Notes under the pieces: generated by a model
Told to the model about the DNA's origin: nothing
Databases searched by the model: none
Seen by the model: the letters and a program-made list of their open reading frames with translations, nothing else
Part shown: piece after piece, positions 1 through 64,000 of the stretch
Numbering within the stretch: the stretch's first letter is position 1
Layout: the number at the start of each line of letters is the position of its first letter
Translations under genes and position numbers: made by a program
From: Bacteroidota bacterium
GTDB taxonomy: Bacteria > Bacteroidota > Bacteroidia > Bacteroidales > FEN-979
Direction of reading: 5' to 3'
Assembly: GCA_026391715.1 (NCBI GenBank)
Contig: JAPLDO010000078.1
Location: 137,712 to 201,711, forward strand
DNA length: 64,000 nucleotides

Positions 1-1
1 T

Positions 2-337
2 AAAAAATTTGAAGGATATACAGTTCCCGGCGACCAGGTTGATCAATATAGCGACGAGGTTAAAACAGCCTTTAAAATGGGTTCTCTGTTTTATAAGAAA
101 TTCCGCGGAATGAGCACTAAAGAGGTTCAGGCTCACCTCGGAAACGAGCTGCGATCATCAGAGGGCGTTACAAGAATGATTCAGGTTGAATATACAATAG
201 CCGGCTGGGTGGATAATTTTAAAGACTATCTTTCATCTGCAATGTCTTATACCGATAGTAAAGACCTGATTAGTTTTACCGGTAAACCAGATTGGAATTT
301 AATAACACAAAATAGTCTGAACCGGTTTAATAAATAA
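2..337 (+). CDS. hypothetical protein, C-terminal part (frame open to left window edge)
   Basis: Frame 2 is uninterrupted from nt 2 to the stop at 335-337, so the ATG at 77 is probably internal. No recognisable motif. Confidence 0.35.
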   Translation, partial: KKFEGYTVPGDQVDQYSDEVKTAFKMGSLFYKKFRGMSTKEVQAHLGNELRSSEGVTRMIQVEYTIAGWVDNFKDYLSSAMSYTDSKDLISFTGKPDWNLITQNSLNRFNK

Positions 338-373
338 AATCGAAAATCAATTGCACTCTGCTTAAGCTCACTG

Positions 374-1738
374 TTACAGAGAAAAGGGTTTAACATACTT
401 TGCGGTATCAAAATCTATCGGAAGATCATCCGGGTTTCTGTAGATATTGGCTTTATCGCTGTTATGATAAGTCATTCGCGCGCCAAAATTCAATGAAAAG
501 TACAAAAGAGTTTCCGGTATTCCCATCAGAATATGAGGTAAGGCGCGATAAAAAATGGAACTCACACCGTAAGTAGTTTCTCTTATTTCAGCATAACCTT
601 CCCGCAGCCTTTCAGGAGAAATATTTTTGGGGGAAATAACCACCTTTTTAGTATCATATTTACTCCAGTCGTCTGTCAGAATCCTTCTCTGGGCTTTAAG
701 ATTTTCAAACACCTGGGTTCCCGGGTAAGGCGTCATCAAACAAGCCTGAAGAAATGCAGGTTTCGATTTCAATAAAAAATTATGGGTAATATCAAAAACG
801 GCTTCCGTGTCGCTGTCAAGTCCAAAAACAACGGAAGCCATAGTAAGAATCCCATTATTTCTCAACCTTTTGATCGCCTCGACATTTTCATCAACCGTTT
901 TTAATGTTTTTCGGTAAGCTCCTATCCCCGCTTCGGTCATTGACTCAAACCCGATGAGCAGGGCGCGGCAACCCGATTTATATGCCAGTTTCATCAATTC
1001 TTCATCTTTGGAAAGGTTGATCGAAGCCTGCCCGACCCAGATTTTTTTTAATGGAATCATCTCAGTAAAAAGCTCGGTGGCAAACTTCTTATCCATGGCT
1101 ACATTGTCATCCACAAAAAAAAGGTGTTTCTGAGGACATGATTCGGCGTCGGTTACAATATCGCGGATTAGTTTATGCCGCTGCTTTTTTCCGAAGAATC
1201 TGGATACTGAACAAAAGTCACAATTGTAGGGACATCCCCGCGTTGCTTCAATGGGGGCAATTTCCAACTTGCCTGATTTACATTTGATCAAATCCCGGCG
1301 AGGAAAAATATGTTCCTGAAGATCGGGTAATTTATCAAGTTTATAAAATGGTTTAATCTTGTGGTTTTTTGCGTCCGATAAAACCTCTGCCCAAAGCCCG
1401 CCTTCAGCTTCGCCAATCACAACGGCATCGCCGTACCTGATTGCTTCTTCCGGCATTGCGGTTGCATGAATACCTCCGAAAACAATCGTTTTCTCTCGTT
1501 TTTTAAACTCATTGGCAATTTCATAGCCTCTCAGGCAGGTCTGGCTCATCAATGATATCCCGATAAGGTCATAATCACTATCAAAGTCAATAATATCTCC
1601 ATAAACCTCTTCACAAACAAAAACTTCATGCTCAGGAGGAGTCATTGCAGCAATCAACGACAAAGTTAAATGGGGAATGGAAAACTGATTTGGCCGGATT
1701 TCGCTCTGAAGACATGGCGAAACAAGGAGAATTTTCAT
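374..1738 (-). CDS. B12-binding domain radical SAM protein
   Basis: Has an N-terminal cobalamin-binding-like region and the CxxxCxxC cluster motif RGCPYNCDFCSV. Length and layout are typical of class B radical SAM enzymes. Confidence 0.85.
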   Translation of the reverse strand: MKILLVSPCLQSEIRPNQFSIPHLTLSLIAAMTPPEHEVFVCEEVYGDIIDFDSDYDLIGISLMSQTCLRGYEIANEFKKREKTIVFGGIHATAMPEEAIRYGDAVVIGEAEGGLWAEVLSDAKNHKIKPFYKLDKLPDLQEHIFPRRDLIKCKSGKLEIAPIEATRGCPYNCDFCSVSRFFGKKQRHKLIRDIVTDAESCPQKHLFFVDDNVAMDKKFATELFTEMIPLKKIWVGQASINLSKDEELMKLAYKSGCRALLIGFESMTEAGIGAYRKTLKTVDENVEAIKRLRNNGILTMASVVFGLDSDTEAVFDITHNFLLKSKPAFLQACLMTPYPGTQVFENLKAQRRILTDDWSKYDTKKVVISPKNISPERLREGYAEIRETTYGVSSIFYRALPHILMGIPETLLYFSLNFGARMTYHNSDKANIYRNPDDLPIDFDTAKYVKPFSL

Positions 1739-1775
1739 AATTCGGACTTATTATAAGCGCTTTCAATTGCAATTG

Positions 1776-1783
1776 CAAAGTTA
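1776..1783 (-). promoter_or_regulatory. candidate Bacteroidota -7 box (TAACTTTG)
   Basis: Matches the TAnnTTTG consensus on the minus strand, 37 nt upstream of the ATG at 1738. Confidence 0.3.
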
Positions 1784-1899
1784 AGAAAAATCATACAATC
1801 AAGTTTTTGAACCTTGAGCTTTGGACATTGAACCTTCTCCGAAAAGTCATTTTTTTACAACATTGACACAATCATCATTCTATTGCACCTGCCATTAGA

Positions 1900-2036
1900 C
1901 CCCTTCCCCCCGACCCCCTTCCCCAAAAAGGGAAGGGGGAGCTGACGCTAATATGCCATAGCTCTGTTAATCATGGTATTATGCCGATTAGCGGGCCACT
2001 CCCCTCCCTTTTTGGGGAGGGGTTGGGGGTGGGGTA
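1900..2036. repeat. pair of inverted C/G-rich palindromic (REP-like) elements
   Basis: The left unit CCCCTTCCCCCCGACCCCCTTCCCCAAAAAGGGAAGGGGGAG lies at 1900-1941. The reverse complement of the right unit (1998-2036) is CCCCACCCCCAACCCCTCCCCAAAAAGGGAGGGGAGTG. Each unit contains its own 8-10 bp hairpin around an A5/T5 loop. Confidence 0.7.
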
Positions 2037-2139
2037 TAATGAAGGATGATATTACAAATAGCAGCGTTTTTGTTTTTTGGCTTTTCGGAGTGGACGCAAC
2101 CTCGAACTTTTTAACTGTGTGGTTTTATCCCGTTTTGAG

Positions 2140-2147
2140 TATATTTG
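2140..2147 (+). promoter_or_regulatory. candidate Bacteroidota -7 box (TATATTTG)
   Basis: Matches TAnnTTTG, 25 nt upstream of the ATG at 2173. Confidence 0.3.
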
Positions 2148-2172
2148 TCACCATTAACTTAAACTTTTCCAC

Positions 2173-3216
2173 ATGCCAAAAGAGATCGTTGCCAAAACCA
2201 GTACCAAAAATGAAATTTTTGACGCGTATGAATCGCTGCTTAAAAAAGTAGCCGACCTTGATAATATGAAACCCCAGGAGATCAGGGAAAAAGAGGAAAA
2301 ACAGACGTTGGTGAAAAAAGTATCGGAAATGACTCCCGACAACATTATTCGCGGAATAGCCGATCTGAAACTGAAAGTTGCCGCCTCATTTGATCAGGTT
2401 GAGGATTCGCTGCTGGCAGAACAAAAGAAACTTTCCGAAATCCGGCAGGCTATCGAAGTGCAGAAAACCATGATAGATGAACTGTACCAGGTTAAAATCA
2501 CAGCCGATTCGCTGGCGGCAATGTTGCTTGCGCACAAAGAGAAAAAGCTGCAACTGGAGGCTGAAGCGCGGGAACTGAAAATTGCGCTGGATCAAAAACG
2601 CGAAGATTTCGACGCTGATATGACCCAGAAAAAGGCTGACTGGGACAAGGAAAAAACCCGCATCCAGACTGACTTGAAAGAGGAAAAAGAACGTGTGCGC
2701 AAAGAACACCAGCGCGAAGAAGAGGAATTTAATTACAATCTTCAGATAAAACGACGCAAAGAACAGGATGAGTATAACGAAAAACGCAAAAAATCTGAAT
2801 TTGACTTTGCCTCAAAAAAATCTGAAACTGAAAATATCCTTCAGGAACGCGAAGATGCAGTAGCCATAAGAGAACAGGATTTCGGTCAGCTTCATTCCAG
2901 AGTTGCAAAGTTTGAAGATGATCTGGCAAAGGCTGTTAAAGATGCAGAAAAAAGCGCCACCGATAAACTGAAAATGCAGGTTGGGTTTGAAAAAGAACTA
3001 TTGCTGAAAGAGCATGAAGGAATTCTCAAACTGAAGGAACAGACCATCCTGTCGCTCGAAAACCGTTTAAAAGAACAGGAAAACTACGTCAAACAACTCA
3101 ATCAGAAAGCTGAGCTTGCCGATCGGAGCGTTAAAGATATCGCAATCAGAGCTATTGATAGTTCAGCTAAAATTCAGGTGATCGAAACCCCGGCGGGGAA
3201 AAAGAGTGGGGAATGA
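2173..3216 (+). CDS. coiled-coil protein, Glu/Lys-rich, function unknown
   Basis: A 347-aa ORF with strong heptad-like charged composition (KEKKLQLEAEARELK, EKERVRKEHQREEEEF). No catalytic motif. Confidence 0.6.
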   Translation: MPKEIVAKTSTKNEIFDAYESLLKKVADLDNMKPQEIREKEEKQTLVKKVSEMTPDNIIRGIADLKLKVAASFDQVEDSLLAEQKKLSEIRQAIEVQKTMIDELYQVKITADSLAAMLLAHKEKKLQLEAEARELKIALDQKREDFDADMTQKKADWDKEKTRIQTDLKEEKERVRKEHQREEEEFNYNLQIKRRKEQDEYNEKRKKSEFDFASKKSETENILQEREDAVAIREQDFGQLHSRVAKFEDDLAKAVKDAEKSATDKLKMQVGFEKELLLKEHEGILKLKEQTILSLENRLKEQENYVKQLNQKAELADRSVKDIAIRAIDSSAKIQVIETPAGKKSGE

Positions 3217-3257
3217 GGGACGAGAGACGAAGGACGAGGGACGAAGGACGAAGGACT
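3216..3257 (+). repeat. heptanucleotide tandem repeat (AGGGACG/AAGGACG/AGAGACG) x6
   Basis: Six consecutive 7-nt units start at the last base of the TGA stop of the 2173-3216 ORF. Confidence 0.9.
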
Positions 3258-3276
3258 TAATATTGAATTTTGACTT

Positions 3277-4260
3277 ATGAAAAAAAGGATTTTAATTACC
3301 GGCGCCGACGGCTTTATCGGCTCGCATCTTACGGAACTGCTGCTTGAGCAAGGCTTCAATGTCAGAGCGCTGGCATATTACAACTCTTTCAATTACTGGG
3401 GTTGGCTCGAAGATATTCCTTCTCACACCAATCTGGAAATAGTGACAGGCGATGTGCGCGATTCCCATTTTGTAAAGCATATCATGCAGGATATTGACGT
3501 GGTCTTTCATCTTGCAGCCTTGATTGCAATTCCATATTCCTATCATGCGCCGGATTCTTATGTTGACACAAACATCAGGGGAACGCTCAACGTTTGCCAG
3601 GCAGCCCGCGAGTTGGGCGGGATTCGCGTGATTATTACCTCTACCTCCGAAGTGTATGGAACGGCTCAGTATGTGCCAATTGATGAGAAACATCCGAAAC
3701 AGGCTCAGTCGCCATATTCAGCTTCAAAAATTGGAGCGGATGCAATGGCGATTAGTTTTTACAACGCATTTAATTTGCCGGTAACAGTAGCGCGTCCTTT
3801 TAATACTTATGGACCGCGACAATCGGCGCGGGCGATTATCCCTACAATTATCACCCAGATTGCCGCCGGGATGAAGGAGATAAATCTGGGCGACCTCACT
3901 CCTACGCGCGATTTCAACTTCGTAAAAGATACTGCCCGCGGATTCCTCGCCGTAGCCGGATGCGATGAAACAATTGGCAAAGAGATCAACATCGCGTCGA
4001 ACACCGAGATTTCTATGGCTGATACATTAAATTTGATAAGGGATTTAATGCAAAGCGACATCAAATTCATTACCGATGAACAACGGCTCCGTCCCGAAAA
4101 TTCTGAAGTATTCCGGTTGAAAGGCGATAATTCAATGATCACAACTTTAACCGACTGGCGTCCAAACTACACGCTTGAAAAAGGCTTGAGCGAAACCTGC
4201 GAATGGTTTAAAAAACCCGAAAATCTTCGGAAATACAAGGCAGGAATCTATAATCTGTAA
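3277..4260 (+). CDS. NAD-dependent epimerase/dehydratase (extended SDR family)
   Basis: Has the Rossmann motif GADGFIGSH, the catalytic YSASK (YxxxK) and the upstream STSEVYG motif. Confidence 0.9.
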   Translation: MKKRILITGADGFIGSHLTELLLEQGFNVRALAYYNSFNYWGWLEDIPSHTNLEIVTGDVRDSHFVKHIMQDIDVVFHLAALIAIPYSYHAPDSYVDTNIRGTLNVCQAARELGGIRVIITSTSEVYGTAQYVPIDEKHPKQAQSPYSASKIGADAMAISFYNAFNLPVTVARPFNTYGPRQSARAIIPTIITQIAAGMKEINLGDLTPTRDFNFVKDTARGFLAVAGCDETIGKEINIASNTEISMADTLNLIRDLMQSDIKFITDEQRLRPENSEVFRLKGDNSMITTLTDWRPNYTLEKGLSETCEWFKKPENLRKYKAGIYNL

Positions 4261-4272
4261 CCTCGACCATCC

Positions 4273-5508
4273 TTGCAAAAAATCGAAATCACCGCGCCTG
4301 TGGGTACATGGGAATCACTTGCTGCGGCAATCAATGCCGGAGCTGATTCAGTATATTTTGGCGTTGGAATACTGAATATGCGGGCGCGTTCGGCGGCAAA
4401 TTTCACCTTGCGCGACCTGGTAAAAATCGCCCGGATATGTCGAAAGAATAATGTGAAAACTTACCTCACTCTGAATACGGTCATATTTGATCACGAAGTG
4501 AAACTAATGAAAAAAATTGTTTCTTCGGCATGGAAAAATAACATTGACGCCATAATTGCCTCCGACCAGGCGGTGATTCAATATGCAAACCAGATTGGAA
4601 TAACCGTTCATTTAAGCACGCAAACTAATGTTACAAATTTCGGCGCCGTGAAATACTGGGCGCAGTTTGCCGATGTAATGGTGACAGCGCGCGAACTAAA
4701 TCTTGACCAGGTGGCGGCGCTTACGAGAGCTATCAAAAAGAATAAAATCACCGGGCCAACCGGAAAACCTGTGAAGATTGAGATTTTTGCCCACGGCGCT
4801 CTTTGTATGGCAGTTTCAGGAAAATGTTACCTGAGCCTCGACCATTACAACGCCTCGGCAAACCGAGGCGCGTGTTATCAGCTTTGCCGCCGACCTTACC
4901 TTGTCGCCGATAAGGAAACCGGGATCGAATTAGAGATTGACAACGAATACATCATGTCGCCCAGAGATTTGTGCACTATCGGCTTCCTCGATAAGATTCT
5001 CAAAGCCGGCGTTTCTGTTCTCAAGATTGAAGGGCGCGGAAGAAGTCCGGAGTATGTAAAAACGGTTGTATCCTGCTACCGCGAGGCTGCCGACGCAGCG
5101 ATTGGCGGAACCTATACTCCTGAACTTGTTGAAAAGCTGATGGAGCGGCTTAAAACTGTTTACAACCGAGGTTTCTGGGACGGCTATTACCTCGGACAGA
5201 AACTTGGCGCTTGGGCTGAGCAGAATGGATCGGCAGCAACACAATCCAAAGAGTATGTGGGGAAAATCACCAATTATTTCACAAGACTCAAAGTGGCTGA
5301 AATCAAGATGGAATCGGGAGAGCTTAACCCAGGCGACCGGGTTTACATCCAGGGCGCTACTACCGGGTCAATCGAACTCACAATTCCCGAAATTCGCGTT
5401 GATCTGAAACCAGTTGAAAAAACAGTCCGGGGCGAACGATGCAGCATTTACGTTGAGACTTTCCTCAGGCGGTCAGACAAGGTTTATAAGATCGTTGACG
5501 CCACTTAG
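4273..5508 (+). CDS. peptidase U32 family protein
   Basis: Carries the U32 signature EIFAHGALCMAVSGKCYLS. It uses a TTG start and is about 410 aa, as is typical for the family. Confidence 0.85.
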   Translation: MQKIEITAPVGTWESLAAAINAGADSVYFGVGILNMRARSAANFTLRDLVKIARICRKNNVKTYLTLNTVIFDHEVKLMKKIVSSAWKNNIDAIIASDQAVIQYANQIGITVHLSTQTNVTNFGAVKYWAQFADVMVTARELNLDQVAALTRAIKKNKITGPTGKPVKIEIFAHGALCMAVSGKCYLSLDHYNASANRGACYQLCRRPYLVADKETGIELEIDNEYIMSPRDLCTIGFLDKILKAGVSVLKIEGRGRSPEYVKTVVSCYREAADAAIGGTYTPELVEKLMERLKTVYNRGFWDGYYLGQKLGAWAEQNGSAATQSKEYVGKITNYFTRLKVAEIKMESGELNPGDRVYIQGATTGSIELTIPEIRVDLKPVEKTVRGERCSIYVETFLRRSDKVYKIVDAT

Positions 5509-5515
5509 GATCTCT

Positions 5516-7036
5516 TTAATCCATTTCTTCGGCAAGCCAGGCGCCAACAGCTCTTTTGTCGGCGTCAAAGCCAATGCCGAGGAGTATTCGTTTCTTCGCC
5601 GTGTCGCTGTATTTGTCGGCGTAACGTTTGTTTTTAATCTGGTCCATCGCCTGTTGAGAAGCGCCAAGTTTAAACTCAACAATATACAGAAACCTGCCGG
5701 CGTCAATCACCACATCAATCCGTCCAAAGGAAGTAAGAACCTCGCACTGGGTTTCGAAGCCGAGCATTTTTACTGCGAGGTAGAAAATGCTGTGGAAGTA
5801 ATTCTCTTTTTTTTCTATCTGCTGGTATGTCAGGCTCGTGAAAAGCGAAGCAAGAAGCGTCATGAACATCTCGGTATTTCCTGTTGTTAACGACATTTTC
5901 ATGCGTCGCAGTAACGATTCGTTTTCATAAGCAGGAGTTTCATTTAACATTGAAAGCAACATTTCATACCACGACTCGCGAACTTCGAGGTTAGGATAGT
6001 CCAACTCCAAGATTCTGTTTTTTTTCTCTTTTATTGTCAAGTACCCGGTTTGAAACAGTAAGCTTATCAGGTCAATACGGTCAACCTCAAATTTATCAAT
6101 GGCAATTTCATTGACGGTTGCGTTTTCAAGATCGGGTACATTTGCATTCAATGTTTTCACCAGCGTGGTGAGGAAGGTAGGCGTGCCGGTTTTAAACCAG
6201 AAGTTTTCAAACGTATATCTGTCAAACAAATTGAGTATCGAAAATGGGTTATACACGAAATTTACGCCATCCCAGGAATAACCGTTGTACCATTTTTTTA
6301 TGAGTTCGTCGGTTTCATCTCCGAAGCTCTGCCTGAGCGCTTTCAGATGATCCGGGAAAAATAAAACGATCTCTTCCCATGTCAATCCCAAAAGTTTTGA
6401 ATAACGAGGGTGAAGCGTAATATCATTCAGATTGTTCAGGTCGCTGAAAATGCTGACATGACTGAACTTGGAAACCCCGGTAAGGAATACGAAGTGCAAA
6501 AAGGGATCAAGAGGTTTGATGACGGAATAAAAGTTTTTCAGGATATCGCGGTTTTCAACAGCTTGAGGAACATCCTCCAGATAGTCAATTATAGGTTTAT
6601 CGTACTCATCAATCAATACAACAACAGACCCGCGTTCAAATAATTTTTCAACCAGTTCCCTGAACATCTGATCGTAGGTATTGCCGGTCAAAACCACGGC
6701 ATATTTAGCCGCTTCGCGTTTAATAATACTTTTCAGCGCTTCGGGCAGTCCATTCGATTTATATCCCGATCCGCTCATGTCAATATGAATAACCGGATGA
6801 ACCGACCAGTCAATCTTTTCCTCAATCCACAGACCTTTAAACAGTTTTTTATTGCCGAGGAAAATCTGTTTCAGCGTATCTACCAGCAGGGACTTACCAA
6901 AGCGGCGCGGACGCGACAGGAAGTAATATGATCCGCCATTTATCAGATTGAAGATCAGCTCGGTTTTATCTACATAAATGCAATTTCCATCAATTAGCCT
7001 GCTTAATGTCTGCTTACCTATCGGAAGATTTTTCAT
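5516..7036 (-). CDS. AAA-ATPase-like domain protein with C-terminal PD-(D/E)XK nuclease-like domain
   Basis: The N-terminus (PIGKQTLSRLIDGNCIYVDKTELI ... YFLSRPRRFGKSL) and the C-terminus (GRIDVVIDAGRFLYIVEFKL) match the common Bacteroidota AAA-ATPase_like/PDDEXK_9 architecture, recognised from memory. Confidence 0.75.
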   Translation of the reverse strand: MKNLPIGKQTLSRLIDGNCIYVDKTELIFNLINGGSYYFLSRPRRFGKSLLVDTLKQIFLGNKKLFKGLWIEEKIDWSVHPVIHIDMSGSGYKSNGLPEALKSIIKREAAKYAVVLTGNTYDQMFRELVEKLFERGSVVVLIDEYDKPIIDYLEDVPQAVENRDILKNFYSVIKPLDPFLHFVFLTGVSKFSHVSIFSDLNNLNDITLHPRYSKLLGLTWEEIVLFFPDHLKALRQSFGDETDELIKKWYNGYSWDGVNFVYNPFSILNLFDRYTFENFWFKTGTPTFLTTLVKTLNANVPDLENATVNEIAIDKFEVDRIDLISLLFQTGYLTIKEKKNRILELDYPNLEVRESWYEMLLSMLNETPAYENESLLRRMKMSLTTGNTEMFMTLLASLFTSLTYQQIEKKENYFHSIFYLAVKMLGFETQCEVLTSFGRIDVVIDAGRFLYIVEFKLGASQQAMDQIKNKRYADKYSDTAKKRILLGIGFDADKRAVGAWLAEEMD

Positions 7037-7052
7037 GTTGATTTTATTACAG

Positions 7053-7060
7053 CAAACTTA
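7053..7060 (-). promoter_or_regulatory. candidate Bacteroidota -7 box (TAAGTTTG)
   Basis: Matches TAnnTTTG on the minus strand, 16 nt upstream of the ATG at 7036. Confidence 0.3.
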
Positions 7061-7267
7061 CATAAAATTGGCGGAATCAGTCCGGCTTATTCTGTACCGC
7101 CAGATCAAAAAAACTTTATAAACACCTCTTCGGAACAATAGGCGCAAAACCTATCCAACACAACGCCCAGGGGGCATAATGTGGCTTACAAATTCAATAA
7201 TCTAACGGAAGAGGAAATTAACCTGATGGAAAAGGCAAAATAGAAACCGAAAGACCTCTATTTCTGA

Positions 7268-7960
7268 TCAGAACGGCATTAGCAAAAACCCTATTGAGAT
7301 TGGGTACATATCAACTCCGCTATCCTTTTGAAAAACACTTGAAAGCGAATAATAGGCGTTTACATGAAACCACTTGTATCCAACGCGCAAGGTGGGACCG
7401 TAAGCAAATTTTTCAATATTTTGAATATCCTTGAAAGAGACTTTGAGTGTATTGTTGGTTGTAAAAAGATAGTCATCGCCAACCCATTTTGCGTGACTGT
7501 AAACCATATACCCAACCTTGAAGCCGACTCCAAGCGCAAATTTGCTCTTTGTTTTTAACCGAAATTCAAGCGGAATTTCCAGGTAGGGAAGTGTAAGTTT
7601 GCTACGCTTGTATCCGAGGTTATCAATTTTAACAAATTGAAAAGAAGCGCTGTCACCCTGAAACCTGTAATTCCAATATAGGTTATGTACGCTGATGCCT
7701 ATCCCTATGGCGAAACTAAGGTTGCTTTTTCCAAAAGGCATATTGTACATCCCATTCACCTGGACGCCCTGGTTTATTGTGCGGGTTTTCATGCCATCAG
7801 GAACATTCATCCAAATATCGGTGAACAATCCTATGCCGATACTTACCCGTTTTTTCGTTGCTTCATTAACCACCTGAGACTGCACCTTAACCGGACTCAG
7901 TATAACGCCTGACAGCATAACCAATGAAATGCTGAACACTATTTTCTTGAAAGGATTCAT
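7268..7960 (-). CDS. outer membrane beta-barrel protein (porin-like)
   Basis: Has a signal peptide, alternating hydrophobic beta-strand pattern rich in aromatic residues and Gly, and a C-terminal Phe. Confidence 0.6.
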   Translation of the reverse strand: MNPFKKIVFSISLVMLSGVILSPVKVQSQVVNEATKKRVSIGIGLFTDIWMNVPDGMKTRTINQGVQVNGMYNMPFGKSNLSFAIGIGISVHNLYWNYRFQGDSASFQFVKIDNLGYKRSKLTLPYLEIPLEFRLKTKSKFALGVGFKVGYMVYSHAKWVGDDYLFTTNNTLKVSFKDIQNIEKFAYGPTLRVGYKWFHVNAYYSLSSVFQKDSGVDMYPISIGFLLMPF

Positions 7961-8023
7961 ATAATTGTTTTTACTTTACAAATGTAGCTTTTTATCAAAC
8001 GTCCTGTCGCCCGGAAAATTGGA

Positions 8024-8932
8024 TCATCCCCATAAGTTTTCCGGATAAACCCCTTTCTGAATAAGAGCGCGAATACTTTTTATAACATGCAAACGATCCT
8101 CCTTGTAAGTCATCCCAAACCACTGTTCATCGCAATTAAGGATTTTCACTGAAGCCTGTTGCGACTTTATAAGCGAGTTAACCATGCTTGGAATATAAAA
8201 CTCCGACTTGAGATCGCTTCCATTTTTAAGAATGAACTCTTCAAACCCGGATTTAAGGTAATCGAAAAACGATGGGGAAAAACCCCAGAAGTTCATAGAA
8301 ACGATAGTGTTATTCTCAATTTCTACAAATTTGCCCTGATCGTTTTTATAGACTACCCCGCCAGACGAGCGTTCAATGTGAGTTCGTTCAACCACATCCA
8401 CGAGGAGAGCGTCGGCGTTTGTTTCGCAAACCCCGCGCGAAACGGCTCCAAATTCCGACAGGGTATTGGCAAGGCGGTAACCCACCATGCAATAATCGTT
8501 GGCTCTTGCGGGGTTCCAGTCTTTGTAATAATCGGCAAGAGTCTGAAATGCGCCGCGTCCGTAAAAATCATCGCCGTTAATAACGGCAAAGGGTCCGTTG
8601 ATCTTTCCGTCTGCCATCATTACGGCATGACCGGTTCCCCAGGGTTTGCTGCGGTTGTCGGGAATTTCGATCCCTTCGGGAACCATCCATGTTTCCTGAA
8701 AAACGTAATCAATGTTCACCTTGTCTTTCAGTCGTTCCACAAAAGCCTCCTTGAAATCATCTTCAATTGCCTCCTTGATGATGAAGATCACTTTGTTGAA
8801 TCCGGCGCTGAGGGCGTCATAGATTGAATAATCAATGATGGTTTCTCCCGAAGGACCAATCTGGTCGAGCTGTTTAAGCCCGCCATAACGGCTGCCGATA
8901 CCGGCGGCAAGAATCAATAAGGTTGGTTTCAT
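8024..8932 (-). CDS. sugar-phosphate nucleotidyltransferase
   Basis: The N-terminal motif LILAAGIGSRYGGLKQLD begins at the internal ATG at 8932. The longer ORF (to 9085) would overlap the upstream transporter gene. Confidence 0.75.
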   Translation of the reverse strand: MKPTLLILAAGIGSRYGGLKQLDQIGPSGETIIDYSIYDALSAGFNKVIFIIKEAIEDDFKEAFVERLKDKVNIDYVFQETWMVPEGIEIPDNRSKPWGTGHAVMMADGKINGPFAVINGDDFYGRGAFQTLADYYKDWNPARANDYCMVGYRLANTLSEFGAVSRGVCETNADALLVDVVERTHIERSSGGVVYKNDQGKFVEIENNTIVSMNFWGFSPSFFDYLKSGFEEFILKNGSDLKSEFYIPSMVNSLIKSQQASVKILNCDEQWFGMTYKEDRLHVIKSIRALIQKGVYPENLWG

Positions 8933-8939
8933 AATGAGG

Positions 8940-10289
8940 TTATTTCCATGAACGCATTTTATGCCCAAACAAGGCATAATAAAAAATAAAGATATAACAG
9001 GGAATGAGAATCCAATAAGCCTGCTGCGGACTGAACATATCAACCATCCTGCCATACAACAGAGGCAGTAGCGCTCCTCCGGCAATTCCCATAATCAGAA
9101 GCGAGGAACCGATTTTGGTAAATCTGCCCAATCCGTTGATTGCCAAAGGCCAGATAGCGGGCCACATAATAGCGTTGGCAAGCCCAAGCAATGCAATAAA
9201 AAACACCGACAAATCAAATGGAAGTACCAATGAGAAACCGGCAACGGCGATGGAAAAGGTGGTTTGGTAATGGATTCCGGCTGCAACAATAGCCAACACG
9301 CCAAACGCAATGCCAAGCAAAGCCGAAATCATCAGCGCCCGTTCCTGTTTCAGGTATTTAGGAATAGCGATGATTCCTATGATATAACCCAGCACCATCG
9401 CAGCAAGCGTATAGGAAGCAAAATATTTCGCAAGTTCAAACGAAAATCCCTGGGCTTTACCATAATTAATAATGGTATCAACGGCTACAACTTCCACGCC
9501 AACATAAACAAAAATGGCGACCACGCCCAATACAAGTTGAGGAAACTGGAAAATGCTGGTTCTGCCAATGTTGGCTGATGAAGTTTGATCGTCTTCCTTG
9601 TCGGTATCAATATCGGGAAGCGCCGAAAACCTCAGCATTACAGCCAGAACAATCAATACCGCCGCCATAATGATGTACGGAAGAATGATTCGACCGGCAA
9701 GTTCGTCAAGAACGGTGGTTTTCTGAATTTCATTCATCGCGCCGAGCATGGTTTTATCAAAGCGATCCATCCCCTTTAAAACTATTGCGCCAAGTATTAG
9801 CGGACTGATAACCCCGGCAATTTTATTGCAAATTCCCATGATGCTGATGCGCTTTGCCGCGCTTTCAAGTGGTCCGAGTATGGTTACATAAGGGTTGGAA
9901 GCAGTTTGAAGAATAGCCAATCCGGCGCCCTGAACAAAAAGACCGGTCAGGAAAAGCCCGTACATCCGCGAATAGGCTGCCGGGATAAAGATCATTGCGC
10001 CAATTGCCATTAAAACCAACCCCAGCGACATACCGTTTTTAAACCCGGTTTTATGCAACACAAACGACGAAGGTATTGCCATCACGAAATAAGAGATATA
10101 GAAAGCAAAAGCGACAAAATAGGATTCAAAGTTGTTTTTTTCACAGGCAATTTTCAGAAAAGGAATTAACACCGAATTAAGCCAGGTAACAAATCCGAAA
10201 ATAAAGAAAAAAACACCGATTATGGTAATCGAGAGAATGTAATTTCCCTTCGATCTGTCGGTGAGCGGTAATTGTGCCTGCTGTGCCAT
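8940..10289 (-). CDS. MFS sugar transporter (glucose/galactose-fucose permease type)
   Basis: Twelve-TM profile with the N-terminal motif FFIFGFVTWLNSVLIPFLK, typical of GluP/FucP-like MFS proteins. Confidence 0.8.
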   Translation of the reverse strand: MAQQAQLPLTDRSKGNYILSITIIGVFFFIFGFVTWLNSVLIPFLKIACEKNNFESYFVAFAFYISYFVMAIPSSFVLHKTGFKNGMSLGLVLMAIGAMIFIPAAYSRMYGLFLTGLFVQGAGLAILQTASNPYVTILGPLESAAKRISIMGICNKIAGVISPLILGAIVLKGMDRFDKTMLGAMNEIQKTTVLDELAGRIILPYIIMAAVLIVLAVMLRFSALPDIDTDKEDDQTSSANIGRTSIFQFPQLVLGVVAIFVYVGVEVVAVDTIINYGKAQGFSFELAKYFASYTLAAMVLGYIIGIIAIPKYLKQERALMISALLGIAFGVLAIVAAGIHYQTTFSIAVAGFSLVLPFDLSVFFIALLGLANAIMWPAIWPLAINGLGRFTKIGSSLLIMGIAGGALLPLLYGRMVDMFSPQQAYWILIPCYIFIFYYALFGHKMRSWK

Positions 10290-10329
10290 TGAGAAGAAAT
10301 TGGTGAGGACTTCTGTAAATTTAACCTGG

Positions 10330-10337
10330 CAAAAATA
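10330..10337 (-). promoter_or_regulatory. candidate Bacteroidota -7 box (TATTTTTG)
   Basis: Matches TAnnTTTG on the minus strand, 40 nt upstream of the ATG at 10289. Confidence 0.3.
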
Positions 10338-10376
10338 GGCAATAATGTTGAAATTTGGTTTTTAAAGTGGCGTCCG

Positions 10377-10991
10377 CTATGGATGAAATTCATTCCAAAC
10401 GTCAATGGCAATTATTTCCGATGGGCGGTTTCCGTCGGTTATAAAAATCTTCTCTTTGAATTTAAGCTGTTCAAGCGCTTCTAAATATTTGTTCCTTACT
10501 TTTATCAGGTTTTCAATAGTTTCATAAAGTTCCATTGAACTTCTTCCCTTGCTAAGCCTATTCATGCTGATTTCGGGAGAAATGTCAATATAAATATTTA
10601 AGTCGGGACGAAGCAAATCAGCGCTCATGGAGTTTGCCTCAATAACCCAATCCATTGGCATGTGGACGCCGTGATAGGCATAAGAGGAAAAATAATACCT
10701 GTCGGTAATTACAGTATAACCTTCCTGAAGTTTTTTTAGAATTCCATTTGTCTTGTTCAGCAAATGGTCTAAACGATCAGCCACAAAAAGTCCTGCAATG
10801 GTTCGGTGGTCGGCTTCAATTCTATTATTGAAAATATTTCTGATAACCGAACCAATTGGTCCGTCGGTAGGTTCAAATGTTGAATAGACTTTATGTCCCG
10901 CTTTTTTTAAATTGTCGGATAATAGCTTAACCTGTGTGCTTTTCCCGCTTCCATCAATACCTTCAAAGGCGATAAATAAGTTGTCTTTCAT
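10377..10991 (-). CDS. tmk: dTMP (thymidylate) kinase
   Basis: Has the P-loop FEGIDGSGKSTQ and the downstream DRY motif. The ATG at 10991 is preferred over the upstream TTG. Confidence 0.85.
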   Translation of the reverse strand: MKDNLFIAFEGIDGSGKSTQVKLLSDNLKKAGHKVYSTFEPTDGPIGSVIRNIFNNRIEADHRTIAGLFVADRLDHLLNKTNGILKKLQEGYTVITDRYYFSSYAYHGVHMPMDWVIEANSMSADLLRPDLNIYIDISPEISMNRLSKGRSSMELYETIENLIKVRNKYLEALEQLKFKEKIFITDGNRPSEIIAIDVWNEFHP

Positions 10992-11009
10992 TGTTGGCAA
11001 ATCAAGGCG

Positions 11010-11028
11010 CAAATATAGGACAAATATA
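11010..11028 (-). promoter_or_regulatory. two tandem candidate -7 boxes (TATATTTG x2)
   Basis: The minus strand reads TATATTTGtccTATATTTG, 18 and 29 nt upstream of the tmk ATG. Confidence 0.3.
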
Positions 11029-11370
11029 ACCGAGGCAGCAAGGCGGCAAGGTATTGAACCGGGGAAATGGGGAAATGGGTAAATTTAATTATAGTGGATG
11101 GAAATGGTCAGTTGTTTTGACGCCCAAGCTATTTCCTTTGGGGATTGGGTTTCCGGTGAAATTTGGAAAATCACTTTCATTCGTGAAATAATATTTATCT
11201 TTGCTAAAACAATAATTCAGGTTGGAACCATTGAAAAGACAGTTATTTCCGGCGCTTACCGATCATCTTATAGAGAAGGAATTAACAATTGTTTCATTAC
11301 CAAAACAGAGTAGTAAAACTACGTTATTTGACAGTCTATTGTAATCATTTATTTTAAAATCCCCAAACCC

Positions 11371-14300
11371 ATGAAAAAAGCATGTTTTGTATTAATGTTG
11401 ATGGTTTTTCCAGCAATATTGTTTTCTCAACCCTGGTTGAAAAATTTACCTCAGACAAAATCCAAGGAAGCATTGACTTTTTTTGATTACAAAAACGCAT
11501 TTGAAAATTACTGGGCGCCGTTTAATGTTGACAGAGGTTATTTTATCGAAAATGGCGTTAAGACAAAAGCTGTTGGCTGGAAACAATTCAAACGTTGGGA
11601 GTACGATATGGAACGTCAGGTAAATCCAACAACAGGCGAATTTCCCACAAAAACCGCTCAGGAAATATATGAAGAATATTTATCTGATAACCCTCAATTA
11701 CCTCTGGCAAACTGGACGTCTCTCGGTACAAATAGTTCCGCCGGAGGTTATGCCGGAATTGGACGAATAAATTGCATTGCTTTTCATCCCTCAGATAATA
11801 ATACATATTGGGTTGGCGCGGCTTCCGGCGGGTTGTGGGTTACAACCAATAACGCTACAACATGGAGTTGTTTAACTAACAATAATGGCGCTCTTGCTGT
11901 CAGCGATATTTTTATTCCAACTGATTATGTTACTTCACATACTATTTTTATTGCTACCGGCGATAAGGATCATTGGGATAACAGAAGTATTGGCGTGTTG
12001 AAATCAACAGATGGCGGCGCTTCATGGAATACGACAGGAATGAGTTATACATTATCAGAAGGACGGATGGTGAACCGACTTTTAGCAGACCCCAATAATA
12101 ATCAGATTATAATTGCCGCAACCTCAATTGGCGTTTATAAAACCACTAATGGCGGCGCTACCTGGAGCGCTCAATTAACAGCTACCAATTTTATTGACAT
12201 GGAATTTAAACCGGGTGATTTTAACACACTTTATGGCTCAACTACTTATGGCGGAATTTATGTTAGCTCGAATGGCGGAGGCTCATGGACACAGGCTTTT
12301 AGCGATGGAAGCGCTTACAGAATTGAATTGGCAGTGTCAGCAAATCAACCTGCCTGGGTTTATGCTATTGCCGCTAATTCAGGCAGCGGACTTTATGGTA
12401 TTTATAAATCAATAAACAGCGGCGCAAGTTATTCGCAGGTTTTTGCCGGAACTACTCTGAATTTATTAGGCTGGAATTCCAATGGCGGTGATGTAGGCGG
12501 ACAGGGCTGGTACGATTTAAGTCTAGCCGTTGTGCCCACCAATGCAAATACATTACTTGTCGGGGGCGTAAACACCTGGCGTTCAACAAATGGCGGAACA
12601 TCATGGGCAATTGTCAACCATTGGTGGGGCGATGGCGTTCCAGCCGCTCATGCTGATAAACATAATTTATCCTTCAGAACCAATGGCGATTTATTTGAAT
12701 GTAACGATGGCGGCGTATATATTTCACCCAATAACGGAACAACCTGGACAGACAAAACCAACGGAATGGTTATTAGTCAAATGTATAAACTTGGCGTTTC
12801 ACAAACAGTTTCCAATGAAGTTATTACCGGTTTGCAGGATAATGGCACCAAACTTTATTCAGGCAACGCCTGGGCGGATGTTAAAGGTGGAGACGGGATG
12901 GAATGTTTAATTGATTATACCAACGTAAATATCCAATATGGAACTTATGTAAATGGTCAGATTTCAAGAACGGTAAATCATTGGACAAGCGCCACAAACA
13001 TTGAACCAGCCAACGCAGGCAGCGGCGCATGGGTAACGCCATATATTATTGACCCGGGCAATCCTCTGATACTATATGCAGGATACGCCGATGTGTGGAA
13101 AACCACTGACAGAGGCGATAACTGGACGAAAATATCCACAATGGCCACCGCGTCAAAAATCCGTTCAATGGCTATTGCGCCTTCAAATACTCAAACGTTA
13201 TATGTTGCCGACCCCTCGATTATTTGGAAAACAACCGACGGAGGAACTAACTGGACCAACATCACCGGAACTTTACCTGTAGGAAGTATCACCTATATTA
13301 CCGTAAAAAATGATGATGCAAATACCATTTGGGTTACTCTGGGCGGTTATAATGCAAATACTGTATTTCAATCTGTAAACGGTGGAACTACCTGGACAAA
13401 TATTTCCGCCGGGTTACCTCTGATTCCGGCTTATTCAATAGTGCAAAATAAACAATCCCTTTCTGAATTGCAATTATATGCAGGCACTGACCTGGGTATC
13501 TATTTTAAGAAAGGTTCTGATAATTGGGTTGCTTTTAACACGGGTTTACCAAATGTAAGAATTGGGGAAATTGAAATTTTCTATAATGCCAATCCACAAA
13601 ACAGTAAGCTAAGGGCTGCAACTTATGGCAGGGGACTTTGGGAATCGTTGGTTTATTACTCATCTATGCCAATGACTTATATTTCATGTACAGCTACTCA
13701 AAATAATACCGAAACTGTTGCTCCGGGTGAAACAAATCAGGAAATTATTGGCGTTCAGATTGTCACTAATGGCGATCTGTCGCCCTTAAGCGCAATTTCA
13801 TTTTCCTTTAATACAACAGGATCGACAAATCCGGCAACAGATATTTCAAATGCAAAACTTTTTTATACCGGAACGAGTAATGATTTTTCAGCAACGTCGC
13901 AGTTTGGTTCAATCTCGATCTCCCCGAATGGATCGTTCATAATTACAGGAACTCAAACTTTAGCCGGTGGAACCAACTATTTCTGGCTCACTTATGATGT
14001 TCCATTCACAGCTACTCTGAATAACTATTTAGACGCTCAATGCACTTCGTTAACAGTTGGAACCGCAAAAACGCCCACAGTTACGGATCCTCCCGGAAAC
14101 AGAAAAATTGGAGTTAGCTACTGCAGCGCTTCTTCAGGTACTTGCGACGAGTATATTAGTAATGTAACCGTTGGAACAATCAATAATACTTCAACCTGTA
14201 CGCCAGGCGGATATGCCGATTATTCCGCTATTTCAACCAATATTGTTCAGGGAGCTTCGCTTCCAATCACCGTTTCAAATTCTGTGCCTTATATATACGA

Positions 14301-15069
14301 CCAATGCGGAGTCTGGGTTGATTGGAATAACAATGGTAATTTTCTGGATGATCAGGCAATTACAGTTAACGGAACGCCGGGCGGCGGTCCATATTCGGCA
14401 AATATCGCTTGTCCTGCGGGCGCTTTTATCGGGTCAAAACGAATGAGGATAAGAATTCATTATAACAATGAAATCTCATCTCCTTGCGGAGTGGCTGTTT
14501 ATGGAGAGGTAGAAGATTATACAATTAATGTTACATCTTCAACGCCGGTAAATATCTCTGTAACGGGTATCATTCCAAACGGACAAAGTCAATGTTACAA
14601 CGCTACTCAGACAATAAACGTTGCCGGGAGCGGAACTACTTTCACAGTACAAAACGGAGGAGCAGCTACAATGATTGCGGGACAGAACATTCGTTATCAA
14701 CCCGGAAGCGCTGTTTATAACGGAGGTTACCTGCATGGTTATATTACCACAACCTCTTTTTGTTCAGGTCTGGCTATGCCTGGGGTAATTTCCGGTCAGG
14801 AAGAGCCATTATCAGTTGTCGGAAAATCCGCAGTTAAAATTTATCCTAATCCCACCGCCGGAAATTTCACTCTTGAGTTAACCGGTGAAATTCCATCTGA
14901 TCAAGCTACCGTTAATATCTATGGAATCTGGGGTGAAAAAGTGTACTCCCAAATACTGAATGGAGTTGGCAAACACGAGTTTTCTCTGTCAAACAGGTCG
15001 CCTGGGGTATTTTTTGTCCAGGTGGTAACAGGCGCCAAAACTGAGACTTTTAAGATAGTCAAACAATAA
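11371..15069 (+). CDS. large secreted BNR/Asp-box (sortilin-type) repeat protein with GEVED domain and T9SS C-terminal sorting domain
   Basis: Has a signal peptide and at least 8 Asp-box repeats (STDGGASW, TTNGGATW, SSNGGGSW, STNGGTSW, TTDGGTNW, SVNGGTTW). It also has YGEVEDYT and a C-terminal KIYPNPTAGNFTLEL...KIVKQ sorting domain. Confidence 0.8.
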   Translation: MKKACFVLMLMVFPAILFSQPWLKNLPQTKSKEALTFFDYKNAFENYWAPFNVDRGYFIENGVKTKAVGWKQFKRWEYDMERQVNPTTGEFPTKTAQEIYEEYLSDNPQLPLANWTSLGTNSSAGGYAGIGRINCIAFHPSDNNTYWVGAASGGLWVTTNNATTWSCLTNNNGALAVSDIFIPTDYVTSHTIFIATGDKDHWDNRSIGVLKSTDGGASWNTTGMSYTLSEGRMVNRLLADPNNNQIIIAATSIGVYKTTNGGATWSAQLTATNFIDMEFKPGDFNTLYGSTTYGGIYVSSNGGGSWTQAFSDGSAYRIELAVSANQPAWVYAIAANSGSGLYGIYKSINSGASYSQVFAGTTLNLLGWNSNGGDVGGQGWYDLSLAVVPTNANTLLVGGVNTWRSTNGGTSWAIVNHWWGDGVPAAHADKHNLSFRTNGDLFECNDGGVYISPNNGTTWTDKTNGMVISQMYKLGVSQTVSNEVITGLQDNGTKLYSGNAWADVKGGDGMECLIDYTNVNIQYGTYVNGQISRTVNHWTSATNIEPANAGSGAWVTPYIIDPGNPLILYAGYADVWKTTDRGDNWTKISTMATASKIRSMAIAPSNTQTLYVADPSIIWKTTDGGTNWTNITGTLPVGSITYITVKNDDANTIWVTLGGYNANTVFQSVNGGTTWTNISAGLPLIPAYSIVQNKQSLSELQLYAGTDLGIYFKKGSDNWVAFNTGLPNVRIGEIEIFYNANPQNSKLRAATYGRGLWESLVYYSSMPMTYISCTATQNNTETVAPGETNQEIIGVQIVTNGDLSPLSAISFSFNTTGSTNPATDISNAKLFYTGTSNDFSATSQFGSISISPNGSFIITGTQTLAGGTNYFWLTYDVPFTATLNNYLDAQCTSLTVGTAKTPTVTDPPGNRKIGVSYCSASSGTCDEYISNVTVGTINNTSTCTPGGYADYSAISTNIVQGASLPITVSNSVPYIYDQCGVWVDWNNNGNFLDDQAITVNGTPGGGPYSANIACPAGAFIGSKRMRIRIHYNNEISSPCGVAVYGEVEDYTINVTSSTPVNISVTGIIPNGQSQCYNATQTINVAGSGTTFTVQNGGAATMIAGQNIRYQPGSAVYNGGYLHGYITTTSFCSGLAMPGVISGQEEPLSVVGKSAVKIYPNPTAGNFTLELTGEIPSDQATVNIYGIWGEKVYSQILNGVGKHEFSLSNRSPGVFFVQVVTGAKTETFKIVKQ

Positions 15070-15090
15070 GAACCATTTCAAACGCTGTCT

Positions 15091-15107
15091 GGATTCAGGA
15101 GGAATCC
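15091..15107 (+). terminator. short stem-loop downstream of the BNR gene
   Basis: GGATTC-AGGAG-GAATCC forms a 6-bp stem 22 nt after the stop. There is no clear T-tract. Confidence 0.25.
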
Positions 15108-15141
15108 TTACCTTTGCAAACGTTTTGTATGAATTTTTGTT

Positions 15142-16755
15142 ATGAAGGATTTGCACGGGGGGATTACAAATTGTCTGCTGGTTCAGACAAAATTTTCGGA
15201 TTATAGTTTCTGGAATTATCAGGATGTTTGCAGAATTGTTGGCAGAAAATACCCCGCTGCCCCGCTTGGTCTGCTTACTGTTGCCGCATTGTTTCCCCAG
15301 CATTGGAACTTCCGGCTGATTGACGAAAATGTTGAACCACTGAAGGATCAGGACATGACATGGGCTGATCTTGTTTGTATCGGCGGAATGTTGCCACAGC
15401 AGGCAAGTATGCTCAAACTGATCAGCAGAGCCAAAGCGCTTGGTTGTACGGTGGTTGTTGGCGGTCCGGATCCCACTCACCAGCCCGACCTTTATTCTGA
15501 AGCCGATTTCCTTGTGCTTGGCGAAGGAGAAATTACTATTCCACTGTTCCTCGCCGATCTGAAAAAAGGTATAAAAACCGGAAGGTACATTTCCGAAAAT
15601 AAAGCCAATATGTTTGAAGCCGCCGTACCGCGCTACGATCTCATAAACTTTGGCGATTATATTATGATCGGGTTACAGTTCATCCGCGGATGTCCCTTTA
15701 ATTGCGAGTTCTGCGACGTTATCGAACTTTACGGCAGAACCCCCCGGTTCAAAACAAATGAACAGGTTATCAGAGAACTTCAATCTCTCTATGATTTAGG
15801 GTACCGGGGGCATATAGATATGGTTGACGATAATTTTATCGGTAACAAAAAGAAAGTCAAAGCCCTCCTCCATGAAATGATTGCATGGTCAAAAGCCCGG
15901 AAATATCCATTTTACTTCACCACCGAGGCATCAGTAAATCTAGCGGATGATGACGAACTGCTTCAATTGATGAAGGATGCCGATTTCAGATATGTTTTCC
16001 TGGGAATCGAAACTCCCGACAATGAAACGCTGGCACAAAACAACAAAACCCAGAATGTCAACAAATCCATTAACGATGCTGTGCTGAAAATCCTTTCGTA
16101 TGGAATGGTCAGCAACGGCGGATATATTATTGGATTCGACACCGACAGGAAACAAATTGCCAGTCAGATGATCGACTCTATCCAGGATTCCGGAATCTGC
16201 ATGGCAATGATTGGGCTGCTCTATGCTCTGCCCAATACACAGCTCACCCGGCGACTTGAAACCGAAGGGCGTTTGTTCCATCTTACATCCCGGTCGTTGA
16301 GTTCCGGCGATATTGACCAGATGACGAGCGGGTTGAATTTTATTACGCTAACGCCAAGAACCGAAATTTTAAGGAACTACATCCGCGTGATCGAAAGCAT
16401 TTTCAAACCATCAAAATACTATGAGCGAATTATATATACCAGCTTGAAAATCAGACCAAAATATAAACACAAGCCCGATTTCAAAACCTGGCTGCTATAC
16501 ATGCGCTCCTTTCTGAGGGTTTGCAAAAAGGCTGGTTTTTCGAAGGCAACCGGCTTTCTTTACTGGAAGATGTTTTTCACCGTTATTCTTAGAAACCCAA
16601 TGGGCATTGAAGCCGGCGTAAACCTTGCCGCCATGTTTATTCACTTTCAGAAACAGAAGGAATACATTGTTAGCGTAACCGGCGATTTGATCTCCTTGAT
16701 CGAAAAAGAAGGCGTTGACTCCTACAACCGCAGAATGATGGGAAAATCATCATAA
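15142..16755 (+). CDS. B12-binding domain radical SAM protein
   Basis: Has a cobalamin-binding-like N-terminus and the cluster motif IRGCPFNCEFCDV. It is a paralogue class of 374-1738. Confidence 0.85.
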   Translation: MKDLHGGITNCLLVQTKFSDYSFWNYQDVCRIVGRKYPAAPLGLLTVAALFPQHWNFRLIDENVEPLKDQDMTWADLVCIGGMLPQQASMLKLISRAKALGCTVVVGGPDPTHQPDLYSEADFLVLGEGEITIPLFLADLKKGIKTGRYISENKANMFEAAVPRYDLINFGDYIMIGLQFIRGCPFNCEFCDVIELYGRTPRFKTNEQVIRELQSLYDLGYRGHIDMVDDNFIGNKKKVKALLHEMIAWSKARKYPFYFTTEASVNLADDDELLQLMKDADFRYVFLGIETPDNETLAQNNKTQNVNKSINDAVLKILSYGMVSNGGYIIGFDTDRKQIASQMIDSIQDSGICMAMIGLLYALPNTQLTRRLETEGRLFHLTSRSLSSGDIDQMTSGLNFITLTPRTEILRNYIRVIESIFKPSKYYERIIYTSLKIRPKYKHKPDFKTWLLYMRSFLRVCKKAGFSKATGFLYWKMFFTVILRNPMGIEAGVNLAAMFIHFQKQKEYIVSVTGDLISLIEKEGVDSYNRRMMGKSS

Positions 16756-16844
16756 AACCTTTGCTGATAAAGCCAATTCCGTTAATTTTGCCCGAAGGGA
16801 TGGCATAAAAAAAATTACAGACAAACAGAACAGATACCCACAAC

Positions 16845-17807
16845 ATGGCTGAAATTATTGAACCTATTGAAAAATATGGACTTAGCAAACAGTCCAGACC
16901 AAAAACTCTCTTTTCGAAAATCGGCATAGTTGGTTGCGGCAGCGTTGGACAGGAACTTGTAATCAATGCCTCCAAACATGGTATTGAAGTGATCTTTCTT
17001 GAATTAAGCCACCAACTGATCAGCCATTCGCTGGAAGAGATCAGAAAGCAGCTCGACCATGAGATCAATCACTGGGGATTAACCCCCGGCGAAAAAAACG
17101 CGATTATGTCGAGAATCCGGGGAACCCTCGTTTACCGGGATTTTGCCGAATGTGAACTGGTGATTGAGGCAATAAAATCAAAACAGGGGGAATCGAGCTT
17201 TAACCTGCGGAAAGATGTATTCAAAAACATCGAAAAGCATGTACACCGGGATTGTATTATCGCCACCAACTCCTCTACGCTGGTTGTGACTGAGCTTGCC
17301 TCTGAACTGGAATTCGGCGACCGCTGCGTCAGCCTTCACATCTCAACCACCGCGCCAGGCGCCAGCGTTGTTGAACTCGCAAGAAGCATGCATACATCCA
17401 ACGAAGCTTACGAAAAGGTGATTAAGTTCGTTAAACTTCTCGACAAAATCGTTATCCCGGTAACAGAATCGCCGGGACTCGTGAGTGTCCGGCTTTTTGT
17501 GGTTCTTTTGAATGAAGCCTGCGAAACAATGATGGAAGGCGTAAGTTCTATGGAAAACATTGACCTTGCCATGCGCGCCAGTTTCAACATGCCATTGGGA
17601 ATATTTGAATCTGCTGATAAAATAGGACTTGACAAGATTATGCGGTGGATGGAGAATCTTTACAGTGAATTTGGTTCCACCCGCTATATCGCCTCTCCGA
17701 TAATCAAAAAACTCGCCAGGGCAAACCGGCTTGGCAGAGTCACCGGCATTGGATTCTACGAGTATGATAAAGATGGAAATAAGATAGTTGAAGATACGTG
17801 TTGTTAG
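16845..17807 (+). CDS. 3-hydroxyacyl-CoA (3-hydroxybutyryl-CoA) dehydrogenase family protein
   Basis: Has the Rossmann motif IGIVGCGSVGQEL, a central NSSTL motif and a C-terminal 3HCDH-like helical domain. Confidence 0.75.
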   Translation: MAEIIEPIEKYGLSKQSRPKTLFSKIGIVGCGSVGQELVINASKHGIEVIFLELSHQLISHSLEEIRKQLDHEINHWGLTPGEKNAIMSRIRGTLVYRDFAECELVIEAIKSKQGESSFNLRKDVFKNIEKHVHRDCIIATNSSTLVVTELASELEFGDRCVSLHISTTAPGASVVELARSMHTSNEAYEKVIKFVKLLDKIVIPVTESPGLVSVRLFVVLLNEACETMMEGVSSMENIDLAMRASFNMPLGIFESADKIGLDKIMRWMENLYSEFGSTRYIASPIIKKLARANRLGRVTGIGFYEYDKDGNKIVEDTCC

Positions 17808-17906
17808 CCGTCACCCTAAAAAAACAGACACGAAAAAAAATCGTTAAAAGAAAATGAATTTCCAGAAAAACAAACTATATTTGCCAAATAATGTCAAGAC
17901 AAGCTT

Positions 17907-18218
17907 ATGTCAACAATCTTTGGTAACAAAATAAGGACAATTCGGGAGGAAAAACAAATTCCTCAACGACAGTTAGCTGCTGCGTTAGAAATAGACACGG
18001 CAACATATTGCAAGATTGAAAAAGGCGACAGACGAGCAAAAAGAGAACAAGTGACAGTGCTTGCAGAATTGCTTGAAGTTGACTCAAAAGAGTTAATTCG
18101 TTTATGGTCGGCAGACAAAGTTTATGACATTATTGCCGAAGAGGAAGAAGCAACACAAATTCTAAGTGTAGTTGCAGAGAGCATTCTAAAGTATAAACGT
18201 AAATCTGTCAATGTATGA
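17907..18218 (+). CDS. XRE-family helix-turn-helix protein (likely R-M controller)
   Basis: Carries the HTH_3 pattern IRTIREEKQIPQRQLAAALEIDTATYCKIEKG. Its stop overlaps the methyltransferase start (ATGA at 18215-18218). Confidence 0.7.
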   Translation: MSTIFGNKIRTIREEKQIPQRQLAAALEIDTATYCKIEKGDRRAKREQVTVLAELLEVDSKELIRLWSADKVYDIIAEEEEATQILSVVAESILKYKRKSVNV

Positions 18219-19123
18219 AGCCACTAGTAAAGTACAGAGGAGGAAAATCAAAAGAAATCCCTCATTTGATTAAACATATTCCACAATATAATGGACGATA
18301 TATTGAGCCATTTTTGGGAGGTGGGGCGTTATTTTTCCATTTAGAACCTAAAAGAGCAATTATAAACGACATTAACTCAAAACTAATTGCATTTTATTTG
18401 GGTGTAAAAGACAACTTTGAAACTCTAAAAACTGAACTATCTGAAATCGAAAAACTTTATGTTTTTAATCGCAGTAAGTTTGAAGAACTAAAAAGTAAAA
18501 CGCCTGACGAACTAGTAGATGATGAAAACGAACCCATATTCTATCAAATAAGGGACATGTTCAATGATTTGACACAAAAAAAGTATTCTGATGCTTTTCT
18601 CTACTTCTTCATTAACAAAACAGCGTATTCAGGAATGATACGCTATAATGCTAAAGGCGAATTTAATGTTCCATATGGACGATATGCTAACCTGAACACC
18701 TCTTTGGTTACAAGTGCGCACAATAAACTACTATCTAATACTGAGATTTACAATCTCGACTACTCCGAGATTTTTAAAATGTCAAAAGAAGATGATTTTA
18801 TCTTTCTAGACCCACCATATGATTGTGTTTTCTCGGATTATGGAAATGTTGAACACAAGGACGGTTTTAATGAAAGAAATCATTTTGAATTAGCCAATCA
18901 TTATAAGCAACTCAAATGTAAAGCCCTTATGGTAATTGGCAGAACTCCATTAACTGAAAAATTGTATGGCAATATGATTGTTGATGAATATGGAAAGTCG
19001 TATGCAGTTAATATTAGAAACAGATTTAAGTCAGAAGCAAGCCATATTTTGATTTCAAATTATGGCAACGTAGCAAAAAAATATTATCCAAAATTAGAAT
19101 TTGAAAAAGGATTTGCATTATAA
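18215..19123 (+). CDS. DNA adenine methyltransferase, Dam/D12 class
   Basis: Has an N-terminal KYRGGKSK, FLGGGALFF (SAM-binding) and the catalytic DPPY. Confidence 0.85.
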   Translation: MKPLVKYRGGKSKEIPHLIKHIPQYNGRYIEPFLGGGALFFHLEPKRAIINDINSKLIAFYLGVKDNFETLKTELSEIEKLYVFNRSKFEELKSKTPDELVDDENEPIFYQIRDMFNDLTQKKYSDAFLYFFINKTAYSGMIRYNAKGEFNVPYGRYANLNTSLVTSAHNKLLSNTEIYNLDYSEIFKMSKEDDFIFLDPPYDCVFSDYGNVEHKDGFNERNHFELANHYKQLKCKALMVIGRTPLTEKLYGNMIVDEYGKSYAVNIRNRFKSEASHILISNYGNVAKKYYPKLEFEKGFAL

Positions 19124-19129
19124 AGCGGT

Positions 19130-20812
19130 ATGGCAAAACCAATTGATAGTAAGGTAATTTTCGTTACCACTTCCCCGAGAACACCAGCTAAAATGATTCC
19201 TGAAATTGGGTTATTAAACACTCACTTTTCATGTCAGCAATGGAATACAGAAACACAGAGGGCATTTATGGAACTATTGAGAGAGGAGAACTTTTTCAAT
19301 GGCGAAGGTGCAAATGACCCAGCATTTAGTGCAAGAGACAGAATAAACCGAGCTCCGAAAGCCCTTGGGTTCGTTGTTCTGTCCCCTACAATCCAACTAA
19401 CTCCAGCAGGTGTAGAGTTAGTAAACTCAAGAAGAAAAGAGGAAATATTTGTAAGGCAGTTGCTAAAGTTTCAGGTTCCTTCGCCTTACCACAAACCAAC
19501 TGAAAATTCGGCTGAATTTTGGGTAAAGCCATATCTTGAATTATTCCGTCTCATTAGACACTTTGGTTCTTTGAAGTTTGATGAGTTGATGATTTTCGGA
19601 TTGCAGTTAGTTGACTACAGAGAATTTGATACAATAGTTGAAAAAATTGACCAATTCAGAATCGCAAAAGCACAGAATGAGGGAAACTACAAGCGATTTC
19701 GTGCTGAATATTTGGAAAGCGAACTAAGAGAAATTTACAGTGCTGATATAATTTCAGGAAACACACGAACAAGAGAAACGAATGATTCTTCGATTGTAAA
19801 ATTTCTTAGCATAAAAGCAAGCAATATGCGAGACTATGCTGATGCTTGTTTTCGATATTTAAGGGCAACAGGATTGGTAAATATTTCACATTTAGGCAAA
19901 TCTATTTCAATTGTTTCTGAAAAAATCCAAGAGGTAGATTTCTTTTTGCAAAATACTGATAGAGAACCATGTTTTATTGACAATGAGGGACAATATGTTG
20001 CATACCTTGGTAATCCTCAACTTCCAATATTATTAACAGATAACAGGGAATTACTTGAACAAAGAATAAGTACAGAATTTCCACAAATTCAAATACCTGC
20101 AACTGCAACATTACTTGAACTCAAAACCATATTTGCTGACGAATTAGAGATTCGAAAAGAACAAATTATTACAGAACAAGTTGCGGCAATAAAGGACTAC
20201 CGACAATTTGAGGAAATAAACACAACCTTTGACCAGATACTTGGCAAATCTCTTTACGACACGCCATTAATGTTAGAGTGGAACACTTGGCGAGCAATGA
20301 CAATGTTGGACGGTGGGAACATTAAAGCGAACCTAAAATTTGATGACTTTGGTAATCCAATGTCAACAGCGCAGGGCAATATGGCTGATATTGTTTGCGA
20401 TTATGAAGACTTTGGATTAACTGTTGAAGTAACGATGCAAGGCGGCCAAAAGCAATATGAAACAGAAGGAGAACCTGTAACAAGACACCTTGCCAAAGTG
20501 AAAAGAGAGACGAATAAACCAGCGTATTGCTTGTTTATAGCCCCGAAAATTAATGAGGCCTGTATCGCATATTTTTACACTTTATACAAAACGAATATAA
20601 GCTACTATGGGGGCGCTTCGACAATTGTACCATTGCCATTGACCGTTTTTATTAAAATGGTTGAGGACTCATACAATGCAAGTTATGTTCCCGAACCGAG
20701 ACACATTCAACGTTTTTTTGAACGTTCAAACGAATTGGCAAACTCGACAGACAACGAAGTAGATTGGTATAACGGAATAACACAAGAAGCATTAAATTGG
20801 TTGACAGATTGA
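19130..20812 (+). CDS. putative type II restriction endonuclease (possibly AlwI-like family)
   Basis: A 560-aa ORF begins 7 nt after the methyltransferase in the same AT-rich block. The N-terminal TSPRTPAKMIPE...FSARDRINRAPKALGF resembles AlwI-family enzymes from memory only. Confidence 0.5.
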   Translation: MAKPIDSKVIFVTTSPRTPAKMIPEIGLLNTHFSCQQWNTETQRAFMELLREENFFNGEGANDPAFSARDRINRAPKALGFVVLSPTIQLTPAGVELVNSRRKEEIFVRQLLKFQVPSPYHKPTENSAEFWVKPYLELFRLIRHFGSLKFDELMIFGLQLVDYREFDTIVEKIDQFRIAKAQNEGNYKRFRAEYLESELREIYSADIISGNTRTRETNDSSIVKFLSIKASNMRDYADACFRYLRATGLVNISHLGKSISIVSEKIQEVDFFLQNTDREPCFIDNEGQYVAYLGNPQLPILLTDNRELLEQRISTEFPQIQIPATATLLELKTIFADELEIRKEQIITEQVAAIKDYRQFEEINTTFDQILGKSLYDTPLMLEWNTWRAMTMLDGGNIKANLKFDDFGNPMSTAQGNMADIVCDYEDFGLTVEVTMQGGQKQYETEGEPVTRHLAKVKRETNKPAYCLFIAPKINEACIAYFYTLYKTNISYYGGASTIVPLPLTVFIKMVEDSYNASYVPEPRHIQRFFERSNELANSTDNEVDWYNGITQEALNWLTD

Positions 20813-20820
20813 AAAAGGGC

Positions 20821-20952
20821 GAACGGCTAACAAAGGCTATATGCAATAAGGGTTTCAGTGGTAATTCAAGCATTCTGCCCCGCATAAAATTTTGTGTCAG
20901 TGGACAGGTTTGTAGCCCGCAATCCCTTACTGCATATAGCCTCAACCGTTAG
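20821..20952. repeat. long imperfect inverted repeat / stem-loop
   Basis: GGCTATATGCAATAAGGG (20835-20852) pairs with CCCTTACTGCATATAGCC (20924-20941) at 17 of 18 positions. An outer AACGG/CCGTT pairing extends it, and about 70 nt are enclosed. Confidence 0.7.
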
Positions 20953-20962
20953 ATTTTAGATT

Positions 20963-21283
20963 ATGATTGCGATGACCCAGATAAATGATATTGTTGCACG
21001 GATTGCCACCAGGTTTAATCCCGATAAAATTATTTTGTTCGGTTCTTATGCTGTTGGAAATCCAAATAGTGACAGCGATTTAGATTTGCTTATCATTCAA
21101 GAAACGGATCTCCCACGCCATAAACGAAGTTTTGATATTCAGAAAGCGCTGATAGGCTCAAAGATACCGATGGATATAATTGTTTTTACCAACAAAGAAT
21201 TTGAGCAAGGGCAGAAAGAAAAATTTTCATTTATCAGTAACGCTATTAAAACATCAAAAATTCTTTATGAACGTGAAAATTGA
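20963..21283 (+). CDS. nucleotidyltransferase-domain protein (MNT-type antitoxin)
   Basis: Has the minimal nucleotidyltransferase motif GSYAVGNPNSDSDLDLL. Confidence 0.8.
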   Translation: MIAMTQINDIVARIATRFNPDKIILFGSYAVGNPNSDSDLDLLIIQETDLPRHKRSFDIQKALIGSKIPMDIIVFTNKEFEQGQKEKFSFISNAIKTSKILYEREN

Positions 21284-21419
21284 GTTTATTAAAGAATGGA
21301 TTGATAAGGCAGACCATGATTTGGGATCTGCTAAATTAATTTTTACTCATCTTCCAAACTATTATGATACGATAGCATTCCATTGCCAGCAAGCTGTTGA
21401 AAAATACATAAAGGTATAA
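21267..21419 (+). pseudogene. truncated HEPN-domain gene
   Basis: MNVKIEFIKEWIDKADHDLGSAKLI...FHCQQAVEKYIKV stops after about 50 aa, before where the Rx4-6H motif would lie. It overlaps the MNT stop by 17 nt, as in MNT-HEPN pairs. Confidence 0.5.
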
Positions 21420-21447
21420 TTGAAAAATAATTGAACTACAAATATCT

Positions 21448-22647
21448 ATGAATATTCTCGTTTTAAATTGCGGAAGCTCGTCCATTAAGTATCAGCTTTT
21501 CAACATTGATAATCAGCGCCTTCTCGCTAAAGGAGTAGTAGAGAAAGTTGGGCTGAAAGGATCTTTTCTCAAACATGAAAAACCAAATGGCGATAAAGTG
21601 CGCCTTGAAGGAGAGGTAATTGATCATCAAACCGGGATCGAATATGTACTCGGGGTTCTGATAAGCAAAGAACACGGTTGCATAAATTCACTCAATGAAA
21701 TAGAAGCCGTTGGACACCGTATGGTACATGGCGGCGAGCGTTTTCAGGAGAGTTGTCTGATTACCGAAGATACTATCAGAGATTTCAAAGCCTGTATTCC
21801 ATTGGCGCCACTTCATAATCCGGCAAACCTGAAAGGCGTATTTGCCATGCAGCACCTCCTTCCGGAAGTTCCGCAGGTTGGGGTTTTTGATACCGCTTTC
21901 CATCAAACAATGCCGCCTCATGCCTATATGTATGCCATTCCATACTCCCTGTATAAAAAATATGGGATTCGCCGGTACGGGTTTCATGGCACAAGCCACT
22001 ATTTTGTCGCCCGAAGATCTTGCGAAATTTTGGAAGTTCCAATGAATTCGATGAAAATTATCACCTGCCATCTGGGAAACGGATCATCCATGACTGCAAT
22101 TAAAAACGGAAAATCGGTTGATACCTCCATGGGACTCACCCCGGTTGAAGGATTGATTATGGGAACCCGCTCAGGCGACATGGATCTTGGCGTATTCACC
22201 TTCATCATGGAAAAGGAAGAGTTGAATATCAACGTTGCCAATACTCTCGTCAATAAACACAGCGGAATGTTGGGTATCACGGGAGTATCATCCGATATGC
22301 GCGAAATTGAAAAAGAGGCAGACGCAGGAAACGAAAGGGCAATCCTCGGACTTGAGATGTTCCGTTACCGGATTAAAAAATATATTGGTTCTTACGCCGC
22401 AGCTCTCGGCGGAATAGATATCCTGATTTTTACCGGCGGCATTGGCGAAAATGACCCTGTTACGCGCGAAGTCTGTTGTAGCGGGATGGAATTTCTGGGA
22501 ATTGAATTCGACAGCGAAAAAAATGCAGGAGTAAGAAGTAAAGAGATATTGCTGAGTAAACCATCATCAAAGGTGAAGGTGATGACCATTCCAACCAACG
22601 AGGAGTTGGTAATTGCCGAACATACATACCGGATTGTTTCAGCTTAA
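21448..22647 (+). CDS. ackA: acetate kinase
   Basis: Has the N-terminal [24 protein letters not shown] and the TCHLGNGSS motifs. Confidence 0.95.
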
Positions 22648-22658
22648 ATTATTATATT

Positions 22659-24164
22659 ATGACGTCAGGATTCACAGAACAGGAAACCATCCGCAGAAAT
22701 TCGCTGAACGAACTTATAAAACTGGGGATAAACCCTTTTCCCCCTGAAACCTTTGAGGTGAACGCGAGGGCTGCGGAGATAAAGCACCATTTCCCGGAAG
22801 ATAACACGCTTTACCAGCAGGCGAGTATTGCCGGGCGAATTATGAGCAGACGGATCATGGGCGCGGCTTCGTTCGTTGAACTACAGGATGAAAGCGGTCG
22901 TATCCAGCTTTATATGAAACGGGATGACATCTGCCCCGGTGAGGATAAAACGATGTACAACACCGTATTCAAAAAACTGCTCGACATCGGCGACATCATC
23001 GGGGTTACCGGTTTCGTGTTCATTACCCAGATGGGAGAGATAACCATCCACGTCAGAACCCTTACGCTGTTAACGAAATCGCTCCGTCCGCTGCCTATCG
23101 TGAAGGAGAAGGAGAACGAGGTTTTCGACGCCTTTACCGATCCCGAACAACGCTACCGCCAGCGGTATGTTGACATGATTGTAAACCCGGAAGTGCGGGA
23201 AGTGTTCGTGAAACGCAACATCCTGATTAATTCGATGCGCAACTATCTGAATGTAAAAAATTATCTCGAAGTTGAAACGCCGGTGCTGCAACCTCTCTAT
23301 GGAGGCGCGGCGGCGAGACCGTTCAAGACATATCATAACACCCTCGATATGACCCTTTACCTCCGAATCGCCAACGAGCTTTATCTGAAAAGGCTGATAG
23401 TTGGCGGTTACGATGGGGTTTATGAATTTTCGAAGGATTTCCGCAACGAGGGCATGGATCGTTTCCATAATCCCGAATTTACCCAGATGGAGCTTTATGT
23501 AGCTTATAAGGATTATGAATGGATGATGAATCTGGTTGAGGAGATGGTTGAAAAGATCGCCCTCGATTTGCACGGTACAACCCTTGTAACGGTGGGAGAT
23601 AACCTGATTGATTTCAAACGCCCGTGGAAGCGGTTTACAATGTTCGAAGCCATCAAACATTTTACCGGGATTGACATTGACGGCAAAAATGAGGAAGAAC
23701 TTGGCAACATTGCGCGAGAGCTGCATGTTCCAATTGACCGGACAATGGCAAAGGGTAAAATCATTGATCAGATTTTCGGCGAAAAGTGTGAGCCTTTTCT
23801 AATCCAGCCAACATTTATCACCGATTATCCGGTGGAAATGTCGCCGCTTGCTAAGAAACATCGCAGCAAGCCCGGACTCGTGGAGCGTTTCGAGGCAATA
23901 TGCAATGGCAAGGAGCTTTGCAATGCTTTTTCGGAGCTGAACGACCCCATTGACCAGCGCGAACGGTTTGCCGCGCAACTTGAGCTTGGCAAAAGGGGCG
24001 ACGATGAGTCAATGGCTCTTGATGAAGATTTCCTCCGGGCTCTCGAATTTGGAATGCCGCCTACCGCCGGGCTGGGTATCGGCATAGACCGGTTAACCAT
24101 GATCATGACTAACTCGGCTTCGATTCAGGATGTACTCTTTTTCCCACAGATGAGGGCGGGATAA
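22659..24164 (+). CDS. lysS: lysine--tRNA ligase (class II)
   Basis: Has an OB-fold N-terminus and class II motifs ([39 protein letters not shown]). Confidence 0.95.
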
Positions 24165-24325
24165 TGTTCCCGACCCCATCCCCAAAATAATATCGCTAAC
24201 ATGGCGCGCTTGATCCAGGTGGAATTTCCAAAACCTTGCTTTCAAGGCTTGATAAACCTTGGCGTCCTCTCGTTTTTTTCCTGGAATTTGAAACCTGGAA
24301 CCTGGAACTTATAAATTGCGCAGTT

Positions 24326-25189
24326 TTATCCCGTTTTGAGTGCATCCAAAAACTTTCTAATCTTATTGACCGGTGCAATTACTAATCTATTCGCCAATTT
24401 CCATGTCATTGAATCATAAATTTTTTTTAATTCTGATTCGACTTCAGCAGATCTGATTTTCAACCGGCTATTTTCACTTTTCAGCCATTCTTTTTCCTTT
24501 TCAAGGTCGCCGATATATGAATAGTTCGTATTAATGGTTTCGCTCATGTTGTTCATTATCCAGTTTTTTAATTCTAATAAACCAGGGTGAACCAGGTTGA
24601 ATGGTGGTTTAACATTCATGAACGGAACGGGAATGCCTTTTTTAATCGCGATAACCATGTTTTGCTTATACCACCAGTCTACGTTTTCATTGTTCCAGAA
24701 AAGTGGGCGTATTTCATCGGTGAAAACATAATCATGCTCCGCAAACTTTGATTCCCAATAACCGATCCATTGTTCATTGAGGTGGTTCTGGCCACCCTGG
24801 TTTGGGATTGCCGCAGAAAAAATAATTATATCGCTCAGTTTTGTCAGGGATTCAATAAAACGATCAGCGGAAGCAGATGAAATATGCTCAGCTACTTCAA
24901 GAGAGATTGCAAGATCAAATTTTCTGCTGATTCCGAATTCTTCTTCGAGGTCTGTCAGTAAAACCTCGTTTCTGTTAATCGCCAGCAGAGTTGTGTCGAG
25001 GTGATTCCCATCAATGCCAAGAATCTCCTTTGCTCCATTCAGTTTGAAAACATTGAGCCAGGTTCCAAGTCCGCAACCAACATCTACTACGCTATTTGGG
25101 TGAAACCATTCCATGAGAACAGGAACTATCTCTTCTGCCGCGCGTGTGTTGTGAATTTCGACAGTATGGATATATTTGTTATTTTCCAT
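24326..25189 (-). CDS. class I SAM-dependent methyltransferase with coiled-coil tail
   Basis: Has SAM motif I (VVDVGCGLGTW) and a C-terminal charged helical segment. Confidence 0.7.
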   Translation of the reverse strand: MENNKYIHTVEIHNTRAAEEIVPVLMEWFHPNSVVDVGCGLGTWLNVFKLNGAKEILGIDGNHLDTTLLAINRNEVLLTDLEEEFGISRKFDLAISLEVAEHISSASADRFIESLTKLSDIIIFSAAIPNQGGQNHLNEQWIGYWESKFAEHDYVFTDEIRPLFWNNENVDWWYKQNMVIAIKKGIPVPFMNVKPPFNLVHPGLLELKNWIMNNMSETINTNYSYIGDLEKEKEWLKSENSRLKIRSAEVESELKKIYDSMTWKLANRLVIAPVNKIRKFLDALKTG

Positions 25190-25526
25190 TTTATAACCCG
25201 ATTATATATTTGCTTTTTTTTACATTTTGTTAAACCAATCAGGAAATTCGGCTGCTTCATCAAAAAACCGAACTTGAAGTGGTTAAATCATATTTCAAAG
25301 TTTTTGCAAAGGTCATTGCTTCTGTATTAGGAAACCAATAATTTTTTGAATGAATTTTGGATTTGCCGGTAAAAATTTAGCGTTTTTTCAAAATCTGCGC
25401 CAATGAAAAGGTCATTGATTCTGAAAGAACCATTTTTTGGATGAAAAGAAGGTAAGAATGCCTAATTTTGCACACAGGGTCATAATTTGACCAGGGTCAT
25501 ATTGTATTAAATCTAAAAAAATAAAG

Positions 25527-25760
25527 ATGAATAGTATCTTATTAAGTCTATGGAGTTTGCCGCTATTGTCAGTCAATCTGAATATTTTAGCCTATATTGA
25601 TCCGGGAACAGGCAGTATTATTTTACAGGCTCTGGTAGCAAGCGTTGTTGGCGCGGCCATCGCGGTCAAATTATTCTGGCACCGCATTCTGAAGTTTTTC
25701 GGACTAAGAAAAGGCGTAAGCGCCGATCCTTCAGAAAAGCAGGGTGAGAACAAAAAATGA
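25527..25760 (+). CDS. small membrane protein (YIDPGTGS motif)
   Basis: A 77-aa ORF with one or two TM segments. Its stop overlaps the start of the YidC-like gene (ATGA at 25757). Confidence 0.45.
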   Translation: MNSILLSLWSLPLLSVNLNILAYIDPGTGSIILQALVASVVGAAIAVKLFWHRILKFFGLRKGVSADPSEKQGENKK

Positions 25761-26542
25761 TAACTCCGATTCCCTTGATTTCGATTATTCCTGGTTTTAT
25801 TCATCTCAATTCACTGCTTTTTTCCGGTATCTGGGTCTGGATGGAATGGATTTGCATGGGATTACTCTGGTTGCTTACCATCATTCATTCCATAATTCCA
25901 AACTGGGGGTTGTCCATCATCTTTCTGGCGTTGGTGGTGCGTATAATTTTGTACCCTCTCTCGATGAAGGCAATGAAAAGTCAACTACTATTTGTCGCCG
26001 CACAAAAAAATATGCTGCCAGAGCTTAAAGAGATCAAAGCAAACTATAAAGGCGGGGAGCAGAGCGAAAGAATTCTCCAGCTATATAAAACCCATCATGT
26101 AAGCCCGGTTGCCGGGCTGAAACCACTGGGTATCGTACTAATACAACTTCCAATTCTTATAGCTCTTTTTCATGTACTTGGCGCTGCGGATGAATTACGC
26201 GACGCCAGTTTTTTGTGGATTGATTCACTGTCTCAACCTGACAAACTTTTTTCTTTCGGCTTCACTATTCCTTTTCTGGGAAACTATTTTAATATTCTTC
26301 CTATTCTGATGGCAGTTTTTACTCTATTGTCATTCAAGTTAGCGCCGGCTCCGGTAGCAGAAAAAAAGGAACAAAGTGTTCAGAATATTTTTCTGATCGC
26401 TATGACGCTGATGTTTTTCTTTTTATTCTATTCCTTCCCGGCAGGCATGGTTTTATACTGGACTTTTGCAAATATTTTTCATATTATCCAGTATCAAATC
26501 ATGGTTAGGAACCAGAAAAGTGGAAGCGGAAATACAGAATGA
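25757..26542 (+). CDS. short YidC/Oxa1-family membrane insertase
   Basis: Has the core motif LSIIFLALVVRIILYPLSMKAMKS, a later PILIALF helix and a C-terminal YWTFANIFHIIQ. It lacks the large periplasmic domain of canonical Gram-negative YidC. Confidence 0.7.
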   Translation: MITPIPLISIIPGFIHLNSLLFSGIWVWMEWICMGLLWLLTIIHSIIPNWGLSIIFLALVVRIILYPLSMKAMKSQLLFVAAQKNMLPELKEIKANYKGGEQSERILQLYKTHHVSPVAGLKPLGIVLIQLPILIALFHVLGAADELRDASFLWIDSLSQPDKLFSFGFTIPFLGNYFNILPILMAVFTLLSFKLAPAPVAEKKEQSVQNIFLIAMTLMFFFLFYSFPAGMVLYWTFANIFHIIQYQIMVRNQKSGSGNTE

Positions 26543-26580
26543 ACTAATCCGTTGAAGACCAAATAAAGCATATCATTTTT

Positions 26581-27801
26581 CTACTCGTACCTCAACGCAT
26601 CAATCGGGTTCAACCCCGCAGCTTTACGCGCAGGATACCAACCAAAAAAGATTCCGATAGCGGAGGAGAAGATGAACGACATGAGGATGGATTGAATGGT
26701 TATGGTAACAGGCCAACTGAGAATGTTGGCAATAAGCTGCGAAACCAAAACGCCGAGAGTTACTCCTATAAAACCTCCAAGCAGGCTGATAAGCAAAGCT
26801 TCGATGAGAAATTGAAGCAAAACATCGCGTCCACGCGCGCCAACACTCATGCGAATCCCTATTTCCCTGGTGCGTTCCGTTACCGAAACAAGCATAATGT
26901 TCATAATGCCGATTCCCCCCACAAGCAATGAAATACTTGCAATAGTGGCAAGAAGGATAGTGAGAATGCCCGATGTTGCAGTTGCCGCATTTGCAATATC
27001 GGTTTGGGTGCGGATAGTAAAATCAGGGTCTTCCGAAGGTCCAAGGTTGTGTTTGGCTTTAAGCACATCTGTAATTTCCTGCGAAGCGGCAGCGATTTGC
27101 GGTTCAGATTTGGCTGATGCAAGCATACTTTGAATGTAAGTTATTGCCATCATTCGTTTCTGAACCGTAGAAAACGGAGCAATCACCATGTCATCCTGAT
27201 CCTGCCCAAAGGCATTTTGTCCTTTTTTCTCGGTGACGCCGATAATCTTAAATGGAATTTTGTTGATGCGGATAAAGCTGCCCACCGGATCGGCGTCGGA
27301 GCCGAAAAGATTAGTCACAACGGTTTGTCCGACTACGCAAACTTTTGTTGCGCTGCGGTCGTCGTTCATTGTGAAAAGGTTGCCATTGGACAGATTAAGG
27401 TTTCTTATTTCAAAGTAATTCGGATAAACGCCATAAACGGAGGTGCGCCAGTTCATGTTACCGTTTACCAATTGCCCGCTGCTTCGCACCTGCGGAGTTA
27501 CATAAGCCACTGATGGACAGCGATCGGCTATTGCCGTAACATCTTCAAGAGTCATTTTCTGCGACGATCCTGCCTCCTGGCGAACCCCGCCGGCGCTGCT
27601 TGCCTGGGGCCAGATCATCAGGACGTTGGTTCCAAGCGTAGATATCTGCGCCTGAATGCTCTGCTTCGACCCCTGACCGATAGCGAGCATTGCTATTACC
27701 GAAGCTACGCCGATGATGATGCCGAGCATGGTCAGAAAAGTTCGCATTTTGTTTTTAGCGAGCGAACGTAAAGCCGCAATTAAAAGATTTTTTACCTTCA
27801 T
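26581..27801 (-). CDS. ABC transporter permease, MacB/FtsX type
   Basis: Has an N-terminal TM, a large periplasmic domain and a C-terminal FtsX-like 3-TM bundle (REIGIRMSVGARGRDVLLQFL). Confidence 0.9.
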   Translation of the reverse strand: MKVKNLLIAALRSLAKNKMRTFLTMLGIIIGVASVIAMLAIGQGSKQSIQAQISTLGTNVLMIWPQASSAGGVRQEAGSSQKMTLEDVTAIADRCPSVAYVTPQVRSSGQLVNGNMNWRTSVYGVYPNYFEIRNLNLSNGNLFTMNDDRSATKVCVVGQTVVTNLFGSDADPVGSFIRINKIPFKIIGVTEKKGQNAFGQDQDDMVIAPFSTVQKRMMAITYIQSMLASAKSEPQIAAASQEITDVLKAKHNLGPSEDPDFTIRTQTDIANAATATSGILTILLATIASISLLVGGIGIMNIMLVSVTERTREIGIRMSVGARGRDVLLQFLIEALLISLLGGFIGVTLGVLVSQLIANILSWPVTITIQSILMSFIFSSAIGIFFGWYPARKAAGLNPIDALRYE

Positions 27802-28553
27802 ACTTCATCCTCCTCAACCATAACAGGCATGTTTGCCAGCTCATCCATGGCATTCCTCGGTTTATCAACTTCAATTGCTTTGATTATCCTGCCATCGCGA
27901 AATGTGATATTCCGTTTAGTAAAGGCAGCGATATCAGATTCATGTGTAACAATTACGATGGTGATCCCCTTGTGATTGAGCTTCTGGAAAATGCCCATCA
28001 CTTCAATACTGGTGCGGGTATCGAGATTCCCGGTAGGTTCATCGGCGAGAATGACTACGGGATCGTTTACCAAAGAACGCGCAATAGCTACCCTTTGCTG
28101 CTCGCCGCCCGAAAGCTGGTTGGGGAAATGGTGAGCGCGGTCGGCAAGACCTACGGCTTCGAGAGCATTCAGTGAACGTTCGCGCATTTCACGGGAGGCG
28201 ATCTTCTTGTTGTACATCAACGGCAGTTCAACATTTTCGAGCGCTGACGTGCGCGATAAGAGGTTGAACGACTGGAAAACAAATCCGATTTTATGATTTC
28301 TCAGATTGGCAAGTTGATCCTTGGTGAGACTGCTCACGTCCACATCGTCGAGCAGATATTGACCGCGGGTAGGCACGTCGAGGCAGCCGATGATATTCAT
28401 AAATGTTGACTTGCCGGATCCGCTTTTGCCCATGATTGCTACGAAATCATCCTTCATTATGTCAACATTGACCCCCCGGAGAGCATGCACTTCCACATCT
28501 CCCATTTTATAAACCTTCACCAGTGACTTGACTGAAATAATTGCCTTCCCCAT
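27798..28553 (-). CDS. ABC transporter ATP-binding protein (MacB/LolD-like)
   Basis: Has Walker A (GKSGSGKST), signature ([14 protein letters not shown]) and Walker B (ILADEPT). Confidence 0.95.
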
Positions 28554-28555
28554 AA

Positions 28556-29899
28556 TTAATGTCCTCCTCTGCCGCTACTGCCGCCTCTTTGCATCTGAGG
28601 CGCAAACGGATTTTGTTGCTGCTGCTGATTGGTCTGGGCGGTTTGCGTTGTAGTCATGCTGAGAATAACTTCCTCGCCTTCCTCAATTTTTCCGCGCACT
28701 TCGGTATTCAATCCATCGGATATTCCTGTGCGTACCCGGCGCGGTTTAATGGAATCGCCTGTTTTGACCCAAACCATGCCAAAATTTCCGCGCCGCTGAT
28801 GGTCGCCGCCTCCCATAGCGCCCTGCATACCGCCTCCCTGCATACCGCCGCCAGCCATTCTCCCCGACATTCCACCCTGTCCGCCGGAACTTCCGGAACC
28901 GCCGCGTCCGCCTTCTTTATTCCATTTTTCACGTTTCTTTTTGATTGAATCGGGAAGGCTTTTCTCCATGGCGTCAAGGTATTCCTGCGGCGGAGTGAAT
29001 CGCAATGCCGTGGCTGGAACTTTTAAAATATCTTTCTCCTCCTGAACCATTACGGTAATGTTGGCGGTCATTCCGGGCAATAACTTCAGATCAGGATTGG
29101 GAACATCAATGATAACTGTATAATTCACCACATTCTGAGTAACCACTGGCTGGAGCCTCACCTGGCGCACGGTTCCGTCGAAGGTCATATCGGAGTATGC
29201 ATCCACGGTAAACTTGACGGTTTGATCTACTTTGATTTTTCCGATATCGCCTTCGTCAATATTTGCCTGAACCTGCATTTTTGTTAAGTCGTTAGCAATG
29301 GTAAACATAGTTGGCGTGCTGAAACTTGCCGCCACGGTTTGCCCCACATCAACGGCGCGCGAAACCACCACCCCTGAAATGGGTGCAATTATAGTGGCGT
29401 AGCGGAGGTTAATTCTGGAACGGTTAAGCGCCGATTGCGACGTTATAGCATTGGCAACTGCCGTTTCATACGTTGTAAGCGCGAGGTCGTAATCGGCTTG
29501 CGCCATTACCTTTTGATCGAACAAAACCTTCGTGCGATCATAGTCGCGCTTTGCCTGGTTTACCTGGATTTCCGATTTTTTCAACGACGCTTTCGCATCT
29601 TCCACAGCCTGAGCAAGCAGGGTAGTATCGAGAACGGCGATAATCTGCCCCTCTTTAACCACTGAATTAAAATCAACATATATCTTTTTAATAATTCCCG
29701 AAACCTGCGTTCCAACCAGCACTGTTGTAACAGCCTGTAACGTTCCGCTTGCTCTGACTGTAAGCTGGATATCGCCCTTTTCCACCTTGGCTGTCCTGTA
29801 TTCAACAACGCCGGCTTTTGTCTTTCCAAATATCAACCACCCGGCAATACCTGCTGCCACAACAACCACTGCCAAAATAATCCAATATGTCTTTTTCAT
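28556..29899 (-). CDS. efflux periplasmic adaptor (HlyD/MacA family) with Gly/Met-rich insertion
   Basis: Has a TM anchor, lipoyl/hairpin/beta-barrel adaptor layout (ATIIAPISGVV) and a low-complexity segment (GGRGGSGSSGGQGGMSGRMAGGGMQGGGMQGAMGGG). Confidence 0.9.
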   Translation of the reverse strand: MKKTYWIILAVVVVAAGIAGWLIFGKTKAGVVEYRTAKVEKGDIQLTVRASGTLQAVTTVLVGTQVSGIIKKIYVDFNSVVKEGQIIAVLDTTLLAQAVEDAKASLKKSEIQVNQAKRDYDRTKVLFDQKVMAQADYDLALTTYETAVANAITSQSALNRSRINLRYATIIAPISGVVVSRAVDVGQTVAASFSTPTMFTIANDLTKMQVQANIDEGDIGKIKVDQTVKFTVDAYSDMTFDGTVRQVRLQPVVTQNVVNYTVIIDVPNPDLKLLPGMTANITVMVQEEKDILKVPATALRFTPPQEYLDAMEKSLPDSIKKKREKWNKEGGRGGSGSSGGQGGMSGRMAGGGMQGGGMQGAMGGGDHQRRGNFGMVWVKTGDSIKPRRVRTGISDGLNTEVRGKIEEGEEVILSMTTTQTAQTNQQQQQNPFAPQMQRGGSSGRGGH

Positions 29900-29900
29900 C

Positions 29901-30258
29901 CGTTTATATTTTGTTTTTTGTTCGTATTCAGTGGTTTAAAAAATTGTAGAACGCCTGGAAAGTTAAATTTGCATCTTGAGCGCTTTTTTACGCCAAAGTT
30001 TCGTTCGTTCTAATTATAATTAATCCCGAAGGGATTTTACATTTATAGAAATCAAATCATGGCTATTGTGCGACTCCTTCGGAGTCGTAGATTTATCATT
30101 TCTCCTTTTCCTATAAATGTTTGACGCCTTCGGCGTCGGGTTTTGTTTTTTCAACTATTTATATTTCGTTTATTGTTCATAATCAGTGATTTAAAAAAGA
30201 GTTAAACGCCAAAAGAGTTAAATTTTCATCTTCAACACTTTTTTTCGTAAAAGTTCCG
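29901..30258. repeat. ~100-bp imperfect direct repeat (29901-30003 and 30155-30258) flanking a composite hairpin element
   Basis: Both copies read ...TTGTTC(G/A)TA(T/A)TCAGTG(G/A)TTTAAAAAA...GTTAAATTT(G/T)CATCTT... . Between them lie three short GC hairpins and a 10-bp inverted repeat. Confidence 0.75.
30022..30137. repeat. composite palindromic element: three 6-7 bp stem / 3-nt loop hairpins plus 10-bp inverted repeat
   Basis: The hairpins are AATCCC-GAA-GGGATT (30022-30036), CGACTCC-TTC-GGAGTCG (30071-30087) and GACGCC-TTC-GGCGTC (30123-30137). The inverted repeat is ACATTTATAG (30039-30048) with CTATAAATGT (30111-30120). Confidence 0.8.
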
Positions 30259-30352
30259 AATGTGCGTCAAATAATCATACCCCTGTGTGTCAAAATTGAA
30301 TAGTCATGAAAGTTTCATTTCGCCTTAAACTTATATTGTTAATTCAAATTAT

Positions 30353-30473
30353 CGTCCCTCGTCCCTCGTCCCTCGTCCCTCGTCCCTCGTCCTTCGTCCT
30401 TCGTCCTTCGTCCTTCGTCCTTCGTCCTTCGTCCTTCGTCCTTCGTCCTTCGTCCCTCGTCCCTCGTCCCTCG
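30353..30473 (-). repeat. heptanucleotide tandem repeat, 17 units (minus strand AGGGACG x3, AAGGACG x10, AGGGACG x4)
   Basis: The plus strand reads CGTCCCT x4, CGTCCTT x10, CGTCCCT x3. The array abuts the TAA stop of the TolC gene at 30474. Confidence 0.95.
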
Positions 30474-31817
30474 TTAAAACGTAATCGCCTTCCCCTGATA
30501 AAAGTCCAGAATCTTCCGCTTGAATATGAAATCATACTTCGCCTGAATAAGGCTTGATTGCGATTGTGCAAAGTTATTTTTCTGGATAAGGAAGTCGGTG
30601 GCGCTCATTACGCCAACCGAGAATTTCTTCTCTGCATTCTGATAAACTGCTTCCACGGCAGCCAACTGCTGTTTTACAGCATCGTATTTTTTGATGGAAG
30701 CATGGGCGTCGGTATAGGTTTGTTCAACGCTTTTCCGAAGAACGTTTTTCACATTCTGCTCGGTGAGCCGGATTGTTGCCAGGTTGATTTTAGCCCGGTC
30801 AATATTACTTTTAATCTGGCGGTTGCTGTAAATCGGAATCGAAATACCCATCGAGAACGACTGCCCCATGTTGCTCCACATCTGTTTAAAAAACGGGTTT
30901 CCTTCCGGATTTACTTCAGAGCCTTTATCGCGGCTCGAAGCGTAGTTGGAGTTCAGGTTTGCTCCCAGAGTAACCCTCGGATAGCGCGCGCCTTCAGAGA
31001 CTTTCAGCGCCATTTCGGATGCATTGGTTTTCAGGGCGGCTCCGGCAATTTGCGGCTGAACAGTCAGCGATTTCTCATAAATCTGCTGATTTGTCAGTAA
31101 AATATCGGTAATTGTTTCATCCATCGCCGGAGCCACTACCGAAAAACCATCGCTAATGGGAATCTCCATCAACTGCATCAGAGTAATATTGGCGATATCG
31201 AGTTGATTCTGCGCCGTGATGACTGCGAGGTTATCGGTAGCCAACTGCGACTGAATCTGTAGCAAATCGCTTTCAGGCGATTTTCCTGCGTTTACAAGTT
31301 TTGTAGTTCTATCAACCTGCGCCATTGTTGCCTCTGCCTGCTTTTTCGCTGATGCAAGAATTTCGGTTGTAAACAAAACCTGGAGATATCCGGTAGTGAC
31401 ATTAAGGGTTACATCGTTTTTTACCTTTTCCACATCATACTCGCCCGCCTTAATATTCAACCGTTGCTGCCTGATGGTATTTGCATTCTGTAATCCATTG
31501 AAAAGATTATAACTGCTGCTGACGCTAAAGTTTGTGGAGTGAAACCCTTCGGTGGTAAAACTATTTGTGATAGGATCTACATTATTTCCAACATTGAGCG
31601 CCTCATTCGCGCTGGCGCTCAAACCTGGTATTCTGTTGGCTTTCGATTGCTCCAGGCTTGTTTTGTTGAGTTCATTTGTAAGCCGGCTCTGGTTAACCGA
31701 AATATTTCGTTGCAATGCAGTATCAAGGCATTGTTTAAAAGTCCAGGGATTTTTCTGGGCGTTTACCATCTCTAATGATAAAAACATGAGGAGATAAATT
31801 ATGCAAGTTCGGATCAT
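30474..31817 (-). CDS. TolC-family outer membrane efflux protein
   Basis: Has a signal peptide from the ATG at 31817 (MIRTCIIYLLMFLSLEMVNAQ) and two OEP-type repeats. It heads the operon with the adaptor and ABC genes. Confidence 0.85.
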   Translation of the reverse strand: MIRTCIIYLLMFLSLEMVNAQKNPWTFKQCLDTALQRNISVNQSRLTNELNKTSLEQSKANRIPGLSASANEALNVGNNVDPITNSFTTEGFHSTNFSVSSSYNLFNGLQNANTIRQQRLNIKAGEYDVEKVKNDVTLNVTTGYLQVLFTTEILASAKKQAEATMAQVDRTTKLVNAGKSPESDLLQIQSQLATDNLAVITAQNQLDIANITLMQLMEIPISDGFSVVAPAMDETITDILLTNQQIYEKSLTVQPQIAGAALKTNASEMALKVSEGARYPRVTLGANLNSNYASSRDKGSEVNPEGNPFFKQMWSNMGQSFSMGISIPIYSNRQIKSNIDRAKINLATIRLTEQNVKNVLRKSVEQTYTDAHASIKKYDAVKQQLAAVEAVYQNAEKKFSVGVMSATDFLIQKNNFAQSQSSLIQAKYDFIFKRKILDFYQGKAITF

Positions 31818-31818
31818 A

Positions 31819-32547
31819 TTATTGGTTTGATTTTTCGGAGTTGATGATTCTGAAAAGTTTTTCACGATACGGTTCACTCACAGGAATCTCTTTTTTCCCA
31901 ATTGTAAGCACATATTTCTGAATGGATTCAATTTTGCTGAATGATACAATGTAAGAACGGTGAACCCGGATGAATTCCTGGGAAGGAAGTTTCTCTTCCA
32001 GCGATTTCATGCTCATCTGGGTAACTACAGTTTTATCGGGCAAATAAATTTTCACATAATCTTTTAAGCCTTCAATATACAGGATGTTCGAAAGGTTGAT
32101 TCTTACCAACCTGTAATCGGCTTTTACAAAAAGAAAATCGGGCGGGGAAACCAGATCTGCGACATTTAGTTGATTATCGGCAATTACCCGCAATCCGAGA
32201 TATTCATTTGCTTTGTTAACCGCTTTCAGAAATCGCTCAAAGGAATAGGGTTTAAGAAGGTAATCAATCACATCGAGGTCGAATCCTTCTTTGGCATAAT
32301 TTGAATAAGCTGTGGTAAGTATTACCAACGGTTTGTTAAGAAGGCTCCGCAGCAACTGAAGCCCGGAAATATCCGGCATCCGGATGTCGAGAAACAGCAG
32401 GTCAACCGGTTGATTGCGCATTGCCTCCATTGCTTCGATAGCGCTTCTACAGGTTTGCACCAGTTCGAGGAACGGCACTTTGCGGATGTTGTCCTCTATC
32501 AGTTCAAGGGCAAGTTTCTCATCGTCAATAGCGAGGCAGCGGATCAT
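31819..32547 (-). CDS. LytTR-family response regulator
   Basis: Has a receiver domain (LAIDDE...DLLFLDIRMPD) and a C-terminal LytTR DNA-binding domain (FIRVHRSYIV). Confidence 0.9.
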   Translation of the reverse strand: MIRCLAIDDEKLALELIEDNIRKVPFLELVQTCRSAIEAMEAMRNQPVDLLFLDIRMPDISGLQLLRSLLNKPLVILTTAYSNYAKEGFDLDVIDYLLKPYSFERFLKAVNKANEYLGLRVIADNQLNVADLVSPPDFLFVKADYRLVRINLSNILYIEGLKDYVKIYLPDKTVVTQMSMKSLEEKLPSQEFIRVHRSYIVSFSKIESIQKYVLTIGKKEIPVSEPYREKLFRIINSEKSNQ

Positions 32548-33560
32548 TCGGCAAAGTTAATAGTGAGTTCCATAAAATATTGATCCCCGTCGTTGGTTAC
32601 TGAAATGGTATGCCGTTTGGGATATAGCAGTTCAAGTCGCCTGAACACATTTTTCAGCCCGATCCCCGATCCGGGTTCAATTTCGTCATTCCCCGGCGCG
32701 ACAATTTTATTTGTTACACAGAAAAATAAGGAATGTTCTGAGGCTTTAAGGCGAATGATGATATCAGAGTCGCCCTGATAGGTGACGCCGTGTTTGAAGG
32801 CATTCTCAACAAACGGGATTAGCAGTAATGGTTCGAGCGTGATAAGCTCCGGTTGCCCATCAACGGTAAAGATAATATTCACCGATTCGGGTAACCGGAT
32901 TCGCTGAAGTTCAATAAAACTTTTCAGATATTCAACCTCCATTTCGAGGTTGACCTTTTCGTCGCGCGAATCCTGTAACATATATCGCATAATCTGCGAA
33001 AGTTTGATGATGGCATTTTCAGTTTCATCGGACTTTTTACGCGCCAATGAACAGATGTTGTTCAGGGTGTTGAACAAAAAATGGGGGTTTATTTGCGATT
33101 TCAGGAAGGCAAGTTCGGAGGTGAGTTTTTCTGCCTCCATCTCCTTTTTTTGATGTTCGGTTTTAAACCATTCCATGGTAATTCTTACAGTACTGCTTAG
33201 CGCAAAAGCAAGAATGGCAGGGTAAAAGGGAAAAAATGCGGCGCGCCAGAAATTGAAAGGATGATGTCGTTCTATCATTCCGGAGGTGGATAGAACGAAA
33301 GCAACATTAAGCAGGCTGATAGTTATAAGTCCCACCGCCAGAAAACCAACATAGACCAGTATCTTTTTCCTCAATAAAAACCTGGGGATCAGAAATAAAA
33401 AATTGTAGTAAAAATATCCTGCCATAAGCAGTTGAATAAACCAGCCCATGAGGATAAATCGTTCCCTGCCTTGTTCTGTATCAATAAACAGAAGAGGCGC
33501 CAGCAGAAAAGTTAGCCATACCAGGGCATGAATAAGGATTATGTAATTTTTGGAGCGCAT
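32544..33560 (-). CDS. sensor histidine kinase (LytS/His_kinase type)
   Basis: Has a multi-TM N-terminus, the motif LKSQINPHFLFNTLNNI and a C-terminal HATPase region. It overlaps the regulator gene by 4 nt. Confidence 0.85.
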   Translation of the reverse strand: MRSKNYIILIHALVWLTFLLAPLLFIDTEQGRERFILMGWFIQLLMAGYFYYNFLFLIPRFLLRKKILVYVGFLAVGLITISLLNVAFVLSTSGMIERHHPFNFWRAAFFPFYPAILAFALSSTVRITMEWFKTEHQKKEMEAEKLTSELAFLKSQINPHFLFNTLNNICSLARKKSDETENAIIKLSQIMRYMLQDSRDEKVNLEMEVEYLKSFIELQRIRLPESVNIIFTVDGQPELITLEPLLLIPFVENAFKHGVTYQGDSDIIIRLKASEHSLFFCVTNKIVAPGNDEIEPGSGIGLKNVFRRLELLYPKRHTISVTNDGDQYFMELTINFAE

Positions 33561-33709
33561 TGATGATTATCCTCAGATGATTTGAACTGTTATTTGCGAA
33601 ATTATCTTTTTTTCGCGCATTGATTCGGGAAAATAGACCATAGCAGGGTTTTTAGCTTCAGTAAGTTTTTTTTCGCCGACGGATTGAATTGATTAGAAAG
33701 ATAAATTGC

Positions 33710-33717
33710 TATATTTG
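33710..33717 (+). promoter_or_regulatory. candidate Bacteroidota -7 box (TATATTTG)
   Basis: Matches TAnnTTTG only 6 nt upstream of the rpoN ATG at 33724. This implies either a very short leader or a different true start. Confidence 0.25.
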
Positions 33718-33723
33718 TCCTCT

Positions 33724-35214
33724 ATGTTGAATCAAAAACTACAGCAGCGGTTAATTCAGAAACTGTCGCCGCAACAGGTGCTGGTGATGCGTTTGTTGCA
33801 GGAGCCAATCCTTTCACTCGACCAGCGGATCAAGCAGGAGATTGAAGAAAATCCTGCGCTTGAAGAAACGGCAAATGAAGAAAACGAAGAGAATGATACG
33901 ATGAGCGACGACTCGACGCTCGATTCCATTGATTCTGATGAAGACGAATTTAGCGATACGGAAGAGCGCGTTTCAGCCGATGATGAGTTTGGTTTTGAAG
34001 ATTATTTAGATGAGGATGAAATTCCCGAATACCGACTTTCTGCCAACAACACCAGCCCTGATGAAACTACCCGCGAAATTCCAATTATATCGGGAGTAAG
34101 TTTTCAGGATTTCCTGATCAATCAGATAGGGCTGCACAAATTCACCGACAAGCAATACATAATCGCCGTTACCATTATTGGAAATCTCGATGATTCGGGG
34201 TATTTGTGCAGGGAGATGCCCGCGCTTTCAAACGATCTGGCTTTTAACCAGGCTATCGAAGCCACGCCGGAGGAGATTCTGGAAGTTCTCAAAATCGTTC
34301 AGACTTTTGACCCTCCCGGTATCGCCGCGCGAAACTTGCAGGAATGTCTTTTACTTCAACTGGAACTTAAAACAGACAGGACTTATACCACCGACCTTGC
34401 CGCCATTATTATCAGGTTTTACTTTGATGAATTCAGCAAAAAGCATTACGATAAAATTATTCAGAAGGGTAATATTTCGGAAGAAGAACTTCGCGAAGCT
34501 ATTGCCGAAATCCAGAAACTGAATCCCAAACCCGGAAATGCCATTGCTGATATTTCACGCGACAGTCTATACATTATTCCCGATTTCATTATCACAAACC
34601 ACAACGGATACCTCGAACTTTCACTCAATACCCGGAATACTCCCGAATTGTCGCTGAACCGCGATTACATTGACATGTTGCATGAATATGGATCTGCCAA
34701 ACGGAAAACGGCCGAAAGTGAGGCGCTTTCATTCGTCAAACAAAAACTTGATTCTGCCCGCGGGTTTATTGACGCCATAAAACAACGCCAGCAAACGCTC
34801 TTTGTGACTATGAATGCCATCATGGAATATCAGCAGGAGTATTTTCTTACCGGGGATGATACAAAGTTGCGTCCAATGATTCTGAAAGATATTGCCACAA
34901 TCGTATCGCTTGATATCAGTACCGTTTCACGCGTGGCAAACAGTAAGTACGTTCAAACGCCATTCGGTACGCTTCTGTTGAAAAGTTTCTTCAGCGAATC
35001 AATGCTGAACACCGAAGGCGAAGAGATATCCACGCGGGAAATCAAAAAAATCCTCTCCGATACCATTGAGGCTGAAGATAAATCAAACCCGCTCACCGAC
35101 GATGAACTGGTTGATTTGCTGAAAACTAAGGGATACAATATCGCCCGCCGCACTATAGCCAAGTACAGAATGCAATTGAATATCCCGGTTGCCCGCCTCA
35201 GAAAAGAACTTTAA
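33724..35214 (+). CDS. rpoN: RNA polymerase sigma-54 factor
   Basis: Has N-terminal LQQRLIQKLSPQQ, an acidic region II, and the C-terminal RpoN box ARRTIAKYR. Confidence 0.9.
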   Translation: MLNQKLQQRLIQKLSPQQVLVMRLLQEPILSLDQRIKQEIEENPALEETANEENEENDTMSDDSTLDSIDSDEDEFSDTEERVSADDEFGFEDYLDEDEIPEYRLSANNTSPDETTREIPIISGVSFQDFLINQIGLHKFTDKQYIIAVTIIGNLDDSGYLCREMPALSNDLAFNQAIEATPEEILEVLKIVQTFDPPGIAARNLQECLLLQLELKTDRTYTTDLAAIIIRFYFDEFSKKHYDKIIQKGNISEEELREAIAEIQKLNPKPGNAIADISRDSLYIIPDFIITNHNGYLELSLNTRNTPELSLNRDYIDMLHEYGSAKRKTAESEALSFVKQKLDSARGFIDAIKQRQQTLFVTMNAIMEYQQEYFLTGDDTKLRPMILKDIATIVSLDISTVSRVANSKYVQTPFGTLLLKSFFSESMLNTEGEEISTREIKKILSDTIEAEDKSNPLTDDELVDLLKTKGYNIARRTIAKYRMQLNIPVARLRKEL

Positions 35215-35225
35215 CCTCTCTTATA

Positions 35226-35837
35226 ATGGAAATTAAAATTGCCAGGATGATCTCCTATATTTTTCATCCTTTGCTGACGCCATGCTATATCCTGATTTTA
35301 CTGCTAAACATAAACAGTATCGCCTCGCTGTCGGTCCCTTTTTCCTATAAGCTAACCTTAACAGGAGTTGTTCTTGTGTTGACTGTGTTGCTTCCTTTGC
35401 TCTTCACCTGGCTGTTGATGAAAGTTCAGTATATAACTTCGTTATTTATGACCACAAAAGAGGAACGGGTTTATCCGATTCTGTCCATCGCAATTTTTTA
35501 CTACGTAACCTATTATTTGTTGAAGGAGGTTCATATCTCTGCCATCTTCAGCTATTATATGCTTGGCGCCACGCTGGTTGCAATTCTTGCGCTGATCATT
35601 AATTTTTACAGCAAGATCAGCTTGCATACGCTTGCCATTGGCAGTTTTACCGGACTTTTTCTTGGACTCTCGCTAAATTTCGGAATTAATTTTACCCCTG
35701 AAATTATCACAGGGATTTTACTTGCAGGGATAATTGGATTCGCGCGGTTAAAATCAAACGCCCATAAGCCTTCCGATGTTTATTACGGTTTTCTGGCAGG
35801 TACTGTGACGCTAACAACTCTGATAATCCTGCTCTGA
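35226..35837 (+). CDS. integral membrane protein, degenerate PAP2-like
   Basis: Has six predicted TM helices. ARLKSNAHKPSDV resembles PAP2 motif C3 (SRxxxxxHxxxD). Confidence 0.45.
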   Translation: MEIKIARMISYIFHPLLTPCYILILLLNINSIASLSVPFSYKLTLTGVVLVLTVLLPLLFTWLLMKVQYITSLFMTTKEERVYPILSIAIFYYVTYYLLKEVHISAIFSYYMLGATLVAILALIINFYSKISLHTLAIGSFTGLFLGLSLNFGINFTPEIITGILLAGIIGFARLKSNAHKPSDVYYGFLAGTVTLTTLIILL

Positions 35838-35953
35838 TAAACCTATCTATGCTGCAAACGGGTTAAATTCAATTGGGGCATTGGGCAAAGGCAGCAGGGG
35901 AGGATGGGCGTGGCAAAGGTTTTCGGTTCGTTATCCAGGCGCTGAATTAATTG

Positions 35954-35961
35954 TATATTTG
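35954..35961 (+). promoter_or_regulatory. candidate Bacteroidota -7 box (TATATTTG)
   Basis: Matches TAnnTTTG, 22 nt upstream of the ATG at 35984. Confidence 0.3.
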
Positions 35962-35983
35962 AAGCGATCAATACTTACGTTCC

Positions 35984-37507
35984 ATGAAAAAGCTGATATT
36001 GTTCCTTTTCATCTTTGGCGTGAATGCAATCATCGCCCAAAACTTCCAGAATATCTGTTCCCCCGGAACAACGTTGTATAAGTCTGTAAGTTCTGAGTTA
36101 AAGGCATTCCGGCTCGACTCTTTGTATCCAATAGGAAACAGCGACACAATGTTCATTTCGTACCGCACCATTCGCGAGGATTCCTCCTGGACTTGCCTTG
36201 ATACCACAAACGGCTCAATCCTTGGAAGAAAAATCCTGAAGAGACAAAACGGATGGTTTTTATTCTTCAACACTGATAATGACACGATCAGTATCAATAC
36301 TCAGGCAGCCTTGAATGAAACCTGGAAGTTCTGCAATCTGCCCGACAACGGTTACATTCAGGCGAAAGTCTCAAACGTCGGCAATGAAATTGTTCTTGGG
36401 TTGACAGATCAGGTAAAAACCATCACATTCCAGGCGAAAAACAGCGGCAATGTAGATATACCGCATATTTTGAATCAACGCGACATTAAACTGAGCCAGC
36501 ATTATGGATTGTCGCGGATGCTTGATGTATTCTGGATTCCAAGAGATACTCTGATTTATATGCTTGCTGGTAAAACAGTTCCGGAAATCGGGCTTCAGGA
36601 TATCGCCTGGAAGCAAATCTATGATTTTAACATCGGCGACGAATTCCACTATTCCGGCGGGGAGTACCATCCGGTAAATTATCCCGAAATGTATGTCAAT
36701 TACAGTTTTGACATCTATCATGTCCTTGGCAAAACCCCGTATGGCAATGATTCGGTAAAATATATCATGGAATATTGCCACAAGGATACAACCTGGTCTT
36801 CCGGACTGGTGAATAAAATACACGACGCCATCACAGTAGTATATAATTTCTCACAGTTGACAAACAGCAATTCGTCATGGTTCACCAAACTTCCTGAGGA
36901 ATTTTTCAACCAGAACAATGTGGCATTTGAATACAAACGGAATTTTGAATTTAATGACCGGCAAAATAAATATTTCAAAACCGGGGCATATATGACTACA
37001 CCTTTTTTTCCCGGATGCTGGTTATATAATGTCCAGCCCGATTGCTTTACAATTTTCCTCAGTGAGAACAAATACACGGATGGCTTGGGCTGTAGCCATT
37101 ATCAGGATGATTGTTTCAACAGCATGACCGGAACCCATATTCAGTCAAAATGGAACAATCTCGTTTATTTTAAAAAGGGATCAGAAACATGGGGAAACCC
37201 CGTTGCGCCGGATTGCTGGGTATTGACAGATGTTGAAGATGTCAAAACAAAAGAAAAGGCTACAAACATCCATATTGTCCCCAACCCCGTTGAAACCACT
37301 TCAAGAATCTGGTTGGATTCCGATTTTCCAGGGGAAGAAATGACTTTTTTCCTGACAGATTACCTTGGGAAAAATATTGCCCGGTTTAAAACAGGCTCCC
37401 AGCCGTATTTCTTTAACAGTGAAGGAATTCCTGAAGGATTATATATCCTGTCCGTTTTTGATAAAAATGGTTTGCTCAGAAACAGAACAAAACTGATAAT
37501 TCTCTGA
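35984..37507 (+). CDS. secreted hypothetical protein with T9SS C-terminal sorting domain
   Basis: Has a signal peptide and a C-terminal IVPNPVETTSRIWL...GLYILSVFDKNG...KLIIL domain. Confidence 0.6.
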   Translation: MKKLILFLFIFGVNAIIAQNFQNICSPGTTLYKSVSSELKAFRLDSLYPIGNSDTMFISYRTIREDSSWTCLDTTNGSILGRKILKRQNGWFLFFNTDNDTISINTQAALNETWKFCNLPDNGYIQAKVSNVGNEIVLGLTDQVKTITFQAKNSGNVDIPHILNQRDIKLSQHYGLSRMLDVFWIPRDTLIYMLAGKTVPEIGLQDIAWKQIYDFNIGDEFHYSGGEYHPVNYPEMYVNYSFDIYHVLGKTPYGNDSVKYIMEYCHKDTTWSSGLVNKIHDAITVVYNFSQLTNSNSSWFTKLPEEFFNQNNVAFEYKRNFEFNDRQNKYFKTGAYMTTPFFPGCWLYNVQPDCFTIFLSENKYTDGLGCSHYQDDCFNSMTGTHIQSKWNNLVYFKKGSETWGNPVAPDCWVLTDVEDVKTKEKATNIHIVPNPVETTSRIWLDSDFPGEEMTFFLTDYLGKNIARFKTGSQPYFFNSEGIPEGLYILSVFDKNGLLRNRTKLIIL

Positions 37508-37521
37508 ATCATTTATTTGTT

Positions 37522-38541
37522 TCACTTTTTATGCTTCTTCGAATGCGCATCGTCCATTCTCAATACCAGTTTCTCCGAGCCGCCGTCGCCATGTTCTTCG
37601 AGATCCATAAATAAACCCTCGTCAGTGAGATCGAGTGGGTGCGACTGTTCCCAATCGTGCCGCGCCACATTGTGGAGGCGATCCACAATGTCGTCATCGC
37701 GAACCTCGATTGCCAGCTCACGACGGTCGTCGAAGCTTCCGGGAGCAAGGTTTATCGAACCTACAATGGCGCGCAGTCCGTCGGCAAGCAGCATCTTACC
37801 ATGCAGTTTCAGGTGTTTGAGTTTGTGAATTTTTATGCCAACATCGTCCATGATGCGCAATCCGCCAATGCCTTCGATGATTTTCTCTTTTTTCAAAGCA
37901 TGAGGCGGGCGCGCCATGAGATGAATTTTAACGCCGCGTTCCCTCGCGCGGACAAGACGCTCAATAATCACAGTGTCCTGATAACGCTCATTCTGGATAA
38001 ACAGCGTGTGCTTCGCCTCGTCAATGAATTGTGCGATGCGTTCACGTCCATTGGCAGGACACCATATCAGGTGGGCGCTCTCGCCGGGTTTAAATTCCTG
38101 CCGGTTCCAGTCGGCGTCGAAGCATGAAATGATTTCACCGACGCCGTGAGGGTGTGTGGTGCTGATGGCGTAATCGCGCGTTTCTATCAGGTTCTTCGTC
38201 GCCCAATTTAGCGATTTCACGTAAGCGATAAATTCATCTACAACCATTGATTTCTCGTGGGTTATGCCGAAGTCGGGACTACTGTCCTTCACTTCGACGC
38301 CCGCCTGCTCAAGCGCCTTACGAACTACCTCGTTGTCATCCTCGCCGTCGCGCCGGGTAGCATTGAGCATCACGCGAACTTTCACTCCGCGTTGGTGGGC
38401 ATCTACCACCGCGTTAAGCAAACCCGGGTCGGAAAAAACAAACATTTTAACCTGAAGCGATTTCTTCGCTGCGTTAATCGCATCGAGGAAGGGCTTGGAG
38501 GATTCGTCGGGGAGAACAATCAGTGAACGGGTTGACGTCAT
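37522..38541 (-). CDS. phospholipase D / cardiolipin synthase-like protein (two HKD motifs)
   Basis: Has HKD motifs at THEKSMVVD and LHGKMLLAD...GSINL. Confidence 0.85.
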   Translation of the reverse strand: MTSTRSLIVLPDESSKPFLDAINAAKKSLQVKMFVFSDPGLLNAVVDAHQRGVKVRVMLNATRRDGEDDNEVVRKALEQAGVEVKDSSPDFGITHEKSMVVDEFIAYVKSLNWATKNLIETRDYAISTTHPHGVGEIISCFDADWNRQEFKPGESAHLIWCPANGRERIAQFIDEAKHTLFIQNERYQDTVIIERLVRARERGVKIHLMARPPHALKKEKIIEGIGGLRIMDDVGIKIHKLKHLKLHGKMLLADGLRAIVGSINLAPGSFDDRRELAIEVRDDDIVDRLHNVARHDWEQSHPLDLTDEGLFMDLEEHGDGGSEKLVLRMDDAHSKKHKK

Positions 38542-38570
38542 TTTTTTAGATTTTTAGCGGTGATATTATT

Positions 38571-40370
38571 TTAATGACCTACCTGAATGTGGTAAAGTCC
38601 GGCGTAAACTTCATTTAGTTTAATCAGTTCGTCATGCGAACCTTCTTCGATGATGAGACCGCCTTTGAGTACAACGATTTTATCGGCGTCGCGAATGGTG
38701 CTCAGCCGGTGCGCGATGATGATGACTGTGCGGCCTTTCATAAGGCGTTCAAGCGCTTCCATAACCAGTTTTTCCGACTCGGTATCGAGCGCGGCGGTAG
38801 GTTCATCGAGGATGAGGATAGGCGCGTTGCGAACAATGGCGCGGGCTATGCCGATGCGCTGACGTTGCCCGCCGGAAAGAGTTAGTCCTCGCTCGCCAAC
38901 GAGTGAATCGTAGCCGTGTGGCATCTGTAAGATAAACTCATGGGCGTTTGCCATCTTCGCCGCTTCAATAATTTCAGCAGGCGTCGCTTCCGGTCTGCCA
39001 TAAGCGATATTATCGCGGATGGAGCCGGCGAAAAGAACTGTTTCCTGCAAAACGAAACCAATCTGGGCGCGAAGAAGGTCGAGTTTATAATCGGCAACGT
39101 CTATCCCATCAATCAACACGCGCCCCTTTACCGGATCGTAGTAGCGCGGGATTAGGCTTAACACGGTTGATTTTCCTCCGCCCGTAGGCCCGCATACGCC
39201 GATCCTCTGACCTGGTTTGATCTTGAGATTGATGTCGCGCAGCACAGGCGATTCTGGATCGTAGGCAAAAGCAACATGTTCTAAAACAATCTCCCCTTTA
39301 AACCTGCCTGGAACGATTGCATTGGGTTTTTGCGGAATGATAGTATCGGCATCGAGAATGGTTTGGATACGTTCCATTCCAACAGCAGCCTGTGCGATAA
39401 CATTAGTCATTTTCGCAAGATCCTGCACAGGTTTGAAGAACTTGGCGAGATATGAGAGGAACACCGTGAGAGCGCCGATAGTCATGGCGTCGCGAAGAAT
39501 TAAACCTGCGCCGCGCCATAGCACGAATGCAACGCAAAACGAAACGGTAACCGCTACAATTGGCGAAAGAAGCGACTTGATGCGCCGGGCTTTCAGCGCC
39601 GCCTGGACGGTCTCCATACTAGCCTCGCCGAGACGGCTTTCCTCCATATCCTGCCGCCCAAACGCCTTTACTGAACGTACAGATTCCAAACCCTGCTGAA
39701 CAACAGCCACGATGTCGCTCTGGCGTTTGCGCACCTCGTGAGTGGCTTTCTTTACCGCAGTTTTAAATCGCGCTACAAATAGCAGAAGGAACGGCGTAAC
39801 GCCTACCGCTACAAGAGCGAAGTCGAAGTTGAGGTAAAGCATCACAACGACCATTCCAAATATAGTCAGCGCATCTACAAGAATACCGAGCAATGTGGTG
39901 GAGGCGAAACTCTGGATAGTGGTAACATCCGACGTGATGGTGCTAAGGAGGTTGCCTGTTTGGTGGGTGTCGAAATACCTTAACGAGAGGCGTTGGAGGT
40001 GATGGTAAAGGCGCTGGCGAAGATCATTAGCTACATACTGAGCTACGCTTTCGGTGTAGTAATTATCAATATAACCTGCAATCGCCCCGATCGCCGCGAT
40101 AATAACCGAACCAACTGCCGCTACTCCCGCCAATGCCAGCGTGTTTTCGCCAAACGAAAAATCGCGCAGCCACGCAAGGTACTCCGGCAGTTTATGTTTC
40201 CCAACAACATTATCGAGGATGATTTTCAAAGGCCAGGGCGCGGCGATACTCATGGCAGTTTCGATGAGCATGGCAACAAATACCACAATCAGCCAGCCTC
40301 GATAAGGCCTGATAAGTTCGAGTACCAGCCGGTTCATTCCATTGTCTGGTTTCCTCTGAAAAAACTTCAT
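38571..40370 (-). CDS. ABC exporter, fused permease/ATPase (MsbA-like)
   Basis: Has a six-TM domain followed by Walker A (GPTGGGKST), signature (LSGGQRQRIGIARA) and Walker B (LILDEPTAALD). Confidence 0.9.
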   Translation of the reverse strand: MKFFQRKPDNGMNRLVLELIRPYRGWLIVVFVAMLIETAMSIAAPWPLKIILDNVVGKHKLPEYLAWLRDFSFGENTLALAGVAAVGSVIIAAIGAIAGYIDNYYTESVAQYVANDLRQRLYHHLQRLSLRYFDTHQTGNLLSTITSDVTTIQSFASTTLLGILVDALTIFGMVVVMLYLNFDFALVAVGVTPFLLLFVARFKTAVKKATHEVRKRQSDIVAVVQQGLESVRSVKAFGRQDMEESRLGEASMETVQAALKARRIKSLLSPIVAVTVSFCVAFVLWRGAGLILRDAMTIGALTVFLSYLAKFFKPVQDLAKMTNVIAQAAVGMERIQTILDADTIIPQKPNAIVPGRFKGEIVLEHVAFAYDPESPVLRDINLKIKPGQRIGVCGPTGGGKSTVLSLIPRYYDPVKGRVLIDGIDVADYKLDLLRAQIGFVLQETVLFAGSIRDNIAYGRPEATPAEIIEAAKMANAHEFILQMPHGYDSLVGERGLTLSGGQRQRIGIARAIVRNAPILILDEPTAALDTESEKLVMEALERLMKGRTVIIIAHRLSTIRDADKIVVLKGGLIIEEGSHDELIKLNEVYAGLYHIQVGH

Positions 40371-40378
40371 GACGTGAA

Positions 40379-40894
40379 TTATTGCGGCAGTTTTGTGGCG
40401 GCATAAATCAGTGTAACTGCACTGACGCTATCGCTCATTGACACAGGATATGCCATTAATGTACCATTCACTGTTAAGCTTTGAACATTAAATGTTCCAT
40501 TCAGATACTCTTTTCCATCTTTGCCGGTAAACGGTATATTTAATGTGAAAAAACGGCTAACCACTGAAGCAATGCCATCGGAATTTGTTTCGCCAACACT
40601 TTTTTGACCATATTTGAATTCAACAGTATTCAGCGAATACTTATAACTGGTAATTTTCAGTATGCCGCTCACATTGGAGACCGTGATTGCAATGGTATCT
40701 TTTAAGCATAATGTATCATTTCGCAAAGGATGTCCACTCCACGCGCCGATTAACTGAGAATCGGCAGGAGTAGGATCTGGTTCGGGATCTGATGATTTTT
40801 TACAACCGGTAGCGAGTACAATACCGAGGAAAAGGAATGAAAGTAACGACATCTTTGCGCTCCTTTCAAACAGTGAAATGATTTGTGTTTTCAT
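40379..40894 (-). CDS. lipoprotein, function unknown
   Basis: Has a signal peptide with a lipobox-like LATGC. The body is predicted beta-rich. Confidence 0.5.
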   Translation of the reverse strand: MKTQIISLFERSAKMSLLSFLFLGIVLATGCKKSSDPEPDPTPADSQLIGAWSGHPLRNDTLCLKDTIAITVSNVSGILKITSYKYSLNTVEFKYGQKSVGETNSDGIASVVSRFFTLNIPFTGKDGKEYLNGTFNVQSLTVNGTLMAYPVSMSDSVSAVTLIYAATKLPQ

Positions 40895-41060
40895 GGTTTA
40901 TTTTTTAATTAACGTTTTGACAGCAGCCGCGTGTGCTGGATTTAGCAGATTTTATTTAGGCAATCAATCTTATTTCAACCAAATCGAATGGTTCTATCCC
41001 ACAAGTATGCAATGGGCATTTCCTTTATAATTTTTACCAATATAAGCCGTTTGGGGTAGT

Positions 41061-41631
41061 TCATCGTTTTTTCATTATTTTTAACAGCAATCTTCCTTTT
41101 GGGGTTGTGATGTATTTTTGGTTTGGACTTGAAGGTTTATCGGGTTTTGTTAAAGACAACCAACCTAAATTGATTAATGGTTTAATGTGAGTTTGAAAAT
41201 TTTTTGTATGCCTGGTAATTTTCAAATAGTTGAAAATCTCCTCTTTCTTGCGTTCCAAATTACAAAAGGTAATTATCTCAAATTCTTTGGTTGAAATAAG
41301 TTTTTCTAAAGTATCAGCTATGTCACCAGCTATGTCACCAGCTATGTCACCGGCTATGTCACCAGCTATGTCACGAGCTTCATTACCATCTTGATTACCA
41401 GATTTGTCATCATAGACGCCATCAACGTTTTCGACTAAATAATTCGGCTTTTTCGCTCAATTCTTTAACACCTATTAAAATATATCCTCCGCCAATGTTT
41501 TCAAAATCATTGGCAAAAGCACAAATACTGCGATAAACAGAATCCGGATTCCATCCTTCTTTAAATTCGATTCGTTCCGATTCAATCGTTTTAGCAGTGA
41601 GTAAATCGTTGATATTTATCGGTAAAATCAT
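41061..41631 (-). pseudogene. decayed AlbA_2/Schlafen-type DNA-binding regulator gene
   Basis: The N-terminal fragment (ESERIEFKEGWNPDSVYRSICAFANDFENIGGGYILIGV) ends in a stop after 69 aa. A C-terminal winged-helix-like fragment lies in another ORF, and the central ATPase portion is absent. Confidence 0.55.
41316..41378. repeat. 12-bp tandem repeat AGCTATGTCACC x5
   Basis: Five consecutive units carry 2 substitutions. On the minus strand they encode (GDIA)n inside the decayed gene. Confidence 0.9.
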
Positions 41632-42034
41632 GCTTTTTTATTTGTTCTTTTGAACGAATATATTGCTCTGCTTTTATCACGGTTTTCATCCAAGCGTGCA
41701 AGTATCTTGCAGAATAAACAATTCCGGTGTTGATGCACAATTATAAACAACATACAAATAATAATACTTATTAAGTCGTTGAGCTGGTTTGTTTCGTTGG
41801 AATGCGCTATAACTTGCCGCTAACAGTATAATTTGTTGTATTCAGATAAAAAGAAAATGAAACCGAGAGTTTTTACAAAGGTAAATTATAATCACCTGAC
41901 AGCATTTTTTTGATGAAAAATCTTTCGATGTTCAATGACCAGAAAATCATGGTCGTCATCAACATGTGTAATATTTTATGTACCCCTTTTATTTTAATCG
42001 CTACATTAGCCGCTCACAAATAAAAAATACTGCT

Positions 42035-43738
42035 ATGGATTGGTTTGTAAACACATTTCGCCAGCATCCTGAACTGGCAATTTTCCTTACAATCGCTCTG
42101 GGATTTTTCATCGGTAAATTTAAGTATGGAACCTTTTCTCTCGGAAATGTCACCAGCGTTTTGCTCGTCGGCGTGATTGTGGGGCAGATGAAAATAGCAA
42201 TCGCTCCCGAAGTCAAACAGGTTTTCTTTCTGATTTTCCTCTTCGCTGTTGGCTACAGCGTAGGTCCGCAGTTTTTCAACAGCCTGAAAAAGTCGGGGAT
42301 TCCGCAACTTATTTTTGGTACGCTCATGGGCGTCACAGCTCTTTTATCCACCTGGGCGCTTGCCAAAATGATGGGTTATAACGCCGGTCAGGCAGCGGGG
42401 TTGTTTGCCGGAGCGCAAACCATCTCTGCCGTGATAGGAGTGGGCGGCGACACCATTAATTCACTGGGCATTGATGCAGCCGCAAAACAAACCATGATGA
42501 ATGCCATCCCTGTTTGCTATGCTGTCACCTATTTGTTTGGCACAATTGGCTCGGCATTCCTGTTGGCTCAGTTAGGTCCTCTATTCTGGGGCGGATTAAA
42601 AAAAGCCAGAGAACAGTGCCGTGCATTGGAAAGCAAGATGGGCGTTGATTCCCAGGATCAACCCTCAATGATATCTTCCTATACTAATGTGGTCTTCAGG
42701 GGATATAACCTGGGAATAAAGTCCATTGCCATCGGTAAAACTTCAGTCGAACTTCAGCAGGATTTTATCTCCAAAGGATATCGGATCTTTGTAGCCCGGA
42801 TGCGCAAAAAAGGCGCCAGCCTTATTCAGGAACCTCCCGCCGATTACCGCTTTGCAGCGCATGACGACATTGTTTTACAGGGTCGCGGGGATTATCTGAT
42901 TACCGAAGAAAAGGAACTTGGAAAGGAGATATTCGATCATCTGCTGCTCGATTTCAAAGTGGACTCGGTGAAGGTTCTTTTCACTAACCGTAAGCTGGAT
43001 GGTCATACTATCGGGGATTTAAGTCATCAGCGTTATGATTTGCGGGTTTCACTTCAAAAGGTGACGCGCGGTGGAATTGAACTTCCTTTGTTATCGGGAA
43101 CTCCTTTGCACAAAGGCGACATGCTGTGGCTGATCGGTCCGCGCGAAGATGTTGATAAAGCCGTGAAATTACTTGGATTCCCCGATGTCTCAACAGAAAA
43201 AACAGACATGATTGCAATGGGATTGGGTATTCTTTTGGGTGGATTGGTTGGCGTGCTGGCATTGCGTATCGGAGATGTTTCATTAAGCCTTAGTACCAGT
43301 GGCGGCGCTTTGATTTCAGGACTCTTTTTTGGCTGGCTGCGCTCAAAGCATCCAAATCACGCACAGATTCCGGAACCGGCATTGTGGATAATGACTAACC
43401 TGGGCTTGAATGCCTTTATAGCGGTTGTGGGAATTACCGCCGGTCCCGGATTCGTGGAAGGATTCAAAGAAGTTGGTCCGATGCTCTTTGTGATCGGCGC
43501 TTTGGCAACCATGATCCCGCTGATTGTCGGGATACTGATGGCGCGTTACATTTTCAAATTCGACGTGGCGCTGGGCTTAGGCTGCTGCTGCGGCGCCCGC
43601 ACTACCACCGCCGGACTGCCCGCCGTTCAGGACGCCCTTGAAAGCAAACTCCCCGCGCTGGGTTACACCGTAACCTACGCGCTTGGAAATACCTTATTGA
43701 TTATATGTGGAATTATCTTAGTCTTTCTGATGAATTAA
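42035..43738 (+). CDS. aspT: aspartate:alanine antiporter family transporter (AspT/YidE/YbjL)
   Basis: Two membrane domains flank two RCK_C/TrkA_C-like cytoplasmic domains. It lies immediately upstream of aspartate 4-decarboxylase. The ATG at 42035 is preferred. Confidence 0.75.
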   Translation: MDWFVNTFRQHPELAIFLTIALGFFIGKFKYGTFSLGNVTSVLLVGVIVGQMKIAIAPEVKQVFFLIFLFAVGYSVGPQFFNSLKKSGIPQLIFGTLMGVTALLSTWALAKMMGYNAGQAAGLFAGAQTISAVIGVGGDTINSLGIDAAAKQTMMNAIPVCYAVTYLFGTIGSAFLLAQLGPLFWGGLKKAREQCRALESKMGVDSQDQPSMISSYTNVVFRGYNLGIKSIAIGKTSVELQQDFISKGYRIFVARMRKKGASLIQEPPADYRFAAHDDIVLQGRGDYLITEEKELGKEIFDHLLLDFKVDSVKVLFTNRKLDGHTIGDLSHQRYDLRVSLQKVTRGGIELPLLSGTPLHKGDMLWLIGPREDVDKAVKLLGFPDVSTEKTDMIAMGLGILLGGLVGVLALRIGDVSLSLSTSGGALISGLFFGWLRSKHPNHAQIPEPALWIMTNLGLNAFIAVVGITAGPGFVEGFKEVGPMLFVIGALATMIPLIVGILMARYIFKFDVALGLGCCCGARTTTAGLPAVQDALESKLPALGYTVTYALGNTLLIICGIILVFLMN

Positions 43739-43749
43739 AAATAAAAACC

Positions 43750-45390
43750 ATGAACCAGAATCTTCCAAAAATCAAAACCACCCGCAAGACCGAACAAAAG
43801 CTCGAACAGATGAGCCCGTTCGAACTGAAAAACAACCTTATTGATCTTGCCAGTCATCAAACCAATAAAAGCAGCCATACCATGCTGAATGCCGGGCGCG
43901 GCAACCCCAACTGGATTGCAACCACGCCGAGGGAGGCATTTTTCCATCTCGGAAAATTCGGACTTGAAGAGTGCCGGCTCGCTATGGATTATAAAGAGGG
44001 GCTGGCTGGTATTCCACAGCAGCAGGGAATTGCCAAAAGATTTGAAAAATTTCTGGAAGAAAATAAAGATATGCCAGGAAACACTCTTCTTGCGGAACTT
44101 TATAACTATGGAATAACTCAGCGCCAGTTCGACCCCGATGGTTTTGTTCATGAACTAGCCGAAGGCGTTATTGGCGATCAATACCCGGTTCCCGACCGGA
44201 TGCTTAAATACCCCGAATCCATTGTTCACGATTACCTTGTCCAGGAAATGTGCGGAAACAAAGCGCCAAAAGGACGGTACGATATTTTTGCCACCGAAGG
44301 CGGAACCGCTGCCATGTGCTATATCTTCGATTCGCTTATGCAGAATTTCCTGATTAAACGGGGCGACAAGGTGGCGATTTTTGTTCCAACATTCACGCCA
44401 TATATTGAAATTCCAGAACTCGACAGGTTTAATTTCAAGGTGACGCTTATCAATGCCAAAGGGTTGAACAAGGATGGAATGCACAACTGGGAATATCCCG
44501 ACGAGGAACTTGACAAGCTGAAAGACCCGGATATCAAAGTGGCTTATCTCGTCAATCCCAGTAATCCGCCATCAGTGGCATTAAGCGCGAAGGAACGGAA
44601 GAAGATCATTGACATCATTAAAAAGGACAATCCCAATCTGATGTTCATCACCGATGATGTTTATGGAACTTTTGTTGATGGATTCCGCTCCCTTATGGCT
44701 GAAATTCCTCAAAATACGCTTGGGGTTTATTCATTTTCAAAATATTTCGGCTGCACCGGATGGCGCATTGGCGTAATTGCGCTTCACGAAAAAAACATTT
44801 ACGACCAGTTGATCAAAGAGCTTCCCGATAGTACAAAGAAGACGCTGAATAAGCGGTATCACTCGATCCATCTTCATCCCGAACAACTGAAATTCATTGA
44901 CCGGATGGTTGCCGACAGCCGCAGCGTAGCCTTAAACCATACTGCTGGATTGTCGCTTCCACAGCAGATACAAATGATGTTGTTTGCTTCGTTTGCCTTG
45001 TTCGACAAGACAAATGCTTACAAGCAGCTCACTTGTACAATAGTTCAACGCCGTCTGAATCTCCTGTTCGAGGGAATGGGCTTCAAACTAAAACCCGATC
45101 CAAACCGCGCCGGATATTATTGCGAACTTGACATCATGTTGTGGGCGGAAAAAACGTATGGCAGTGATTTTGCCCGGTATCTGAAAAAAAATTATGAACC
45201 GGTGGACGTCCTTTTCCGGCTTGCCGAAATTTGTTCAGTGGTATTACTTAATGGCGGCGGATTCGACGGACCCGAATGGTCAATCAGGGTTTCCCTTGCC
45301 AACCTCGCCGACGAGTCCTACACGGCTATCGCGAAGGGAATCGTTACCATTGTTTCGGAATATGTTGAAGACTGGAAAATGAAAAAATAA
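43750..45390 (+). CDS. aspD: aspartate 4-decarboxylase (bifunctional aspartate aminotransferase/decarboxylase)
   Basis: Has N-terminal MSPFELKNNLIDLA and MLNAGRGNPNWIATTPREAFF, plus the PLP-lysine motif SFSKYFGCTGWRIG. It is about 546 aa. Confidence 0.8.
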   Translation: MNQNLPKIKTTRKTEQKLEQMSPFELKNNLIDLASHQTNKSSHTMLNAGRGNPNWIATTPREAFFHLGKFGLEECRLAMDYKEGLAGIPQQQGIAKRFEKFLEENKDMPGNTLLAELYNYGITQRQFDPDGFVHELAEGVIGDQYPVPDRMLKYPESIVHDYLVQEMCGNKAPKGRYDIFATEGGTAAMCYIFDSLMQNFLIKRGDKVAIFVPTFTPYIEIPELDRFNFKVTLINAKGLNKDGMHNWEYPDEELDKLKDPDIKVAYLVNPSNPPSVALSAKERKKIIDIIKKDNPNLMFITDDVYGTFVDGFRSLMAEIPQNTLGVYSFSKYFGCTGWRIGVIALHEKNIYDQLIKELPDSTKKTLNKRYHSIHLHPEQLKFIDRMVADSRSVALNHTAGLSLPQQIQMMLFASFALFDKTNAYKQLTCTIVQRRLNLLFEGMGFKLKPDPNRAGYYCELDIMLWAEKTYGSDFARYLKKNYEPVDVLFRLAEICSVVLLNGGGFDGPEWSIRVSLANLADESYTAIAKGIVTIVSEYVEDWKMKK

Positions 45391-45426
45391 TGAAAATGAG
45401 ATGAATGTTGCCCGCTCTGAATTTTA

Positions 45427-46140
45427 TCATATCCATCCTGATAATTTATAATAAAGCAGCGCAATCCATTCCCGAATTATAAGCGCTTCATAATGCAGTT
45501 GCGACCAGAACTGGTATCGCAAGGTGATGTTGTCTCCAAGGTTAAGAAAAAAATTCCTGTCACGATGTTTTGTGATGTTGAAGGAAAGATCGCCTTCCAC
45601 ATCTTTTTCAAAAGCAGGAAAACCATCAACATTGAGAAAACCGGCTTTTTTAAAAGTAAGAACAGCGCGGTAAAGATGTTCAGGAGATGTGACGATGACG
45701 AGAGACGAGGGACGAATTTGTTCGATATTCGATATTCTTTTAAAGATGTTTACTGCCTGAGCTCTGGTGTTGGTTCCCGAATCTTCAAACATGATGCGGC
45801 TGGGGGCGATTCCGCGAAAAATAAGTTCGTCTTTCATGCCATTGATGGAACTTGATTTATCGGCAGAGTCGCCGGGGAGGGCGATTATAATTTGCGCTTT
45901 TGTAAAGCGTTCTGCCACTTTCGCGGCATACCAGCATCGCATAAGTCCCGATTCACTTGGCATCCCGGATCCTCCCATCACTACAATAAAATCGGGAGGA
46001 CGATGAATTCCGGCTTTTTTAATTCCCAGTCCGTACCAAATCCAGAAGGGGGCTGAGGTAAGCGCCAGGATTACCATGCCCAGCGCGATGACCCCGATCA
46101 TCACACATCCAATCCTGATCGCTCCGAGCAGTTTTTTCAC
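45427..46140 (-). CDS. DUF218 (YdcF/ElyC/SanA-like) family protein
   Basis: Has an N-terminal TM and the motifs IVVMGGSG and VIVTSPEHLYRA. Confidence 0.7.
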   Translation of the reverse strand: MKKLLGAIRIGCVMIGVIALGMVILALTSAPFWIWYGLGIKKAGIHRPPDFIVVMGGSGMPSESGLMRCWYAAKVAERFTKAQIIIALPGDSADKSSSINGMKDELIFRGIAPSRIMFEDSGTNTRAQAVNIFKRISNIEQIRPSSLVIVTSPEHLYRAVLTFKKAGFLNVDGFPAFEKDVEGDLSFNITKHRDRNFFLNLGDNITLRYQFWSQLHYEALIIREWIALLYYKLSGWI

Positions 46141-46173
46141 GTATTACCAAAATATTGCTCCTGCGGAGCAAGT

Positions 46174-47694
46174 TTATTTTGTTATTTTTTCTTTCACTAT
46201 TGATGAAATCCGCTCAACAGGAATCCGCTCCTGTAGCATAGTATCGCGGTCACGGATGGTTACGGAGTTGTCCTCAAGCGTCTGATGGTCAATGGTGATG
46301 CAATACGGGGTGCCGAGCGCGTCCATACGGCGGTAACGGCGGCCTATGGTATCCTTTTCCTCGTAATAGCAACGATAATCGTACTTCATTACATCCATGA
46401 TTTCGCGCGCCTTTTCGGGCAGCCCGTCCTTTTTTGTCAGTGGAAGAATGGCGAGTTTAACCGGTGCAAGTTTCGCCGGAATGCTCAGTACAACACGTTC
46501 GCTGCCGTCTTCGAGTTTCTCTTCGCGGTAGGCATGGCTAAGGATTGCGAGGAAAGTGCGGTCGAGACCGATAGAAGTTTCCACGACATAAGGCACATAA
46601 CTTTCGTTGGCTTCAGTGTCGAAATACTGGAGCTTTTTACCCGAAAACTGTTGATGCGCGGTCAGGTCAAAATCGGTGCGGCTGTGAATTCCTTCCAGTT
46701 CTTTGAAACCGATAGGAAATTCAAATTCAATATCGGCGGCTGCATTGGCGTAATGGGCAAGTTTTTCGTGGTTGTGGAAGCGATATTTCGAGGCGGGAAT
46801 TCCAAGGGAAAGATGCCATTTCATGCGTTCCTCCTTCCAGAATTCATACCACTGAAGTTCTTCGCCGGGTTTCACAAAATATTGCATCTCCATTTGTTCA
46901 AATTCTCTCATACGAAACAAAAATTGTCGCGCCACGATCTCATTGCGGAAAGCTTTCCCAATCTGAGCAATTCCAAATGGGATCTTCATGCGGGCAGTTT
47001 TCTGCACATTCAGGAAATTGACGAATATGCCCTGTGCGGTCTCTGGACGAAGATAGATCGCCGAGGCGTCCTCGTTCACCGATCCCATCTGTGTCGAAAA
47101 CATAAGGTTAAATTGCCTTACATCTGTCCAGTTTTTCGTTCCGCTAACCGGGCAAACAATTCCCGATTCTTCAATCAACAGTTTGACGTCGGCGAGATCG
47201 TCCTTCCCCAATGAAGAATAAAACCGGGTTTTTATGGCGTCAATTTTATCCTGATATTCTTTTACGCGAGGGTTGGTTTCACGATACATTTTTTCATCAA
47301 ACGTTTCGCCAAAACGGCTGCGCGCTTTTTCTACCTCTTTCTGGATTTTATCCTCAATTTTCTGAAGATGGTCTTCAACAAGCACATCGGCGCGGTAACG
47401 TTTTTTGGAATCCCGGTTATCAATCATCGGGTCGCTGAAGGCATCCACATGACCGGAAGCCTTCCAAACAGTGGGGTGCATGAAGATGGCACAGTCGAGA
47501 CCCACGATATTCTCATGGTATTGGGTCATCCATTTCCACCAGTATTCCTTGATGTTGTTCTTGAGTTCAACGCCAAAAGGACCGTAATCATAAACAGCGC
47601 TTAAACCATCATAAATTTCACTGGATGGAAATACAAAGCCGTACTCCTTGGCATGGGATATAATTTTCTTAAAGAGGTCTTCATTGTTAGCCAT
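46174..47694 (-). CDS. glyQS: glycine--tRNA ligase (homodimeric class II type)
   Basis: Strongly conserved motifs are present: YDYGPFGVELKNNI, LRPETAQGIFVNF, FRNEI and SIGLDR. Confidence 0.95.
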   Translation of the reverse strand: MANNEDLFKKIISHAKEYGFVFPSSEIYDGLSAVYDYGPFGVELKNNIKEYWWKWMTQYHENIVGLDCAIFMHPTVWKASGHVDAFSDPMIDNRDSKKRYRADVLVEDHLQKIEDKIQKEVEKARSRFGETFDEKMYRETNPRVKEYQDKIDAIKTRFYSSLGKDDLADVKLLIEESGIVCPVSGTKNWTDVRQFNLMFSTQMGSVNEDASAIYLRPETAQGIFVNFLNVQKTARMKIPFGIAQIGKAFRNEIVARQFLFRMREFEQMEMQYFVKPGEELQWYEFWKEERMKWHLSLGIPASKYRFHNHEKLAHYANAAADIEFEFPIGFKELEGIHSRTDFDLTAHQQFSGKKLQYFDTEANESYVPYVVETSIGLDRTFLAILSHAYREEKLEDGSERVVLSIPAKLAPVKLAILPLTKKDGLPEKAREIMDVMKYDYRCYYEEKDTIGRRYRRMDALGTPYCITIDHQTLEDNSVTIRDRDTMLQERIPVERISSIVKEKITK

Positions 47695-47715
47695 AATGTA
47701 TCATTTTTTTCGCCG

Positions 47716-47723
47716 CAAAGGTA
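47716..47723 (-). promoter_or_regulatory. candidate Bacteroidota -7 box (TACCTTTG)
   Basis: Matches TAnnTTTG on the minus strand, 21 nt upstream of the glyQS ATG. Confidence 0.3.
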
Positions 47724-48197
47724 GGAAAATTAAAAAACTGAAAGCAGAGCAATCGAAAAACCAAGTTTGACCTAACATTTCATCCTCTGAAGAAAATGGC
47801 GATGAACAAGCAAATCCAATTAATTGGAGGTCATCGCGGCATCGGACATCAGAGCCAAACCCGCCTATCATTTGAAAGCGTTAATTCTGAAACAAATACT
47901 TCCGAACAGACCAGCAAAAAGAAAATATGAAAGACGCACCAAGCAAGGTAAATATAGGAAATACAAATAATATAGTTGCCATGTTAGCTACATTACTTCT
48001 CATTTTGATTAAGGGAACGGGGGTTGTGGTTTTATTGCAAACGAAGGTTTATTATACAATTCCTCTTTGAGTATAGAATTTCTGAGTCTGCTCCGAAAAT
48101 GGTGGTGGGGTAAGAAAAGTTATCAACTTTTCCCCTTTTTCGTATTACCTTTGCCATGCCAACCGGATTAAACATATAAACTTAATCCGAAACCAAA

Positions 48198-48491
48198 ATG
48201 AAAACAATTCAGAAAATTATCGTGTTTTACCTGCTTCTGACGCCAATAATTGGCATGGCAGAAACATCTGAAATGAACGCCCGGTTTGACCTGCTCTTCA
48301 ATTTTCTCTGGGCAATCATCGGCATTTTTACTACCATGATGGTGAGCATATTCGGATTTGCTTTCTGGGACCGCAAACTATCGCTGGCGCCAATGAAAAA
48401 AGATTATCTGAAAACACTCACAGCTCTTCGCGACTATTCTGAATATCAGCCAAAACTTAAGGAAATTCTTAAAAGCGCCGGGTTACTGTAA
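48198..48491 (+). CDS. small membrane protein, function unknown
   Basis: A 97-aa ORF with a signal/TM segment and a second TM. Confidence 0.4.
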   Translation: MKTIQKIIVFYLLLTPIIGMAETSEMNARFDLLFNFLWAIIGIFTTMMVSIFGFAFWDRKLSLAPMKKDYLKTLTALRDYSEYQPKLKEILKSAGLL

Positions 48492-48923
48492 TTTTACCTA
48501 TTGGTAGCATAATTATTGGATATGTGGGCGGTGCAAATTCAATGAATATGTATGGCAAACCTGTTACCAGCAATTAGTTTTGCCCCACCAAAGCCAATAA
48601 CAAAATAAATTCTTTTCTTTGCTGAAACGCTATAATTGTGAGTGTACAGTTTGATTTCTGATCCATTAGCCGCTGAGTTGAGTCCTGCGTAAAATCATCA
48701 ATATACAGAAAATTTCGTGCATCAATCGCGGCGTCAAACTGTCCAAATAAAATGAGTCACTAGAAAAGAGTTTCAAAGCAGAGCATTTTTTTTGACGGAA
48801 AGGCGATATTAGTAATTTCCCCTTTTTCTCTATTTCGTTGACAACCCTGTATAGCGGAGGTTGTTAATATCATAAATAAAGTTATAATTTAGCCCCATAA
48901 AAAGAGTAAATAAAAAAAAGAAC

Positions 48924-49583
48924 ATGACTACTGTCACAAATCTGATAAGTAAGCTACAAATCAGAAAATACTCAGAAGAGGAATGGATTGAAGGAATCCG
49001 CAATATGAAACCGCGTGTGATCCAAAAATACTACAATAAACAATTGCCAATAATCCGGAAAATGGTATTTCGATATGAAATGGGCAGGGAAACAGAAGCT
49101 GAGGATATTGTCATTGATGCTCTGATAATTTTAATCAACAACTTGGGAAGCGACAAATTTGAGGCCCGGAGCAAATTAGACACCTATTTTTACAGGATAT
49201 GCACAAATATCTGTCTCGATAAGGTATAGTACAACAAAAAGATACCTTTATCCTTGAATGTAGATATTCAAGACATTCAATTGCAAGATCATCAAACGCT
49301 TATGGACGATTCTGAATCACCAAACCACCTATATGATCCTGAAAACCGGCTTGTGATCACACTTGAAATAATAAAAACCCTCGACTTGATTTGCCAAAGA
49401 CTTTTTGACCTGAGGTTTGGCGCAGTTCAACAGGGAAACAGAAAACATGTGTCCTCGGAGCAAAGGAGGTTTCATGAAATTGCCCTGATTATGGAAATGA
49501 CCGAAGAAAATGCCAGACAAAAATATAAAAGATGCTTGACAAAGTTATATGCCGAATACAAGAGAAGAACCACGGAAAATTAA
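48924..49583 (+). pseudogene. ECF-type sigma-70 family factor interrupted by one in-frame TAG (49227-49229)
   Basis: A region-2-like half (48924-49226) and a region-4-like half (49230-49583, FHEIALIMEMTEENARQKYKRCL) lie in the same reading frame, separated only by a TAG. Confidence 0.6.
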
Positions 49584-49604
49584 TCAAAATAACAAATTCG
49601 CCAG

Positions 49605-50351
49605 ATGAAACCCGAAAATATTAACGAAGAGGATATTGAGTTAATTGAAAAATATTTTGATTTTGAATTATCTGACAAGGAAAAAGAATTCTTTGAAAAA
49701 AGACTCAAAGAGGACAAGGGATTTCAGTCGCTTGTCAAATTCAGAAAAGAACTGCCGGACATTTGGATCAGGTCGCGAAGATTGGAAACAATAAGAAAGG
49801 AGGTAAGCAAAATTTTAAACACTGGGACTGAAACAATAAAGGACACCAGAAAAAAAAACCGGTTGTTTCAAAGCAACTTGTCGGTTTCCGGGAGGATATT
49901 GAATTACAAATATTCCATTGCCGCATCGTTCGCTGTTTTAATCGGCTTGGGAACCCTGATTTTTTTGTTAACCCGGCAACATTCAGGTGAACAATTGGCG
50001 GAAAACGAGAAGAACAAACCATCGCAGGTTTATGGTCCTGATGCCTCGCCGAACAAAGGGAACCTCGAAATTTACAAAGGGAAGCCTGATGCCCTGGCAA
50101 CTTACCTTACGCCCGACAGCAACTCTGTTTTTTCACCAAAGGATAAAATAGTTTTTCAGTGGACATTCAATAAAAAAGTCGACACATCCCACCTGACCAT
50201 CATGAAAAAGCAAAACAGGATGATAGTGTTTGACCAAAGGATTCTGCCTGACCAGCGGATGTTTACTTTAAAATCAAAATCATTGAAAGCCGGTGAATAT
50301 ATCTGGTACATCGGGGACGAAAAAGTTTCCAGGTCGTTTTCTATAAAGTAG
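49605..50351 (+). CDS. anti-sigma-like single-pass membrane protein
   Basis: It lies directly downstream of the sigma gene. It has a cytoplasmic N-terminus, one TM (IAASFAVLIGLGTLIFLL) and an extracytoplasmic C-terminus. Confidence 0.45.
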   Translation: MKPENINEEDIELIEKYFDFELSDKEKEFFEKRLKEDKGFQSLVKFRKELPDIWIRSRRLETIRKEVSKILNTGTETIKDTRKKNRLFQSNLSVSGRILNYKYSIAASFAVLIGLGTLIFLLTRQHSGEQLAENEKNKPSQVYGPDASPNKGNLEIYKGKPDALATYLTPDSNSVFSPKDKIVFQWTFNKKVDTSHLTIMKKQNRMIVFDQRILPDQRMFTLKSKSLKAGEYIWYIGDEKVSRSFSIK

Positions 50352-50380
50352 GTTGTGAAATGATTATTAAATGAATAATT

Positions 50381-51850
50381 ATGAAGGCCATTCCGTTGTT
50401 TTTCGTCTTCCTCCTTCTGACACAGTTGTCGTTTCCTCAAACCAATGATTCAAGAGACACTGCCAAGGCCAACTTCCGGGATTTTGAAAAATCCTGGAAT
50501 GATGGCTTTAATGATTACGCGGCGCAGCACGATTCTGACCTTTCCAAATATCTTCGAAATCACTGGGAAAAATACCAGATATTTATTGATTCAATAAGAT
50601 CAAAAAATAAACCCAAAAAACAACCGCGGTTTATCCCCGAAACGGGGAAGGTTGAATTTATTGATCCGGATAGCGCAATAGGCAAAGATGAACACAAATT
50701 CTACCAGATCTTTCAGGATTCAACCCCTGTAAAAAATGACATCAATTACTTTTCACCTGAGACTTCATTTGAATTCTATGGGGAAAAACCCGTCAACAAC
50801 TTTAAACAAACCGGTATAAAAGTCACGTCTGTCAATGAATCTTCAATAAAGGAATTTTTACGGAAATATTATTCTGATAAAACCTTGGAAAAAAACAAAA
50901 TTGAACTTATCCGGATTGCATGGGATTTGGGACTCAATGATTATGGATATTATCTGTTGCTCAGAAAAGCTGCAGTGCAGATGTTCGACAACCAAAACGA
51001 AAGGGCGCTCTTCACCTGGTTATACCTTCGGTCAATGAACAAGAGGAAGGTCATCCTCGGGTATGACAAAAATAATGCATACTGCCTGGCAGCCTGTGAT
51101 AAAAATTTGTTCAATCACCAATACGTCCTCATCGAAAAGGTGAAATATTATGTTTTTTTAGCTCCCGGGCAGCCAAAACCAACCGGTGACCTAAGTTACT
51201 ATGATTTGGAAAACTCAACAAAAACGGACCCGTTGACTCTTGAAATAGCCCGCTTCCCAAACCTGAACTACAGGACATCAACCCGGTTTTACCCATTTAA
51301 CCGGGACACCCTGCGCATCAATACAAATCTTTTTCTGATTGAATTCCTCCGCGATTTTCCCCAAACCAACCTGAAATATTATTTCGATGCGCCCGTCTCG
51401 GAAAAGACGTTGAGCGCCCTCGACCACGAAGTTAAACCACTGCTTAATGGCAAAACAGAAGTGGAAGAGGTCAATATCCTGTTGGCTTTTTTTCATAAAT
51501 CCTTCCGTTATAAAACAGATCAGGATCAGTTTGGGTCAGAAAAATATATGTTTTGTGATGAGGTTCTATTTTATCCTTATACCGACTGCGATGACAGGGC
51601 TGTGCTGTTTGCCCGGCTTGTTCAGCGGTACACGGGCTTGCCCGTGATCGGGCTCGATTATCCGAACCATGTATCCGTGGGCGTTTGCTTCTCCACTCCG
51701 GTTTCTGGCGATTCTGTCAAATTCGGGAAAAAAAATTATCTTATTTGTGATCCAACAATTATAAATGCCAAAGTTGGTAATGCCTCTGATTCCATGAACG
51801 CTGTTAAGCCTGTCGTAATCGAGGTAAACATTGATTCCATGAACAATTGA
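50381..51850 (+). CDS. secreted protein with C-terminal Cys-His-Asp (transglutaminase/papain-like) signature
   Basis: Has a signal peptide. YPYTDCDDRAVLFARLV ... YPNHVSVGV ... ICDPT parallels the 53479-56151 paralogue. Confidence 0.55.
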   Translation: MKAIPLFFVFLLLTQLSFPQTNDSRDTAKANFRDFEKSWNDGFNDYAAQHDSDLSKYLRNHWEKYQIFIDSIRSKNKPKKQPRFIPETGKVEFIDPDSAIGKDEHKFYQIFQDSTPVKNDINYFSPETSFEFYGEKPVNNFKQTGIKVTSVNESSIKEFLRKYYSDKTLEKNKIELIRIAWDLGLNDYGYYLLLRKAAVQMFDNQNERALFTWLYLRSMNKRKVILGYDKNNAYCLAACDKNLFNHQYVLIEKVKYYVFLAPGQPKPTGDLSYYDLENSTKTDPLTLEIARFPNLNYRTSTRFYPFNRDTLRINTNLFLIEFLRDFPQTNLKYYFDAPVSEKTLSALDHEVKPLLNGKTEVEEVNILLAFFHKSFRYKTDQDQFGSEKYMFCDEVLFYPYTDCDDRAVLFARLVQRYTGLPVIGLDYPNHVSVGVCFSTPVSGDSVKFGKKNYLICDPTIINAKVGNASDSMNAVKPVVIEVNIDSMNN

Positions 51851-51975
51851 AATTTATTTTCATTTTTGATGTCACATTCCTCATTTTTGATATACCAATA
51901 TTAAATGAACAAAATCAAACAACACAATAGTTAACCATTAATCATCAATTACTAACCAATTAAAACTAAATTACC

Positions 51976-52566
51976 ATGAAAAAAGCAACTGTTTTTATGA
52001 TCATTGCAGCAATCTGCACATCATTTGTTCTCAATGGATTTGCCGGCTTCGACAAAATGCCGAAGGTCTATCAAAAAATGGAAGAAAAGACCGTAAACAT
52101 GAATAAAAAAGGGGCGCTTGCGGTTATTGGTCTCGCGGTTTCAAGCCGTATGGATATCGGAAAAAACAAAGCGATCGAGGATGCTAAAAAACAAATAGCC
52201 GAACTACGGAAAAACTATGTTGAGACAACTGTTAATGATTTTAAAAAGGAAATCGGCGTGGGAAAGGGCGCTGAAATAGATGAGGTTTTCACACAGGTAA
52301 TCAAAAGTGTTGCCGCCACTATCATCAACGGAGCGATGGTCAATGATTTTACCTATTTTGAAACAAAGGCAGACAAAAAAGAGGGCTCGGCTACTTATAT
52401 TGTCCTTTACGTGATTACTCCCGAAGCCATGCAAAAAACACTGGAAGCCGAACTTAAAACCAAAGGGAGCAAGGCAAATCTGTACCAACTTTACATGGAA
52501 TCAGAGGCAAAAAAGGATCACGACAAAGCAATCCAGGAATTTAAAGCCATGGAAGAGAATAAATAA
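51976..52566 (+). CDS. secreted/lipoprotein-like protein (possibly LPP20-like)
   Basis: Has a signal peptide. The family assignment rests only on a weak resemblance recalled from memory. Confidence 0.4.
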   Translation: MKKATVFMIIAAICTSFVLNGFAGFDKMPKVYQKMEEKTVNMNKKGALAVIGLAVSSRMDIGKNKAIEDAKKQIAELRKNYVETTVNDFKKEIGVGKGAEIDEVFTQVIKSVAATIINGAMVNDFTYFETKADKKEGSATYIVLYVITPEAMQKTLEAELKTKGSKANLYQLYMESEAKKDHDKAIQEFKAMEENK

Positions 52567-52600
52567 GCGTTGATCATCAATACCTTGCCGCAAAATGTAT

Positions 52601-52634
52601 CTGAACGCGGGTGGACACTCCAACCCGCGTTCAG
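52601..52634 (+). terminator. perfect 12-bp stem-loop between cluster genes
   Basis: CTGAACGCGGGT-(10 nt)-ACCCGCGTTCAG is followed by TTCCCCCCCCAAAAAAA. There is no canonical U-tract. Confidence 0.45.
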
Positions 52635-52660
52635 TTCCCCCCCCAAAAAAAGAAAACTGT

Positions 52661-53452
52661 ATGAAAAAGATAATCTTTGCAAGCATAATTTGGGGCGCAA
52701 GTCTGGCATCCGTTTTTGCCATTGATTATCCAGCCTGGTTCATATACCCGCAACGTTACCCCAAATTCATCACCGGCTTTTCATACAAAGGAAATCCCCC
52801 TGTCACCGATGCGGAAGTAATGTACTGTGTGTATAAACATTGCGATGTGGAAGGATATATCGAAACTTTTTCAAACAACAGCCTGAACTATCTTAAAAAT
52901 GTCCAGTACCATTATGTTTATCCCGAAAGTGACCTGAAATGGATCGAGGACAAGTTGTTCTACCACGATCGTTTTATTCTTTCGGTTGCCTCCCAGGATT
53001 ATGTTGAGACTTTTTCCCTTTCAAAAGATGTGGAATTCGAGAAGATTATCCTGTCGCCCGAGTCAATCCCGGTTCCGGTCTGGTTGCAGCAAACCACCTG
53101 GGAAGATGCCGGATATTATTATGGGGTAGGAATGGTAACCTCACTGGGAAATCCAAGCGAATGTTGGAAAAATTCGGAAGAGCAGGCAATTTATAACATC
53201 CTTACTTCTATTTCAATTAAATTTTTCGCCCTGAACCGGCTGGTGCAAGACACAAAATTACACATAGACGAATTGACCACATATACACGCACAGACCTGA
53301 AATTTTACCTCTCTTCCATCCAGACCATGGAACGATATCCAGACCTTCAACACGAACTTTATTACACCCTTGTCAGGATTCATAAAACCAACGTCACCCC
53401 CCTCTTGTTCGATCTGGAGACAAAATACGATTCCCTTTTTCAATTGAAGTAA
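52661..53452 (+). CDS. secreted hypothetical protein
   Basis: A signal peptide (MKKIIFASIIWGASLASVFA) starts at the internal ATG at 52661. The upstream extension reads through the hairpin. Confidence 0.5.
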   Translation: MKKIIFASIIWGASLASVFAIDYPAWFIYPQRYPKFITGFSYKGNPPVTDAEVMYCVYKHCDVEGYIETFSNNSLNYLKNVQYHYVYPESDLKWIEDKLFYHDRFILSVASQDYVETFSLSKDVEFEKIILSPESIPVPVWLQQTTWEDAGYYYGVGMVTSLGNPSECWKNSEEQAIYNILTSISIKFFALNRLVQDTKLHIDELTTYTRTDLKFYLSSIQTMERYPDLQHELYYTLVRIHKTNVTPLLFDLETKYDSLFQLK

Positions 53453-53478
53453 CCTTTCACCCCCTAATATTTATCTAT

Positions 53479-56151
53479 ATGAAATCAACAGTGTTTCTCT
53501 GTTCTATTCTGCTATTGGCAGCAATGACAACCTTTGGACAAGTCAACAATGATTTTGAACAGGAAAAGAAAAAGCTCCAAAGCGAAATGAATGAATACAT
53601 CAGGCAGACCCGGAAAGAGTTTACCGATTACGTGGACGGGATCAACAAAGCCTATTCGGAATATCTTCGTAAAAACTGGAAAGAGTTCCCTGCTTTGCGT
53701 GCGATGGAACCCGACTCCATGCCGAAGCCGAAAATTCTGCCTGAATACAATCCAGCGATAGACAAAATTAAACCCGGAGAGGCAGTAAGGGTAATTCCCG
53801 TTCTGGTTCCGGATGCCATTCCACAAATAATACCGAAAATACCCAATATCCCGGTTATCCTCCCGGAGGAGGTCATTGAAGAAACACCGGCGCCTGACGA
53901 TAAAAAGCCACAGGATCCGCTGGAAGAAGCCACTAAACCCATCATCCGTGATAAACAGATATCTTTTTATGGCTCAGAACTATCCGTTGAGTTCGATCCC
54001 GCCATGAAAGGATCCCTTCCCGGGGAAATCCACAACACGACCATCGCCGGATTCTGGGACCGTATGAACAAGACCAATTATCCCCGTTTGATCAAACGGC
54101 TATCCGATTTGCGCACACAAATGAACCTGGGAGATTGGGGGTATTACCAACTGGTGAAAAAAACAGCCGAGTTCATCAATCCCGATGAGAATTATTCCCG
54201 GCTGCTCTCGTGGTTCCTGCTTACCAAATCGGGATATCGTATCCGCGTAGCATATACCGATAATCAAATTGCCCTTCTCTTCCCTTCAGCCAACAAGATT
54301 TACGGAATCCGCTATTTTTTGATCAGCAACGTGAAATACTACGCGCCGGGATTTACCCCCAGCCATATTTATACCTACGAACAAGACTTTCCCGGCGCCA
54401 CAAAAGCGCTTGACCTCAATGTTTACAATGCACTGAATATTGGAAATGACTACGTGATGAAGACGATCATTTTCAGTCATAATGACAAAAACTACTCGAT
54501 TGACGTAGAATACAATGCCAACAGCATTGATTTTTATAAAGATTTCCCTTTGTGCGAACTTAAGCTCTATCTGGATGCAGCGATAACGCCGCGCGCCAAA
54601 GAATCGCTGGTTCGCTCCTTGCAGCCGTTGGTTGAAGGGATGACAGAGGCAGAATCAGTAAACCTCCTTCTTTCGTTTGTCCAGAAAGGGTTTTCATACA
54701 AAACAGATCCTGAGCAGTTTGACGGGCATGAGAAGTTCAATTTCCCTGAAGAGACGCTTTTCTATCCCTATTCCGACTGCGACGACCGCGCCATTTTGTT
54801 CACATGGCTTGTCAGGGAATTGCTGGAACTGAAAGTTGTCGGTTTAGTTTATCCCGGGCATGTAGCCACTGCTGTTCACCTCAACGGGGATGAACCCGGA
54901 GATTTTGTAATGTATAAAGGAGAAAAATACATCGTCGCAGATCCAACTTACATCAATGCCCCAATGGGATTGACAATGCCGGGAATGAAAAATTCAGGCG
55001 CCGAAGTGGTCGAACCAACAATCTTTTACAATGAAAAAGAGATTCTGGCATCAATCTGGGAAAAGGTAGAAATAACAGGCGGGTTCAGAGGTGAAAATTT
55101 TCAGGACATTGACAGGGATTCAAGCGGGAATTACTATATTGCAGGGTATTTTAAGGGTGAACTCACCATCGGGGGAACTACATTGACCTCAAATCCATCA
55201 CAAAACGATGCCTTCATCGCAAGGTTCAACAAAAACGGGAACCCCGAATGGGCCATCAGTGGCGGATGTGAAGGAAATGCGAGGGCCGCGAACATCCGGC
55301 TGGATGATGAAAATAACATGTACATCACCGGCACCTTTGAAAAATCAATCAAATTCGGAGGCATTATGATGTTTGCCAATTCACCGGCCAACGCGTTTGT
55401 GGCCAAACTGAACCCGGATGGCAAACTCCTCTGGATGAACCAAACCGCCATCGACACGACCGATGCCAGGGACAACATCCATGTGCTTTCGCTGACCAGT
55501 TCCGGCAAAGTCATCAAATCAGACAAATACCCGCCCGATCCAAACTTCATGGCCTACGGGATAAGCTTTGATGAAAACAAGAATGTGTATTACACCGCCA
55601 CCTACGCCTATACTGCCGGTTTGATTGATAAGCTCACCATGTCGGCCGAGTCAATTTACAATGTTCCTGCCATTTTAAAAGAGGAGACCGATAAACAGAT
55701 TGAACTGAAATGCAACCAGTCCATCGCCGGCCTCTTCAGTGCCATATCGCTGCTGCGGAATGGAACTGTCGCCATCTCCGGTAAATCGGTACAGGCTGCA
55801 TTTGAAAAGTACAACCCCGACTTCAGGAAAAAATCGCCAAACCTTTACGCATCCATCGGGAAGATCAGTATGATGAAAAATGACCAGGGAATCATCACCA
55901 TCCTTACCGAAGACCAGAAACCCATCGGGCTCGACCGGATGAAAATCAACCACAACACCCGGTTGAAACTTTCGATGCTTCCCAACGGCGACGCGAGAAT
56001 TGATGTGTTGGGCGGCATCAAAGTGGGAAAAGCGATCATCTGGTACAGCTTAAATTTCATCAAGCTCTTCCGCACCAATGGTTCAATGCTGTTCGACTAC
56101 GATTCCGACCACAGCCAGGTGACACTTGACGTTCGTAAGGATTTGCTTTGA
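53479..56151 (+). CDS. large secreted protein: paralogue of 50381-51850 (Cys-His-Asp domain) plus C-terminal beta-propeller-like (SBBP-type) repeats
   Basis: Has a signal peptide and YPYSDCDDRAILFTWLV ... YPGHVATAV ... VADPTY. Repeats include NYYIAGYFKGELTIGG, NAFIARFNKNGNPEWA, NMYITGTFEKSIKFGG and NAFVAKLNPDGKLLWM. Confidence 0.6.
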   Translation: MKSTVFLCSILLLAAMTTFGQVNNDFEQEKKKLQSEMNEYIRQTRKEFTDYVDGINKAYSEYLRKNWKEFPALRAMEPDSMPKPKILPEYNPAIDKIKPGEAVRVIPVLVPDAIPQIIPKIPNIPVILPEEVIEETPAPDDKKPQDPLEEATKPIIRDKQISFYGSELSVEFDPAMKGSLPGEIHNTTIAGFWDRMNKTNYPRLIKRLSDLRTQMNLGDWGYYQLVKKTAEFINPDENYSRLLSWFLLTKSGYRIRVAYTDNQIALLFPSANKIYGIRYFLISNVKYYAPGFTPSHIYTYEQDFPGATKALDLNVYNALNIGNDYVMKTIIFSHNDKNYSIDVEYNANSIDFYKDFPLCELKLYLDAAITPRAKESLVRSLQPLVEGMTEAESVNLLLSFVQKGFSYKTDPEQFDGHEKFNFPEETLFYPYSDCDDRAILFTWLVRELLELKVVGLVYPGHVATAVHLNGDEPGDFVMYKGEKYIVADPTYINAPMGLTMPGMKNSGAEVVEPTIFYNEKEILASIWEKVEITGGFRGENFQDIDRDSSGNYYIAGYFKGELTIGGTTLTSNPSQNDAFIARFNKNGNPEWAISGGCEGNARAANIRLDDENNMYITGTFEKSIKFGGIMMFANSPANAFVAKLNPDGKLLWMNQTAIDTTDARDNIHVLSLTSSGKVIKSDKYPPDPNFMAYGISFDENKNVYYTATYAYTAGLIDKLTMSAESIYNVPAILKEETDKQIELKCNQSIAGLFSAISLLRNGTVAISGKSVQAAFEKYNPDFRKKSPNLYASIGKISMMKNDQGIITILTEDQKPIGLDRMKINHNTRLKLSMLPNGDARIDVLGGIKVGKAIIWYSLNFIKLFRTNGSMLFDYDSDHSQVTLDVRKDLL

Positions 56152-56184
56152 TAACCGTATCAATAACTGTTTAATATGTGAAAT

Positions 56185-57795
56185 ATGAAAATTCAGCGAT
56201 CACACCACCGGTTTAAAGCCCGGACGCCCCTGCGGAACCCGGTAAACGATGCCAACGCGTTTGCAGCATCGTTGCGGGCAGTTGGTTTTACCGTGATCGT
56301 GAAGAACAACCTGAACAAGACGGAGATGGAAAACGCGGTGAGAAATTACTCGCAAAGGCTCACCGCCGGCGATGTCGCGCTGTTCTATTACAGCGGCCAC
56401 AGGATGCAGGTAAAGGGCGTCAATTACCTGGTGCCGGTGGGCGAAAGCATCTATTCGGAGGTTGATATTCCATACAAGAGCATGGAGGCACAATTTGTGA
56501 TTGACTACATGCAGGAGGCAAAAACCTCTGTGAACATCATCATCCTTGATGCCTGCCGCGACAACCCGTTCAAATCCTTCCGATCCCTGAGCCGCGGGTT
56601 TGTGCCGGTAATCGCCCCCCAGGGCACTTTCATCGCCTATTCCACCGCCCCCGGAACGGTAGCCTTCGATGGCGCCGGCAGCCACTCACCTTACACCGAA
56701 AACCTGATCGCCTCCATGAAAAAACCGGGGATGCCCATCGAGGAGATGTTCAAAGAGGTGAGGCGGAACGTGATGAACGAAACTTCGAAGATGCAGGTGC
56801 CGTGGGAATCCTCGTCATTGATTGATGCCTTCGCGTTCAATGGGGTTGTAAATTCAAAGATTGTAATTCCCGAATCAACACCGCCCATCGTCAATAAACC
56901 ACTTGCTAAGACTGCAAATTTGCATAAGGATTGTAATAGACTTATTTATATGGCCGATAGATCCTTAAGCGATAAAGAATACTTCAATGCACGAGAAAAC
57001 TATCAAAAAGCGTCACTCATTGAACCTGGAGAGTCCTATCCAAAAGATAAAATCCGGGAAATAGATATATTGCTGGCTAAGAACTTAGATTTATTTACTA
57101 CTATGGTATTTGTGGAGGGCGGAACTTTTCAAATGGGCAGCAACGATGGTTATGACAATGAAAAACCGGTACATTCGGTAACGCTCAATAATTTTTATAT
57201 CGGCAAAACCGAAGTGACCCAGAAACAATGGAGGGAGGTGATGGGCAGCGATCCGCCGGAGTTAAATAACAAAGGTTGCGATCAATGTCCGGTAGAGGGT
57301 GTTTCATGGATTGATGTACAGGATTTCATCACGAAACTGAACCGGAAAACCAATAAAACTTATCGCCTGCCCACCGAAGCAGAATGGGAATATGCCGCAA
57401 GGGGCGGAAACAAAAGCAGGGGATACGCGTATAGCGGAAGCACCAACGTTGGCGATGTGGCATGGTATTCAGAAAATTCCGGTTTAATAACCCACCCGGT
57501 CGGGCAAAAAGAGCCAAATGAACTCGGGATTTACGACATGACCGGAAACGTTTGGGAATGGTGCAGAGATTGGTATGGTGCCTATGAATATGACTGGAAC
57601 AGTACGATTTCCAACCCTCAGGGCCCTTCATCGGGCTCCGACCATGTGTTTCGCGGTGGCGGTTGGGGCATCGGCCCTCAGTACTGCCGCACTTCGTATC
57701 GCAACGGCGCTGCCCCCGACTATCGCAGCTACTATCTGGGGTTTCGTTTTTTTTTTCCCATAGTTCGGGGGCGGCTGTTTGGCCATTCCTTTTGA
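56185..57795 (+). CDS. caspase-like (peptidase C14) - FGE-sulfatase/C-type-lectin-fold fusion protein, putative DGR target A
   Basis: Caspase motifs are NPVNDA, YYSGHRMQ (His) and ILDACRDNPF (Cys). FGE-type motifs are RLPTEAEWEYAARGG, GNVWEWC, RGGGW and LGFR. There is no signal peptide and the first caspase strand appears to be missing. Confidence 0.8.
   Translation: MKIQRSHHRFKARTPLRNPVNDANAFAASLRAVGFTVIVKNNLNKTEMENAVRNYSQRLTAGDVALFYYSGHRMQVKGVNYLVPVGESIYSEVDIPYKSMEAQFVIDYMQEAKTSVNIIILDACRDNPFKSFRSLSRGFVPVIAPQGTFIAYSTAPGTVAFDGAGSHSPYTENLIASMKKPGMPIEEMFKEVRRNVMNETSKMQVPWESSSLIDAFAFNGVVNSKIVIPESTPPIVNKPLAKTANLHKDCNRLIYMADRSLSDKEYFNARENYQKASLIEPGESYPKDKIREIDILLAKNLDLFTTMVFVEGGTFQMGSNDGYDNEKPVHSVTLNNFYIGKTEVTQKQWREVMGSDPPELNNKGCDQCPVEGVSWIDVQDFITKLNRKTNKTYRLPTEAEWEYAARGGNKSRGYAYSGSTNVGDVAWYSENSGLITHPVGQKEPNELGIYDMTGNVWEWCRDWYGAYEYDWNSTISNPQGPSSGSDHVFRGGGWGIGPQYCRTSYRNGAAPDYRSYYLGFRFFFPIVRGRLFGHSF
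57610..57760 (+). repeat. putative DGR variable region, copy A
   Basis: Aligns with 61215-61364 and 63251-63400. Blocks such as GGCCCTTCATCGGGCTCCGACC and CGCGGTGGCGGTTGG are invariant, and substitutions are confined to particular codons. Confidence 0.6.
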
Positions 57796-57855
57796 GCCAG
57801 GACATTCAAAATTCCTAACTTCGCTGATGAAAAACATTTAAAACAGCAAATTGAA

Positions 57856-59100
57856 ATGACTAAAATAAAAATAAAGAATTTCGGGCCCGTCAAAGAGGGA
57901 TATCAGGACAATGACGGCTGGCTTGATGTGAAAAAGGTTACCCTGTTTATCGGTAATCAGGGAAGTGGTAAAAGCGCCGTGGCAAAACTTATCACAACTT
58001 TTATGTGGATAGAGAAAGTCCTTACAAGGGGCGACTACGACAGGAAAAGTTTTTCAAAAGTTTTTGCCATGAAGGACCAGGGGAAAAACCAGTTTCTCAC
58101 ATACTTCCGGTTGGAAAATTATTTTCCGACCGACCGCACCAGAACTTTGATTGAATACAAAGGCGAATCATTCAACATTACACTTGAAAACGGACAACTA
58201 CATATTGAAGCTGCGAAAAATGGCGACTACCCGCTGCCACAAATCATGTATGTTCCGGCCGAAAGAAATTTTATTGCAAATGTGAGAACCCCGAAAGCGC
58301 TGAAACTGATTTCGCCTTCCTTGTCGGAATTTGTGACCGAGTTTGACAATTCCAGGGATGAAATTAGAGAGCCGATGCTTTTGCCAATCAATGATGCCTT
58401 TGTTGAGTATAACAAGTTGAACGATGTTGTTTATATCAAAGGGAATGATTACAGGATTAAGTTGACCGAGTCATCAAGCGGTTTTCAGTCATTGGTCCCA
58501 TTGTTTTTGGTTTCATGGTTTCTTTCCAATTCAGTTAAGCGACAAAGCGACAACACGAAAGAATTGATGACAAGTGAACAAAGGGAACGATTTCGCAAAC
58601 GGTTTCAGGCAATAAATGAAAACCTTGATTTAACCGAAGAACAAAAACGGATTGCAATTTCTTCACTTGCAAAAGAATTTACCAAAACTGCTTTCATCAA
58701 TGTCGTAGAAGAACCGGAACAAAATCTGTTTCCAGGTTCGCAACATGGGGTGTTGAACCGGTTGATCGAATTCAACAACATGAATAGCGGGAACAAATTA
58801 ATAATGACCACCCACAGCCCATACCTGGTTAATTATCTGACTTTGGCAGTAAAGGCAAATGATTTGAACGGAATGATCAAAACGGAGGCGCTTAGAACAC
58901 GGTTAAATGAAATTGTTCCCCTCCAATCAACAACAAGCGCCGACGAGCTTGCAATTTACGAAATGAACGAAAAGGATGGGACGATAGTAAAGTTGGCCAA
59001 CTACAAAGGGTTACCTGATGACGACAATTATTTGAATGAAAAGCTGGCAGAATGCAACGAACTATTTGCAAAACTATTGGAAATTCAGCAAGAAATATGA
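57856..59100 (+). CDS. ABC-type (AAA_15/AAA_21-like) ATPase
   Basis: Has N-terminal IKNFGPV, Walker A (GNQGSGKS), Q-loop (YVPAERN), signature-like SSSGFQS, Walker B (FINVVEEPEQNLFP) and H-loop (MTTHSP). Confidence 0.8.
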   Translation: MTKIKIKNFGPVKEGYQDNDGWLDVKKVTLFIGNQGSGKSAVAKLITTFMWIEKVLTRGDYDRKSFSKVFAMKDQGKNQFLTYFRLENYFPTDRTRTLIEYKGESFNITLENGQLHIEAAKNGDYPLPQIMYVPAERNFIANVRTPKALKLISPSLSEFVTEFDNSRDEIREPMLLPINDAFVEYNKLNDVVYIKGNDYRIKLTESSSGFQSLVPLFLVSWFLSNSVKRQSDNTKELMTSEQRERFRKRFQAINENLDLTEEQKRIAISSLAKEFTKTAFINVVEEPEQNLFPGSQHGVLNRLIEFNNMNSGNKLIMTTHSPYLVNYLTLAVKANDLNGMIKTEALRTRLNEIVPLQSTTSADELAIYEMNEKDGTIVKLANYKGLPDDDNYLNEKLAECNELFAKLLEIQQEI

Positions 59101-59597
59101 GTGTGGATTTTTCTAAAGCGGAGTGTCAGGACAACTCTAAAAAACATTTATTCGGGCTTTGTGATGACCGACCCGGACAACGGGCATATTTAGATGAAGT
59201 AGATGGCGGTAAATGGATTGCTGTTGTGGTAAACGATTACAGATACGAAACAACTTTCACCGCTGTTGACCATTGCATAGATTTGCAAAGAGATGATGGC
59301 AATTTGGCAAAAAGATGCGATGGCTTTTTATCTTACAATTCAACAGTAATTTTTGTTGAACTGAAAGAAAGAGGCGCAATGAATAATGCCTGGGTAACTG
59401 ATGGAGAAAAACAGTTGAGAAGTTCACTTGATTTTTTTAAGGCTGACAGCTACTCAAAAAGGTTCACAGCGAAAAAAGCATACATCGCAAACAGTGAACA
59501 TCCAAGGTTCAAAGTAAGTCAACTCAGACGAATGGAACAATTTCTGGACGACACGGGTTTTGTGCTGCGAATTGAAAACAGAATCATCCTCCAATAA
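59097..59597 (+). CDS. small partner protein with PD-(D/E)xK-like motif
   Basis: Its start overlaps the ATPase stop (ATGA at 59097-59100). CDGFLSYNSTVIFVELKERG fits D-x(n)-E-x-K. No other recognisable domain. Confidence 0.45.
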   Translation: MSVDFSKAECQDNSKKHLFGLCDDRPGQRAYLDEVDGGKWIAVVVNDYRYETTFTAVDHCIDLQRDDGNLAKRCDGFLSYNSTVIFVELKERGAMNNAWVTDGEKQLRSSLDFFKADSYSKRFTAKKAYIANSEHPRFKVSQLRRMEQFLDDTGFVLRIENRIILQ

Positions 59598-59612
59598 TGA
59601 AAGAATACCGAC

Positions 59613-61364
59613 ATGAAGACAAAACTACATTTTTTCATTTTATGTGCCATTTCCATTTTTTACGCTTCGGTGGTCTCCGCCCAGGAGCGCGGCATGCAGC
59701 CTGTCATTTTGAAAATTGACGGCAAAACCACCACGCTCTACCGGCAAAGTTACGCGCTGGTTATCGGGGTGAGCAAATACACAAGCGGATGGCCATCCCT
59801 TCCTGGCGTTGAAAGCGATGTAACGGCAGTGGTATCGGCGCTGGAGAAAAACGGGTTTAATGTTACAAAGGTCCTTAACCCTCAGACCAGGGCCGATCTG
59901 GAAACTGCCATTGAAAATTTTATCAACAGGCACGGGCAGGACACCAACAGCCGTTTGCTCTTTTATTTCGCCTTGCACGGTCACACCATCAAAATGTCAT
60001 ACGGGGAGAGCCTGGGCTACCTTTGTCCCGCCAACGCGCCAGACCCGAATACCAACAAGGCAGATTTTATAACAAAAGCTTTGCCCATGGAAGCTTTTGA
60101 TTTGTTCGCCAAAAAAATAAACTCGAAACATGCCCTGTTTTTGTTCGACGCCTGTTTTGCCGGGCAGGTCTTTTCCGCTACCCGCGCCGCGCCCGAGATA
60201 ATCCAATACAAAACCAGGTTGCCGGTGAGGCAGTTCATCACCAGCGGCGATGCCGATGAAACCGTTCCAGATGTGAGTATTTTCAGGCGGGTTTTTGTTC
60301 AGGCGTTAGAGGGGTATGCCGAAAAAGGCGGCGATGGTTACCTCACCGGCTCCGAACTGGGTGAATATCTTCAGGAACAGGTGGTCAACCTTTCGAATGG
60401 AACCCAGCACCCGCAGTATGGCAAGATCAGGAACATTTATTTAAACAAAGGCGATTTCGTGTTCGTGGTGAAACAAAACACGGCAAAGCCACCGGATGAA
60501 ATCATCATCGAACCGGAAAAACCAAGGATAGCTGACGCTTCGTTTATCCCCGCAGTGGTTTCCATTCCCGGCGGTACTTTCCTTATGGGCAGCAATGATG
60601 GGGAAGATGATGAAAAGCCGGTGCACCGGGTTACGGTAAGTGGTTTTTCGATGGGGAAATACGAAGTAACAGTTTCGCAGTTTAAGAAGTTTATTGACGA
60701 AACAGGCCACCGTACCGATGCCGATAAAGATGGCGGCAGTTACATGTGGACAGGCAGCGAGTGGGAAAAACGCGCCGGGGTAACCTGGAGGTGCGACGCG
60801 GAAGGGAACGCCCGCCCGCAAAACGAATATGACCACCCGGTGATCCACGTAAGCTGGAACGATGCCGTTGAATATTGCAGGTGGTTGAGCGGCAAGACCG
60901 GAAACACCTACCGTTTGCCAACCGAAGCCGAGTGGGAATATGCCGCTGGAAACGGCGCGAAACACACCAGGTACAGTTGGGGCAACGGGGAGCCATGGGG
61001 TAAAAATGGCGGGAACGTAGCCGATGAAGCGGCAAAAAGAAAATTTTCCGGTTGGACCATCTTTTCCGGTTATGACGACGGTTACGTGTTTACTTCGCCT
61101 GTTGGAACCTATAATCCAAACGAATTCGGACTTTACGACATGACCGGCAACGTTTGGGAGTGGTGCAGCGACTGGTATGGCGCGCAATATTACCAGGGCA
61201 GCCCGGCTTCCAACCCTGAAGGCCCTTCATCGGGCTCCGACCGTGTGTTTCGCGGTGGCGGTTGGCTCATCTACCCTCAGTACTGCCGCACTTCGTATCG
61301 CAGCGACCGCACCCCCGGCTACCGCAACTACTATTTGGGGTTTCGTTTGGTTTTTGTCCCATAG
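59613..61364 (+). CDS. secreted caspase-like (C14) - FGE-sulfatase/C-type-lectin-fold fusion protein, putative DGR target B
   Basis: Has a signal peptide ending VVSAQE and caspase motifs YALVIGVSKY, LHGH and LFDACFAG. FGE-type motifs are RLPTEAEWEYAAGNG, GNVWEWC, RGGGW and LGFRLVFVP. Confidence 0.85.
   Translation: MKTKLHFFILCAISIFYASVVSAQERGMQPVILKIDGKTTTLYRQSYALVIGVSKYTSGWPSLPGVESDVTAVVSALEKNGFNVTKVLNPQTRADLETAIENFINRHGQDTNSRLLFYFALHGHTIKMSYGESLGYLCPANAPDPNTNKADFITKALPMEAFDLFAKKINSKHALFLFDACFAGQVFSATRAAPEIIQYKTRLPVRQFITSGDADETVPDVSIFRRVFVQALEGYAEKGGDGYLTGSELGEYLQEQVVNLSNGTQHPQYGKIRNIYLNKGDFVFVVKQNTAKPPDEIIIEPEKPRIADASFIPAVVSIPGGTFLMGSNDGEDDEKPVHRVTVSGFSMGKYEVTVSQFKKFIDETGHRTDADKDGGSYMWTGSEWEKRAGVTWRCDAEGNARPQNEYDHPVIHVSWNDAVEYCRWLSGKTGNTYRLPTEAEWEYAAGNGAKHTRYSWGNGEPWGKNGGNVADEAAKRKFSGWTIFSGYDDGYVFTSPVGTYNPNEFGLYDMTGNVWEWCSDWYGAQYYQGSPASNPEGPSSGSDRVFRGGGWLIYPQYCRTSYRSDRTPGYRNYYLGFRLVFVP
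61170..61364 (+). repeat. putative DGR variable region, copy B
   Basis: Collinear with 63206-63400. Roughly two dozen substitutions fall in about 20 codons, nearly all at codon positions 1-2. The last 29 nt including the stop are identical. Confidence 0.65.
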
Positions 61365-61520
61365 TTTGGGGGAGGCTATTTTGCCATACCTTTTGAGCTA
61401 AGAAGAGACGAGTTTTGCAAGGAGGGAGGGAGGGACGACCGACCGACAAGGCAAAACGAGGAATTAACAATACCGCCCATGGCGGTCGAAATTTTTTTGA
61501 AAATGCAGCTAAAATTATTT
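61365..61520 (+). repeat. conserved 3' element after target B (IMH-like GC block, G-rich tract, hairpin, relic of HRDC gene start)
   Basis: Near-identical to 63401-63560. It contains GGAGGGAGGGAGGGACGACCGACCGAC (61421-61447) and the hairpin ACCGCC-CAT-GGCGGT (61472-61486). It ends with ATGCAGCTAAAATTATTTGCC, which resembles the HRDC ORF start. Confidence 0.75.
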
Positions 61521-61588
61521 GCCCGGATGTCACAAAGCAATCTTTTCGTCCACTTATTATTACCTTTAGTGCGATAAATTGCCACGTT

Positions 61589-63400
61589 ATGAAAACAGCC
61601 CTCCTCCTTGTCCTGCCTTTTTCCATTTTCATTTTTCACTTTTCACTTGTCTCAGCCCAGGAACGCGGCATGCAGCAGGTAAAGGTGAACATCGCCAACA
61701 AACCGGTTGTCCTTTATCAGAAAAGCTATGCCCTGCTGATTGGCGTAAGCGATTATTCCAATGGATTGAAAAAACTCCCTGGCGTAAAAGAGGACATTGA
61801 GGCAGTGAAAGATCAACTGGAAAAGTTCGGTTTCCTGGTGACGGTGGTCATGAACCCCGATAATACCGGGTTGACCAATGCGTTTAACAATTTCATCGCC
61901 AATTACGGGCAGGAGAAGGAGAGCCGTTTGGTTTTTTATTTTGCCGGGCATGGATATACAAGGAACATATACGGCAATGAGATAGGCTATCTGCTGCCTG
62001 TAAATTGCCCGAATCCGGAACTCAACCCATCCGGATTCCAGTCGAATGCCATGCCAATGGGTCAGATCGAACTCTTTGCCCAGCAGGTAGGGTCGAAGCA
62101 TGCCCTTTTTCTTTTTGACGCCTGTTTTTCGGGCGCTGTTTTTGCGCCGTCAAGGGATATTCCGGGGATCATATCATATAAAACTGAACTGCCTGTGCGC
62201 CAGTTCATCACCAGCGGCAGCGCCGACGAAACAGTGCCCGATCAAAGTATATTCCGCAGGCAGTTGTTGGCTGGCTTGCAGGGCGAAGCCGATTTAAACC
62301 ACGACCAATACATCACCGGTACCGAACTGGGGGATTATCTTCAAACAACCGTAGTAAATTATTCCCGCTCTTCATTGCATCCACAGGTAGGAAAAATCCG
62401 CGACCCGAAACTCGACGATGGCGATTTTGTGTTCGTGGTGAAAAATAACACGGCAAAGCCACCGGATGACATCATCATCGAACCGGCAAAAACATGGGTG
62501 CAATACGGCAAACTGGAACTCATGACCGAAATTGCGGGATCCCTTTACATTGACGGCGAAAACAAACAAACGCTCAATGCAAACACCATAAATACTTTTG
62601 GAAATCTTCCGGCAGGTTCGCACACCATTAAAATAGAAGGCGAAGAAACAGTTGAAAAGGAGGTTACCATAACTGCCAATGAAACGGCTAATTTAACCAT
62701 GAAAAAGAGGCCGCGGCAAGCTGCATCAACAGATAATGAAATGGTATTTGTGGAAGGCGGAACCTTTCAAATGGGCAGCAACGATGGGGATAGCGATGAA
62801 AAACCGGTACATTCGGTAACGCTCAATAATTTTTATATCGGCAAGACCGAAGTGACCCAAAAACAATGGAGGGAAGTGATGGGCAGTGATCCGCCGGATT
62901 TAAAAAACAAAGGTTGCGATCAATGTCCGGTGGAGAGTGTTTCATGGAATGATGTACAGGATTTCATCGCAAAACTGAACCGGAAAACCAATAAAACTTA
63001 TCGCCTGCCCACCGAAGCCGAATGGGAATATGCCGCAAGGGGCGGGAACAAAAGCAGGGGATACGCGTATAGCGGAAGCGCCAACGTTGGCGATGTTGCA
63101 TGGTATTCAGAAAATTCCGGTTCAAAAATCCACCCGGTCGCGCAAAAACAACCCAATGAACTGGGGCTGTACGACATGAGCGGCAACGTTTGGGAATGGT
63201 GCAGCGACTGGTATGTCGCGCAATATTACCAGAACAGCCCGGCTTCCAACCCCCAAGGCCCTTCATCGGGCTCCGACCGTGTGCTTCGCGGTGGCGGTTG
63301 GGACTACGACCCTCGGAACTGCCGCTCTTCGTTTCGCGGCAACGACCCCCCCGCCGACCGCGGCGACGATTTGGGGTTTCGTTTGGTTTTTGTCCCATAG
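61589..63400 (+). CDS. secreted caspase-like (C14) - PEGA-like - FGE-sulfatase/C-type-lectin-fold fusion protein, putative DGR target C
   Basis: A signal peptide starts at the ATG at 61589 (MKTALLLVLPFSIFIFHFSLVSAQE). Caspase motifs are YALLIGVSDY, AGHGY and LFDACFSG. A middle domain carries LPAGSHTIKIEGEE, and the FGE-type C-terminus is about 93-95 percent identical by eye to target A. Confidence 0.85.
   Translation: MKTALLLVLPFSIFIFHFSLVSAQERGMQQVKVNIANKPVVLYQKSYALLIGVSDYSNGLKKLPGVKEDIEAVKDQLEKFGFLVTVVMNPDNTGLTNAFNNFIANYGQEKESRLVFYFAGHGYTRNIYGNEIGYLLPVNCPNPELNPSGFQSNAMPMGQIELFAQQVGSKHALFLFDACFSGAVFAPSRDIPGIISYKTELPVRQFITSGSADETVPDQSIFRRQLLAGLQGEADLNHDQYITGTELGDYLQTTVVNYSRSSLHPQVGKIRDPKLDDGDFVFVVKNNTAKPPDDIIIEPAKTWVQYGKLELMTEIAGSLYIDGENKQTLNANTINTFGNLPAGSHTIKIEGEETVEKEVTITANETANLTMKKRPRQAASTDNEMVFVEGGTFQMGSNDGDSDEKPVHSVTLNNFYIGKTEVTQKQWREVMGSDPPDLKNKGCDQCPVESVSWNDVQDFIAKLNRKTNKTYRLPTEAEWEYAARGGNKSRGYAYSGSANVGDVAWYSENSGSKIHPVAQKQPNELGLYDMSGNVWEWCSDWYVAQYYQNSPASNPQGPSSGSDRVLRGGGWDYDPRNCRSSFRGNDPPADRGDDLGFRLVFVP
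63206..63400 (+). repeat. putative DGR variable region, copy C
   Basis: See copies A and B. The variable codons read GAC TAC GAC ... AAC ... GGC AAC GAC ... GCC GAC ... GGC GAC GAT. Confidence 0.65.
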
Positions 63401-63538
63401 TTCGGGGGCGGCTGTTTGGCCATGCCTTTTGAGCTAAGAAGAAACGAGTTTTGCAAGGAGGGAGGGAGGGACGACCGACCGACAAGGCAAAACGAGGAAT
63501 TAACAATACCGCCTGTGGCGGTCGAAAAAATTTTTGAA
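63401..63538 (+). promoter_or_regulatory. conserved 3' element after target C (IMH-like GC block, G-rich tract, hairpin)
   Basis: TTCGGGGGCGGCTGTTTGGCC follows the stop directly. The G-rich tract is at 63457-63483 and the hairpin ACCGCC-TGT-GGCGGT at 63508-63522. The stems are identical in copies B and C while the loops differ. Confidence 0.55.
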
Positions 63539-64000
63539 ATGCAACTGAAATTGTTCACCATCCCTGTAACCGACACAGGGGCTTTTACAGAAGAACTCAA
63601 CAGGTTTTTGCGCGCCAATAAAATACTGGAAGTCGAAAATCATTTGATAAGCAATGAACACGGGGCATCCTGGTGTTTTTGCGTAAAATATATCGAATCG
63701 GGCTGGACACCCCACCCCGGCGACCGGCCAAAAACAGATTATAAAACCGAGTTGGACGCGGAAACTTTTGAAGTGTTTTCAAAACTCAGGGAGGCTCGTA
63801 AACAGTTGGCTTTGGAGGATGCCGTTCCCGCATACGCTATCTGTACCGACCAGGAGATGGCTTTAATTGCCAAACTAAAAGAGTTGACCCTTGAAAATTT
63901 ACTTACCGTGAAAGGTTTTGGGGATAAAAAACTTGAAAAATACGGAAACCGGCTAATCCTTATAGTTAAACAAAAAACACAAGATGAAAAGGGCAGGGAA
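63539..64000 (+). CDS. HRDC-domain protein, N-terminal part (frame open to right window edge); candidate DGR accessory gene
   Basis: The frame runs uninterrupted from the ATG at 63539 to the window end. FEVFSKLREARKQLALEDAVPAYAICTDQEMALIAKL...VKGFGDKKLEKYG fits the HRDC consensus. It is absent from the ORF track because no stop is reached. Confidence 0.75.
   Translation, partial: MQLKLFTIPVTDTGAFTEELNRFLRANKILEVENHLISNEHGASWCFCVKYIESGWTPHPGDRPKTDYKTELDAETFEVFSKLREARKQLALEDAVPAYAICTDQEMALIAKLKELTLENLLTVKGFGDKKLEKYGNRLILIVKQKTQDEKGRE

What the first reader, a model, noticed from the sequence alone, without database searches (positions are those of the whole stretch)
56185..64000. Multi-target DGR-like locus: three caspase-lectin fusion genes followed by an HRDC accessory gene, with RT and TR predicted beyond the right edge
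Three ORFs (56185-57795, 59613-61364, 61589-63400) each fuse a peptidase C14/caspase-like domain with an intact His/Cys dyad to an FGE-sulfatase (C-type-lectin fold) domain. Their extreme C-termini are hypervariable between copies, while the flanking sequence is conserved. An HRDC-domain ORF begins 139 nt after the third gene and runs off the window. In described DGRs the CLec/FGE fold is the commonest variable-protein scaffold, the variable region sits at the 3' end of the target gene, and HRDC proteins are a known alternative to Avd as the accessory factor. Caspase-FGE fusions linked to DGRs have been noted in comparative-genomic surveys of conflict systems. As far as I can recall, nobody has tested experimentally an array of three such targets in a Bacteroidota genome. 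Here two of the targets carry signal peptides and the array carries an embedded ATPase-nuclease pair. This would amount to a hypervariable ligand-binding sensor coupled to a protease effector.
Basis: partly seen in the sequence, partly recalled or inferred. Interest (0 to 1): 0.88.

Follow-up and report, generated by a model that had tools for sequence, protein, structure and literature searches.

The report
DGR diversifying three caspase-lectin genes
This is a genuine chromosomal diversity-generating retroelement in a Bacteroidota genome that rewrites the binding tips of two exported caspase-lectin fusion proteins (a third copy looks decayed); it is a well-formed example of a known kind, not a new system.

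Summary
Three ORFs fuse a Peptidase_C14 domain with an intact His/Cys dyad to an FGE-sulfatase (C-type-lectin fold) domain. An HRDC gene follows at 63539. The reverse transcriptase (RT) gene starts inside the window at 63984 (MKRAG).

A public contig that overlaps the last 517 nt of the window without mismatch carries the whole RT and the first 97 nt of the template repeat (TR). The three variable regions (VRs) differ from this TR at 16-19 of its 29 adenines, and at 0, 0 and 3 of 68 other bases. HRDC and RT have consecutive NCBI accessions after the three targets, on one 228,691-bp MAG contig.

ORF1 looks like a decaying target. It lacks a signal peptide and the first caspase strand, has non-A mismatches, and carries a 2-nt deletion near the VR end. 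The "ATPase-nuclease pair" is a separate candidate defence system, PADLOC PDC-M29, absent from all related DGR loci.

Caspase-FGE fusions are very common, and are DGR targets in several phyla. The verdict is therefore a new member of a known kind, of moderate interest.

One new lead: in HRDC-type relatives, the 30-45 nt after the TR is the reverse complement of the 30-45 nt after each VR. The VR-side element is present in the window.

The parts
56185..57795 (+). ORF1: caspase (C14) + FGE/CLec fusion, probably a decaying target. It has no signal peptide and lacks the first beta-strand of the caspase domain. A 2-nt deletion near the VR end shifts the C-terminal tail out of frame.
   Evidence: Pfam. 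N-terminal comparison. Alignment. Multiple stop codons separate it from the upstream ORF.
57633..57763 (+). VR1
   Evidence: Mismatches against the recovered TR: 18 of 29 at TR adenines, 3 of 68 at other bases. Identical in a contig from another sample, L003.
57856..59100 (+). PDC-M29A-type AAA ATPase. An inserted candidate defence gene, not part of the DGR.
   Evidence: PADLOC PDC-M29A, E 7.9e-175, full length. Pfam AAA_15/AAA_21. GC 0.40 against 0.49-0.52 in the flanking genes; absent from all related DGR loci.
59097..59597 (+). PDC-M29B partner protein (166 aa), a putative PD-(D/E)xK-like nuclease.
   Evidence: PADLOC PDC-M29B, E 2.1e-60. D58 and E88 invariant, D75 and K90 nearly invariant. 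Weak SduA_C/NERD hits in family members. Model pLDDT 95.5; the best fold matches are restriction endonucleases but are not significant.
59613..61364 (+). ORF2: signal peptide + caspase + FGE/CLec fusion, a DGR target.
   Evidence: Pfam. AF2 model, mean pLDDT 78.8. Fold matches to human FGE (TM-score on target length, TMt, 0.80), TvpA 2y3c and the MALT1 caspase domain (TMt 0.71).
61232..61364 (+). VR2
   Evidence: 16 of 29 mismatches at TR adenines, 0 of 68 at other bases.
61365..61514 (+). Conserved 3' flank of VR2. It holds the hairpin-1 block TTTGGGGGAGGCTATTTTGCCATACCTTTTGAGC, a second stem, and a GC hairpin followed by a T run.
   Evidence: (covariance model R1, 175 bits).
61503..61523 (+). 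Remnant of the HRDC gene start (reads MQLKLFA). It marks a roughly 2-kb duplication or insertion that created the ORF3 copy.
   Evidence: repeat D4 at a spacing of 2036 nt.
61589..63400 (+). ORF3: signal peptide + caspase + PEGA + FGE/CLec fusion, a DGR target. It is a mosaic: its caspase is 57% identical to ORF2's and its FGE domain 89.5% identical to ORF1's.
63268..63400 (+). VR3
   Evidence: 19 of 29 mismatches at TR adenines, 0 of 68 at other bases.
63401..63538 (+). Conserved 3' flank of VR3, which is also the target-HRDC intergenic region. It contains TTCGGGGGCGGCTGTTTGGCCATGCCTTTTGAGC. In relatives this block is the reverse complement of the TR 3' flank.
   Evidence: (176 bits).
63539..64000 (+). 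HRDC accessory gene. The window holds 154 of its 156 codons.
   Evidence: Pfam HRDC. 100% identical to P0001 / MCX6278124.
63984..64000 (+). Start of the DGR reverse transcriptase gene (MKRAG...). It overlaps the end of the HRDC gene by 26 nt.

Best explanation
The locus is a chromosomal, HRDC-type diversity-generating retroelement (DGR). Its gene order is target(s) - HRDC - RT - TR.

Shown: the TR lies immediately after the RT stop codon, just past the right edge of the window. All three C-terminal variable regions match it except at its adenines.

Inferred from how described DGRs work: the TR is transcribed. The RT, helped by the HRDC protein, makes cDNA with random bases opposite template adenines. 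That cDNA replaces the last ~133 nt of the target genes. At least 17 codons in the ligand-binding face of the C-type-lectin/FGE fold are recoded, which I calculate as at least 1e17 protein variants per target.

VR2 and VR3 are current targets. VR1/ORF1 is a decaying copy.

The products are exported (inferred from the signal peptides and the PEGA domain). They join a hypervariable binding domain to a caspase-like cysteine protease with an intact dyad. The most likely role is ligand-directed or ligand-triggered proteolysis in the cell envelope or outside the cell. This last step is speculative.

The PDC-M29 ATPase/nuclease-like pair between ORF1 and ORF2 is an independent insertion.
For: RT and TR on the same DNA.
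- L006 equals window 63484-64000 with 0 of 517 mismatches and continues with the RT and TR.
- The RT (P0127) starts MKRAG, as does window 63984-64000. It carries YMDD and the IGNLTSQ box.
- Accession numbers are consecutive on one 228,691-bp contig.

Adenine-specific mismatches.
- Mismatches at TR adenines: 18, 16 and 19 of 29. At other bases: 3, 0 and 0 of 68.
- ORF2 and ORF3 share only 40% amino-acid identity in the FGE domain upstream of the VR, yet are identical at 68 of 68 non-A VR positions. That pattern points to homing from a common TR, not common descent.

Architecture in relatives.
- Relatives show the same order, with TR/VR pairs that differ mainly at TR adenines.
- HRDC is detected in 88 of 138 cellular relatives (ending within 200 nt upstream of the RT start in 69) and in 0 of 75 viral ones.
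- The best viral RT match is 43% identical, against 60-78% for cellular contigs.
- Neighbouring genes are housekeeping genes: rpoN and a class II aminoacyl-tRNA synthetase.

The FGE domain is not an enzyme.
- The equivalent of human FGE Cys336 falls on a TR AAC codon and reads I, I or Y in the three copies.

The caspase looks active.
- The His/Cys dyad is invariant in the family.
- The N-terminal domain of the model matches the MALT1 caspase domain.
Against: - Only the first 97 nt of the TR were recovered. Its 3' end, IMH* (the TR-side counterpart of the initiation-of-mutagenic-homing sequence) and flank are not seen for this genome.
- There is no direct evidence of ongoing diversification. 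The 90%-identity clusters of all three targets are singletons. VR1 is identical in a second sample.
- No phage-type GC-rich hairpin lies within 35 nt of the VR ends.
- Export and protease activity are inferred from sequence only.
Confidence: 0.9

Rival explanations
1. The DGR is a relic. The three C-termini are diverged paralogues that were diversified in the past, and the element no longer homes.
For: - The target clusters are singletons, so no variants are on record.
- VR1 is identical between two samples and carries 3 non-A mismatches plus a 2-nt deletion.
- No phage-type hairpin lies next to the VRs.
Against: - VR2 and VR3 have 0 of 68 non-A mismatches to the TR, while the FGE domains outside the VR are only 40% identical.
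- The RT has intact YMDD and IGNLTSQ motifs and the HRDC gene is intact.
- The TR keeps its AAC codons.
Confidence: 0.1
2. The ATPase and small nuclease-like protein are functional partners of the caspase-lectin array, forming an NTPase-regulated conflict system.
For: - They sit between target genes on the same strand.
- The ATPase is of the AAA_15/AAA_21 type found in defence systems.
Against: - Both match full-length models of a stand-alone candidate system, PDC-M29A and PDC-M29B.
- Apart from L001-L003 (Logan contigs of this same locus), none of the ~250 related DGR loci fetched contains them.
- Their GC content is 0.40, against 0.49-0.52 for the flanking targets.
Confidence: 0.07
3. The C-terminal domains are working SUMF1/EgtB/PvdO-type enzymes, as NCBI names them. 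The proteins would then modify substrates rather than bind variable ligands.
For: - Strong sequence and fold similarity to human FGE (E about 1e-47; TMt 0.80).
- NCBI names them this way.
Against: - One of the two catalytic cysteines of FGE aligns with a hypervariable codon and is absent.
- The VR overlays the active-site region.
- The domain also matches the DGR variable protein TvpA, 2y3c.
Confidence: 0.03

Closest known systems
HRDC-type DGRs ('Architecture C' of Wu et al. 2018, PMC5758913; prototype Treponema denticola TvpA DGR, PMC4891356)
   Same: - An HRDC accessory gene overlaps the RT gene.
- The target has a CLec/FGE fold with a C-terminal VR.
- The context is chromosomal.
- The target domain matches TvpA by sequence and by fold.
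   Different: - The gene order here is target-HRDC-RT-TR. In T. denticola the accessory gene lies between TR and RT (PMC4891356).
- The targets carry an N-terminal caspase domain.
- There are three targets.
Cyanobacterial DGR variable proteins with N-terminal orthocaspase domains (Vallota-Eastman et al. 2020, PMC7517822); metacaspase-FGE-sulfatase architecture (Asplund-Samuelsson et al. 2012, PMC3501461)
   Same: - The same two-domain logic: a C14 protease at the N-terminus and a DGR-diversified CLec domain at the C-terminus.
- The architecture was already reported in Bacteroidota (Haliscomenobacter).
   Different: - The host here is an uncultured Bacteroidota MAG.
- The targets have signal peptides, and one has a PEGA domain.
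- The accessory gene is HRDC.
- A tandem array of three targets shares one TR.
DGR-diversified putative antigen sensors of conflict systems in multicellular bacteria (Dore et al. 2024, PMC10907252; Kaur et al. 2020, PMC7159879)
   Same: - A hypervariable CLec/FGS domain is linked to effector domains, including caspase-like peptidases.
- Some targets in those systems are predicted to be exported.
   Different: - No STAND NTPase, MoxR/vWA or adaptor (EAD, Trypco) domains were detected in the genes examined.
- The protease is fused directly to the variable domain.
Bordetella phage BPP-1 DGR (mtd-avd-TR-brt)
   Same: - Adenine-specific TR-to-VR information transfer.
- AAC-rich TR.
- The VR sits at the 3' end of a CLec-fold gene.
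   Different: - HRDC replaces Avd, and the TR lies downstream of the RT.
- There is no GC-rich GRNA-loop hairpin 4-34 bp after the VR (PMC3240598).
- Instead there is a conserved ~150-nt 3' flank. In relatives its first 30-45 nt is the reverse complement of the TR flank.

Membership tests
Diversity-generating retroelement (DGR) | Reverse transcriptase of the DGR type (RVT_1 with YxDD and the [I/L]GxxxSQ box), encoded next to the repeats | tested here: met
   P0127 is 332 aa, has Pfam RVT_1, and contains 'LPIGNLTSQ' and 'YMDD'. Its start, MKRAG, lies at window 63984. It follows HRDC on the same contig. That the SQ box is diagnostic rests on my own knowledge of the DGR literature.
Diversity-generating retroelement (DGR) | A template repeat and variable repeat(s) that differ almost only at TR adenines | tested here: met
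   The 97 nt of TR recovered (L006 1501-1597) were compared with VR1, VR2 and VR3. Mismatches at adenines: 18, 16 and 19 of 29. At other bases: 3, 0 and 0 of 68. Fisher P 2e-9 to 3e-13. The last ~36 nt of the TR were not recovered.
Diversity-generating retroelement (DGR) | VR at the 3' end of a target gene, in a C-type-lectin/FGE or Ig-like scaffold | tested here: met
   The VRs are the last 133 nt of ORF2 and ORF3. Pfam FGE-sulfatase. Fold match to FGE and TvpA.
Diversity-generating retroelement (DGR) | Accessory gene (avd, HRDC, MSL or CH1) | tested here: met
   HRDC gene at 63539, overlapping the RT start.
Diversity-generating retroelement (DGR) | IMH at the VR end versus IMH* at the TR end | tested here: inconclusive
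   The TR 3' end of this genome was not recovered. In relatives L004 and L250, TR/VR homology runs without mismatch to ...CCCATAG or ...CCCCAG and then stops.
Diversity-generating retroelement (DGR) | GC-rich 7-10 bp hairpin with a GRNA loop 4-34 bp downstream of the VR (phage-type target element, PMC3240598) | tested here: not met
   No such inverted repeat was found, and folding is no better than shuffled sequence. Wu et al. found the feature in only 34% of DGRs (PMC5758913), so it does not define the family.
Diversity-generating retroelement (DGR) | Observed diversification of the VR within or between populations | tested here: inconclusive
   VR1 is identical in a contig from a second sample. 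Clusters for all three targets are singletons. Reads could not be mapped with these tools.
Peptidase C14 (caspase / orthocaspase) | p20-like caspase fold with a catalytic His-Cys dyad | tested here: met
   Pfam Peptidase_C14 in all three ORFs. H122 and C181 (ORF2 numbering) are invariant in 30 sequences. The motifs are YYSGHR/DACR, YFALHG/DACF and YFAGHG/DACF. The His aligns with the caspase-1 SHG motif. Fold match to MALT1. ORF1 lacks the first strand.
Formylglycine-generating enzyme (SUMF1) as an enzyme | Both copper-binding catalytic cysteines (human Cys336 and Cys341) | tested here: not met
   In the alignment to 2aii, only the Cys341 equivalent is kept. The Cys336 position is a variable codon that reads Ile in ORF2.
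PADLOC candidate defence system PDC-M29 | Adjacent A (ATPase) and B (small protein) components, each matching the model over its full length | tested here: met
   A: E 7.9e-175, residues 1-413 on model positions 1-409 of 410. B: E 2.1e-60, residues 1-165 on model positions 1-163 of 164. The genes overlap by 4 nt.
vWA-MoxR / STAND ternary conflict systems (Kaur et al. 2020) | MoxR AAA+ or STAND NTPase plus vWA/VMAP component next to the FGS-domain protein | tested here: not met
   No such Pfam or NCBIfam domains were found in ORFs from 49.6 to 64 kb. The relative L004 has VWA, FHA, PP2C and Pkinase genes nearby, but this window does not.

The most novel reading that the evidence does not exclude
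In HRDC-type DGRs, including this one, target choice or priming may work by base pairing rather than through the phage-type hairpin. The 30-45 nt immediately 3' of the TR is the reverse complement of the 30-45 nt immediately 3' of each VR. In the window that block is TTCGGGGGCGGCTGTTTGGCCATGCCTTTTGAGC, after VR1, VR2 and VR3. The TR transcript would then be antisense to the target's 3' flank (or its cDNA would carry a copy of that flank). The complementarity is kept across relatives although the sequences differ. I did not find it described in the DGR papers I searched.
Probability: 0.3. Interest if true: 0.75.

Novelty: new member of a known kind. Interest (0 to 1): 0.42.

Why it matters
As a DGR this adds little. 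HRDC-type cellular DGRs, multi-target cassettes and caspase-CLec targets are all on record.

Two things make it useful.

1. It is a clean natural case in which one template repeat programmes the binding site of exported lectin-protease fusions. That makes it a tractable system for asking what a bacterial protease with a programmable binding site does at the cell surface.

2. The conserved VR flank, and its reverse-complement partner next to the TR in relatives, gives a directly testable hypothesis for how Avd-less, HRDC-type DGRs find their targets. As far as I know, that mechanism has not been worked out.

Tried and rejected
Attempts to extend the contig.
- Exact-pattern scans of genome contigs and metagenome contigs with window sequence found nothing.
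- Look-ups of ORF3 and of the full HRDC protein found no contig.
- RT-based scans of genome contigs and metagenome contigs returned only relatives, at 60% and 78% identity or less.
- The TR 3' end of the source genome therefore stays unseen.

Attempts to find population variants.
- The 90%-identity clusters of the three targets are singletons.
- Logan contigs of three samples break at the VR and TR borders. I do not take that as evidence of heterogeneity, because at least one break (the start of L006) is explained by an exact repeat of 31 nt or more.

Other dead ends.
- Read-through fusion of the upstream 890-aa ORF with ORF1 is rejected. They are in the same frame, but several stop codons lie between them.
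- A phage-type hairpin after the VR was not found.
- Rfam gave no match in 56000-64000.
- A profile of the PDC-M29B family against PDB sequences gave nothing. Fold search gave only non-significant restriction-endonuclease matches.
- A prophage context is rejected.


Full report
**Observation.**
The flagged region holds three same-strand ORFs: 56185-57795, 59613-61364 and 61589-63400. Each matches Pfam Peptidase_C14 and FGE-sulfatase well above the curated cut-offs. ORF3 also has a PEGA domain. In a 30-sequence alignment of the family that includes all three ORFs, the catalytic His and Cys are invariant (ORF2 H122/C181). The last ~170 nt of the three genes form a three-copy repeat. In the alignment, differences fall in pairs on codon positions 1-2, while the bases between them and the sequence after the stop codon are conserved. 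An ORF with an HRDC domain starts at 63539 and runs off the window.

**RT and TR.**
- The HRDC fragment is 100% identical to a 156-aa NCBI protein from a 'Bacteroidetes bacterium' MAG, on a contig of 228,691 bp.
- In relatives the HRDC gene overlaps by 26 nt the start of a 332-338-aa RVT_1 gene.
- At the same offset the window has ATG at 63984, reading MKRAG.
- A 332-aa RT that starts MKRAG (P0127) is on record from a contig of the same length.
- The five proteins have accessions MCX6278119, MCX6278122, MCX6278123, MCX6278124 and MCX6278125. This places targets, HRDC and RT in that order on one contig.
- Logan contig L006 (SRR20698650) matches window 63484-64000 with no mismatch in 517 nt. It continues through the whole RT gene and ends 97 nt after its stop codon.
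- Those 97 nt are the start of the template repeat: GGGCTCCAACCGTGTGAATCGCGGTGGCAGTTGGAACAACAACCCTCAGAACTGCCGCACTTCGAATCGCAACAACAACACCCCCGACAACCGCAAC.
- The RT carries YMDD and the IGNLTSQ box. That the IGxxxSQ box marks DGR RTs rests on my own knowledge.

**Adenine specificity.**

| Copy | Start in window | Mismatches at the 29 TR adenines | Mismatches at the 68 other bases |
|---|---|---|---|
| VR1 | 57633 | 18 | 3 |
| VR2 | 61232 | 16 | 0 |
| VR3 | 63268 | 19 | 0 |

Fisher P ranges from 2e-9 to 3e-13. The TR reads GSNRVNRGGSWNNNPQNCRTSNRNNNTPDNRN. It has twelve AAC/AAT codons and five single-A codons in the recovered part, which I calculate as at least 1e17 possible protein variants per target.

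ORF2 and ORF3 share only 40% amino-acid identity in the FGE domain upstream of the VR. Yet they are identical at all 68 non-A VR positions. Homing from a common TR produces that pattern; shared descent does not.

**State of the three targets.**
- ORF2 and ORF3 begin with typical signal-peptide sequences, MKTKLHFFILCAISIFYASVVSAQ and MKTALLLVLPFSIFIFHFSLVSAQ. This is sequence reading only; no predictor was available.
- ORF1 has no such N-terminus and lacks the first beta-strand of the caspase domain. Several stop codons separate it from the upstream ORF.
- ORF1 also has three non-A mismatches and a 2-nt deletion in the T/G-rich end of the VR, which shifts the last codons.
- VR1 is identical in a contig from another sample, L003 from ERR15302190.
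- I therefore read ORF1 as a decaying target.
- ORF3 is a mosaic. Its caspase domain is 57% identical to ORF2's, and its FGE domain 89.5% identical to ORF1's.
- A remnant of the HRDC start codon region (reading MQLKLFA, at 61503) follows VR2. The third copy therefore arose by a ~2-kb duplication or insertion (repeat D4).

**What the target domains are.**
- The AF2 model of ORF2 has mean pLDDT 78.8.
- It matches human FGE (TM-score normalised to target length, TMt, 0.80), the DGR variable protein TvpA (2y3c), and, for the N-terminal domain, the MALT1 caspase domain (TMt 0.71).
- In the alignment to human FGE, the Cys341 equivalent is kept. The Cys336 position is one of the variable codons.
- So the domain is a binding scaffold, not a formylglycine-generating enzyme, whatever the NCBI name says.

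**The embedded gene pair.**
- The 414-aa ATPase and the 166-aa protein (59097-59597) match PADLOC PDC-M29A and PDC-M29B over their full lengths (E 7.9e-175 and 2.1e-60).
- They have lower GC than the flanking genes (0.40 against 0.49-0.52).
- Apart from L001-L003, which are Logan contigs of this same locus, none of the ~250 related DGR loci fetched contains them.
- The small protein family has invariant or nearly invariant D58, D75, E88 and K90. A few members give weak SduA_C or NERD hits.
- Its model is confident (pLDDT 95.5). The best fold matches are restriction endonucleases but are not significant.
- 'Nuclease' is plausible but not shown. I read the pair as a separate insertion, not part of the array.

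**Context and relatives.**
- Upstream genes include rpoN, an ABC transporter and a class II aminoacyl-tRNA synthetase.
- The best viral RT relative is 43% identical. Cellular contigs reach 60-78%.
- HRDC is detected upstream of the RT in 88 of 138 cellular relatives (within 200 nt of the RT start in 69) and in none of 75 viral ones.
- This is a chromosomal HRDC-type DGR, 'Architecture C' of Wu et al. (PMC5758913).
- All but two of the best 120 hits of ORF2 have the Peptidase_C14 + FGE-sulfatase architecture.
- Among the RT relatives, caspase-FGE fusions with TR-matching VRs occur in Phaeodactylibacter, Spirochaetaceae, Desulfosarcina and Thermodesulfobacteriota. A Desulfobacterales contig (L049) carries three such fusions around one RT.
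- The metacaspase-FGE architecture was catalogued in 2012 (PMC3501461).
- Orthocaspase-CLec DGR variable proteins were described in cyanobacteria (PMC7517822).
- DGR-diversified sensors linked to caspase-like effectors were described in PMC10907252 and PMC7159879.
- The locus is therefore a new member of a known kind.

**Target-site elements, a lead beyond the finding.**
- No phage-type GC-rich hairpin lies near the VR ends.
- Instead, VR2 and VR3 are followed by a conserved ~150-nt element, truncated after VR1. A covariance model built on it finds it downstream of VRs in many HRDC-type relatives.
- The model also matched on the minus strand immediately after the TR of two relatives.
- Following this up, I found that in relatives the 30-45 nt after the end of TR/VR homology is, at the TR, the reverse complement of the sequence at the VR.
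- The sequences differ between loci while the complementarity is kept. Examples are L004, L007, L017, L038 and L250.
- In a rough census the complementarity was significant in 25 of 49 loci with an adjacent HRDC gene. It was significant in 5 of 46 cellular loci without one, and in 5 of 57 viral loci.
- Within-locus pair scores have a median of 16, against 7 for cross-locus pairs. 28 of 38 loci exceed the 95th percentile of cross pairs.
- The VR-side halves are in the window: 57764-57800, 61365-61400 and 63401-63436. The TR side of this genome was not recovered.
- I did not find this described in the papers searched. That is not proof of novelty.

**Limits.**
- The last ~36 nt of the TR and its flank are unseen for this genome.
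- There is no read-level evidence of current diversification.
- Export, protease activity and biological role are inferences.

Noticed in passing
window 57764-57800, 61365-61400, 63401-63436; relatives L004 11579-11612, L250 about 2737-2770, L007, L017, L038 and others: In HRDC-type relatives, the 30-45 nt right after the TR is the reverse complement of the 30-45 nt right after each VR. The sequences covary between loci. The complementarity was significant in 25 of 49 HRDC-adjacent loci, against 10 of 103 others. The VR-side block is present after all three VRs of the window.
   Followed up: partly
window 61365-61514 and 63401-63550 (truncated copy 57758-57856): A conserved ~150-nt element lies 3' of the VRs. 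It has three predicted hairpins. The second stem is GTTTTGC/GCAAAAC here and TTGGCC/GGCCAA in L004. The third is ACCGCC-NNN-GGCGGT followed by a T run, which looks like a terminator. There is no Rfam match.
   Followed up: partly
window 61503-61523: A remnant of the first codons of the HRDC gene (reading MQLKLFA) lies downstream of VR2. It shows that ORF3 and its flank arose by a ~2036-nt duplication or insertion.
   Followed up: yes
window 57856-59597: A complete PADLOC candidate defence pair, PDC-M29A and PDC-M29B, is inserted between two DGR targets. Its GC content is lower than that of its neighbours.
   Followed up: yes
window 50381-51850 and 53479-56151; L011 2721-5447, L100 2739-4223, L026 10564-12048: Two paralogous exported proteins lie upstream of the DGR. 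They have no Pfam match apart from beta-propeller repeats. By eye they share a Cys/His/Asp pattern: DCDDRA...YPGH...DPT. Homologues sit next to related DGRs in three other loci, twice right after the TR. This may be a functional link.
   Followed up: partly
window 30338-30491: About 20 tandem copies of a 7-nt unit (TCGTCCC/TCGTCCT) lie between two minus-strand ORFs. This could be a phase-variable tract.
   Followed up: no
window 41291-41410: About 7 tandem copies of a 12-nt unit (CAGCTATGTCAC) lie in the gap between the ORFs that end at 40370 and start at 41978.
   Followed up: no
L001-L003, L006 (Logan contigs of three samples): Assemblies of this locus from three public runs break at or near the VR and TR borders: 57757, 61190, 63484 and TR nt 97. 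Position 59286 differs from the window in all three.
   Followed up: partly

What the first reader, a model, noticed from the sequence alone, without database searches (positions are those of the whole stretch)
57610..63400. Substitution pattern at the three C-termini is what adenine-directed mutagenic homing would produce
I aligned the copies codon by codon from the invariant CGC GGT GGC GGT TGG block. Copy A reads GGC ATC GGC CCT CAG TAC TGC CGC ACT TCG TAT CGC AAC GGC GCT GCC CCC GAC TAT CGC AGC TAC TAT. Copy B reads CTC ATC TAC CCT CAG TAC TGC CGC ACT TCG TAT CGC AGC GAC CGC ACC CCC GGC TAC CGC AAC TAC TAT. Copy C reads GAC TAC GAC CCT CGG AAC TGC CGC TCT TCG TTT CGC GGC AAC GAC CCC CCC GCC GAC CGC GGC GAC GAT. 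Differences fall almost entirely on the first two positions of a recurring set of codons, and most third positions stay C. Interspersed codons (CCT, TGC CGC, TCG, CGC, CCC, CGC, TTG GGG TTT CGT) are identical. That is the signature expected if a template repeat carries AAC/AAT-type codons at those sites. In B and C the homogenised block starts further upstream (GAC TGG TAT G at 61170 and 63206), although the rest of their FGE domains is dissimilar. This is what repeated overwriting by one common template would give.
Basis: seen in the sequence. Interest (0 to 1): 0.8.

Follow-up and report, generated by a model that had tools for sequence, protein, structure and literature searches.

The report
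Three-target diversity-generating retroelement, template found

Summary
Three caspase + FGE-sulfatase genes end in about 133-nt repeats: A 57633-57763, B 61232-61364, C 63268-63400. No fourth copy lies in the window. An HRDC accessory gene (63539 onwards) and the first codons of a reverse transcriptase (63984 onwards) run off its end.

A Logan contig (L056) matches the last 517 bases of the window exactly. It continues through the RT into the template repeat (TR); 97 nt of the TR were recovered. The TR has 29 adenines, all at codon positions 1 or 2.
- Copy B differs from the TR at 16 adenines and at 0 of 68 other bases.
- Copy C differs at 19 adenines and at 0 of 68 other bases.
- Copy A differs at 18 adenines and at 3 other bases.

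Copy A also has a truncated N-terminus and a 2-nt deletion, so it is probably a decaying target.

One sub-claim fails. The B/C similarity upstream of 61232 lies outside the TR. It is 89% identical with mostly third-position differences, so it is a segmental duplication, not template overwriting.

This is a new member of a known kind (HRDC-type, multi-target DGR).

Side finding: in related loci the VR 3' flank is the reverse complement of the hairpin that follows the TR. This fits integration guided by an RNA primer.

The parts
56185..57795 (+). Target gene A: Peptidase_C14 (caspase) + FGE-sulfatase. It has no signal peptide, its N-terminus is truncated, and its C-terminal tail is frameshifted (LGFRFFFPIVRGRLFGHSF).
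   Evidence: Pfam E-values are 2e-38 and 5.5e-52. The alignment with B and C shows the missing N-terminus and the tail. The 2-nt deletion is, and the same sequence is present in Logan contig L003.
57633..57763 (+). Variable region A (131 nt). It carries the adenine-mutagenesis signature plus three non-adenine mismatches, at 57644 (G>A), 57711 (C>T) and 57723 (C>T). It is probably a relic or rarely homed target.
   Evidence: 18 of 29 template adenines are changed and 3 of 68 other bases are changed, p = 2e-9.
57764..57797 (+). Target-site flank of VR-A (IMH-like element), TTCGGGGGCGGCTGTTTGGCCATTCCTTTTGAGC.
   Evidence: It is one of only three matches to GCCATNCCTTTTGAGC in the window. Its reverse complement matches the TR 3' flank of related loci.
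59613..61364 (+). Target gene B: signal peptide + caspase + FGE-sulfatase (C-type lectin fold).
   Evidence: Pfam E-values are 6.5e-14 and 1.4e-70. PDB hits are human FGE at 2.5e-48 and TvpA (2y3c) at 5e-18.
61232..61364 (+). Variable region B (133 nt, ends with the stop codon).
   Evidence: 16 of 29 template adenines are changed and 0 of 68 other bases are changed, p = 9e-11.
61365..61398 (+). Target-site flank of VR-B (IMH-like element).
61589..63400 (+). Target gene C: signal peptide + caspase + PEGA + FGE-sulfatase. It is a mosaic: the N-terminus resembles B, the FGE body resembles A (94%), and the 3' end resembles B.
   Evidence: Pfam hits are. The identity profile is and the repeats D3 and D4 are.
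63268..63400 (+). Variable region C (133 nt, ends with the stop codon).
   Evidence: 19 of 29 template adenines are changed and 0 of 68 other bases are changed, p = 3e-13.
63401..63434 (+). Target-site flank of VR-C (IMH-like element).
63539..64000 (+). HRDC-domain accessory gene, cut by the window end. The full protein is 156 aa and its stop would lie at 64007-64009.
   Evidence: Pfam HRDC E-value is 1.2e-15. It is 100% identical to P0001 / MCX6278124.1. L056 positions 56-526 cover it.
63984..64000 (+). First codons (MKRAGN) of the DGR reverse transcriptase, overlapping the HRDC gene. The rest of the RT (332 aa) and the template repeat lie just beyond the window. The TR would start at about 64984 in window-equivalent numbering.
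   Evidence: L056 positions 1-517 equal window 63484-64000 at 517/517 bases. The RT is L056 501-1499 (P0124, RVT_1) and the TR runs from L056 1501.

Best explanation
This is a chromosomal diversity-generating retroelement in a Bacteroidota MAG. The gene order is target A, an inserted defence gene pair, target B, target C, HRDC, RT, TR.

Inferred mechanism, from the established DGR pathway: the RT, together with the HRDC protein, copies the TR RNA into cDNA and misincorporates opposite adenines. The cDNA then replaces the last ~133 nt of a target gene. These bases encode the ligand-binding face of an FGE-type C-type lectin domain fused to a secreted caspase-like protease.

Shown here:
- the template exists next to an intact RT;
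- all of its adenines sit at codon positions 1 or 2, with 12 AAY codons in the 97 nt recovered;
- VR-B and VR-C equal the template at every non-adenine base, while their immediate flanks have diverged by 11-15%.

Inferred here:
- the element is currently active on B and C;
- copy A is a decaying or rarely homed target;
- the last 36 nt of the TR carry AAC AAT at the two remaining variable codons, as in all the closest relatives.
For: - Template and enzymes. L056 overlaps the window at 517/517 bases and continues into the RT and the TR. The RT is the same protein found on the 228,691-nt NCBI contig that carries the window's HRDC protein. It has the DGR hallmark IGNLTSQ and YMDD (L056 1041-1155).
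- Adenine specificity. Mismatches at adenine / non-adenine bases are A 18/3, B 16/0 and C 19/0. All 19 B-C differences are at template adenines.
- Codon positions. The position bias is found inside the block and not outside it.
- Homogenisation. B-C divergence is 11% immediately upstream (13 of 117) and 5 of 34 in the 3' flank, but 0 of 68 at non-adenine VR bases. The chance of that at 11% divergence is about 0.89^68 = 4e-4 (inference).
- Target-site flanks. Each VR is followed by the same conserved flank, which is present only three times in the window.
- Relatives. Dozens of related loci have the same VR-HRDC-RT-TR layout, with AAC-rich TRs and A-mutated VRs.
- Fold. The target domain is the FGE / C-type lectin fold, as in TvpA.
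Against: - The 3' 36 nt of the native TR and its flank were not recovered, because the contig ends inside the repeat.
- No read-level or population data could be obtained, so current activity is inferred and not shown.
- In the 5' third of the VR, four of five template-adenine sites carry the same base in all three copies. Those changes may be one inherited event or the result of selection rather than independent homing.
- Copy A has three non-adenine mismatches and an indel.
- The DNA hairpin expected 3' of a VR folds no better than shuffled sequence.
- The RT scores below every NCBIfam cut-off, and that library returned no DGR-specific family.
Confidence: 0.93

Rival explanations
1. The DGR is genuine but is now a fossil. 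All three variable regions record past homing and nothing is being diversified today.
For: VR-A is identical in the window and in an assembly from another run (L003). No population variation could be retrieved. Four of five 5' adenine sites are the same in all three copies.
Against: The RT and HRDC reading frames are intact, and the RT is identical in two assemblies. VR-B and VR-C have no non-adenine mismatch to the TR although neighbouring sequence has diverged 11-15%. This argues for overwriting after the B/C duplication. Short-read assemblies break exactly at the VRs, as expected for repeats or for variable sites.
Confidence: 0.15
2. One reading: the extended B/C similarity upstream of the variable codons (from about 61116/63152) is also produced by repeated overwriting from the common template.
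For: B-C identity jumps from 40-73% to about 90% at about 61116 and stays high into the VR.
Against: TR homology starts at 61232/63268, and 5' of it the TR locus is the RT coding sequence. The upstream block has 13 differences, 7 of them at third positions, so it is neither identical nor adenine-directed. The similarity also runs about 135 nt past the stop codon, which a TR-derived cDNA cannot reach. Gene C is a mosaic of A-like and B-like segments. A duplication or gene conversion explains all of this.
Confidence: 0.04
3. There is no retroelement involvement. The three C-termini are paralogues under diversifying selection, with gene conversion keeping the scaffold codons alike.
For: Paralogous mosaic genes and a duplicated 3' segment do exist here.
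Against: This cannot explain a non-coding fourth copy placed after an RT with adenines at 22 of 25 variable columns (p = 8e-13). It also cannot explain zero third-position changes between B and C.
Confidence: 0.01

Closest known systems
Treponema denticola TvpA DGR (HRDC-type; 'Architecture C' of Wu et al. 2018, PMC5758913; Nimkulrat et al. 2016, PMC4891356)
   Same: It has an HRDC accessory gene that overlaps the RT start in another frame. The target has an FGE-sulfatase-type C-type lectin domain (TvpA 2y3c hit at 5e-18). It has several target genes per element and AAC-rich TR codons.
   Different: Here the order is targets-HRDC-RT-TR, with the TR abutting the RT stop codon. The targets carry an N-terminal caspase domain and a signal peptide. 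The host is a Bacteroidota MAG. One target looks degenerate.
Bordetella phage BPP-1 DGR (mtd-avd-TR-brt), the prototype
   Same: It uses adenine-specific TR-to-VR information transfer. The VR lies at the 3' end of a C-type lectin-fold gene. A specific element 3' of the VR differs from the sequence 3' of the TR. The fold-back RNA primer model of Naorem et al. 2017 (PMC5703328) fits the flank geometry seen here.
   Different: BPP-1 uses Avd rather than HRDC, its TR lies upstream of the RT, it has a GC-rich IMH plus a strong hairpin, and it has a single target. In BPP-1 the inverse similarity between the spacer and the VR flank is weak: score 23 against shuffles of 15.4 +/- 2.5. In the HRDC clade the z-scores are 7-21.
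Cyanobacterial orthocaspase-CLec variable proteins (Vallota-Eastman et al. 2020, PMC7517822) and multi-target DGR loci with unequal VR activity (Dore et al. 2024, PMC10907252)
   Same: A caspase-like peptidase is fused N-terminally to a DGR-diversified C-type lectin domain. Several targets are served by one TR. Activity differs between VRs of one locus.
   Different: Those are in cyanobacteria or purple sulfur bacteria, often with STAND/MoxR-vWA partners that are not seen here. The proteins here have signal peptides and so are probably exported.

Membership tests
Diversity-generating retroelement (DGR) | A TR/VR repeat pair whose mismatches fall almost only on TR adenines | tested here: met
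   B has 16 mismatches at adenines and 0 of 68 at other bases. C has 19 and 0 of 68. A has 18 and 3 of 68. Fisher p ranges from 2e-9 to 3e-13. This covers 97 of about 133 nt of the TR.
Diversity-generating retroelement (DGR) | An adjacent reverse transcriptase of the DGR type (RVT_1 with the (I/L/V)GxxxSQ motif and YxDD) | tested here: met
   P0124 is 332 aa with RVT_1. IGNLTSQ and YMDD are read in L056 1041-1155. The RT start is at window 63984. No DGR-specific model was among the NCBIfam matches, and all hits are below cut-off.
Diversity-generating retroelement (DGR) | The VR lies at the 3' end of a target gene, in a C-type lectin / FGE-type fold, with the TR adenines at codon positions 1-2 | tested here: met
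   FGE-sulfatase E-values range from 5.5e-52 to 1.4e-70. PDB hits are FGE and TvpA. Adenines by codon position are 15 / 14 / 0.
Diversity-generating retroelement (DGR) | An accessory gene (Avd or HRDC) in the cassette | tested here: met
   HRDC E-value is 1.2e-15 at 63539 onwards, overlapping the RT start.
Diversity-generating retroelement (DGR) | A target-site element 3' of the VR (IMH plus stem-loop) that differs from the TR 3' end | tested here: inconclusive
   A conserved 34-nt flank follows all three VRs and occurs nowhere else in the window. As DNA it folds no better than shuffles. The native TR flank was not recovered. In relatives the VR flank is the reverse complement of the TR flank.
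Diversity-generating retroelement (DGR) | Observed diversification of the VR within a population, or experimentally | not testable with these tools
   No reads are available. Exact-protein look-ups for B and C found nothing. The homologue search saturated without close relatives.
Formylglycine-generating enzyme (catalytic FGE) | The two catalytic cysteines of the active site | tested here: not met
   In the alignment to human FGE the first cysteine of the ...MCHRSYC... motif aligns to variable residues (WLIYPQYC in B). That the two cysteines of this motif are the catalytic pair is from my own knowledge of human FGE. The site is the hypervariable region, so these proteins are binding domains like TvpA and not enzymes (the last point is inference).

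The most novel reading that the evidence does not exclude
In this HRDC-type DGR clade the sequence right after each VR is not a diverged copy of the sequence after the TR. It is the reverse complement of it. The TR is followed by a 30-50-nt hairpin X, of the form AGC[UCAA]...GGAU loop...[UUGA]AC, whose closing stem covaries C-G / U-A across loci. The target's bottom strand reads 5'-X'-CTATGGG-rcVR, which is colinear with a self-primed X(RNA)-cDNA chimera.

This would be comparative, covariation-based evidence that the cDNA integrates like an Okazaki fragment, with the whole priming hairpin RNA annealing to the target's sense strand. It would also mean that this complementarity, rather than an IMH sequence as such, defines what counts as a target. 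Targets would then be predictable and re-programmable from sequence. The three window flanks fit the rule against relatives' X elements, but the native X was not recovered.
Probability: 0.45. Interest if true: 0.6.

Novelty: new member of a known kind. Interest (0 to 1): 0.35.

Why it matters
For the finding itself, it shows that a reader can call a DGR correctly from the variable regions alone. It adds a clean three-target, HRDC-type example in which two targets are perfectly homogenised to the template and one is decaying. The targets are probably exported caspase-lectin fusions, a class whose ligands are unknown.

The wider point is the flank rule seen in the relatives. How the mutagenised cDNA enters the target is still described as incompletely understood (PMC12875486). 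A target flank that co-varies as the reverse complement of the RNA hairpin following the template gives a direct, testable prediction for that step.

Tried and rejected
- Searched the window for a fourth repeat copy (the TR). None was found.
- Exact-protein look-ups for targets B and C and for the HRDC protein P0001 found nothing on record.
- Contigs carrying the neighbouring ATPase break at the VRs.
- HRDC-guided scans of GTDB genomes and JGI metagenomes returned relatives at 80% identity or less, not the source.
- Cluster members L054 and L055 are 84-89% identical at the DNA level and end before the TR.
- The route that worked was the partial RT of L054, then P0124, then Logan contig L056.
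- An exact scan of viral contigs for the native TR gave 0 hits.
- Reaching the TR 3' end through a downstream gene was abandoned, because relatives L026 and L030 have unrelated downstream genes.
- A search for population variants of the FGE domain saturated at 8000 candidates with no hit above 77% identity.
- DNA folding of the VR flanks gave z-scores from -0.4 to +0.7, so there is no significant hairpin.
- Rfam has no family on the TR flank.
- Pfam on the five upstream genes gave nothing informative.
- Rejected: template overwriting as the cause of the B/C upstream block.
- Rejected: paralogue divergence without a retroelement.
Full report
**What is in the window**

Three plus-strand genes lie at 56185-57795 (A), 59613-61364 (B) and 61589-63400 (C; the ORF is open from 61415). 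Each combines a Peptidase_C14 caspase domain with a C-terminal FGE-sulfatase domain, and C also has a PEGA domain. Their last ~130 nt form a three-member repeat family. The anchor CGCGGTGGCGGTTGG occurs exactly three times.

**Finding the template**

No fourth copy lies in the window. Downstream of C, a gene starting at 63539 encodes an HRDC-domain protein (Pfam 1.2e-15) and runs off the window. At 63984 a second frame opens with MKRAGN, which is how the RTs of related loci begin.

Exact look-ups for B, C and the HRDC protein failed. Scans with the HRDC protein gave only relatives at 80% identity or less. A partial RT from relative L054 led to P0124, a 332-aa RVT_1 protein. P0124 is recorded on the same 228,691-nt NCBI Bacteroidota contig as the window's HRDC protein.

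P0124 is also encoded on Logan contig L056. L056 positions 1-517 equal window 63484-64000 at 517 of 517 bases. L056 continues through the RT (501-1499), which carries IGNLTSQ and YMDD. One base after the RT stop codon it enters a repeat copy: GGGCTCCAACCGTGTGAATCGCGGTGGCAGTTGGAACAACAACCCTCAGAACTGCCGCACTTCGAATCGCAACAACAACACCCCCGACAACCGCAAC. The contig ends there.

| Copy | Mismatches at the 29 TR adenines | Mismatches at the 68 other TR bases | Fisher p |
|---|---|---|---|
| A | 18 | 3 | 2e-9 |
| B | 16 | 0 | 9e-11 |
| C | 19 | 0 | 3e-13 |

- All 29 TR adenines in the 97 nt lie at codon positions 1 (15) or 2 (14). Twelve codons are AAY.
- Of 25 columns that vary among the three VRs, 22 are template adenines (p = 8e-13). 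The other three are private to copy A.
- All 19 B-C differences are at adenines (p = 3e-13).
- Pooled over the three copies, the adenines are kept 34 times and become G 28, T 19 and C 6 times.
- For the last 36 nt the native TR is missing. All of the closest related TRs read AAC AAT at the two remaining variable codons. This matches TAC TAT / TAC TAT / GAC GAT.

**Inside versus outside the block**

| Region compared | Differences by codon position 1/2/3 |
|---|---|
| VR block, B-C | 14/7/0 |
| VR block, A-C | 12/10/2 |
| VR block, A-B | 5/8/2 |
| FGE body, A-C (57103-57500) | 6/5/14 |
| 117 nt just 5' of the TR boundary, B-C | 3/3/7 |

B and C have diverged by 11% just upstream and at 5 of 34 bases in the 3' flank. 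At non-adenine VR positions they show no difference at all. At 11% divergence the chance of that over 68 sites is about 4e-4 (inference). This is the real signature of homogenisation by a common template, and it is confined to 61232-61364 and 63268-63400.

TR homology starts at GGGCTCC (57633, 61232, 63268). Further 5', the TR locus is the end of the RT gene. The B/C similarity from about 61116 therefore cannot come from the template.

That stretch is 89% identical with mainly third-position differences. The similarity continues about 135 nt beyond the stop codon. Gene C is a mosaic: a B-like N-terminus, an A-like FGE body (94%) and a B-like 3' end. A segmental duplication or gene conversion explains this.

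The 'invariant' GGT in CGC GGT GGC GGT TGG is AGT in the template, changed to G in all three copies. In the 5' third of the VR, four of five adenine sites have the same base in A, B and C. Part of the pattern is therefore inherited or selected rather than three independent events. The A-to-G change gives RGGGW, a scaffold motif.

**Copy A**

Copy A has three non-adenine mismatches: 57644 G>A, 57711 C>T and 57723 C>T. It has a 2-nt deletion that makes the reading frame run through the flank element to 57795. It lacks a signal peptide and the first ~45 residues that B and C have. The same sequence is found in an assembly of another run (L003). It is most simply a decaying or rarely homed target, although its 3' flank is intact. 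Unequal activity of VRs within one DGR locus has been reported (PMC10907252).

**Comparison with what is known**

- HRDC-containing DGRs are 'Architecture C' of Wu et al. (PMC5758913), typified by the Treponema denticola TvpA element. There the accessory gene also overlaps the RT (PMC4891356).
- The FGE domain of B matches human FGE (2.5e-48) and TvpA (5e-18). The VR covers the position of the first cysteine of the MCHRSYC motif, which I take to be a catalytic cysteine from my own knowledge of human FGE. These are therefore binding domains, not enzymes.
- Orthocaspase-CLec variable proteins are known in cyanobacteria (PMC7517822).
- Nothing about the finding itself is outside the known kind. 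It is a new member.

**Side finding: the flank rule**

In related loci the ~35-50 nt after the VR are the reverse complement of the ~35-50 nt after the TR, starting right at the shared ...TAG.

- This holds in 12 of 13 TR-VR pairs, with z-scores of 7-21 against shuffles. Direct alignment is at background.
- Matched pairs score 43 on average against 16.6 for mismatched loci. At least seven unrelated sequence classes each match only their own partner.
- The TR-side element folds as a hairpin with a GGAU-type loop.
- Its closing stem covaries: AGCUCAA...UUGAAC versus AGCUUAA...UUAAAC, read directly.
- The three window flanks fit the class of L004, L007 and L010.
- The target's bottom strand thus reads X'-CTATGGG-rcVR, colinear with a fold-back-primed RNA-cDNA chimera.
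- Naorem et al. proposed for BPP-1 that the cDNA-linked RNA primer pairs with the VR IMH (PMC5703328). In BPP-1 itself I find only a weak echo: score 23 against shuffles of 15.4 +/- 2.5.
- No Rfam family covers the element.
- The native TR flank was not recovered, so for this window the rule rests on relatives.

**Verdict**

This is a real, typical DGR with its template about 1 kb outside the window. Interest in the finding is modest. The flank rule is the part worth following up.

Noticed in passing
Window 57764-57797, 61365-61398, 63401-63434. Related loci L004, L007, L010, L011, L014, L016, L020, L023, L024, L030, L039.: The VR 3' flank is the reverse complement of the hairpin that follows the TR. 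This holds in 12 of 13 pairs (z 7-21) and covaries across at least 7 sequence classes. It is consistent with an RNA-primer/target pairing step in cDNA integration. BPP-1 shows only a weak echo.
   Followed up: partly
Window 57856-59100 and 59097-59597: An AAA_15/AAA_21 ATPase plus a 166-aa protein match the PADLOC candidate defence system PDC-M29, A at 8e-175 and B at 2e-60. The pair is inserted between DGR targets A and B.
   Followed up: partly
Window 56185-57795: Target A lacks the signal peptide and the first caspase strand that B and C have. It carries a 2-nt deletion near 57745-57756 that extends the ORF through the flank element. It looks like a decaying paralogue.
   Followed up: partly
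Window 61399-61500 and 63435-63536: A ~100-nt GA-rich intergenic segment (ACGAGTTTTGCAAGGAGGGAGGGAGGGACGACCGACCGACAAGGCAAAACGAGGAATTAACAATACCGCC) is duplicated after B and C. Related motifs (GAGTTTTGC...GAGCGAGGGACG) precede the HRDC gene in L007, L010 and L014. It may be a leader or promoter of the HRDC-RT-TR transcript.
   Followed up: no
Window 30338-30491 and 41291-41410: There are two short tandem arrays: a 7-nt unit TCGTCC(C/T), about 20 copies, and a 12-nt unit CAGCTATGTCAC, about 6-7 copies. They are unrelated to the DGR.
   Followed up: no
Window 51556-51621 and 54747-54812: A 66-nt stretch is 71% similar between two upstream genes (protein motif ...FYPYSDCDDRA...). This suggests paralogous proteins upstream of the DGR targets. 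Pfam finds no family for them.
   Followed up: no
L058 (BPP-1, AY029185) spacer nt 22-41 and the VR hairpin: CTTGGCGGGCTGGCCTTTC in the spacer matches the reverse complement of the VR stem-loop at 16 of 19 positions with a 3-nt gap. The score is about 3 sd above shuffles, but individual shuffles reach higher.
   Followed up: partly

Follow-up and report, generated by a model that had tools for sequence, protein, structure and literature searches.

ATPases of the AAA15/21 type have been described as partners of many different effectors. PARIS is composed of an AAA_15/21-type ABC ATPase, AriA, and a separate nuclease effector, AriB, of the TOPRIM/DUF4435 type; according to published work, the AriA scaffold sequesters AriB and frees it upon ATP-dependent detection of viral proteins, and the system is often found on phages or satellites. 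Septu, like the PtuAB complex of retron Ec83, consists of two genes, one coding for an ABC ATPase (PtuA) and the other for a small HNH nuclease (PtuB). HEC-02 also has two genes, which code for an ABC ATPase and, as a separate product, a small NERD protein, NERD being a family of the PD-(D/E)xK superfamily; its defence activity has been validated and both genes were needed for it (Payne et al., bioRxiv 10.1101/2024.01.29.577857). PrrC, known from EcoprrI, is encoded within a type I RM operon and unites an ABC-type ATPase and, at its C-terminus, an anticodon nuclease domain in one polypeptide.

The same study by Payne et al. (bioRxiv 10.1101/2024.01.29.577857) produced 145 phage defence candidates (PDCs), computational candidates identified inside BREX, DISARM or type I RM systems, and PDC-M29 is the multi-gene candidate no. 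29 listed in PADLOC-DB v2. In the supplement of that study, cassette CAS_00123 (FAM_00005>>FAM_02872, number 110) carries the remark 'Assign as candidate PDC-M29' (10.1101/2024.01.29.577857), and in its text and the supplementary files consulted no functional annotation of the second component, PDC-M29B, was found. The searchable literature yielded no experiment on PDC-M29 and no paper mentioning it. Out of eight other PADLOC candidates tested elsewhere, PDC-M29 not being among them, four did defend (PMC12881386).

The gene pair described here, hereafter genes A and B, is located between two caspase-FGE genes (targets A and B) resembling targets of diversity-generating DGR cassettes, within a 64,000-nt stretch of DNA referred to below as the window. 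The relevant features are as follows.

57856..59100, + strand: gene A, coding for a 414-aa ABC-type (AAA_15/AAA_21) ATPase that matches PDC-M29A
59097..59597, + strand: gene B, coding for a 166-aa protein that matches PDC-M29B, putatively a divergent nuclease of the PD-(D/E)xK fold
59097..59100, + strand: A/B overlap, ATGA, containing the start and the stop codon, read from the sequence
57796..57855, + strand: 60-nt spacer from the stop of target A to the start of gene A (alignment, sequence and terminator scan)
59598..59612, + strand: 15-nt spacer from the stop of gene B to the start of caspase-FGE target B (ORFs, sequence and terminator scan)

Both ORFs and the overlap are as described in the initial annotation of this DNA, and the 4-nt ATGA is kept in 60 of 69 homologous loci, counting those with an alignment of B that includes residue 1, implying that translation of the two genes is probably coupled. 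A 181-aa version of B with the start at 59052 was rejected, as the homologues are 165–168 aa long and share the same conserved Met-Ser start.

Judging by profile matches, the pair falls within PDC-M29, a catalogued two-gene phage-defence candidate type. The PADLOC-DB model PDC-M29A matches A with an E-value of 7.9e-175 (580 bits) over residues 1–413 and profile positions 1–409 of 410, and the PDC-M29B model PDLC04563 matches B with an E-value of 2.1e-60 over residues 1–165 and profile positions 1–163 of 164; the second PDC-M29B model, PDLC04564, gives 4.9e-29. On these values the match lies far beyond what chance would be expected to give. The A-then-B order required for PDC-M29, with the genes adjacent and on the same strand, is found in the window, and the pair, matched end to end by both models, shows no structural difference from the catalogued type. 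The initial annotation had been unable to place the pair in any named system and had named its turning out to be a known system as an outcome that would refute the proposal; the pair does turn out to be catalogued with both genes at full length, although the type it belongs to has the status of a candidate.

Gene A possesses all the motifs of an ABC ATPase, namely Walker A (G33–S40), the Q-loop (Q129), the signature (~206–212), Walker B with the D-loop (~283–293) and the H-loop (~317–322). The full ABC motif set claimed for the 414-aa protein was thus recovered in every quoted part, and the motifs are invariant across an alignment of 18 homologues. Two Pfam families exceed their cutoffs, AAA_15 with 56.6 bits (cutoff 32.1, E = 4.5e-15) and AAA_21 with 32.3 bits (cutoff 27, E = 1.4e-07). 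With all the catalytic motifs present and both thresholds passed, A is predicted to be a competent ABC ATPase. A protein 100% identical to A is deposited at NCBI as 'MAG: AAA family ATPase [Bacteroidetes bacterium]'. The structural model of A, built on the shallow 18-sequence alignment, is of low confidence (pLDDT 60.8), and the Foldseek result obtained with it is to be taken as indicative: the closest PDB structure is PtuA from the PtuAB complex of retron Ec83 (E = 1.5e-4), with SMC heads coming next. A PDB profile search with the A family gave no usable match. Apart from its own family, the PADLOC profiles that match A most closely all represent defence ATPases, namely AriA (E = 9e-20, a partial match over residues 82–325), PDC-M56A, NsnB, HEC-01A, HEC-02A, PtuA and GajA.

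Gene B was not assigned to any Pfam, NCBIfam or PHROG family. The D...ExK motif pointed out in the initial annotation (CDGFL...FVELK) is real and conserved in 88 diverse homologues, with a spacer of seven residues and not eight as had been stated. In the 88-sequence alignment, where the mean column identity is 31%, D75 is conserved in 97%, E88 in 100% and K90 in 99% of the sequences, while N46, D58 and Q106 are invariant, which makes D75, E88, K90, Q106, D58 and N46 the candidate active-site residues. The signature D75-x12-E88-L-K90 with Q106 further on contains the superfamily pattern of an acidic residue followed 10–30 residues on by (D/E)xK. Four cysteines, C10, C22, C60 and C74, are conserved as well. 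In the AlphaFold2 model of B (pLDDT 96, pTM 0.91), D75 directly precedes one strand and E88-x-K90 lies in the next, after which comes a long helix with Q106. The elements around the motif run strand-strand-helix-strand in the model, which is the order of the PD-(D/E)xK core, with the usual N-terminal helix of the alpha-beta-beta-beta-alpha-beta core missing.

A Foldseek search with the B model returned nothing at E ≤ 1e-3 in the PDB or among viral structures, with the best viral match at E = 0.039, and a PDB profile search with the B family gave no match. The top PDB match is the small subunit of R.BspD6I (probability 0.72, E = 0.19, TM 0.38), and about one third of the top 50 PDB matches are PD-(D/E)xK nucleases, among them also N.BspD6I, EcoT38I, arenavirus endonucleases, Can2 and Hjc; all of these matches are weak and are used here as evidence of the enrichment type. 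Sub-threshold Pfam matches in the members of the B family include NERD (9 of 88), SduA_C (five, best E = 8e-4), NucS_C (three), Hjc and AHJR-like. Taking the motif, the model and the enrichment of the weak matches together, B is likely, though not proven, to be a divergent PD-(D/E)xK nuclease, and this prediction for PDC-M29B originates in the present analysis. Conceivably, B founds a structurally distinct PD-(D/E)xK subfamily, marked by a site of four cysteines and lacking close PDB neighbours.

The layout of an ABC ATPase followed by a small effector is that of several anti-phage systems, as the initial annotation had suggested; its view that the partners in such systems are limited to HNH or TOPRIM proteins does not hold, since HEC-02 is a validated combination of an ABC ATPase with NERD. 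The pair resembles HEC-02 in having two genes with the effector as a separate small protein, predicted in our case to belong to the same superfamily. It is nevertheless not a HEC-02 system: HEC-02A matches A weakly (E = 1.8e-9) and over residues 2–73 only, which is the P-loop region, HEC-02B gives no match to B at E ≤ 1, and B also stays below the Pfam NERD threshold. With PARIS the pair shares the type of the ATPase, AriA being the best PADLOC match of A outside its own family, and a separate effector predicted to be a nuclease. AriB, however, is of the TOPRIM/DUF4435 type and B is PD-(D/E)xK-like, and no AriB or TOPRIM match to B was found at E ≤ 1 in PADLOC or Pfam, so the pair does not belong to PARIS either. 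Likewise, the two-gene organization with a predicted small nuclease, together with the closeness of the low-confidence A model to PtuA, recalls Septu and the retron PtuAB complex, whereas B has no HNH features and no PtuB or HNH model matches it. The NCBIfam PtuA model scores 28.4 bits on A against a cutoff of 500 and the PADLOC PtuA matches cover about 45 residues only, which leaves the pair outside Septu.

A genome scan with an alignment of close homologues, with flanks of up to 10 kb, gave 80 B-bearing loci from Bacteroidota, Ignavibacteria and Cyanobacteria. A is present in 79 of the 80 genomes and is located directly upstream of B on the same strand in 77. The pairwise identities of A and B correlate (r = 0.67), and the family comprises about 500 clusters at 50% identity across the same three phyla. 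The module stands on its own in widely differing contexts, and its patchy spread is what one expects of accessory defence genes more than of core repair genes. The majority of the neighbours in other genomes are housekeeping genes, and in most genomes, the window included, the pair does not adjoin an RM system. Three loci (L044, L045 and L076) contain decayed copies. None of 50,697 phage records contains the pair, in contrast to the frequent carriage of PARIS by phages or satellites, and only one plasmid record does, as a distant match, so there is little mobile-element signal. The exact B protein sequence was not found in any database record.

In two genomes (L031 and L082) the gene order is hsdM-hsdS-[A-B]-hsdR, which places the pair within a type I RM operon. 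The PDC-M29 family was defined by its occurrence within BREX, DISARM or type I RM systems, and the last of these settings is seen here again. In these two genomes the pair takes the slot between hsdS and hsdR that resembles the position of PrrC, which by analogy suggests that it could have a back-up role when restriction is inhibited, although in the pair the effector is a separate protein with a different fold. Other neighbours of a defence type, found elsewhere, are AbiEi, Mrr_cat and mad2-like methylases. No other PADLOC defence system was found among the neighbouring genes of the window, and the defence hotspot considered in the initial annotation therefore did not materialize.

Our main reading, to which we would assign a probability of roughly 0.6, is that the pair is a PDC-M29 system whose sensor, an ABC ATPase, restrains the small effector B until an infection cue frees this putative nuclease. 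A would act as the sensor and regulator, probably in a complex with B that holds it inactive. In PARIS the cue is a phage protein, for instance an anti-restriction protein, and a comparable trigger may be sensed here; sensing, which is ATP-dependent in PARIS, would then free or activate B, and B would cut nucleic acid and halt phage replication, probably to the detriment of the host cell. By analogy with PARIS and HEC-02, control of a nuclease effector by a sensor ATPase is likely; we infer the A–B complex, the nuclease activity and its substrate, the trigger and the defence phenotype.

It is also conceivable, though on balance unlikely, that the pair has no dedicated anti-phage role and is either a selfish addiction module similar to toxin-antitoxin systems or a DNA repair and recombination pair of an SMC/RecF/SbcC-type ATPase with a nuclease. 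The description of AAA_21 in Pfam as a 'putative AbiEii toxin, Type IV TA system' domain, the resemblance of the ATPase model to SMC, Rad50 and UvrA heads, the prevalence of housekeeping neighbours, the literature found, which holds no phage-defence test of PDC-M29, and the decayed copies, expected of dispensable selfish modules, would all agree with this. On the other hand, the closest profiles of A beyond its own family are exclusively those of defence ATPases, with AriA at the head, two genomes have the pair between hsdS and hsdR and others have it beside AbiE, Mrr or methylase genes, the distribution of the pair is patchy, and A, with only 414 aa, has no long coiled coil such as is found in SMC, Rad50 and SbcC. 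Somewhat more doubtful still is an explanation in which B is not a nuclease at all, the D...ExK-like pattern being coincidental or serving ligand or metal binding or an adaptor function, with the ATPase itself or an unlinked host factor acting as the effector. The fold and profile matches of B, all below significance, and its having no assigned family leave room for this, and the four cysteines could make a structural or regulatory metal site instead of a catalytic one. Against it stands the fact that D75-x12-E88-x-K90 and the helix with Q106 provide the right chemistry in the right order on the expected elements of a very confident model, and that the weak matches are not random, PD-(D/E)xK nucleases making up both that third of the top 50 PDB matches and the commonest sub-threshold Pfam families.

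Compared with a PADLOC run on the contig, this adds little except for three points. PDC-M29 is confirmed as a tightly coupled and widely distributed two-gene module; its 'hypothetical' B component is given a putative identity, open to test at named residues, as a divergent PD-(D/E)xK nuclease; and the embedding of the pair in type I RM operons was re-observed independently of the original study. Should PDC-M29 be validated, it would be a second defence type combining an ABC ATPase with a PD-(D/E)xK protein beside HEC-02, and an additional defence system to consider in phage-host work on environmental Bacteroidota and bloom-forming cyanobacteria (Microcystis, Dolichospermum).

With regard to its position, the pair does look like a cassette inserted between paralogous genes resembling DGR targets, which bears out the initial annotation. 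In the alignment, the homology of the 3' element of target A to the copies of targets B and C stops at ~57802, about 50 nt 5' of the ATG of gene A, so the pair begins, as had been noted, where this homology is lost. The terminator-like hairpin found 3' of targets B and C is absent from 57796..57855, and the terminator scan detected no terminator-like site in the 15-nt spacer 59598..59612. A sigma-70 promoter scan, which does not cover Bacteroidota promoters, gave a match rate upstream of A no higher than in shuffled sequence. An exact-match metagenome scan for the post-VR element found no empty insertion site.

Since the pair is flanked by two caspase-FGE paralogues of its own strand, at distances of only 60 and 15 nt, it might be supposed to have a functional link with the DGR-diversified array, for example as an effector downstream of the hypervariable sensor-proteases or as a DGR accessory, and the initial annotation had raised such a link. 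Short contigs of three further samples repeat the order A-B-target B and encode the identical A protein; with no terminator-like site on either side of the pair, towards target A or target B, co-transcription is possible. In the 80 B loci, however, the flanks of up to 10 kb contain no caspase-FGE gene; the only two matches are to the FGE domain alone, on the opposite strand and kilobases away. Neither A nor B is encoded in any of 80 loci with caspase-FGE genes, which together span 528 kb. The module is, moreover, self-contained in very different contexts of three phyla, and the window contains no DGR reverse transcriptase and no template repeat, only three VR-like copies. Recurrent co-location, as expected of a DGR cassette component, is thus not observed, and a functional tie of this kind is extremely improbable. 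Hardly better placed, and likewise very improbable, is the idea that the pair was captured into the caspase-FGE operon and is co-transcribed with it, so that hypervariable surface or periplasmic sensor-proteases and the ATPase with its nuclease would form one immune unit; its co-transcription would follow from the same terminator-free spacers. The position of the pair is best read as an incidental, one-off insertion or rearrangement in this lineage. A scan for the caspase-FGE proteins themselves returned distant relatives only, with full-length identities of 43% or less.

The pair had also been described as visibly AT-rich, which is true in comparison with the flanking caspase-FGE genes (GC content of 0.404 and 0.395 versus 0.49–0.52) and does not extend to the window, whose overall value is 0.435. 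The 29 other ORFs have a mean of 0.442 with a standard deviation of 0.042, and the pair, at 0.40, is within one standard deviation of it. Base composition was for this reason rejected as evidence of horizontal transfer and says nothing of a foreign origin: the pair is normal for the window, and the GC-rich outliers are the flanking caspase-FGE genes.

The gene pair lies between the first two of three caspase-FGE genes resembling DGR targets, arranged in the window as follows:

56185-57795, caspase-FGE target A
57856-59100, + strand, gene A, an ORF coding for a 414-aa ABC ATPase
59097-59597, + strand, gene B, an ORF coding for a 166-aa PD-(D/E)xK-like protein
59613-61364, caspase-FGE target B
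~61592-63400, caspase-FGE target C

The two overlapping ORFs described in the initial annotation are present, and in the window sequence the ATG of gene B overlaps the TGA of gene A as ATGA. A longer, 181-aa reading of gene B starting at 59052 was rejected, since its homologues, more than 360 in number, measure 165-168 aa and share the same conserved Met-Ser start. The exact product of gene A is already deposited in NCBI, encoded on a 228,691-bp contig, under the title 'MAG: AAA family ATPase [Bacteroidetes bacterium]'.

Both proteins, hereafter A and B, match the models of the two-gene family PDC-M29 in PADLOC-DB v2 from end to end, A matching PDC-M29A (E=7.9e-175, 580 bits) and B matching PDC-M29B (E=2.1e-60). 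Judged by these profile matches, the pair, which the initial annotation could not place in a named system, is a genuine member of a catalogued candidate and the type itself is not new; the more general reading, that an ABC ATPase with a PD-(D/E)xK-like effector makes a candidate for defence, stands. PDC stands for 'phage defence candidate'; Payne et al. (bioRxiv 10.1101/2024.01.29.577857) drew 145 such candidates from genes lying within BREX, DISARM or type I restriction-modification (RM) systems and added them to PADLOC. In their supplementary table the entry 'Assign as candidate PDC-M29' corresponds to cassette CAS_00123, FAM_00005>>FAM_02872, number 110; the ATPase family FAM_00005 has other partner families too, and one further pairing of it was merged into HEC-01. 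No mention of PDC-M29 was found in the literature searched, and the eight PADLOC candidates of a later study, four of which proved functional, do not include it (PMC12881386).

A is a short ABC ATPase with no long coiled coil which passes the Pfam thresholds for AAA_15 and AAA_21. All the ATPase motifs initially quoted for it are present and intact, being invariant in an alignment of 18 homologues with 62-87% identity. The best non-self PADLOC matches of A are defence ATPases throughout, each of them partial, namely AriA of PARIS (E=9e-20), PDC-M56A, NsnB, HEC-01A and HEC-02A, PtuA and GajA. The AlphaFold model of A, for which only a shallow alignment was available, is poor (pLDDT 60.8); of PDB structures, PtuA from the retron Ec83 PtuAB complex comes closest to it (E=1.5e-4), with SMC heads ranking next. 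The agreement of these structural neighbours with the profile matches is only indicative. Across 68 homologues, conservation of A is lowest at residues 61-120 (window ~58036-58215), between the Walker A helix and the Q-loop, and at residues 226-270 (window ~58531-58665), between the signature motif and Walker B, both at insert positions of ABC ATPases, and the C-terminal segment 376-405 is well conserved. From this pattern, the variable regions could be a trigger-sensing surface and the C-terminal segment a B-binding one.

B belongs to no family in Pfam, NCBIfam or PHROG, and its own family comprises stand-alone proteins of about 165 aa in 494 clusters (50% identity) at E<=1e-3. The nuclease-like motif noticed earlier is present as C74-D75-G-F-L and F-V-E88-L-K90, separated by a gap of 7 residues and not 8. 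In an alignment of 88 diverse members, whose column identity averages 31%, N46, D58, E88 and Q106 are invariant, and high conservation is also seen for K90 and C74 (99% each), D75 (97%), C60 (95%), C10 (84%) and C22 (81%). The AlphaFold2 model based on this alignment is very confident (pLDDT 96, pTM 0.91) and places D75 just ahead of strand 76-80, E88-x-K90 within strand 83-90 and Q106 on the long helix 95-116, after which a further strand, 125-132, follows. In the model this order of elements is that of the PD-(D/E)xK core, although a small N-terminal beta unit is found where the first helix is usual. Fold comparison gave no match at E<=1e-3 to PDB or viral structures, the top PDB match, the R.BspD6I small subunit, being weak (E=0.19, prob 0.72, TM 0.38); the weak matches are nevertheless far from random, and the top 50 also include N.BspD6I, EcoT38I, arenavirus cap-snatching endonucleases, Can2 and Hjc. 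When all 88 members were scanned against Pfam at a lax threshold, the recurrent matches were mostly to PD-(D/E)xK families: NERD in nine members, SduA_C (the Shedu nuclease) in five (best E=8e-4), NucS_C in three, and also Hjc and AHJR-like. It is quite reasonable to suggest, with a probability of roughly 0.75-0.8, that B is a divergent nuclease of the PD-(D/E)xK fold with predicted candidate active-site residues.

A genome scan returned 80 loci encoding B, found in Bacteroidota (Chitinophaga, Algoriphagus, Flavobacterium, Pedobacter and others), in Ignavibacteria, which hold the closest one at 76% identity, and in Cyanobacteria (Microcystis, Anabaena/Dolichospermum, Aphanizomenon). A is encoded in 79 of them, directly upstream on the same strand in 77, and the single locus lacking A extends just 84 nt upstream. 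Of the 69 loci whose B aligns from residue 1, 60 retain the ATGA overlap, and A and B are correlated in their pairwise identities (r=0.67); the genetic coupling of the two genes is strict. The pair is present in one plasmid record and in none of 50,697 phage records. Decayed copies were also seen: at L076 6017-10381, ~2.7 kb, possibly an insertion, separates A from an N-terminally truncated B, at L044 9831-10501 only about the last 57 residues of A remain, and at L045 4796-6527 B is apparently split.

At the gene level, the neighbours of the pair are varied: an Ignavibacteria MAG has DUF2130 and a UvrD-like helicase beside it, and Chitinophaga has AbiEii, an HTH protein and an acetyltransferase. 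Among the 132 nearest neighbours at 33 loci (two genes each side) the majority are ordinary genes, the defence genes being type I RM components, mad2-like methylases, AbiEi and Mrr_cat. Two loci, one from Flavobacteriales (L031, 6069-13480) and one from Lentimicrobiaceae (L082, 6099-13473), carry hsdM-hsdS-A-B-hsdR, all genes running in one direction and set only 3-50 nt apart, an embedding which resembles that of PrrC in EcoprrI and is an independent re-observation of the criterion defining PDC-M29.

Two analogies underlie the mechanism proposed here. The nuclease of PARIS is held by an AAA15/21 ABC ATPase scaffold and freed upon ATP-dependent detection of phage proteins, ATPases of this class having many different effectors as partners, and in HEC-02 defence needs both the ABC ATPase and a NERD protein (Payne et al.). 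By analogy, A most likely senses infection and controls B, presumably in a complex, and B, once activated via A, would most likely degrade nucleic acid, its putative substrate, giving the expected defence phenotype. More speculatively, the type I RM embedding suggests anti-restriction proteins as the trigger.

The site of the pair in the window had prompted suggestions of an inserted cassette, a defence hotspot or a functional link to the DGR array. The three caspase-FGE genes have in common a ~170-nt variable region at the 3' end and, past the stop, a conserved element, which after targets B and C runs for ~150 nt including a terminator-like hairpin. As initially observed, the pair starts where target A loses this homology, which ends at ~57802, with the pair following from 57856 and therefore taking the place of the downstream element. 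Such a layout would fit either an insertion or a rearrangement; no empty site was found in a metagenome exact-match scan for the post-VR element or in a caspase-FGE protein scan. The pair is indeed more AT-rich than the flanking caspase-FGE genes (GC 0.40 vs 0.49-0.52), but this does not mark it as foreign, since the whole window has a GC of 0.435 and the 29 other ORFs average 0.442 (sd 0.042), making the flanks the GC-rich outliers. Only two of the 80 B loci have any caspase-FGE match, both of them FGE-only, at a distance and on the other strand, neither A nor B is encoded in 80 caspase-FGE loci (528 kb), and no other PADLOC system occurs in the neighbouring window genes, so both the functional link and the hotspot are unsupported. 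The caspase-FGE association is unique to this lineage, and in this genome the pair may be co-transcribed with the caspase-FGE genes.

Target A itself (56185-57795) is seemingly degenerate compared to targets B and C: it has no signal peptide or N-terminal region, its match to Peptidase_C14 starts at residue 8 (profile position 10), and a 2-nt deletion near 57748 moves its stop, so that the C-terminal tail differs. The non-coding elements after targets B (61365-61591) and C (63401-63544) are repeats of each other, each with a terminator-like hairpin ACCGCC-N3-GGCGGT and T-run (61472-61486 and 63508-63522), and the former carries a remnant of the first codons (MQLKLF...) of the HRDC-like ORF located downstream of target C, which implies a tandem duplication of one target with its downstream region. 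This ORF (63545-64000), HRDC-like in its C-terminal part, runs off the window end, matches DpdF models at their C-terminus (E=2e-13) and is plausibly a DGR accessory gene. The window holds three VR-like copies only, and no DGR reverse transcriptase or template repeat was detected within it.

Upstream of the array, two large ORFs with no Pfam family, 50381-51850 and 53479-56151, have a common 66-nt segment (71% DNA identity) encoding '...YPYSDCDDRA...' and may be paralogues; the 890-aa protein of one upstream large ORF has only a sub-threshold match to beta-propeller repeats. The arrangement of A, B and target B, with an identical A protein, also occurs on short-read contigs of three other samples, SRR20698650, ERR15302178 and ERR15302190 (L085-L087), two of which (L085 and L086) end ~100 nt upstream of A at the 3' element that recurs among the targets, suggesting repeat-induced assembly breaks.

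Follow-up and report, generated by a model that had tools for sequence, protein, structure and literature searches.

The main open step in the biology of diversity-generating retroelements (DGRs) is how their cDNA locates and enters a target, which was stated to be unknown as late as 2026 (PMC12875486). In the DGR of Bordetella phage BPP-1, cis-elements at the VR 3′ end (the IMH, its counterpart IMH* and a stem-loop) set the directionality and efficiency of retrohoming (Guo 2011, PMC3240598; PMC5703328), much as the elements described below may do. For this system it has been proposed that a cDNA-linked RNA primer pairs with IMH DNA and that an Okazaki-like intermediate results (Naorem et al. 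2017, PMC5703328), and where IMH and IMH* are identical a downstream discriminator is needed (Wu et al. 2018, PMC5758913). Preferred DGR targets are co-directional with replication, which a 2026 study ascribed to the cDNA-complementary strand being on the lagging-strand template (PMC12875486); direct tests of this lagging-strand model by altering DnaG were negative (PMC12875486).

The DGRs closest to the one studied here are those of the HRDC type (Architecture C, PMC5758913; Treponema denticola type), which also combine HRDC with a DGR RT and CLec-fold targets, and can have multiple targets. Only 14 such elements were included in that survey, where neither the complementarity between TR and VR flanks nor the P1 hairpin reported below is described. 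The caspase plus FGE-sulfatase (CLec) DGR targets of multicellular or conflict-system bacteria (bioRxiv 10.1101/2023.09.22.558884; PMC7517822) share the protein architecture found here, with several targets per DGR, and both works treat the target proteins, not the non-coding elements downstream of them. In mobile group II introns, the RNA of the retroelement likewise base-pairs (EBS-IBS) with its DNA target beside the insertion point, as we suggest for this DGR. The RTs of DGRs are related to those of group II introns. Unlike these introns, a DGR has no ribozyme, reverse splicing or endonuclease, and the pairing suggested here would be one long stretch located 3′ of the replaced segment.

The locus lies at the end of a window of 64,000 nt (the whole stretch of Bacteroidota DNA that was analysed, whose coordinates are used throughout), and its order is targets A, B and C, HRDC, RT, TR and target D, with the RT, the TR and D just past the window. 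Its main features within the window are:

57633 to 57797, plus strand: 3′ end of target A, formed by its VR (VR_A, 57633-57763) and an X-only stub (57764-57797)
59613 to 61364, plus strand: target B, a secreted protein with caspase (Peptidase_C14) and FGE-sulfatase/CLec parts (Pfam matches)
61232 to 61364, plus strand: VR of target B, with 18 of 18 differences from the TR at TR adenines and none elsewhere
61589 to 63400, plus strand: target C, a caspase, PEGA-like and FGE-sulfatase/CLec protein (Pfam matches)
63268 to 63400, plus strand: VR of target C, with 21 of 21 differences from the TR at TR adenines and none elsewhere
63539 to 64000, plus strand: HRDC accessory gene (Pfam HRDC, PF00570), whose TGA falls at the window-equivalent positions 64005-64007

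The features by which a DGR is recognised are all present: an RT of the DGR clade, an adenine-specific TR/VR pair, an HRDC accessory gene (in the place of the Avd of BPP-1) and a target of CLec fold (matching FGE-sulfatase, PF03781) whose VR lies at the C-terminus. The RT gene starts at 63984, overlapping the HRDC gene; it matches Pfam RVT_1 and its translation shows the DGR signature IGNLTSQ. Of the 260 relatives found, the majority of the sampled ones have TR/VR pairs. The VR of target D also differs from the TR solely at adenines (19 of 19 differences), and VR_A combines 20 adenine-site differences with seven elsewhere, among them a 2-nt deletion by which the stop is displaced. A second DGR (DGR2), with its own targets and spacer, is encoded in the same genome. 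Identity between TR and VR reaches the stop codon, and the last 31 nt are the same in the TR and in the VRs of B, C and D, so that, in contrast with BPP-1, where IMH and IMH* differ, the only local feature separating recipient from donor is what follows the repeat, namely X in the targets and X′ after the TR.

The first-pass annotation of this DNA had reported about 135 nearly identical nucleotides after the stop codons of B and C, and the shared block is in fact somewhat longer, with 89.7% identity across the 155 nt that join 61365-61519 to 63401-63555 (blastn and alignment) and a near-invariant part from ~61392 to 61476 in copy B. A third full copy, 92% identical to both, follows target D past the end of the window (C149:204491-204651), and only a 34-nt stub of the block (57764-57797, 97% identical to C) follows target A, where the remainder has been replaced by unrelated DNA. 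From the stop codon onwards, the block is composed of X, P1, hairpin 2 (with CGAAA and a U-run) and, for B and D, an HRDC-start relic:

61364 to 61400, plus strand: X_B, the G of the stop codon plus 36 nt (GTTTGGGGGAGGCTATTTTGCCATACCTTTTGAGCTA), complementary to the RNA directly 3′ of the TR
61409 to 61460, plus strand: P1_B, a rod hairpin (covariance model R1, 55.5 bits)
61472 to 61499, plus strand: hairpin 2 of copy B, ACCGCC-CAT-GGCGGT followed by CGAAATTTTTTTG (stem arms 61472-61477 and 61481-61486)
61503 to 61523, plus strand: HRDC-start relic after target B (ATGCAGCTAAAATTATTTGCC), with 16 of 21 positions as in the HRDC start ATGCAACTGAAATTGTTCACC (63539-63559)
63400 to 63436, plus strand: X_C (GTTCGGGGGCGGCTGTTTGGCCATGCCTTTTGAGCTA), with 36 pairs to the TR-spacer RNA at -66.1 kcal/mol (RNAduplex)
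63445 to 63496, plus strand: P1_C hairpin, with the GAGGGACGA loop (covariance model R1, 55.5 bits)
63508 to 63536, plus strand: hairpin 2 of copy C, ACCGCC-TGT-GGCGGT followed by CGAAAAAATTTTTG and directly 5′ of the HRDC ATG (stem arms 63508-63513 and 63517-63522)

Across the whole 5.0-Mb genome the block is found solely after FGE-type DGR targets, with four occurrences on contig C149 and diverged versions on contigs C159 and C147. It is thus a conserved signal and not a generic repeat, as the first reading of a cis-element tied to DGR targets had anticipated. Moreover, X, P1 and hairpin 2 follow one another in this order behind an FGE-type VR of another, unrelated family within the same phylum. 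Searches of the 12-kb locus and the DGR2 locus against Rfam (cmscan, E ≤ 1) gave only chance miRNA and RNase P matches elsewhere, and our searches of the literature, of incomplete coverage, found no description of either the X/X′ complementarity or the GAGGGACGA hairpin.

The GC-rich segment directly after the stop codon had been regarded as a candidate IMH, to be compared with the 3′ end of the TR. That comparison does relate it to the TR flank, in the opposite sense: the segment is absent from the TR, so it is no IMH in the BPP-1 sense, and what follows the VR is the reverse complement of what follows the TR. X corresponds, as reverse complement, to the RNA directly 3′ of the TR, and 36 of 38 positions pair when G·U is counted, with X′ extending from the last TAG of the TR to a conserved GAAC, so that the pairing takes in the last 2-3 nt of the TR. 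The same relationship appears as an inverted 32-nt blastn match (E = 4e-4 against the whole genome) between 61369-61400 and 32 nt starting at the last three bases of the TR, three of them inside it. X_B forms 36 pairs with the TR-spacer RNA at -61.6 kcal/mol (RNAduplex), and the first 40 nt after its stop have no significant structure of their own (fold z = -0.13). The discriminator would lie wholly outside the repeat and the ORF, as about 36 nt of reverse complement to the TR flank, whereas in BPP-1 it is a near-copy. Same-orientation homology of the two distal flanks, that of the TR and that of the VR, was also considered and rejected as a general feature, with scores (z about 4) confined to this locus and L009.

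Compensatory changes maintain the complementarity of X and X′ in related DGRs, and within this genome the pairing has a specificity of its own in each of the two DGRs. The DGR1 spacer pairs with targets A-D at -58.7 to -66.1 kcal/mol and with DGR2 targets at -42.5 to -44.8, and the DGR2 spacer shows the reverse preference, favouring its own targets (RNAduplex). Covariation of the X pairing is seen in this second DGR and in about 20 related DGRs of other genomes. For 39 relatives of the same architecture, the cognate TR-flank/VR-flank energies sum to -1248 kcal/mol against -842±29 when permuted, and none of 20,000 permutations was as low. In arm 1 of X, 87% of cells are paired, compared with 60% for shuffles and no more than 45% under a slid register, and 16 of 17 pairs show compensatory change, in alignments whose register was set by hand or by best complementarity and so leans towards the structure, and among loci many of which are related, so that these counts are not counts of independent events; the ungapped register of arm 2 is too noisy for a formal count. 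Transition mismatches in X:X′ are 52 of G·U type against 13 of A·C type. Since most imperfections are G·U-compatible on the sense strands, an RNA partner is indicated, and pairing of that RNA with DNA or with RNA at X is indistinguishable by sequence. An X-like element also follows the C8 target, for which no cognate TR flank is present in this assembly.

Between X and hairpin 2 lies what had been taken for a G-tract with four G-runs and a potential G-quadruplex. The actual runs are GG, GGG, GGG and GGG, the four are not kept in relatives, which retain only GAGGGACGA (C159 has AGAGGGAGTGAGGGACG; likewise L009, L019, L044 and others), and the tract is part of a conserved hairpin, P1, which led us to reject a quadruplex role. 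P1_B has a tandem-GA closure (CGAG/CGAG), a GUUUUGC/GCAAAAC stem and an inner stem that contains tandem G·A pairs and ends in an invariant 9-nt loop, GAGGGACGA (61430-61438), and its MFE is -16.6 against -8.2±1.9 in shuffles (z = -4.4). Because stem lengths vary, MAFFT plus RNAalifold on raw VR flanks found almost nothing, and hand-registered, N-masked alignments with a covariance model were used instead; in these, the P1 stems of relatives covary, with 77% of cells paired compared with 45% in shuffles. The four copies that model R1 finds in this genome each follow a target, and only two of 401 sampled genomes of the phylum have matches to the model. BPP-1 has no counterpart of this large hairpin with its invariant loop.

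Hairpin 2 starts 108 nt past the stop and VR end, and its ACCGCC/GGCGGT stems are indeed identical in B and C, with loops CAT and TGT. Homologous hairpins with altered stems occur in L001, L005, L007, L011, L018, L052 and L087, and the CGAAA and U-run are also kept in relatives. A hairpin downstream of the VR is common to BPP-1 and this locus, and the one here is conserved in related DGRs, where its stem covaries, but the BPP-1 hairpin, an adjacent GC inverted repeat, lies only 4 nt from the VR, and the U-run here also fits a terminator. A scan with the intrinsic-terminator consensus does list hairpin 2, but among 25 sites where 19 were expected, and CGAAA separates the stem from the U-run; the conservation of the stem sequence across families would be unusual for a plain terminator.

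Taken from the sequence comparisons, the block is probably a cis-acting recipient signal of this HRDC-type DGR, in which X would mark the target for RNA-guided retrohoming. The spacer RNA would stay joined to the adenine-mutagenised cDNA once cis-primed reverse transcription has taken place, as has been shown for BPP-1, and X′ would then anneal to the target sense strand beside the VR, leaving RNA and cDNA colinear with the target antisense strand. Such annealing would anchor the cDNA at the correct genes, block homing into the TR and leave an RNA-DNA piece, similar to an Okazaki fragment, whose maturation host enzymes could carry out; pairing of a cDNA-attached spacer RNA with the target through an Okazaki-like intermediate is likewise what has been proposed in BPP-1. 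P1 and hairpin 2 would probably be protein-docking or strand-opening elements, like the stem-loop of the BPP-1 target, and hairpin 2 with its U-run may also terminate transcription of the target gene. As the priming nucleotide was not located, the adjacency of X′ and the cDNA 5′ end belongs to the model: conservation is inconsistent for a candidate template:primer duplex (spacer GGGACGAA with TR UUUGUCCC), and a spacer hairpin with (A)CGAAUA after it keeps its position in relatives but shows inconsistent complementarity to the TR end. We put forward more tentatively, as having somewhat less than an even chance, that HRDC-type DGRs pick their recipients by an RNA guide (~36 nt of spacer RNA against the sense strand after the VR), with the GAGGGACGA hairpin as a docking site for the RT/HRDC complex. 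Long covarying complementarity between TR-flank RNA and target-flank DNA, together with the hairpin and two cognate guides in one genome, makes this a specific model that compensatory mutation can test. If true, target choice would be programmable by base pairing and orthogonal between DGRs of one cell, and there would be a direct handle on the cDNA integration step; the model could account for the assignment of several dispersed genes to a single retroelement, and it points to a means of aiming DGR-based mutagenesis tools. For annotation, X can serve to assign orphan or trans targets to their DGR.

The G·U bias would be explained equally well if X acted as RNA, in the 3′ UTR of the target mRNA, pairing there with X′ while P1 and hairpin 2 recruited RT/HRDC to the nascent transcript or regulated expression of target or DGR. 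Hairpin 2 and its U-run would indeed place X and P1 within the target transcript, and the tandem G·A pairs and conserved loop of P1 look RNA-like, although such pairs are also possible in single-stranded DNA hairpins; we regard this reading as unlikely, as it lacks precedent among DGRs and pairing alone does not explain the rewriting of DNA. Target-primed reverse transcription is a different use of the same pairing, wherein X′ RNA sits on the sense strand at X and a nick after GAGCTA leaves a 3′-OH that primes cDNA into the TR (TAG opposite CTA at the end of X). The pairing reaches precisely into the last 2-3 nt of the TR, which is the geometry that a primer-template junction calls for, but the product would be a fold-back on the sense strand (VR-X-antisense TR) instead of a replaced VR, Pfam found no endonuclease domain in the RT or HRDC proteins, and cDNA synthesis in BPP-1 is target-independent and cis-primed (PMC5703328, PMC6182149), all of which makes it distinctly unlikely.

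In the cis arrangement about 1.7 kb of one strand separates X from X′, so that a transcript running from target C through HRDC and RT to the TR-spacer could form a long-range cis stem, a ~36 bp duplex whose cleavage, for instance by RNase III, would release or stabilise the DGR RNA, with the X copies in trans as by-products of duplication. Cognate-specific X at trans targets on the other contigs C159 and C147, and its retention at targets downstream of the TR (D; L004, L017, L044), render this very unlikely. The ~90% identity of B, C and D and the HRDC-start relic do bespeak recent copying, by duplication or gene conversion, in which a 3′ UTR, terminator or intergenic spacer might have hitch-hiked with the gene and have no role in the DGR; such a passenger would hardly be complementary to the TR flank, nor keep the same architecture with compensatory changes in DGRs of other families with RTs only 45-60% identical, and we give this account scarcely any credence. 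Returning to the recipient signal, target A, which keeps X and lacks P1 and hairpin 2, is a natural experiment, and this target is decaying, a decay that could also come from its own 2-nt deletion rather than from the loss of the two hairpins.

The copying itself has left its own traces. The proposed relic of the HRDC start after target B is real (16 of 21 positions), with similarity that stops at 61519-61523; copy D has one as well (ATGCAATTGAAACTATTTACCATTC), and the relics are 21-27 nt long. The duplication proposed in the first-pass annotation is right in part. As C adjoins the genuine HRDC gene and the relics are found in B and D, these two derive from a C-like module, and not C from a tandem duplication as that annotation had it. 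Shared lengths reach 825 nt between C and D and 697 nt between A and C, with only about 405 nt for B, starting at 61116. D is located beyond the TR. The copies are mosaic, with a history other than the simple tandem duplication of one unit, and the relic would be a functionless record of how the 3′ target modules were copied.

The window (C149:137712-201711) belongs to a 5.0-Mb genome in 256 contigs, and the HRDC-type diversity-generating retroelement that it holds (DGR1) runs on beyond its end. In window-equivalent positions, the locus reads as follows:

56185-57795, target gene A
59613-61364, target gene B
61589-63400, target gene C
63539-64007, HRDC gene (accessory protein with an HRDC domain)
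63984-64982, reverse transcriptase (RT), with an RVT_1 match
64984-65116, template repeat (TR)
to about 65240, spacer (the 3′ flank of the TR), with a T8 run at its end
65298-66779, target gene D

All four targets show the Peptidase_C14 plus FGE-sulfatase architecture. The TR differs from the variable repeats (VRs) of B, C and D at 18, 21 and 19 positions, respectively, 100% of them TR adenines, and GC skew gives a weak hint of target co-directionality with replication.

The first-pass annotation had proposed a near-identical 3′ cis-element after B and C. This block of about 155 nt, which comprises a segment X (the stop G plus 36 nt), a hairpin P1, a second hairpin and a relic of the HRDC gene start, does show 89.7% identity between 61365-61519 and 63401-63555. 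Alignment also bears out the same hairpin stems with unlike loops in both copies, and the HRDC-start relic claimed after B is present, with a longer form after D, where a third copy of the block lies (92% identity); target A keeps the first 34 nt only. Throughout the whole genome, the block or its diverged forms were found solely after FGE-type DGR targets, so that the objection that it could be a generic repeat fails.

At DGR1, the TR equals the VRs up to the stop codon, with no difference of the IMH/IMH* type (the VR and TR end elements of BPP-1) over the last 31 nt. Directly past this identity, the sequences GTTTGGGGGAGGCTATTTTGCCATACCTTTTGAGCTA after the VR and TAGCTCAAAAGGTATGGCCGGATAGCTTCCCCTGAAC after the TR are reverse complements of each other. 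A relation between the 3′ end of the TR and the GC-rich segment after the targets, which had been anticipated, therefore exists, but it is inverted and not a direct copy. Allowing G·U, X pairs with its complement X′ at 36 of 38 positions for B, C and D, and at 33 for A, with duplex energies of -59 to -66 kcal/mol. The literature searched gave no description of either the X/X′ complementarity or the P1 hairpin; Wu et al. went no further than to remark that, where IMH and IMH* are identical, a discriminator must lie downstream (PMC5758913).

Related systems were sampled as 80 loci encoding related RTs, with TR/VR pairs picked by adenine-biased mismatches. Among loci of the clade that shares this architecture and has an RT identity of about 45% or more, the VR flank again corresponds to the TR flank in reverse complement, through sequences that vary by locus. 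With partner windows selected by best complementarity and loci that are related to each other, the summed duplex energy is -1248 kcal/mol for cognate pairings versus -842±29 for permuted ones (0 of 20,000 permutations reach the cognate value), and over the 17 positions from the last three bases of the TR, 87% of the cells are paired, versus 60% in column shuffles and ≤45% when slid, with changes on both sides in 16 of the 17 pairs. Transition mismatches are of the G·U type in 52 cases versus 13 of the A·C type (about 36 versus 10 with one row per locus), an excess which indicates that the target sense strand pairs with RNA transcribed in the sense direction from the TR flank.

There is a second element of this kind, DGR2, in the same genome (G000):

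C225:46001-56000, minus strand, complete HRDC-type DGR2 (L082): 269-aa FGE-type target, then HRDC, RT and TR
C159:678-1062, minus strand, DGR2 trans target: own X version complementary to the DGR2 spacer, and a P1 hairpin too
C147:6663-6937, DGR2 trans target: own X version complementary to the DGR2 spacer

Its order target-HRDC-RT-TR is that of DGR1, and the two RT genes are about 68% identical at the DNA level. The DGR2 flanks are unlike those of DGR1 in sequence, yet they are mutually complementary for the cis target and for the trans targets on C159 and C147, and for either spacer, the duplexes with its own targets are 12-20 kcal/mol more stable than those with targets of the other DGR.

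An FGE-type VR-like gene end at C8:1329-1600 is followed by an X-like element, GTTCAAAGTGGAAATCCATACCGGTTTTGAGCTAA, which pairs poorly with both spacers (about -28 kcal/mol). No TR flank complementary to it was found in this assembly, and the gene end is probably an orphan target whose DGR has been lost or is unassembled.

In BPP-1, a spacer adenosine primes the cDNA, which stays linked to the RNA (PMC6182149; bioRxiv 10.1101/2023.10.23.563531), and Naorem et al. proposed IMH pairing of this cDNA-linked RNA and an Okazaki-fragment-like product (PMC5703328). A 2026 study reported better editing of targets co-directional with replication, attributed to the cDNA-complementary strand being on the lagging-strand template; direct tests that changed the activity of DnaG primase gave negative results, which the authors themselves regarded as inconclusive (PMC12875486). 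In the present lineage, X′ RNA with the cDNA behind it would match the antisense strand of the VR and X in linear order, and X′ could anchor the cDNA and tell VR from TR. The X:X′ complementarity could also reflect an RNA:RNA duplex with the 3′ UTR of the target mRNA, which we regard as unlikely, or a processing stem in a cis transcript, for which we see very little room; target-primed synthesis from a nick after GAGCTA lies between the two, and is itself rather improbable.

The order of P1 and hairpin 2 after X is kept in relatives from other genomes. The P1 outer stem covaries (GUUUUGC/GCAAAAC here, GCUUUGCC/GGCAAAGC in locus L001, and UUGGCU/AGCCAA in L003, L005 and L007) and is longer in L009, L011, L019, L036, L044 and L087, whilst the closure is CGAG/CGAG (tandem G·A), the inner stem has tandem G·A pairs and the loop GAGGGACGA is invariant. 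In 14 sequences that were registered by hand and N-masked, 77% of the P1 cells are paired versus 45% in shuffles and 31-36% when slid, with 4-5 pair types per outer-stem pair; the B copy folds with z = -4.4. A covariance model built from 8 sequences picks up further members, all of them on the strand of the target: in L019, L036, L009 and L024, and as a second, tandem copy in L003. It detects four copies in this genome, every one after a target. Among 401 genomes sampled from the phylum it matches 2, and in the second of them, too, an FGE-type VR is followed by X, P1 and hairpin 2. The L003 copies (L003:495-622, a Paludibacter-like MAG) are two P1-type hairpins in tandem 3′ of one VR.

Hairpin 2 has the conserved form ACCGCC-N3-GGCGGU-CGAA(A/U), then a U-run, with stem variants including ACCCCGC/GCGGGGU, ACCGC/GCGGU, GACCGCC/GGCGGUC and GGGGGC/GCCCCC. 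Its fold alone is unexceptional (z = -1.0), a terminator scan that included it was overall not significant, and Rfam gave no match.

The targets share stretches of unequal length:

C and D, 825 nt at 90%, from the FGE domain start into the HRDC-start relic
A and C, 697 nt, ending at the end of X
B and C/D, about 405 nt, from 61116, 116 nt before the VR

Farther upstream, B shows only about 70% identity to C and D. Judging from these unequal stretches, different gene bodies have received, by copying or conversion, a 3′ module that consists of the C-terminal lectin part, the block and the first 21-27 nt of HRDC. The tandem duplication previously suggested is borne out in part: the copying included the HRDC start, but C keeps the original junction with HRDC, and the relics follow B and D. 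Target A (window 56185-57860) looks like a decaying ex-target: its VR differs from the TR at 20 adenine sites and at 7 further sites, among them a 2-nt deletion through which the stop comes 32 nt farther downstream; a signal peptide is lacking; and the block breaks off after X, at the start of an unrelated neighbouring ATPase/nuclease-like gene pair.

More distant DGRs (RT 36-43% identical; L043, L045, L048, L049, L054, L055, L058, L060, L063 and L076) are without X, and their VRs are directly followed by pyrimidine-rich TTACC(C)TTT-type repeats, which may be a different recipient signal. In another distant class (L074, L070, L061, L065 and L067), a hairpin after the VR has its 5′ arm repeated in the TR flank (e.g., TR flank GGGTCCCATCCGG versus VR hairpin CCCATCCGC-GGTA-GCGGAGATGGG), so that TR-flank RNA could pair with the 3′ arm; this arrangement may be why the far set gives a weaker cognate signal (z about -4).

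Beyond X′, the spacer (C149:202828-202950, window-equivalent 65117-65240, and the TR flanks of L001-L052) conserves GAAC(A/C)G, a hairpin that covaries and precedes (A)CGAAUA, and, some 100 nt past the TR, U(A/G)GUAG. Together these elements probably make up the portion of the DGR RNA that binds the RT and serves for priming.
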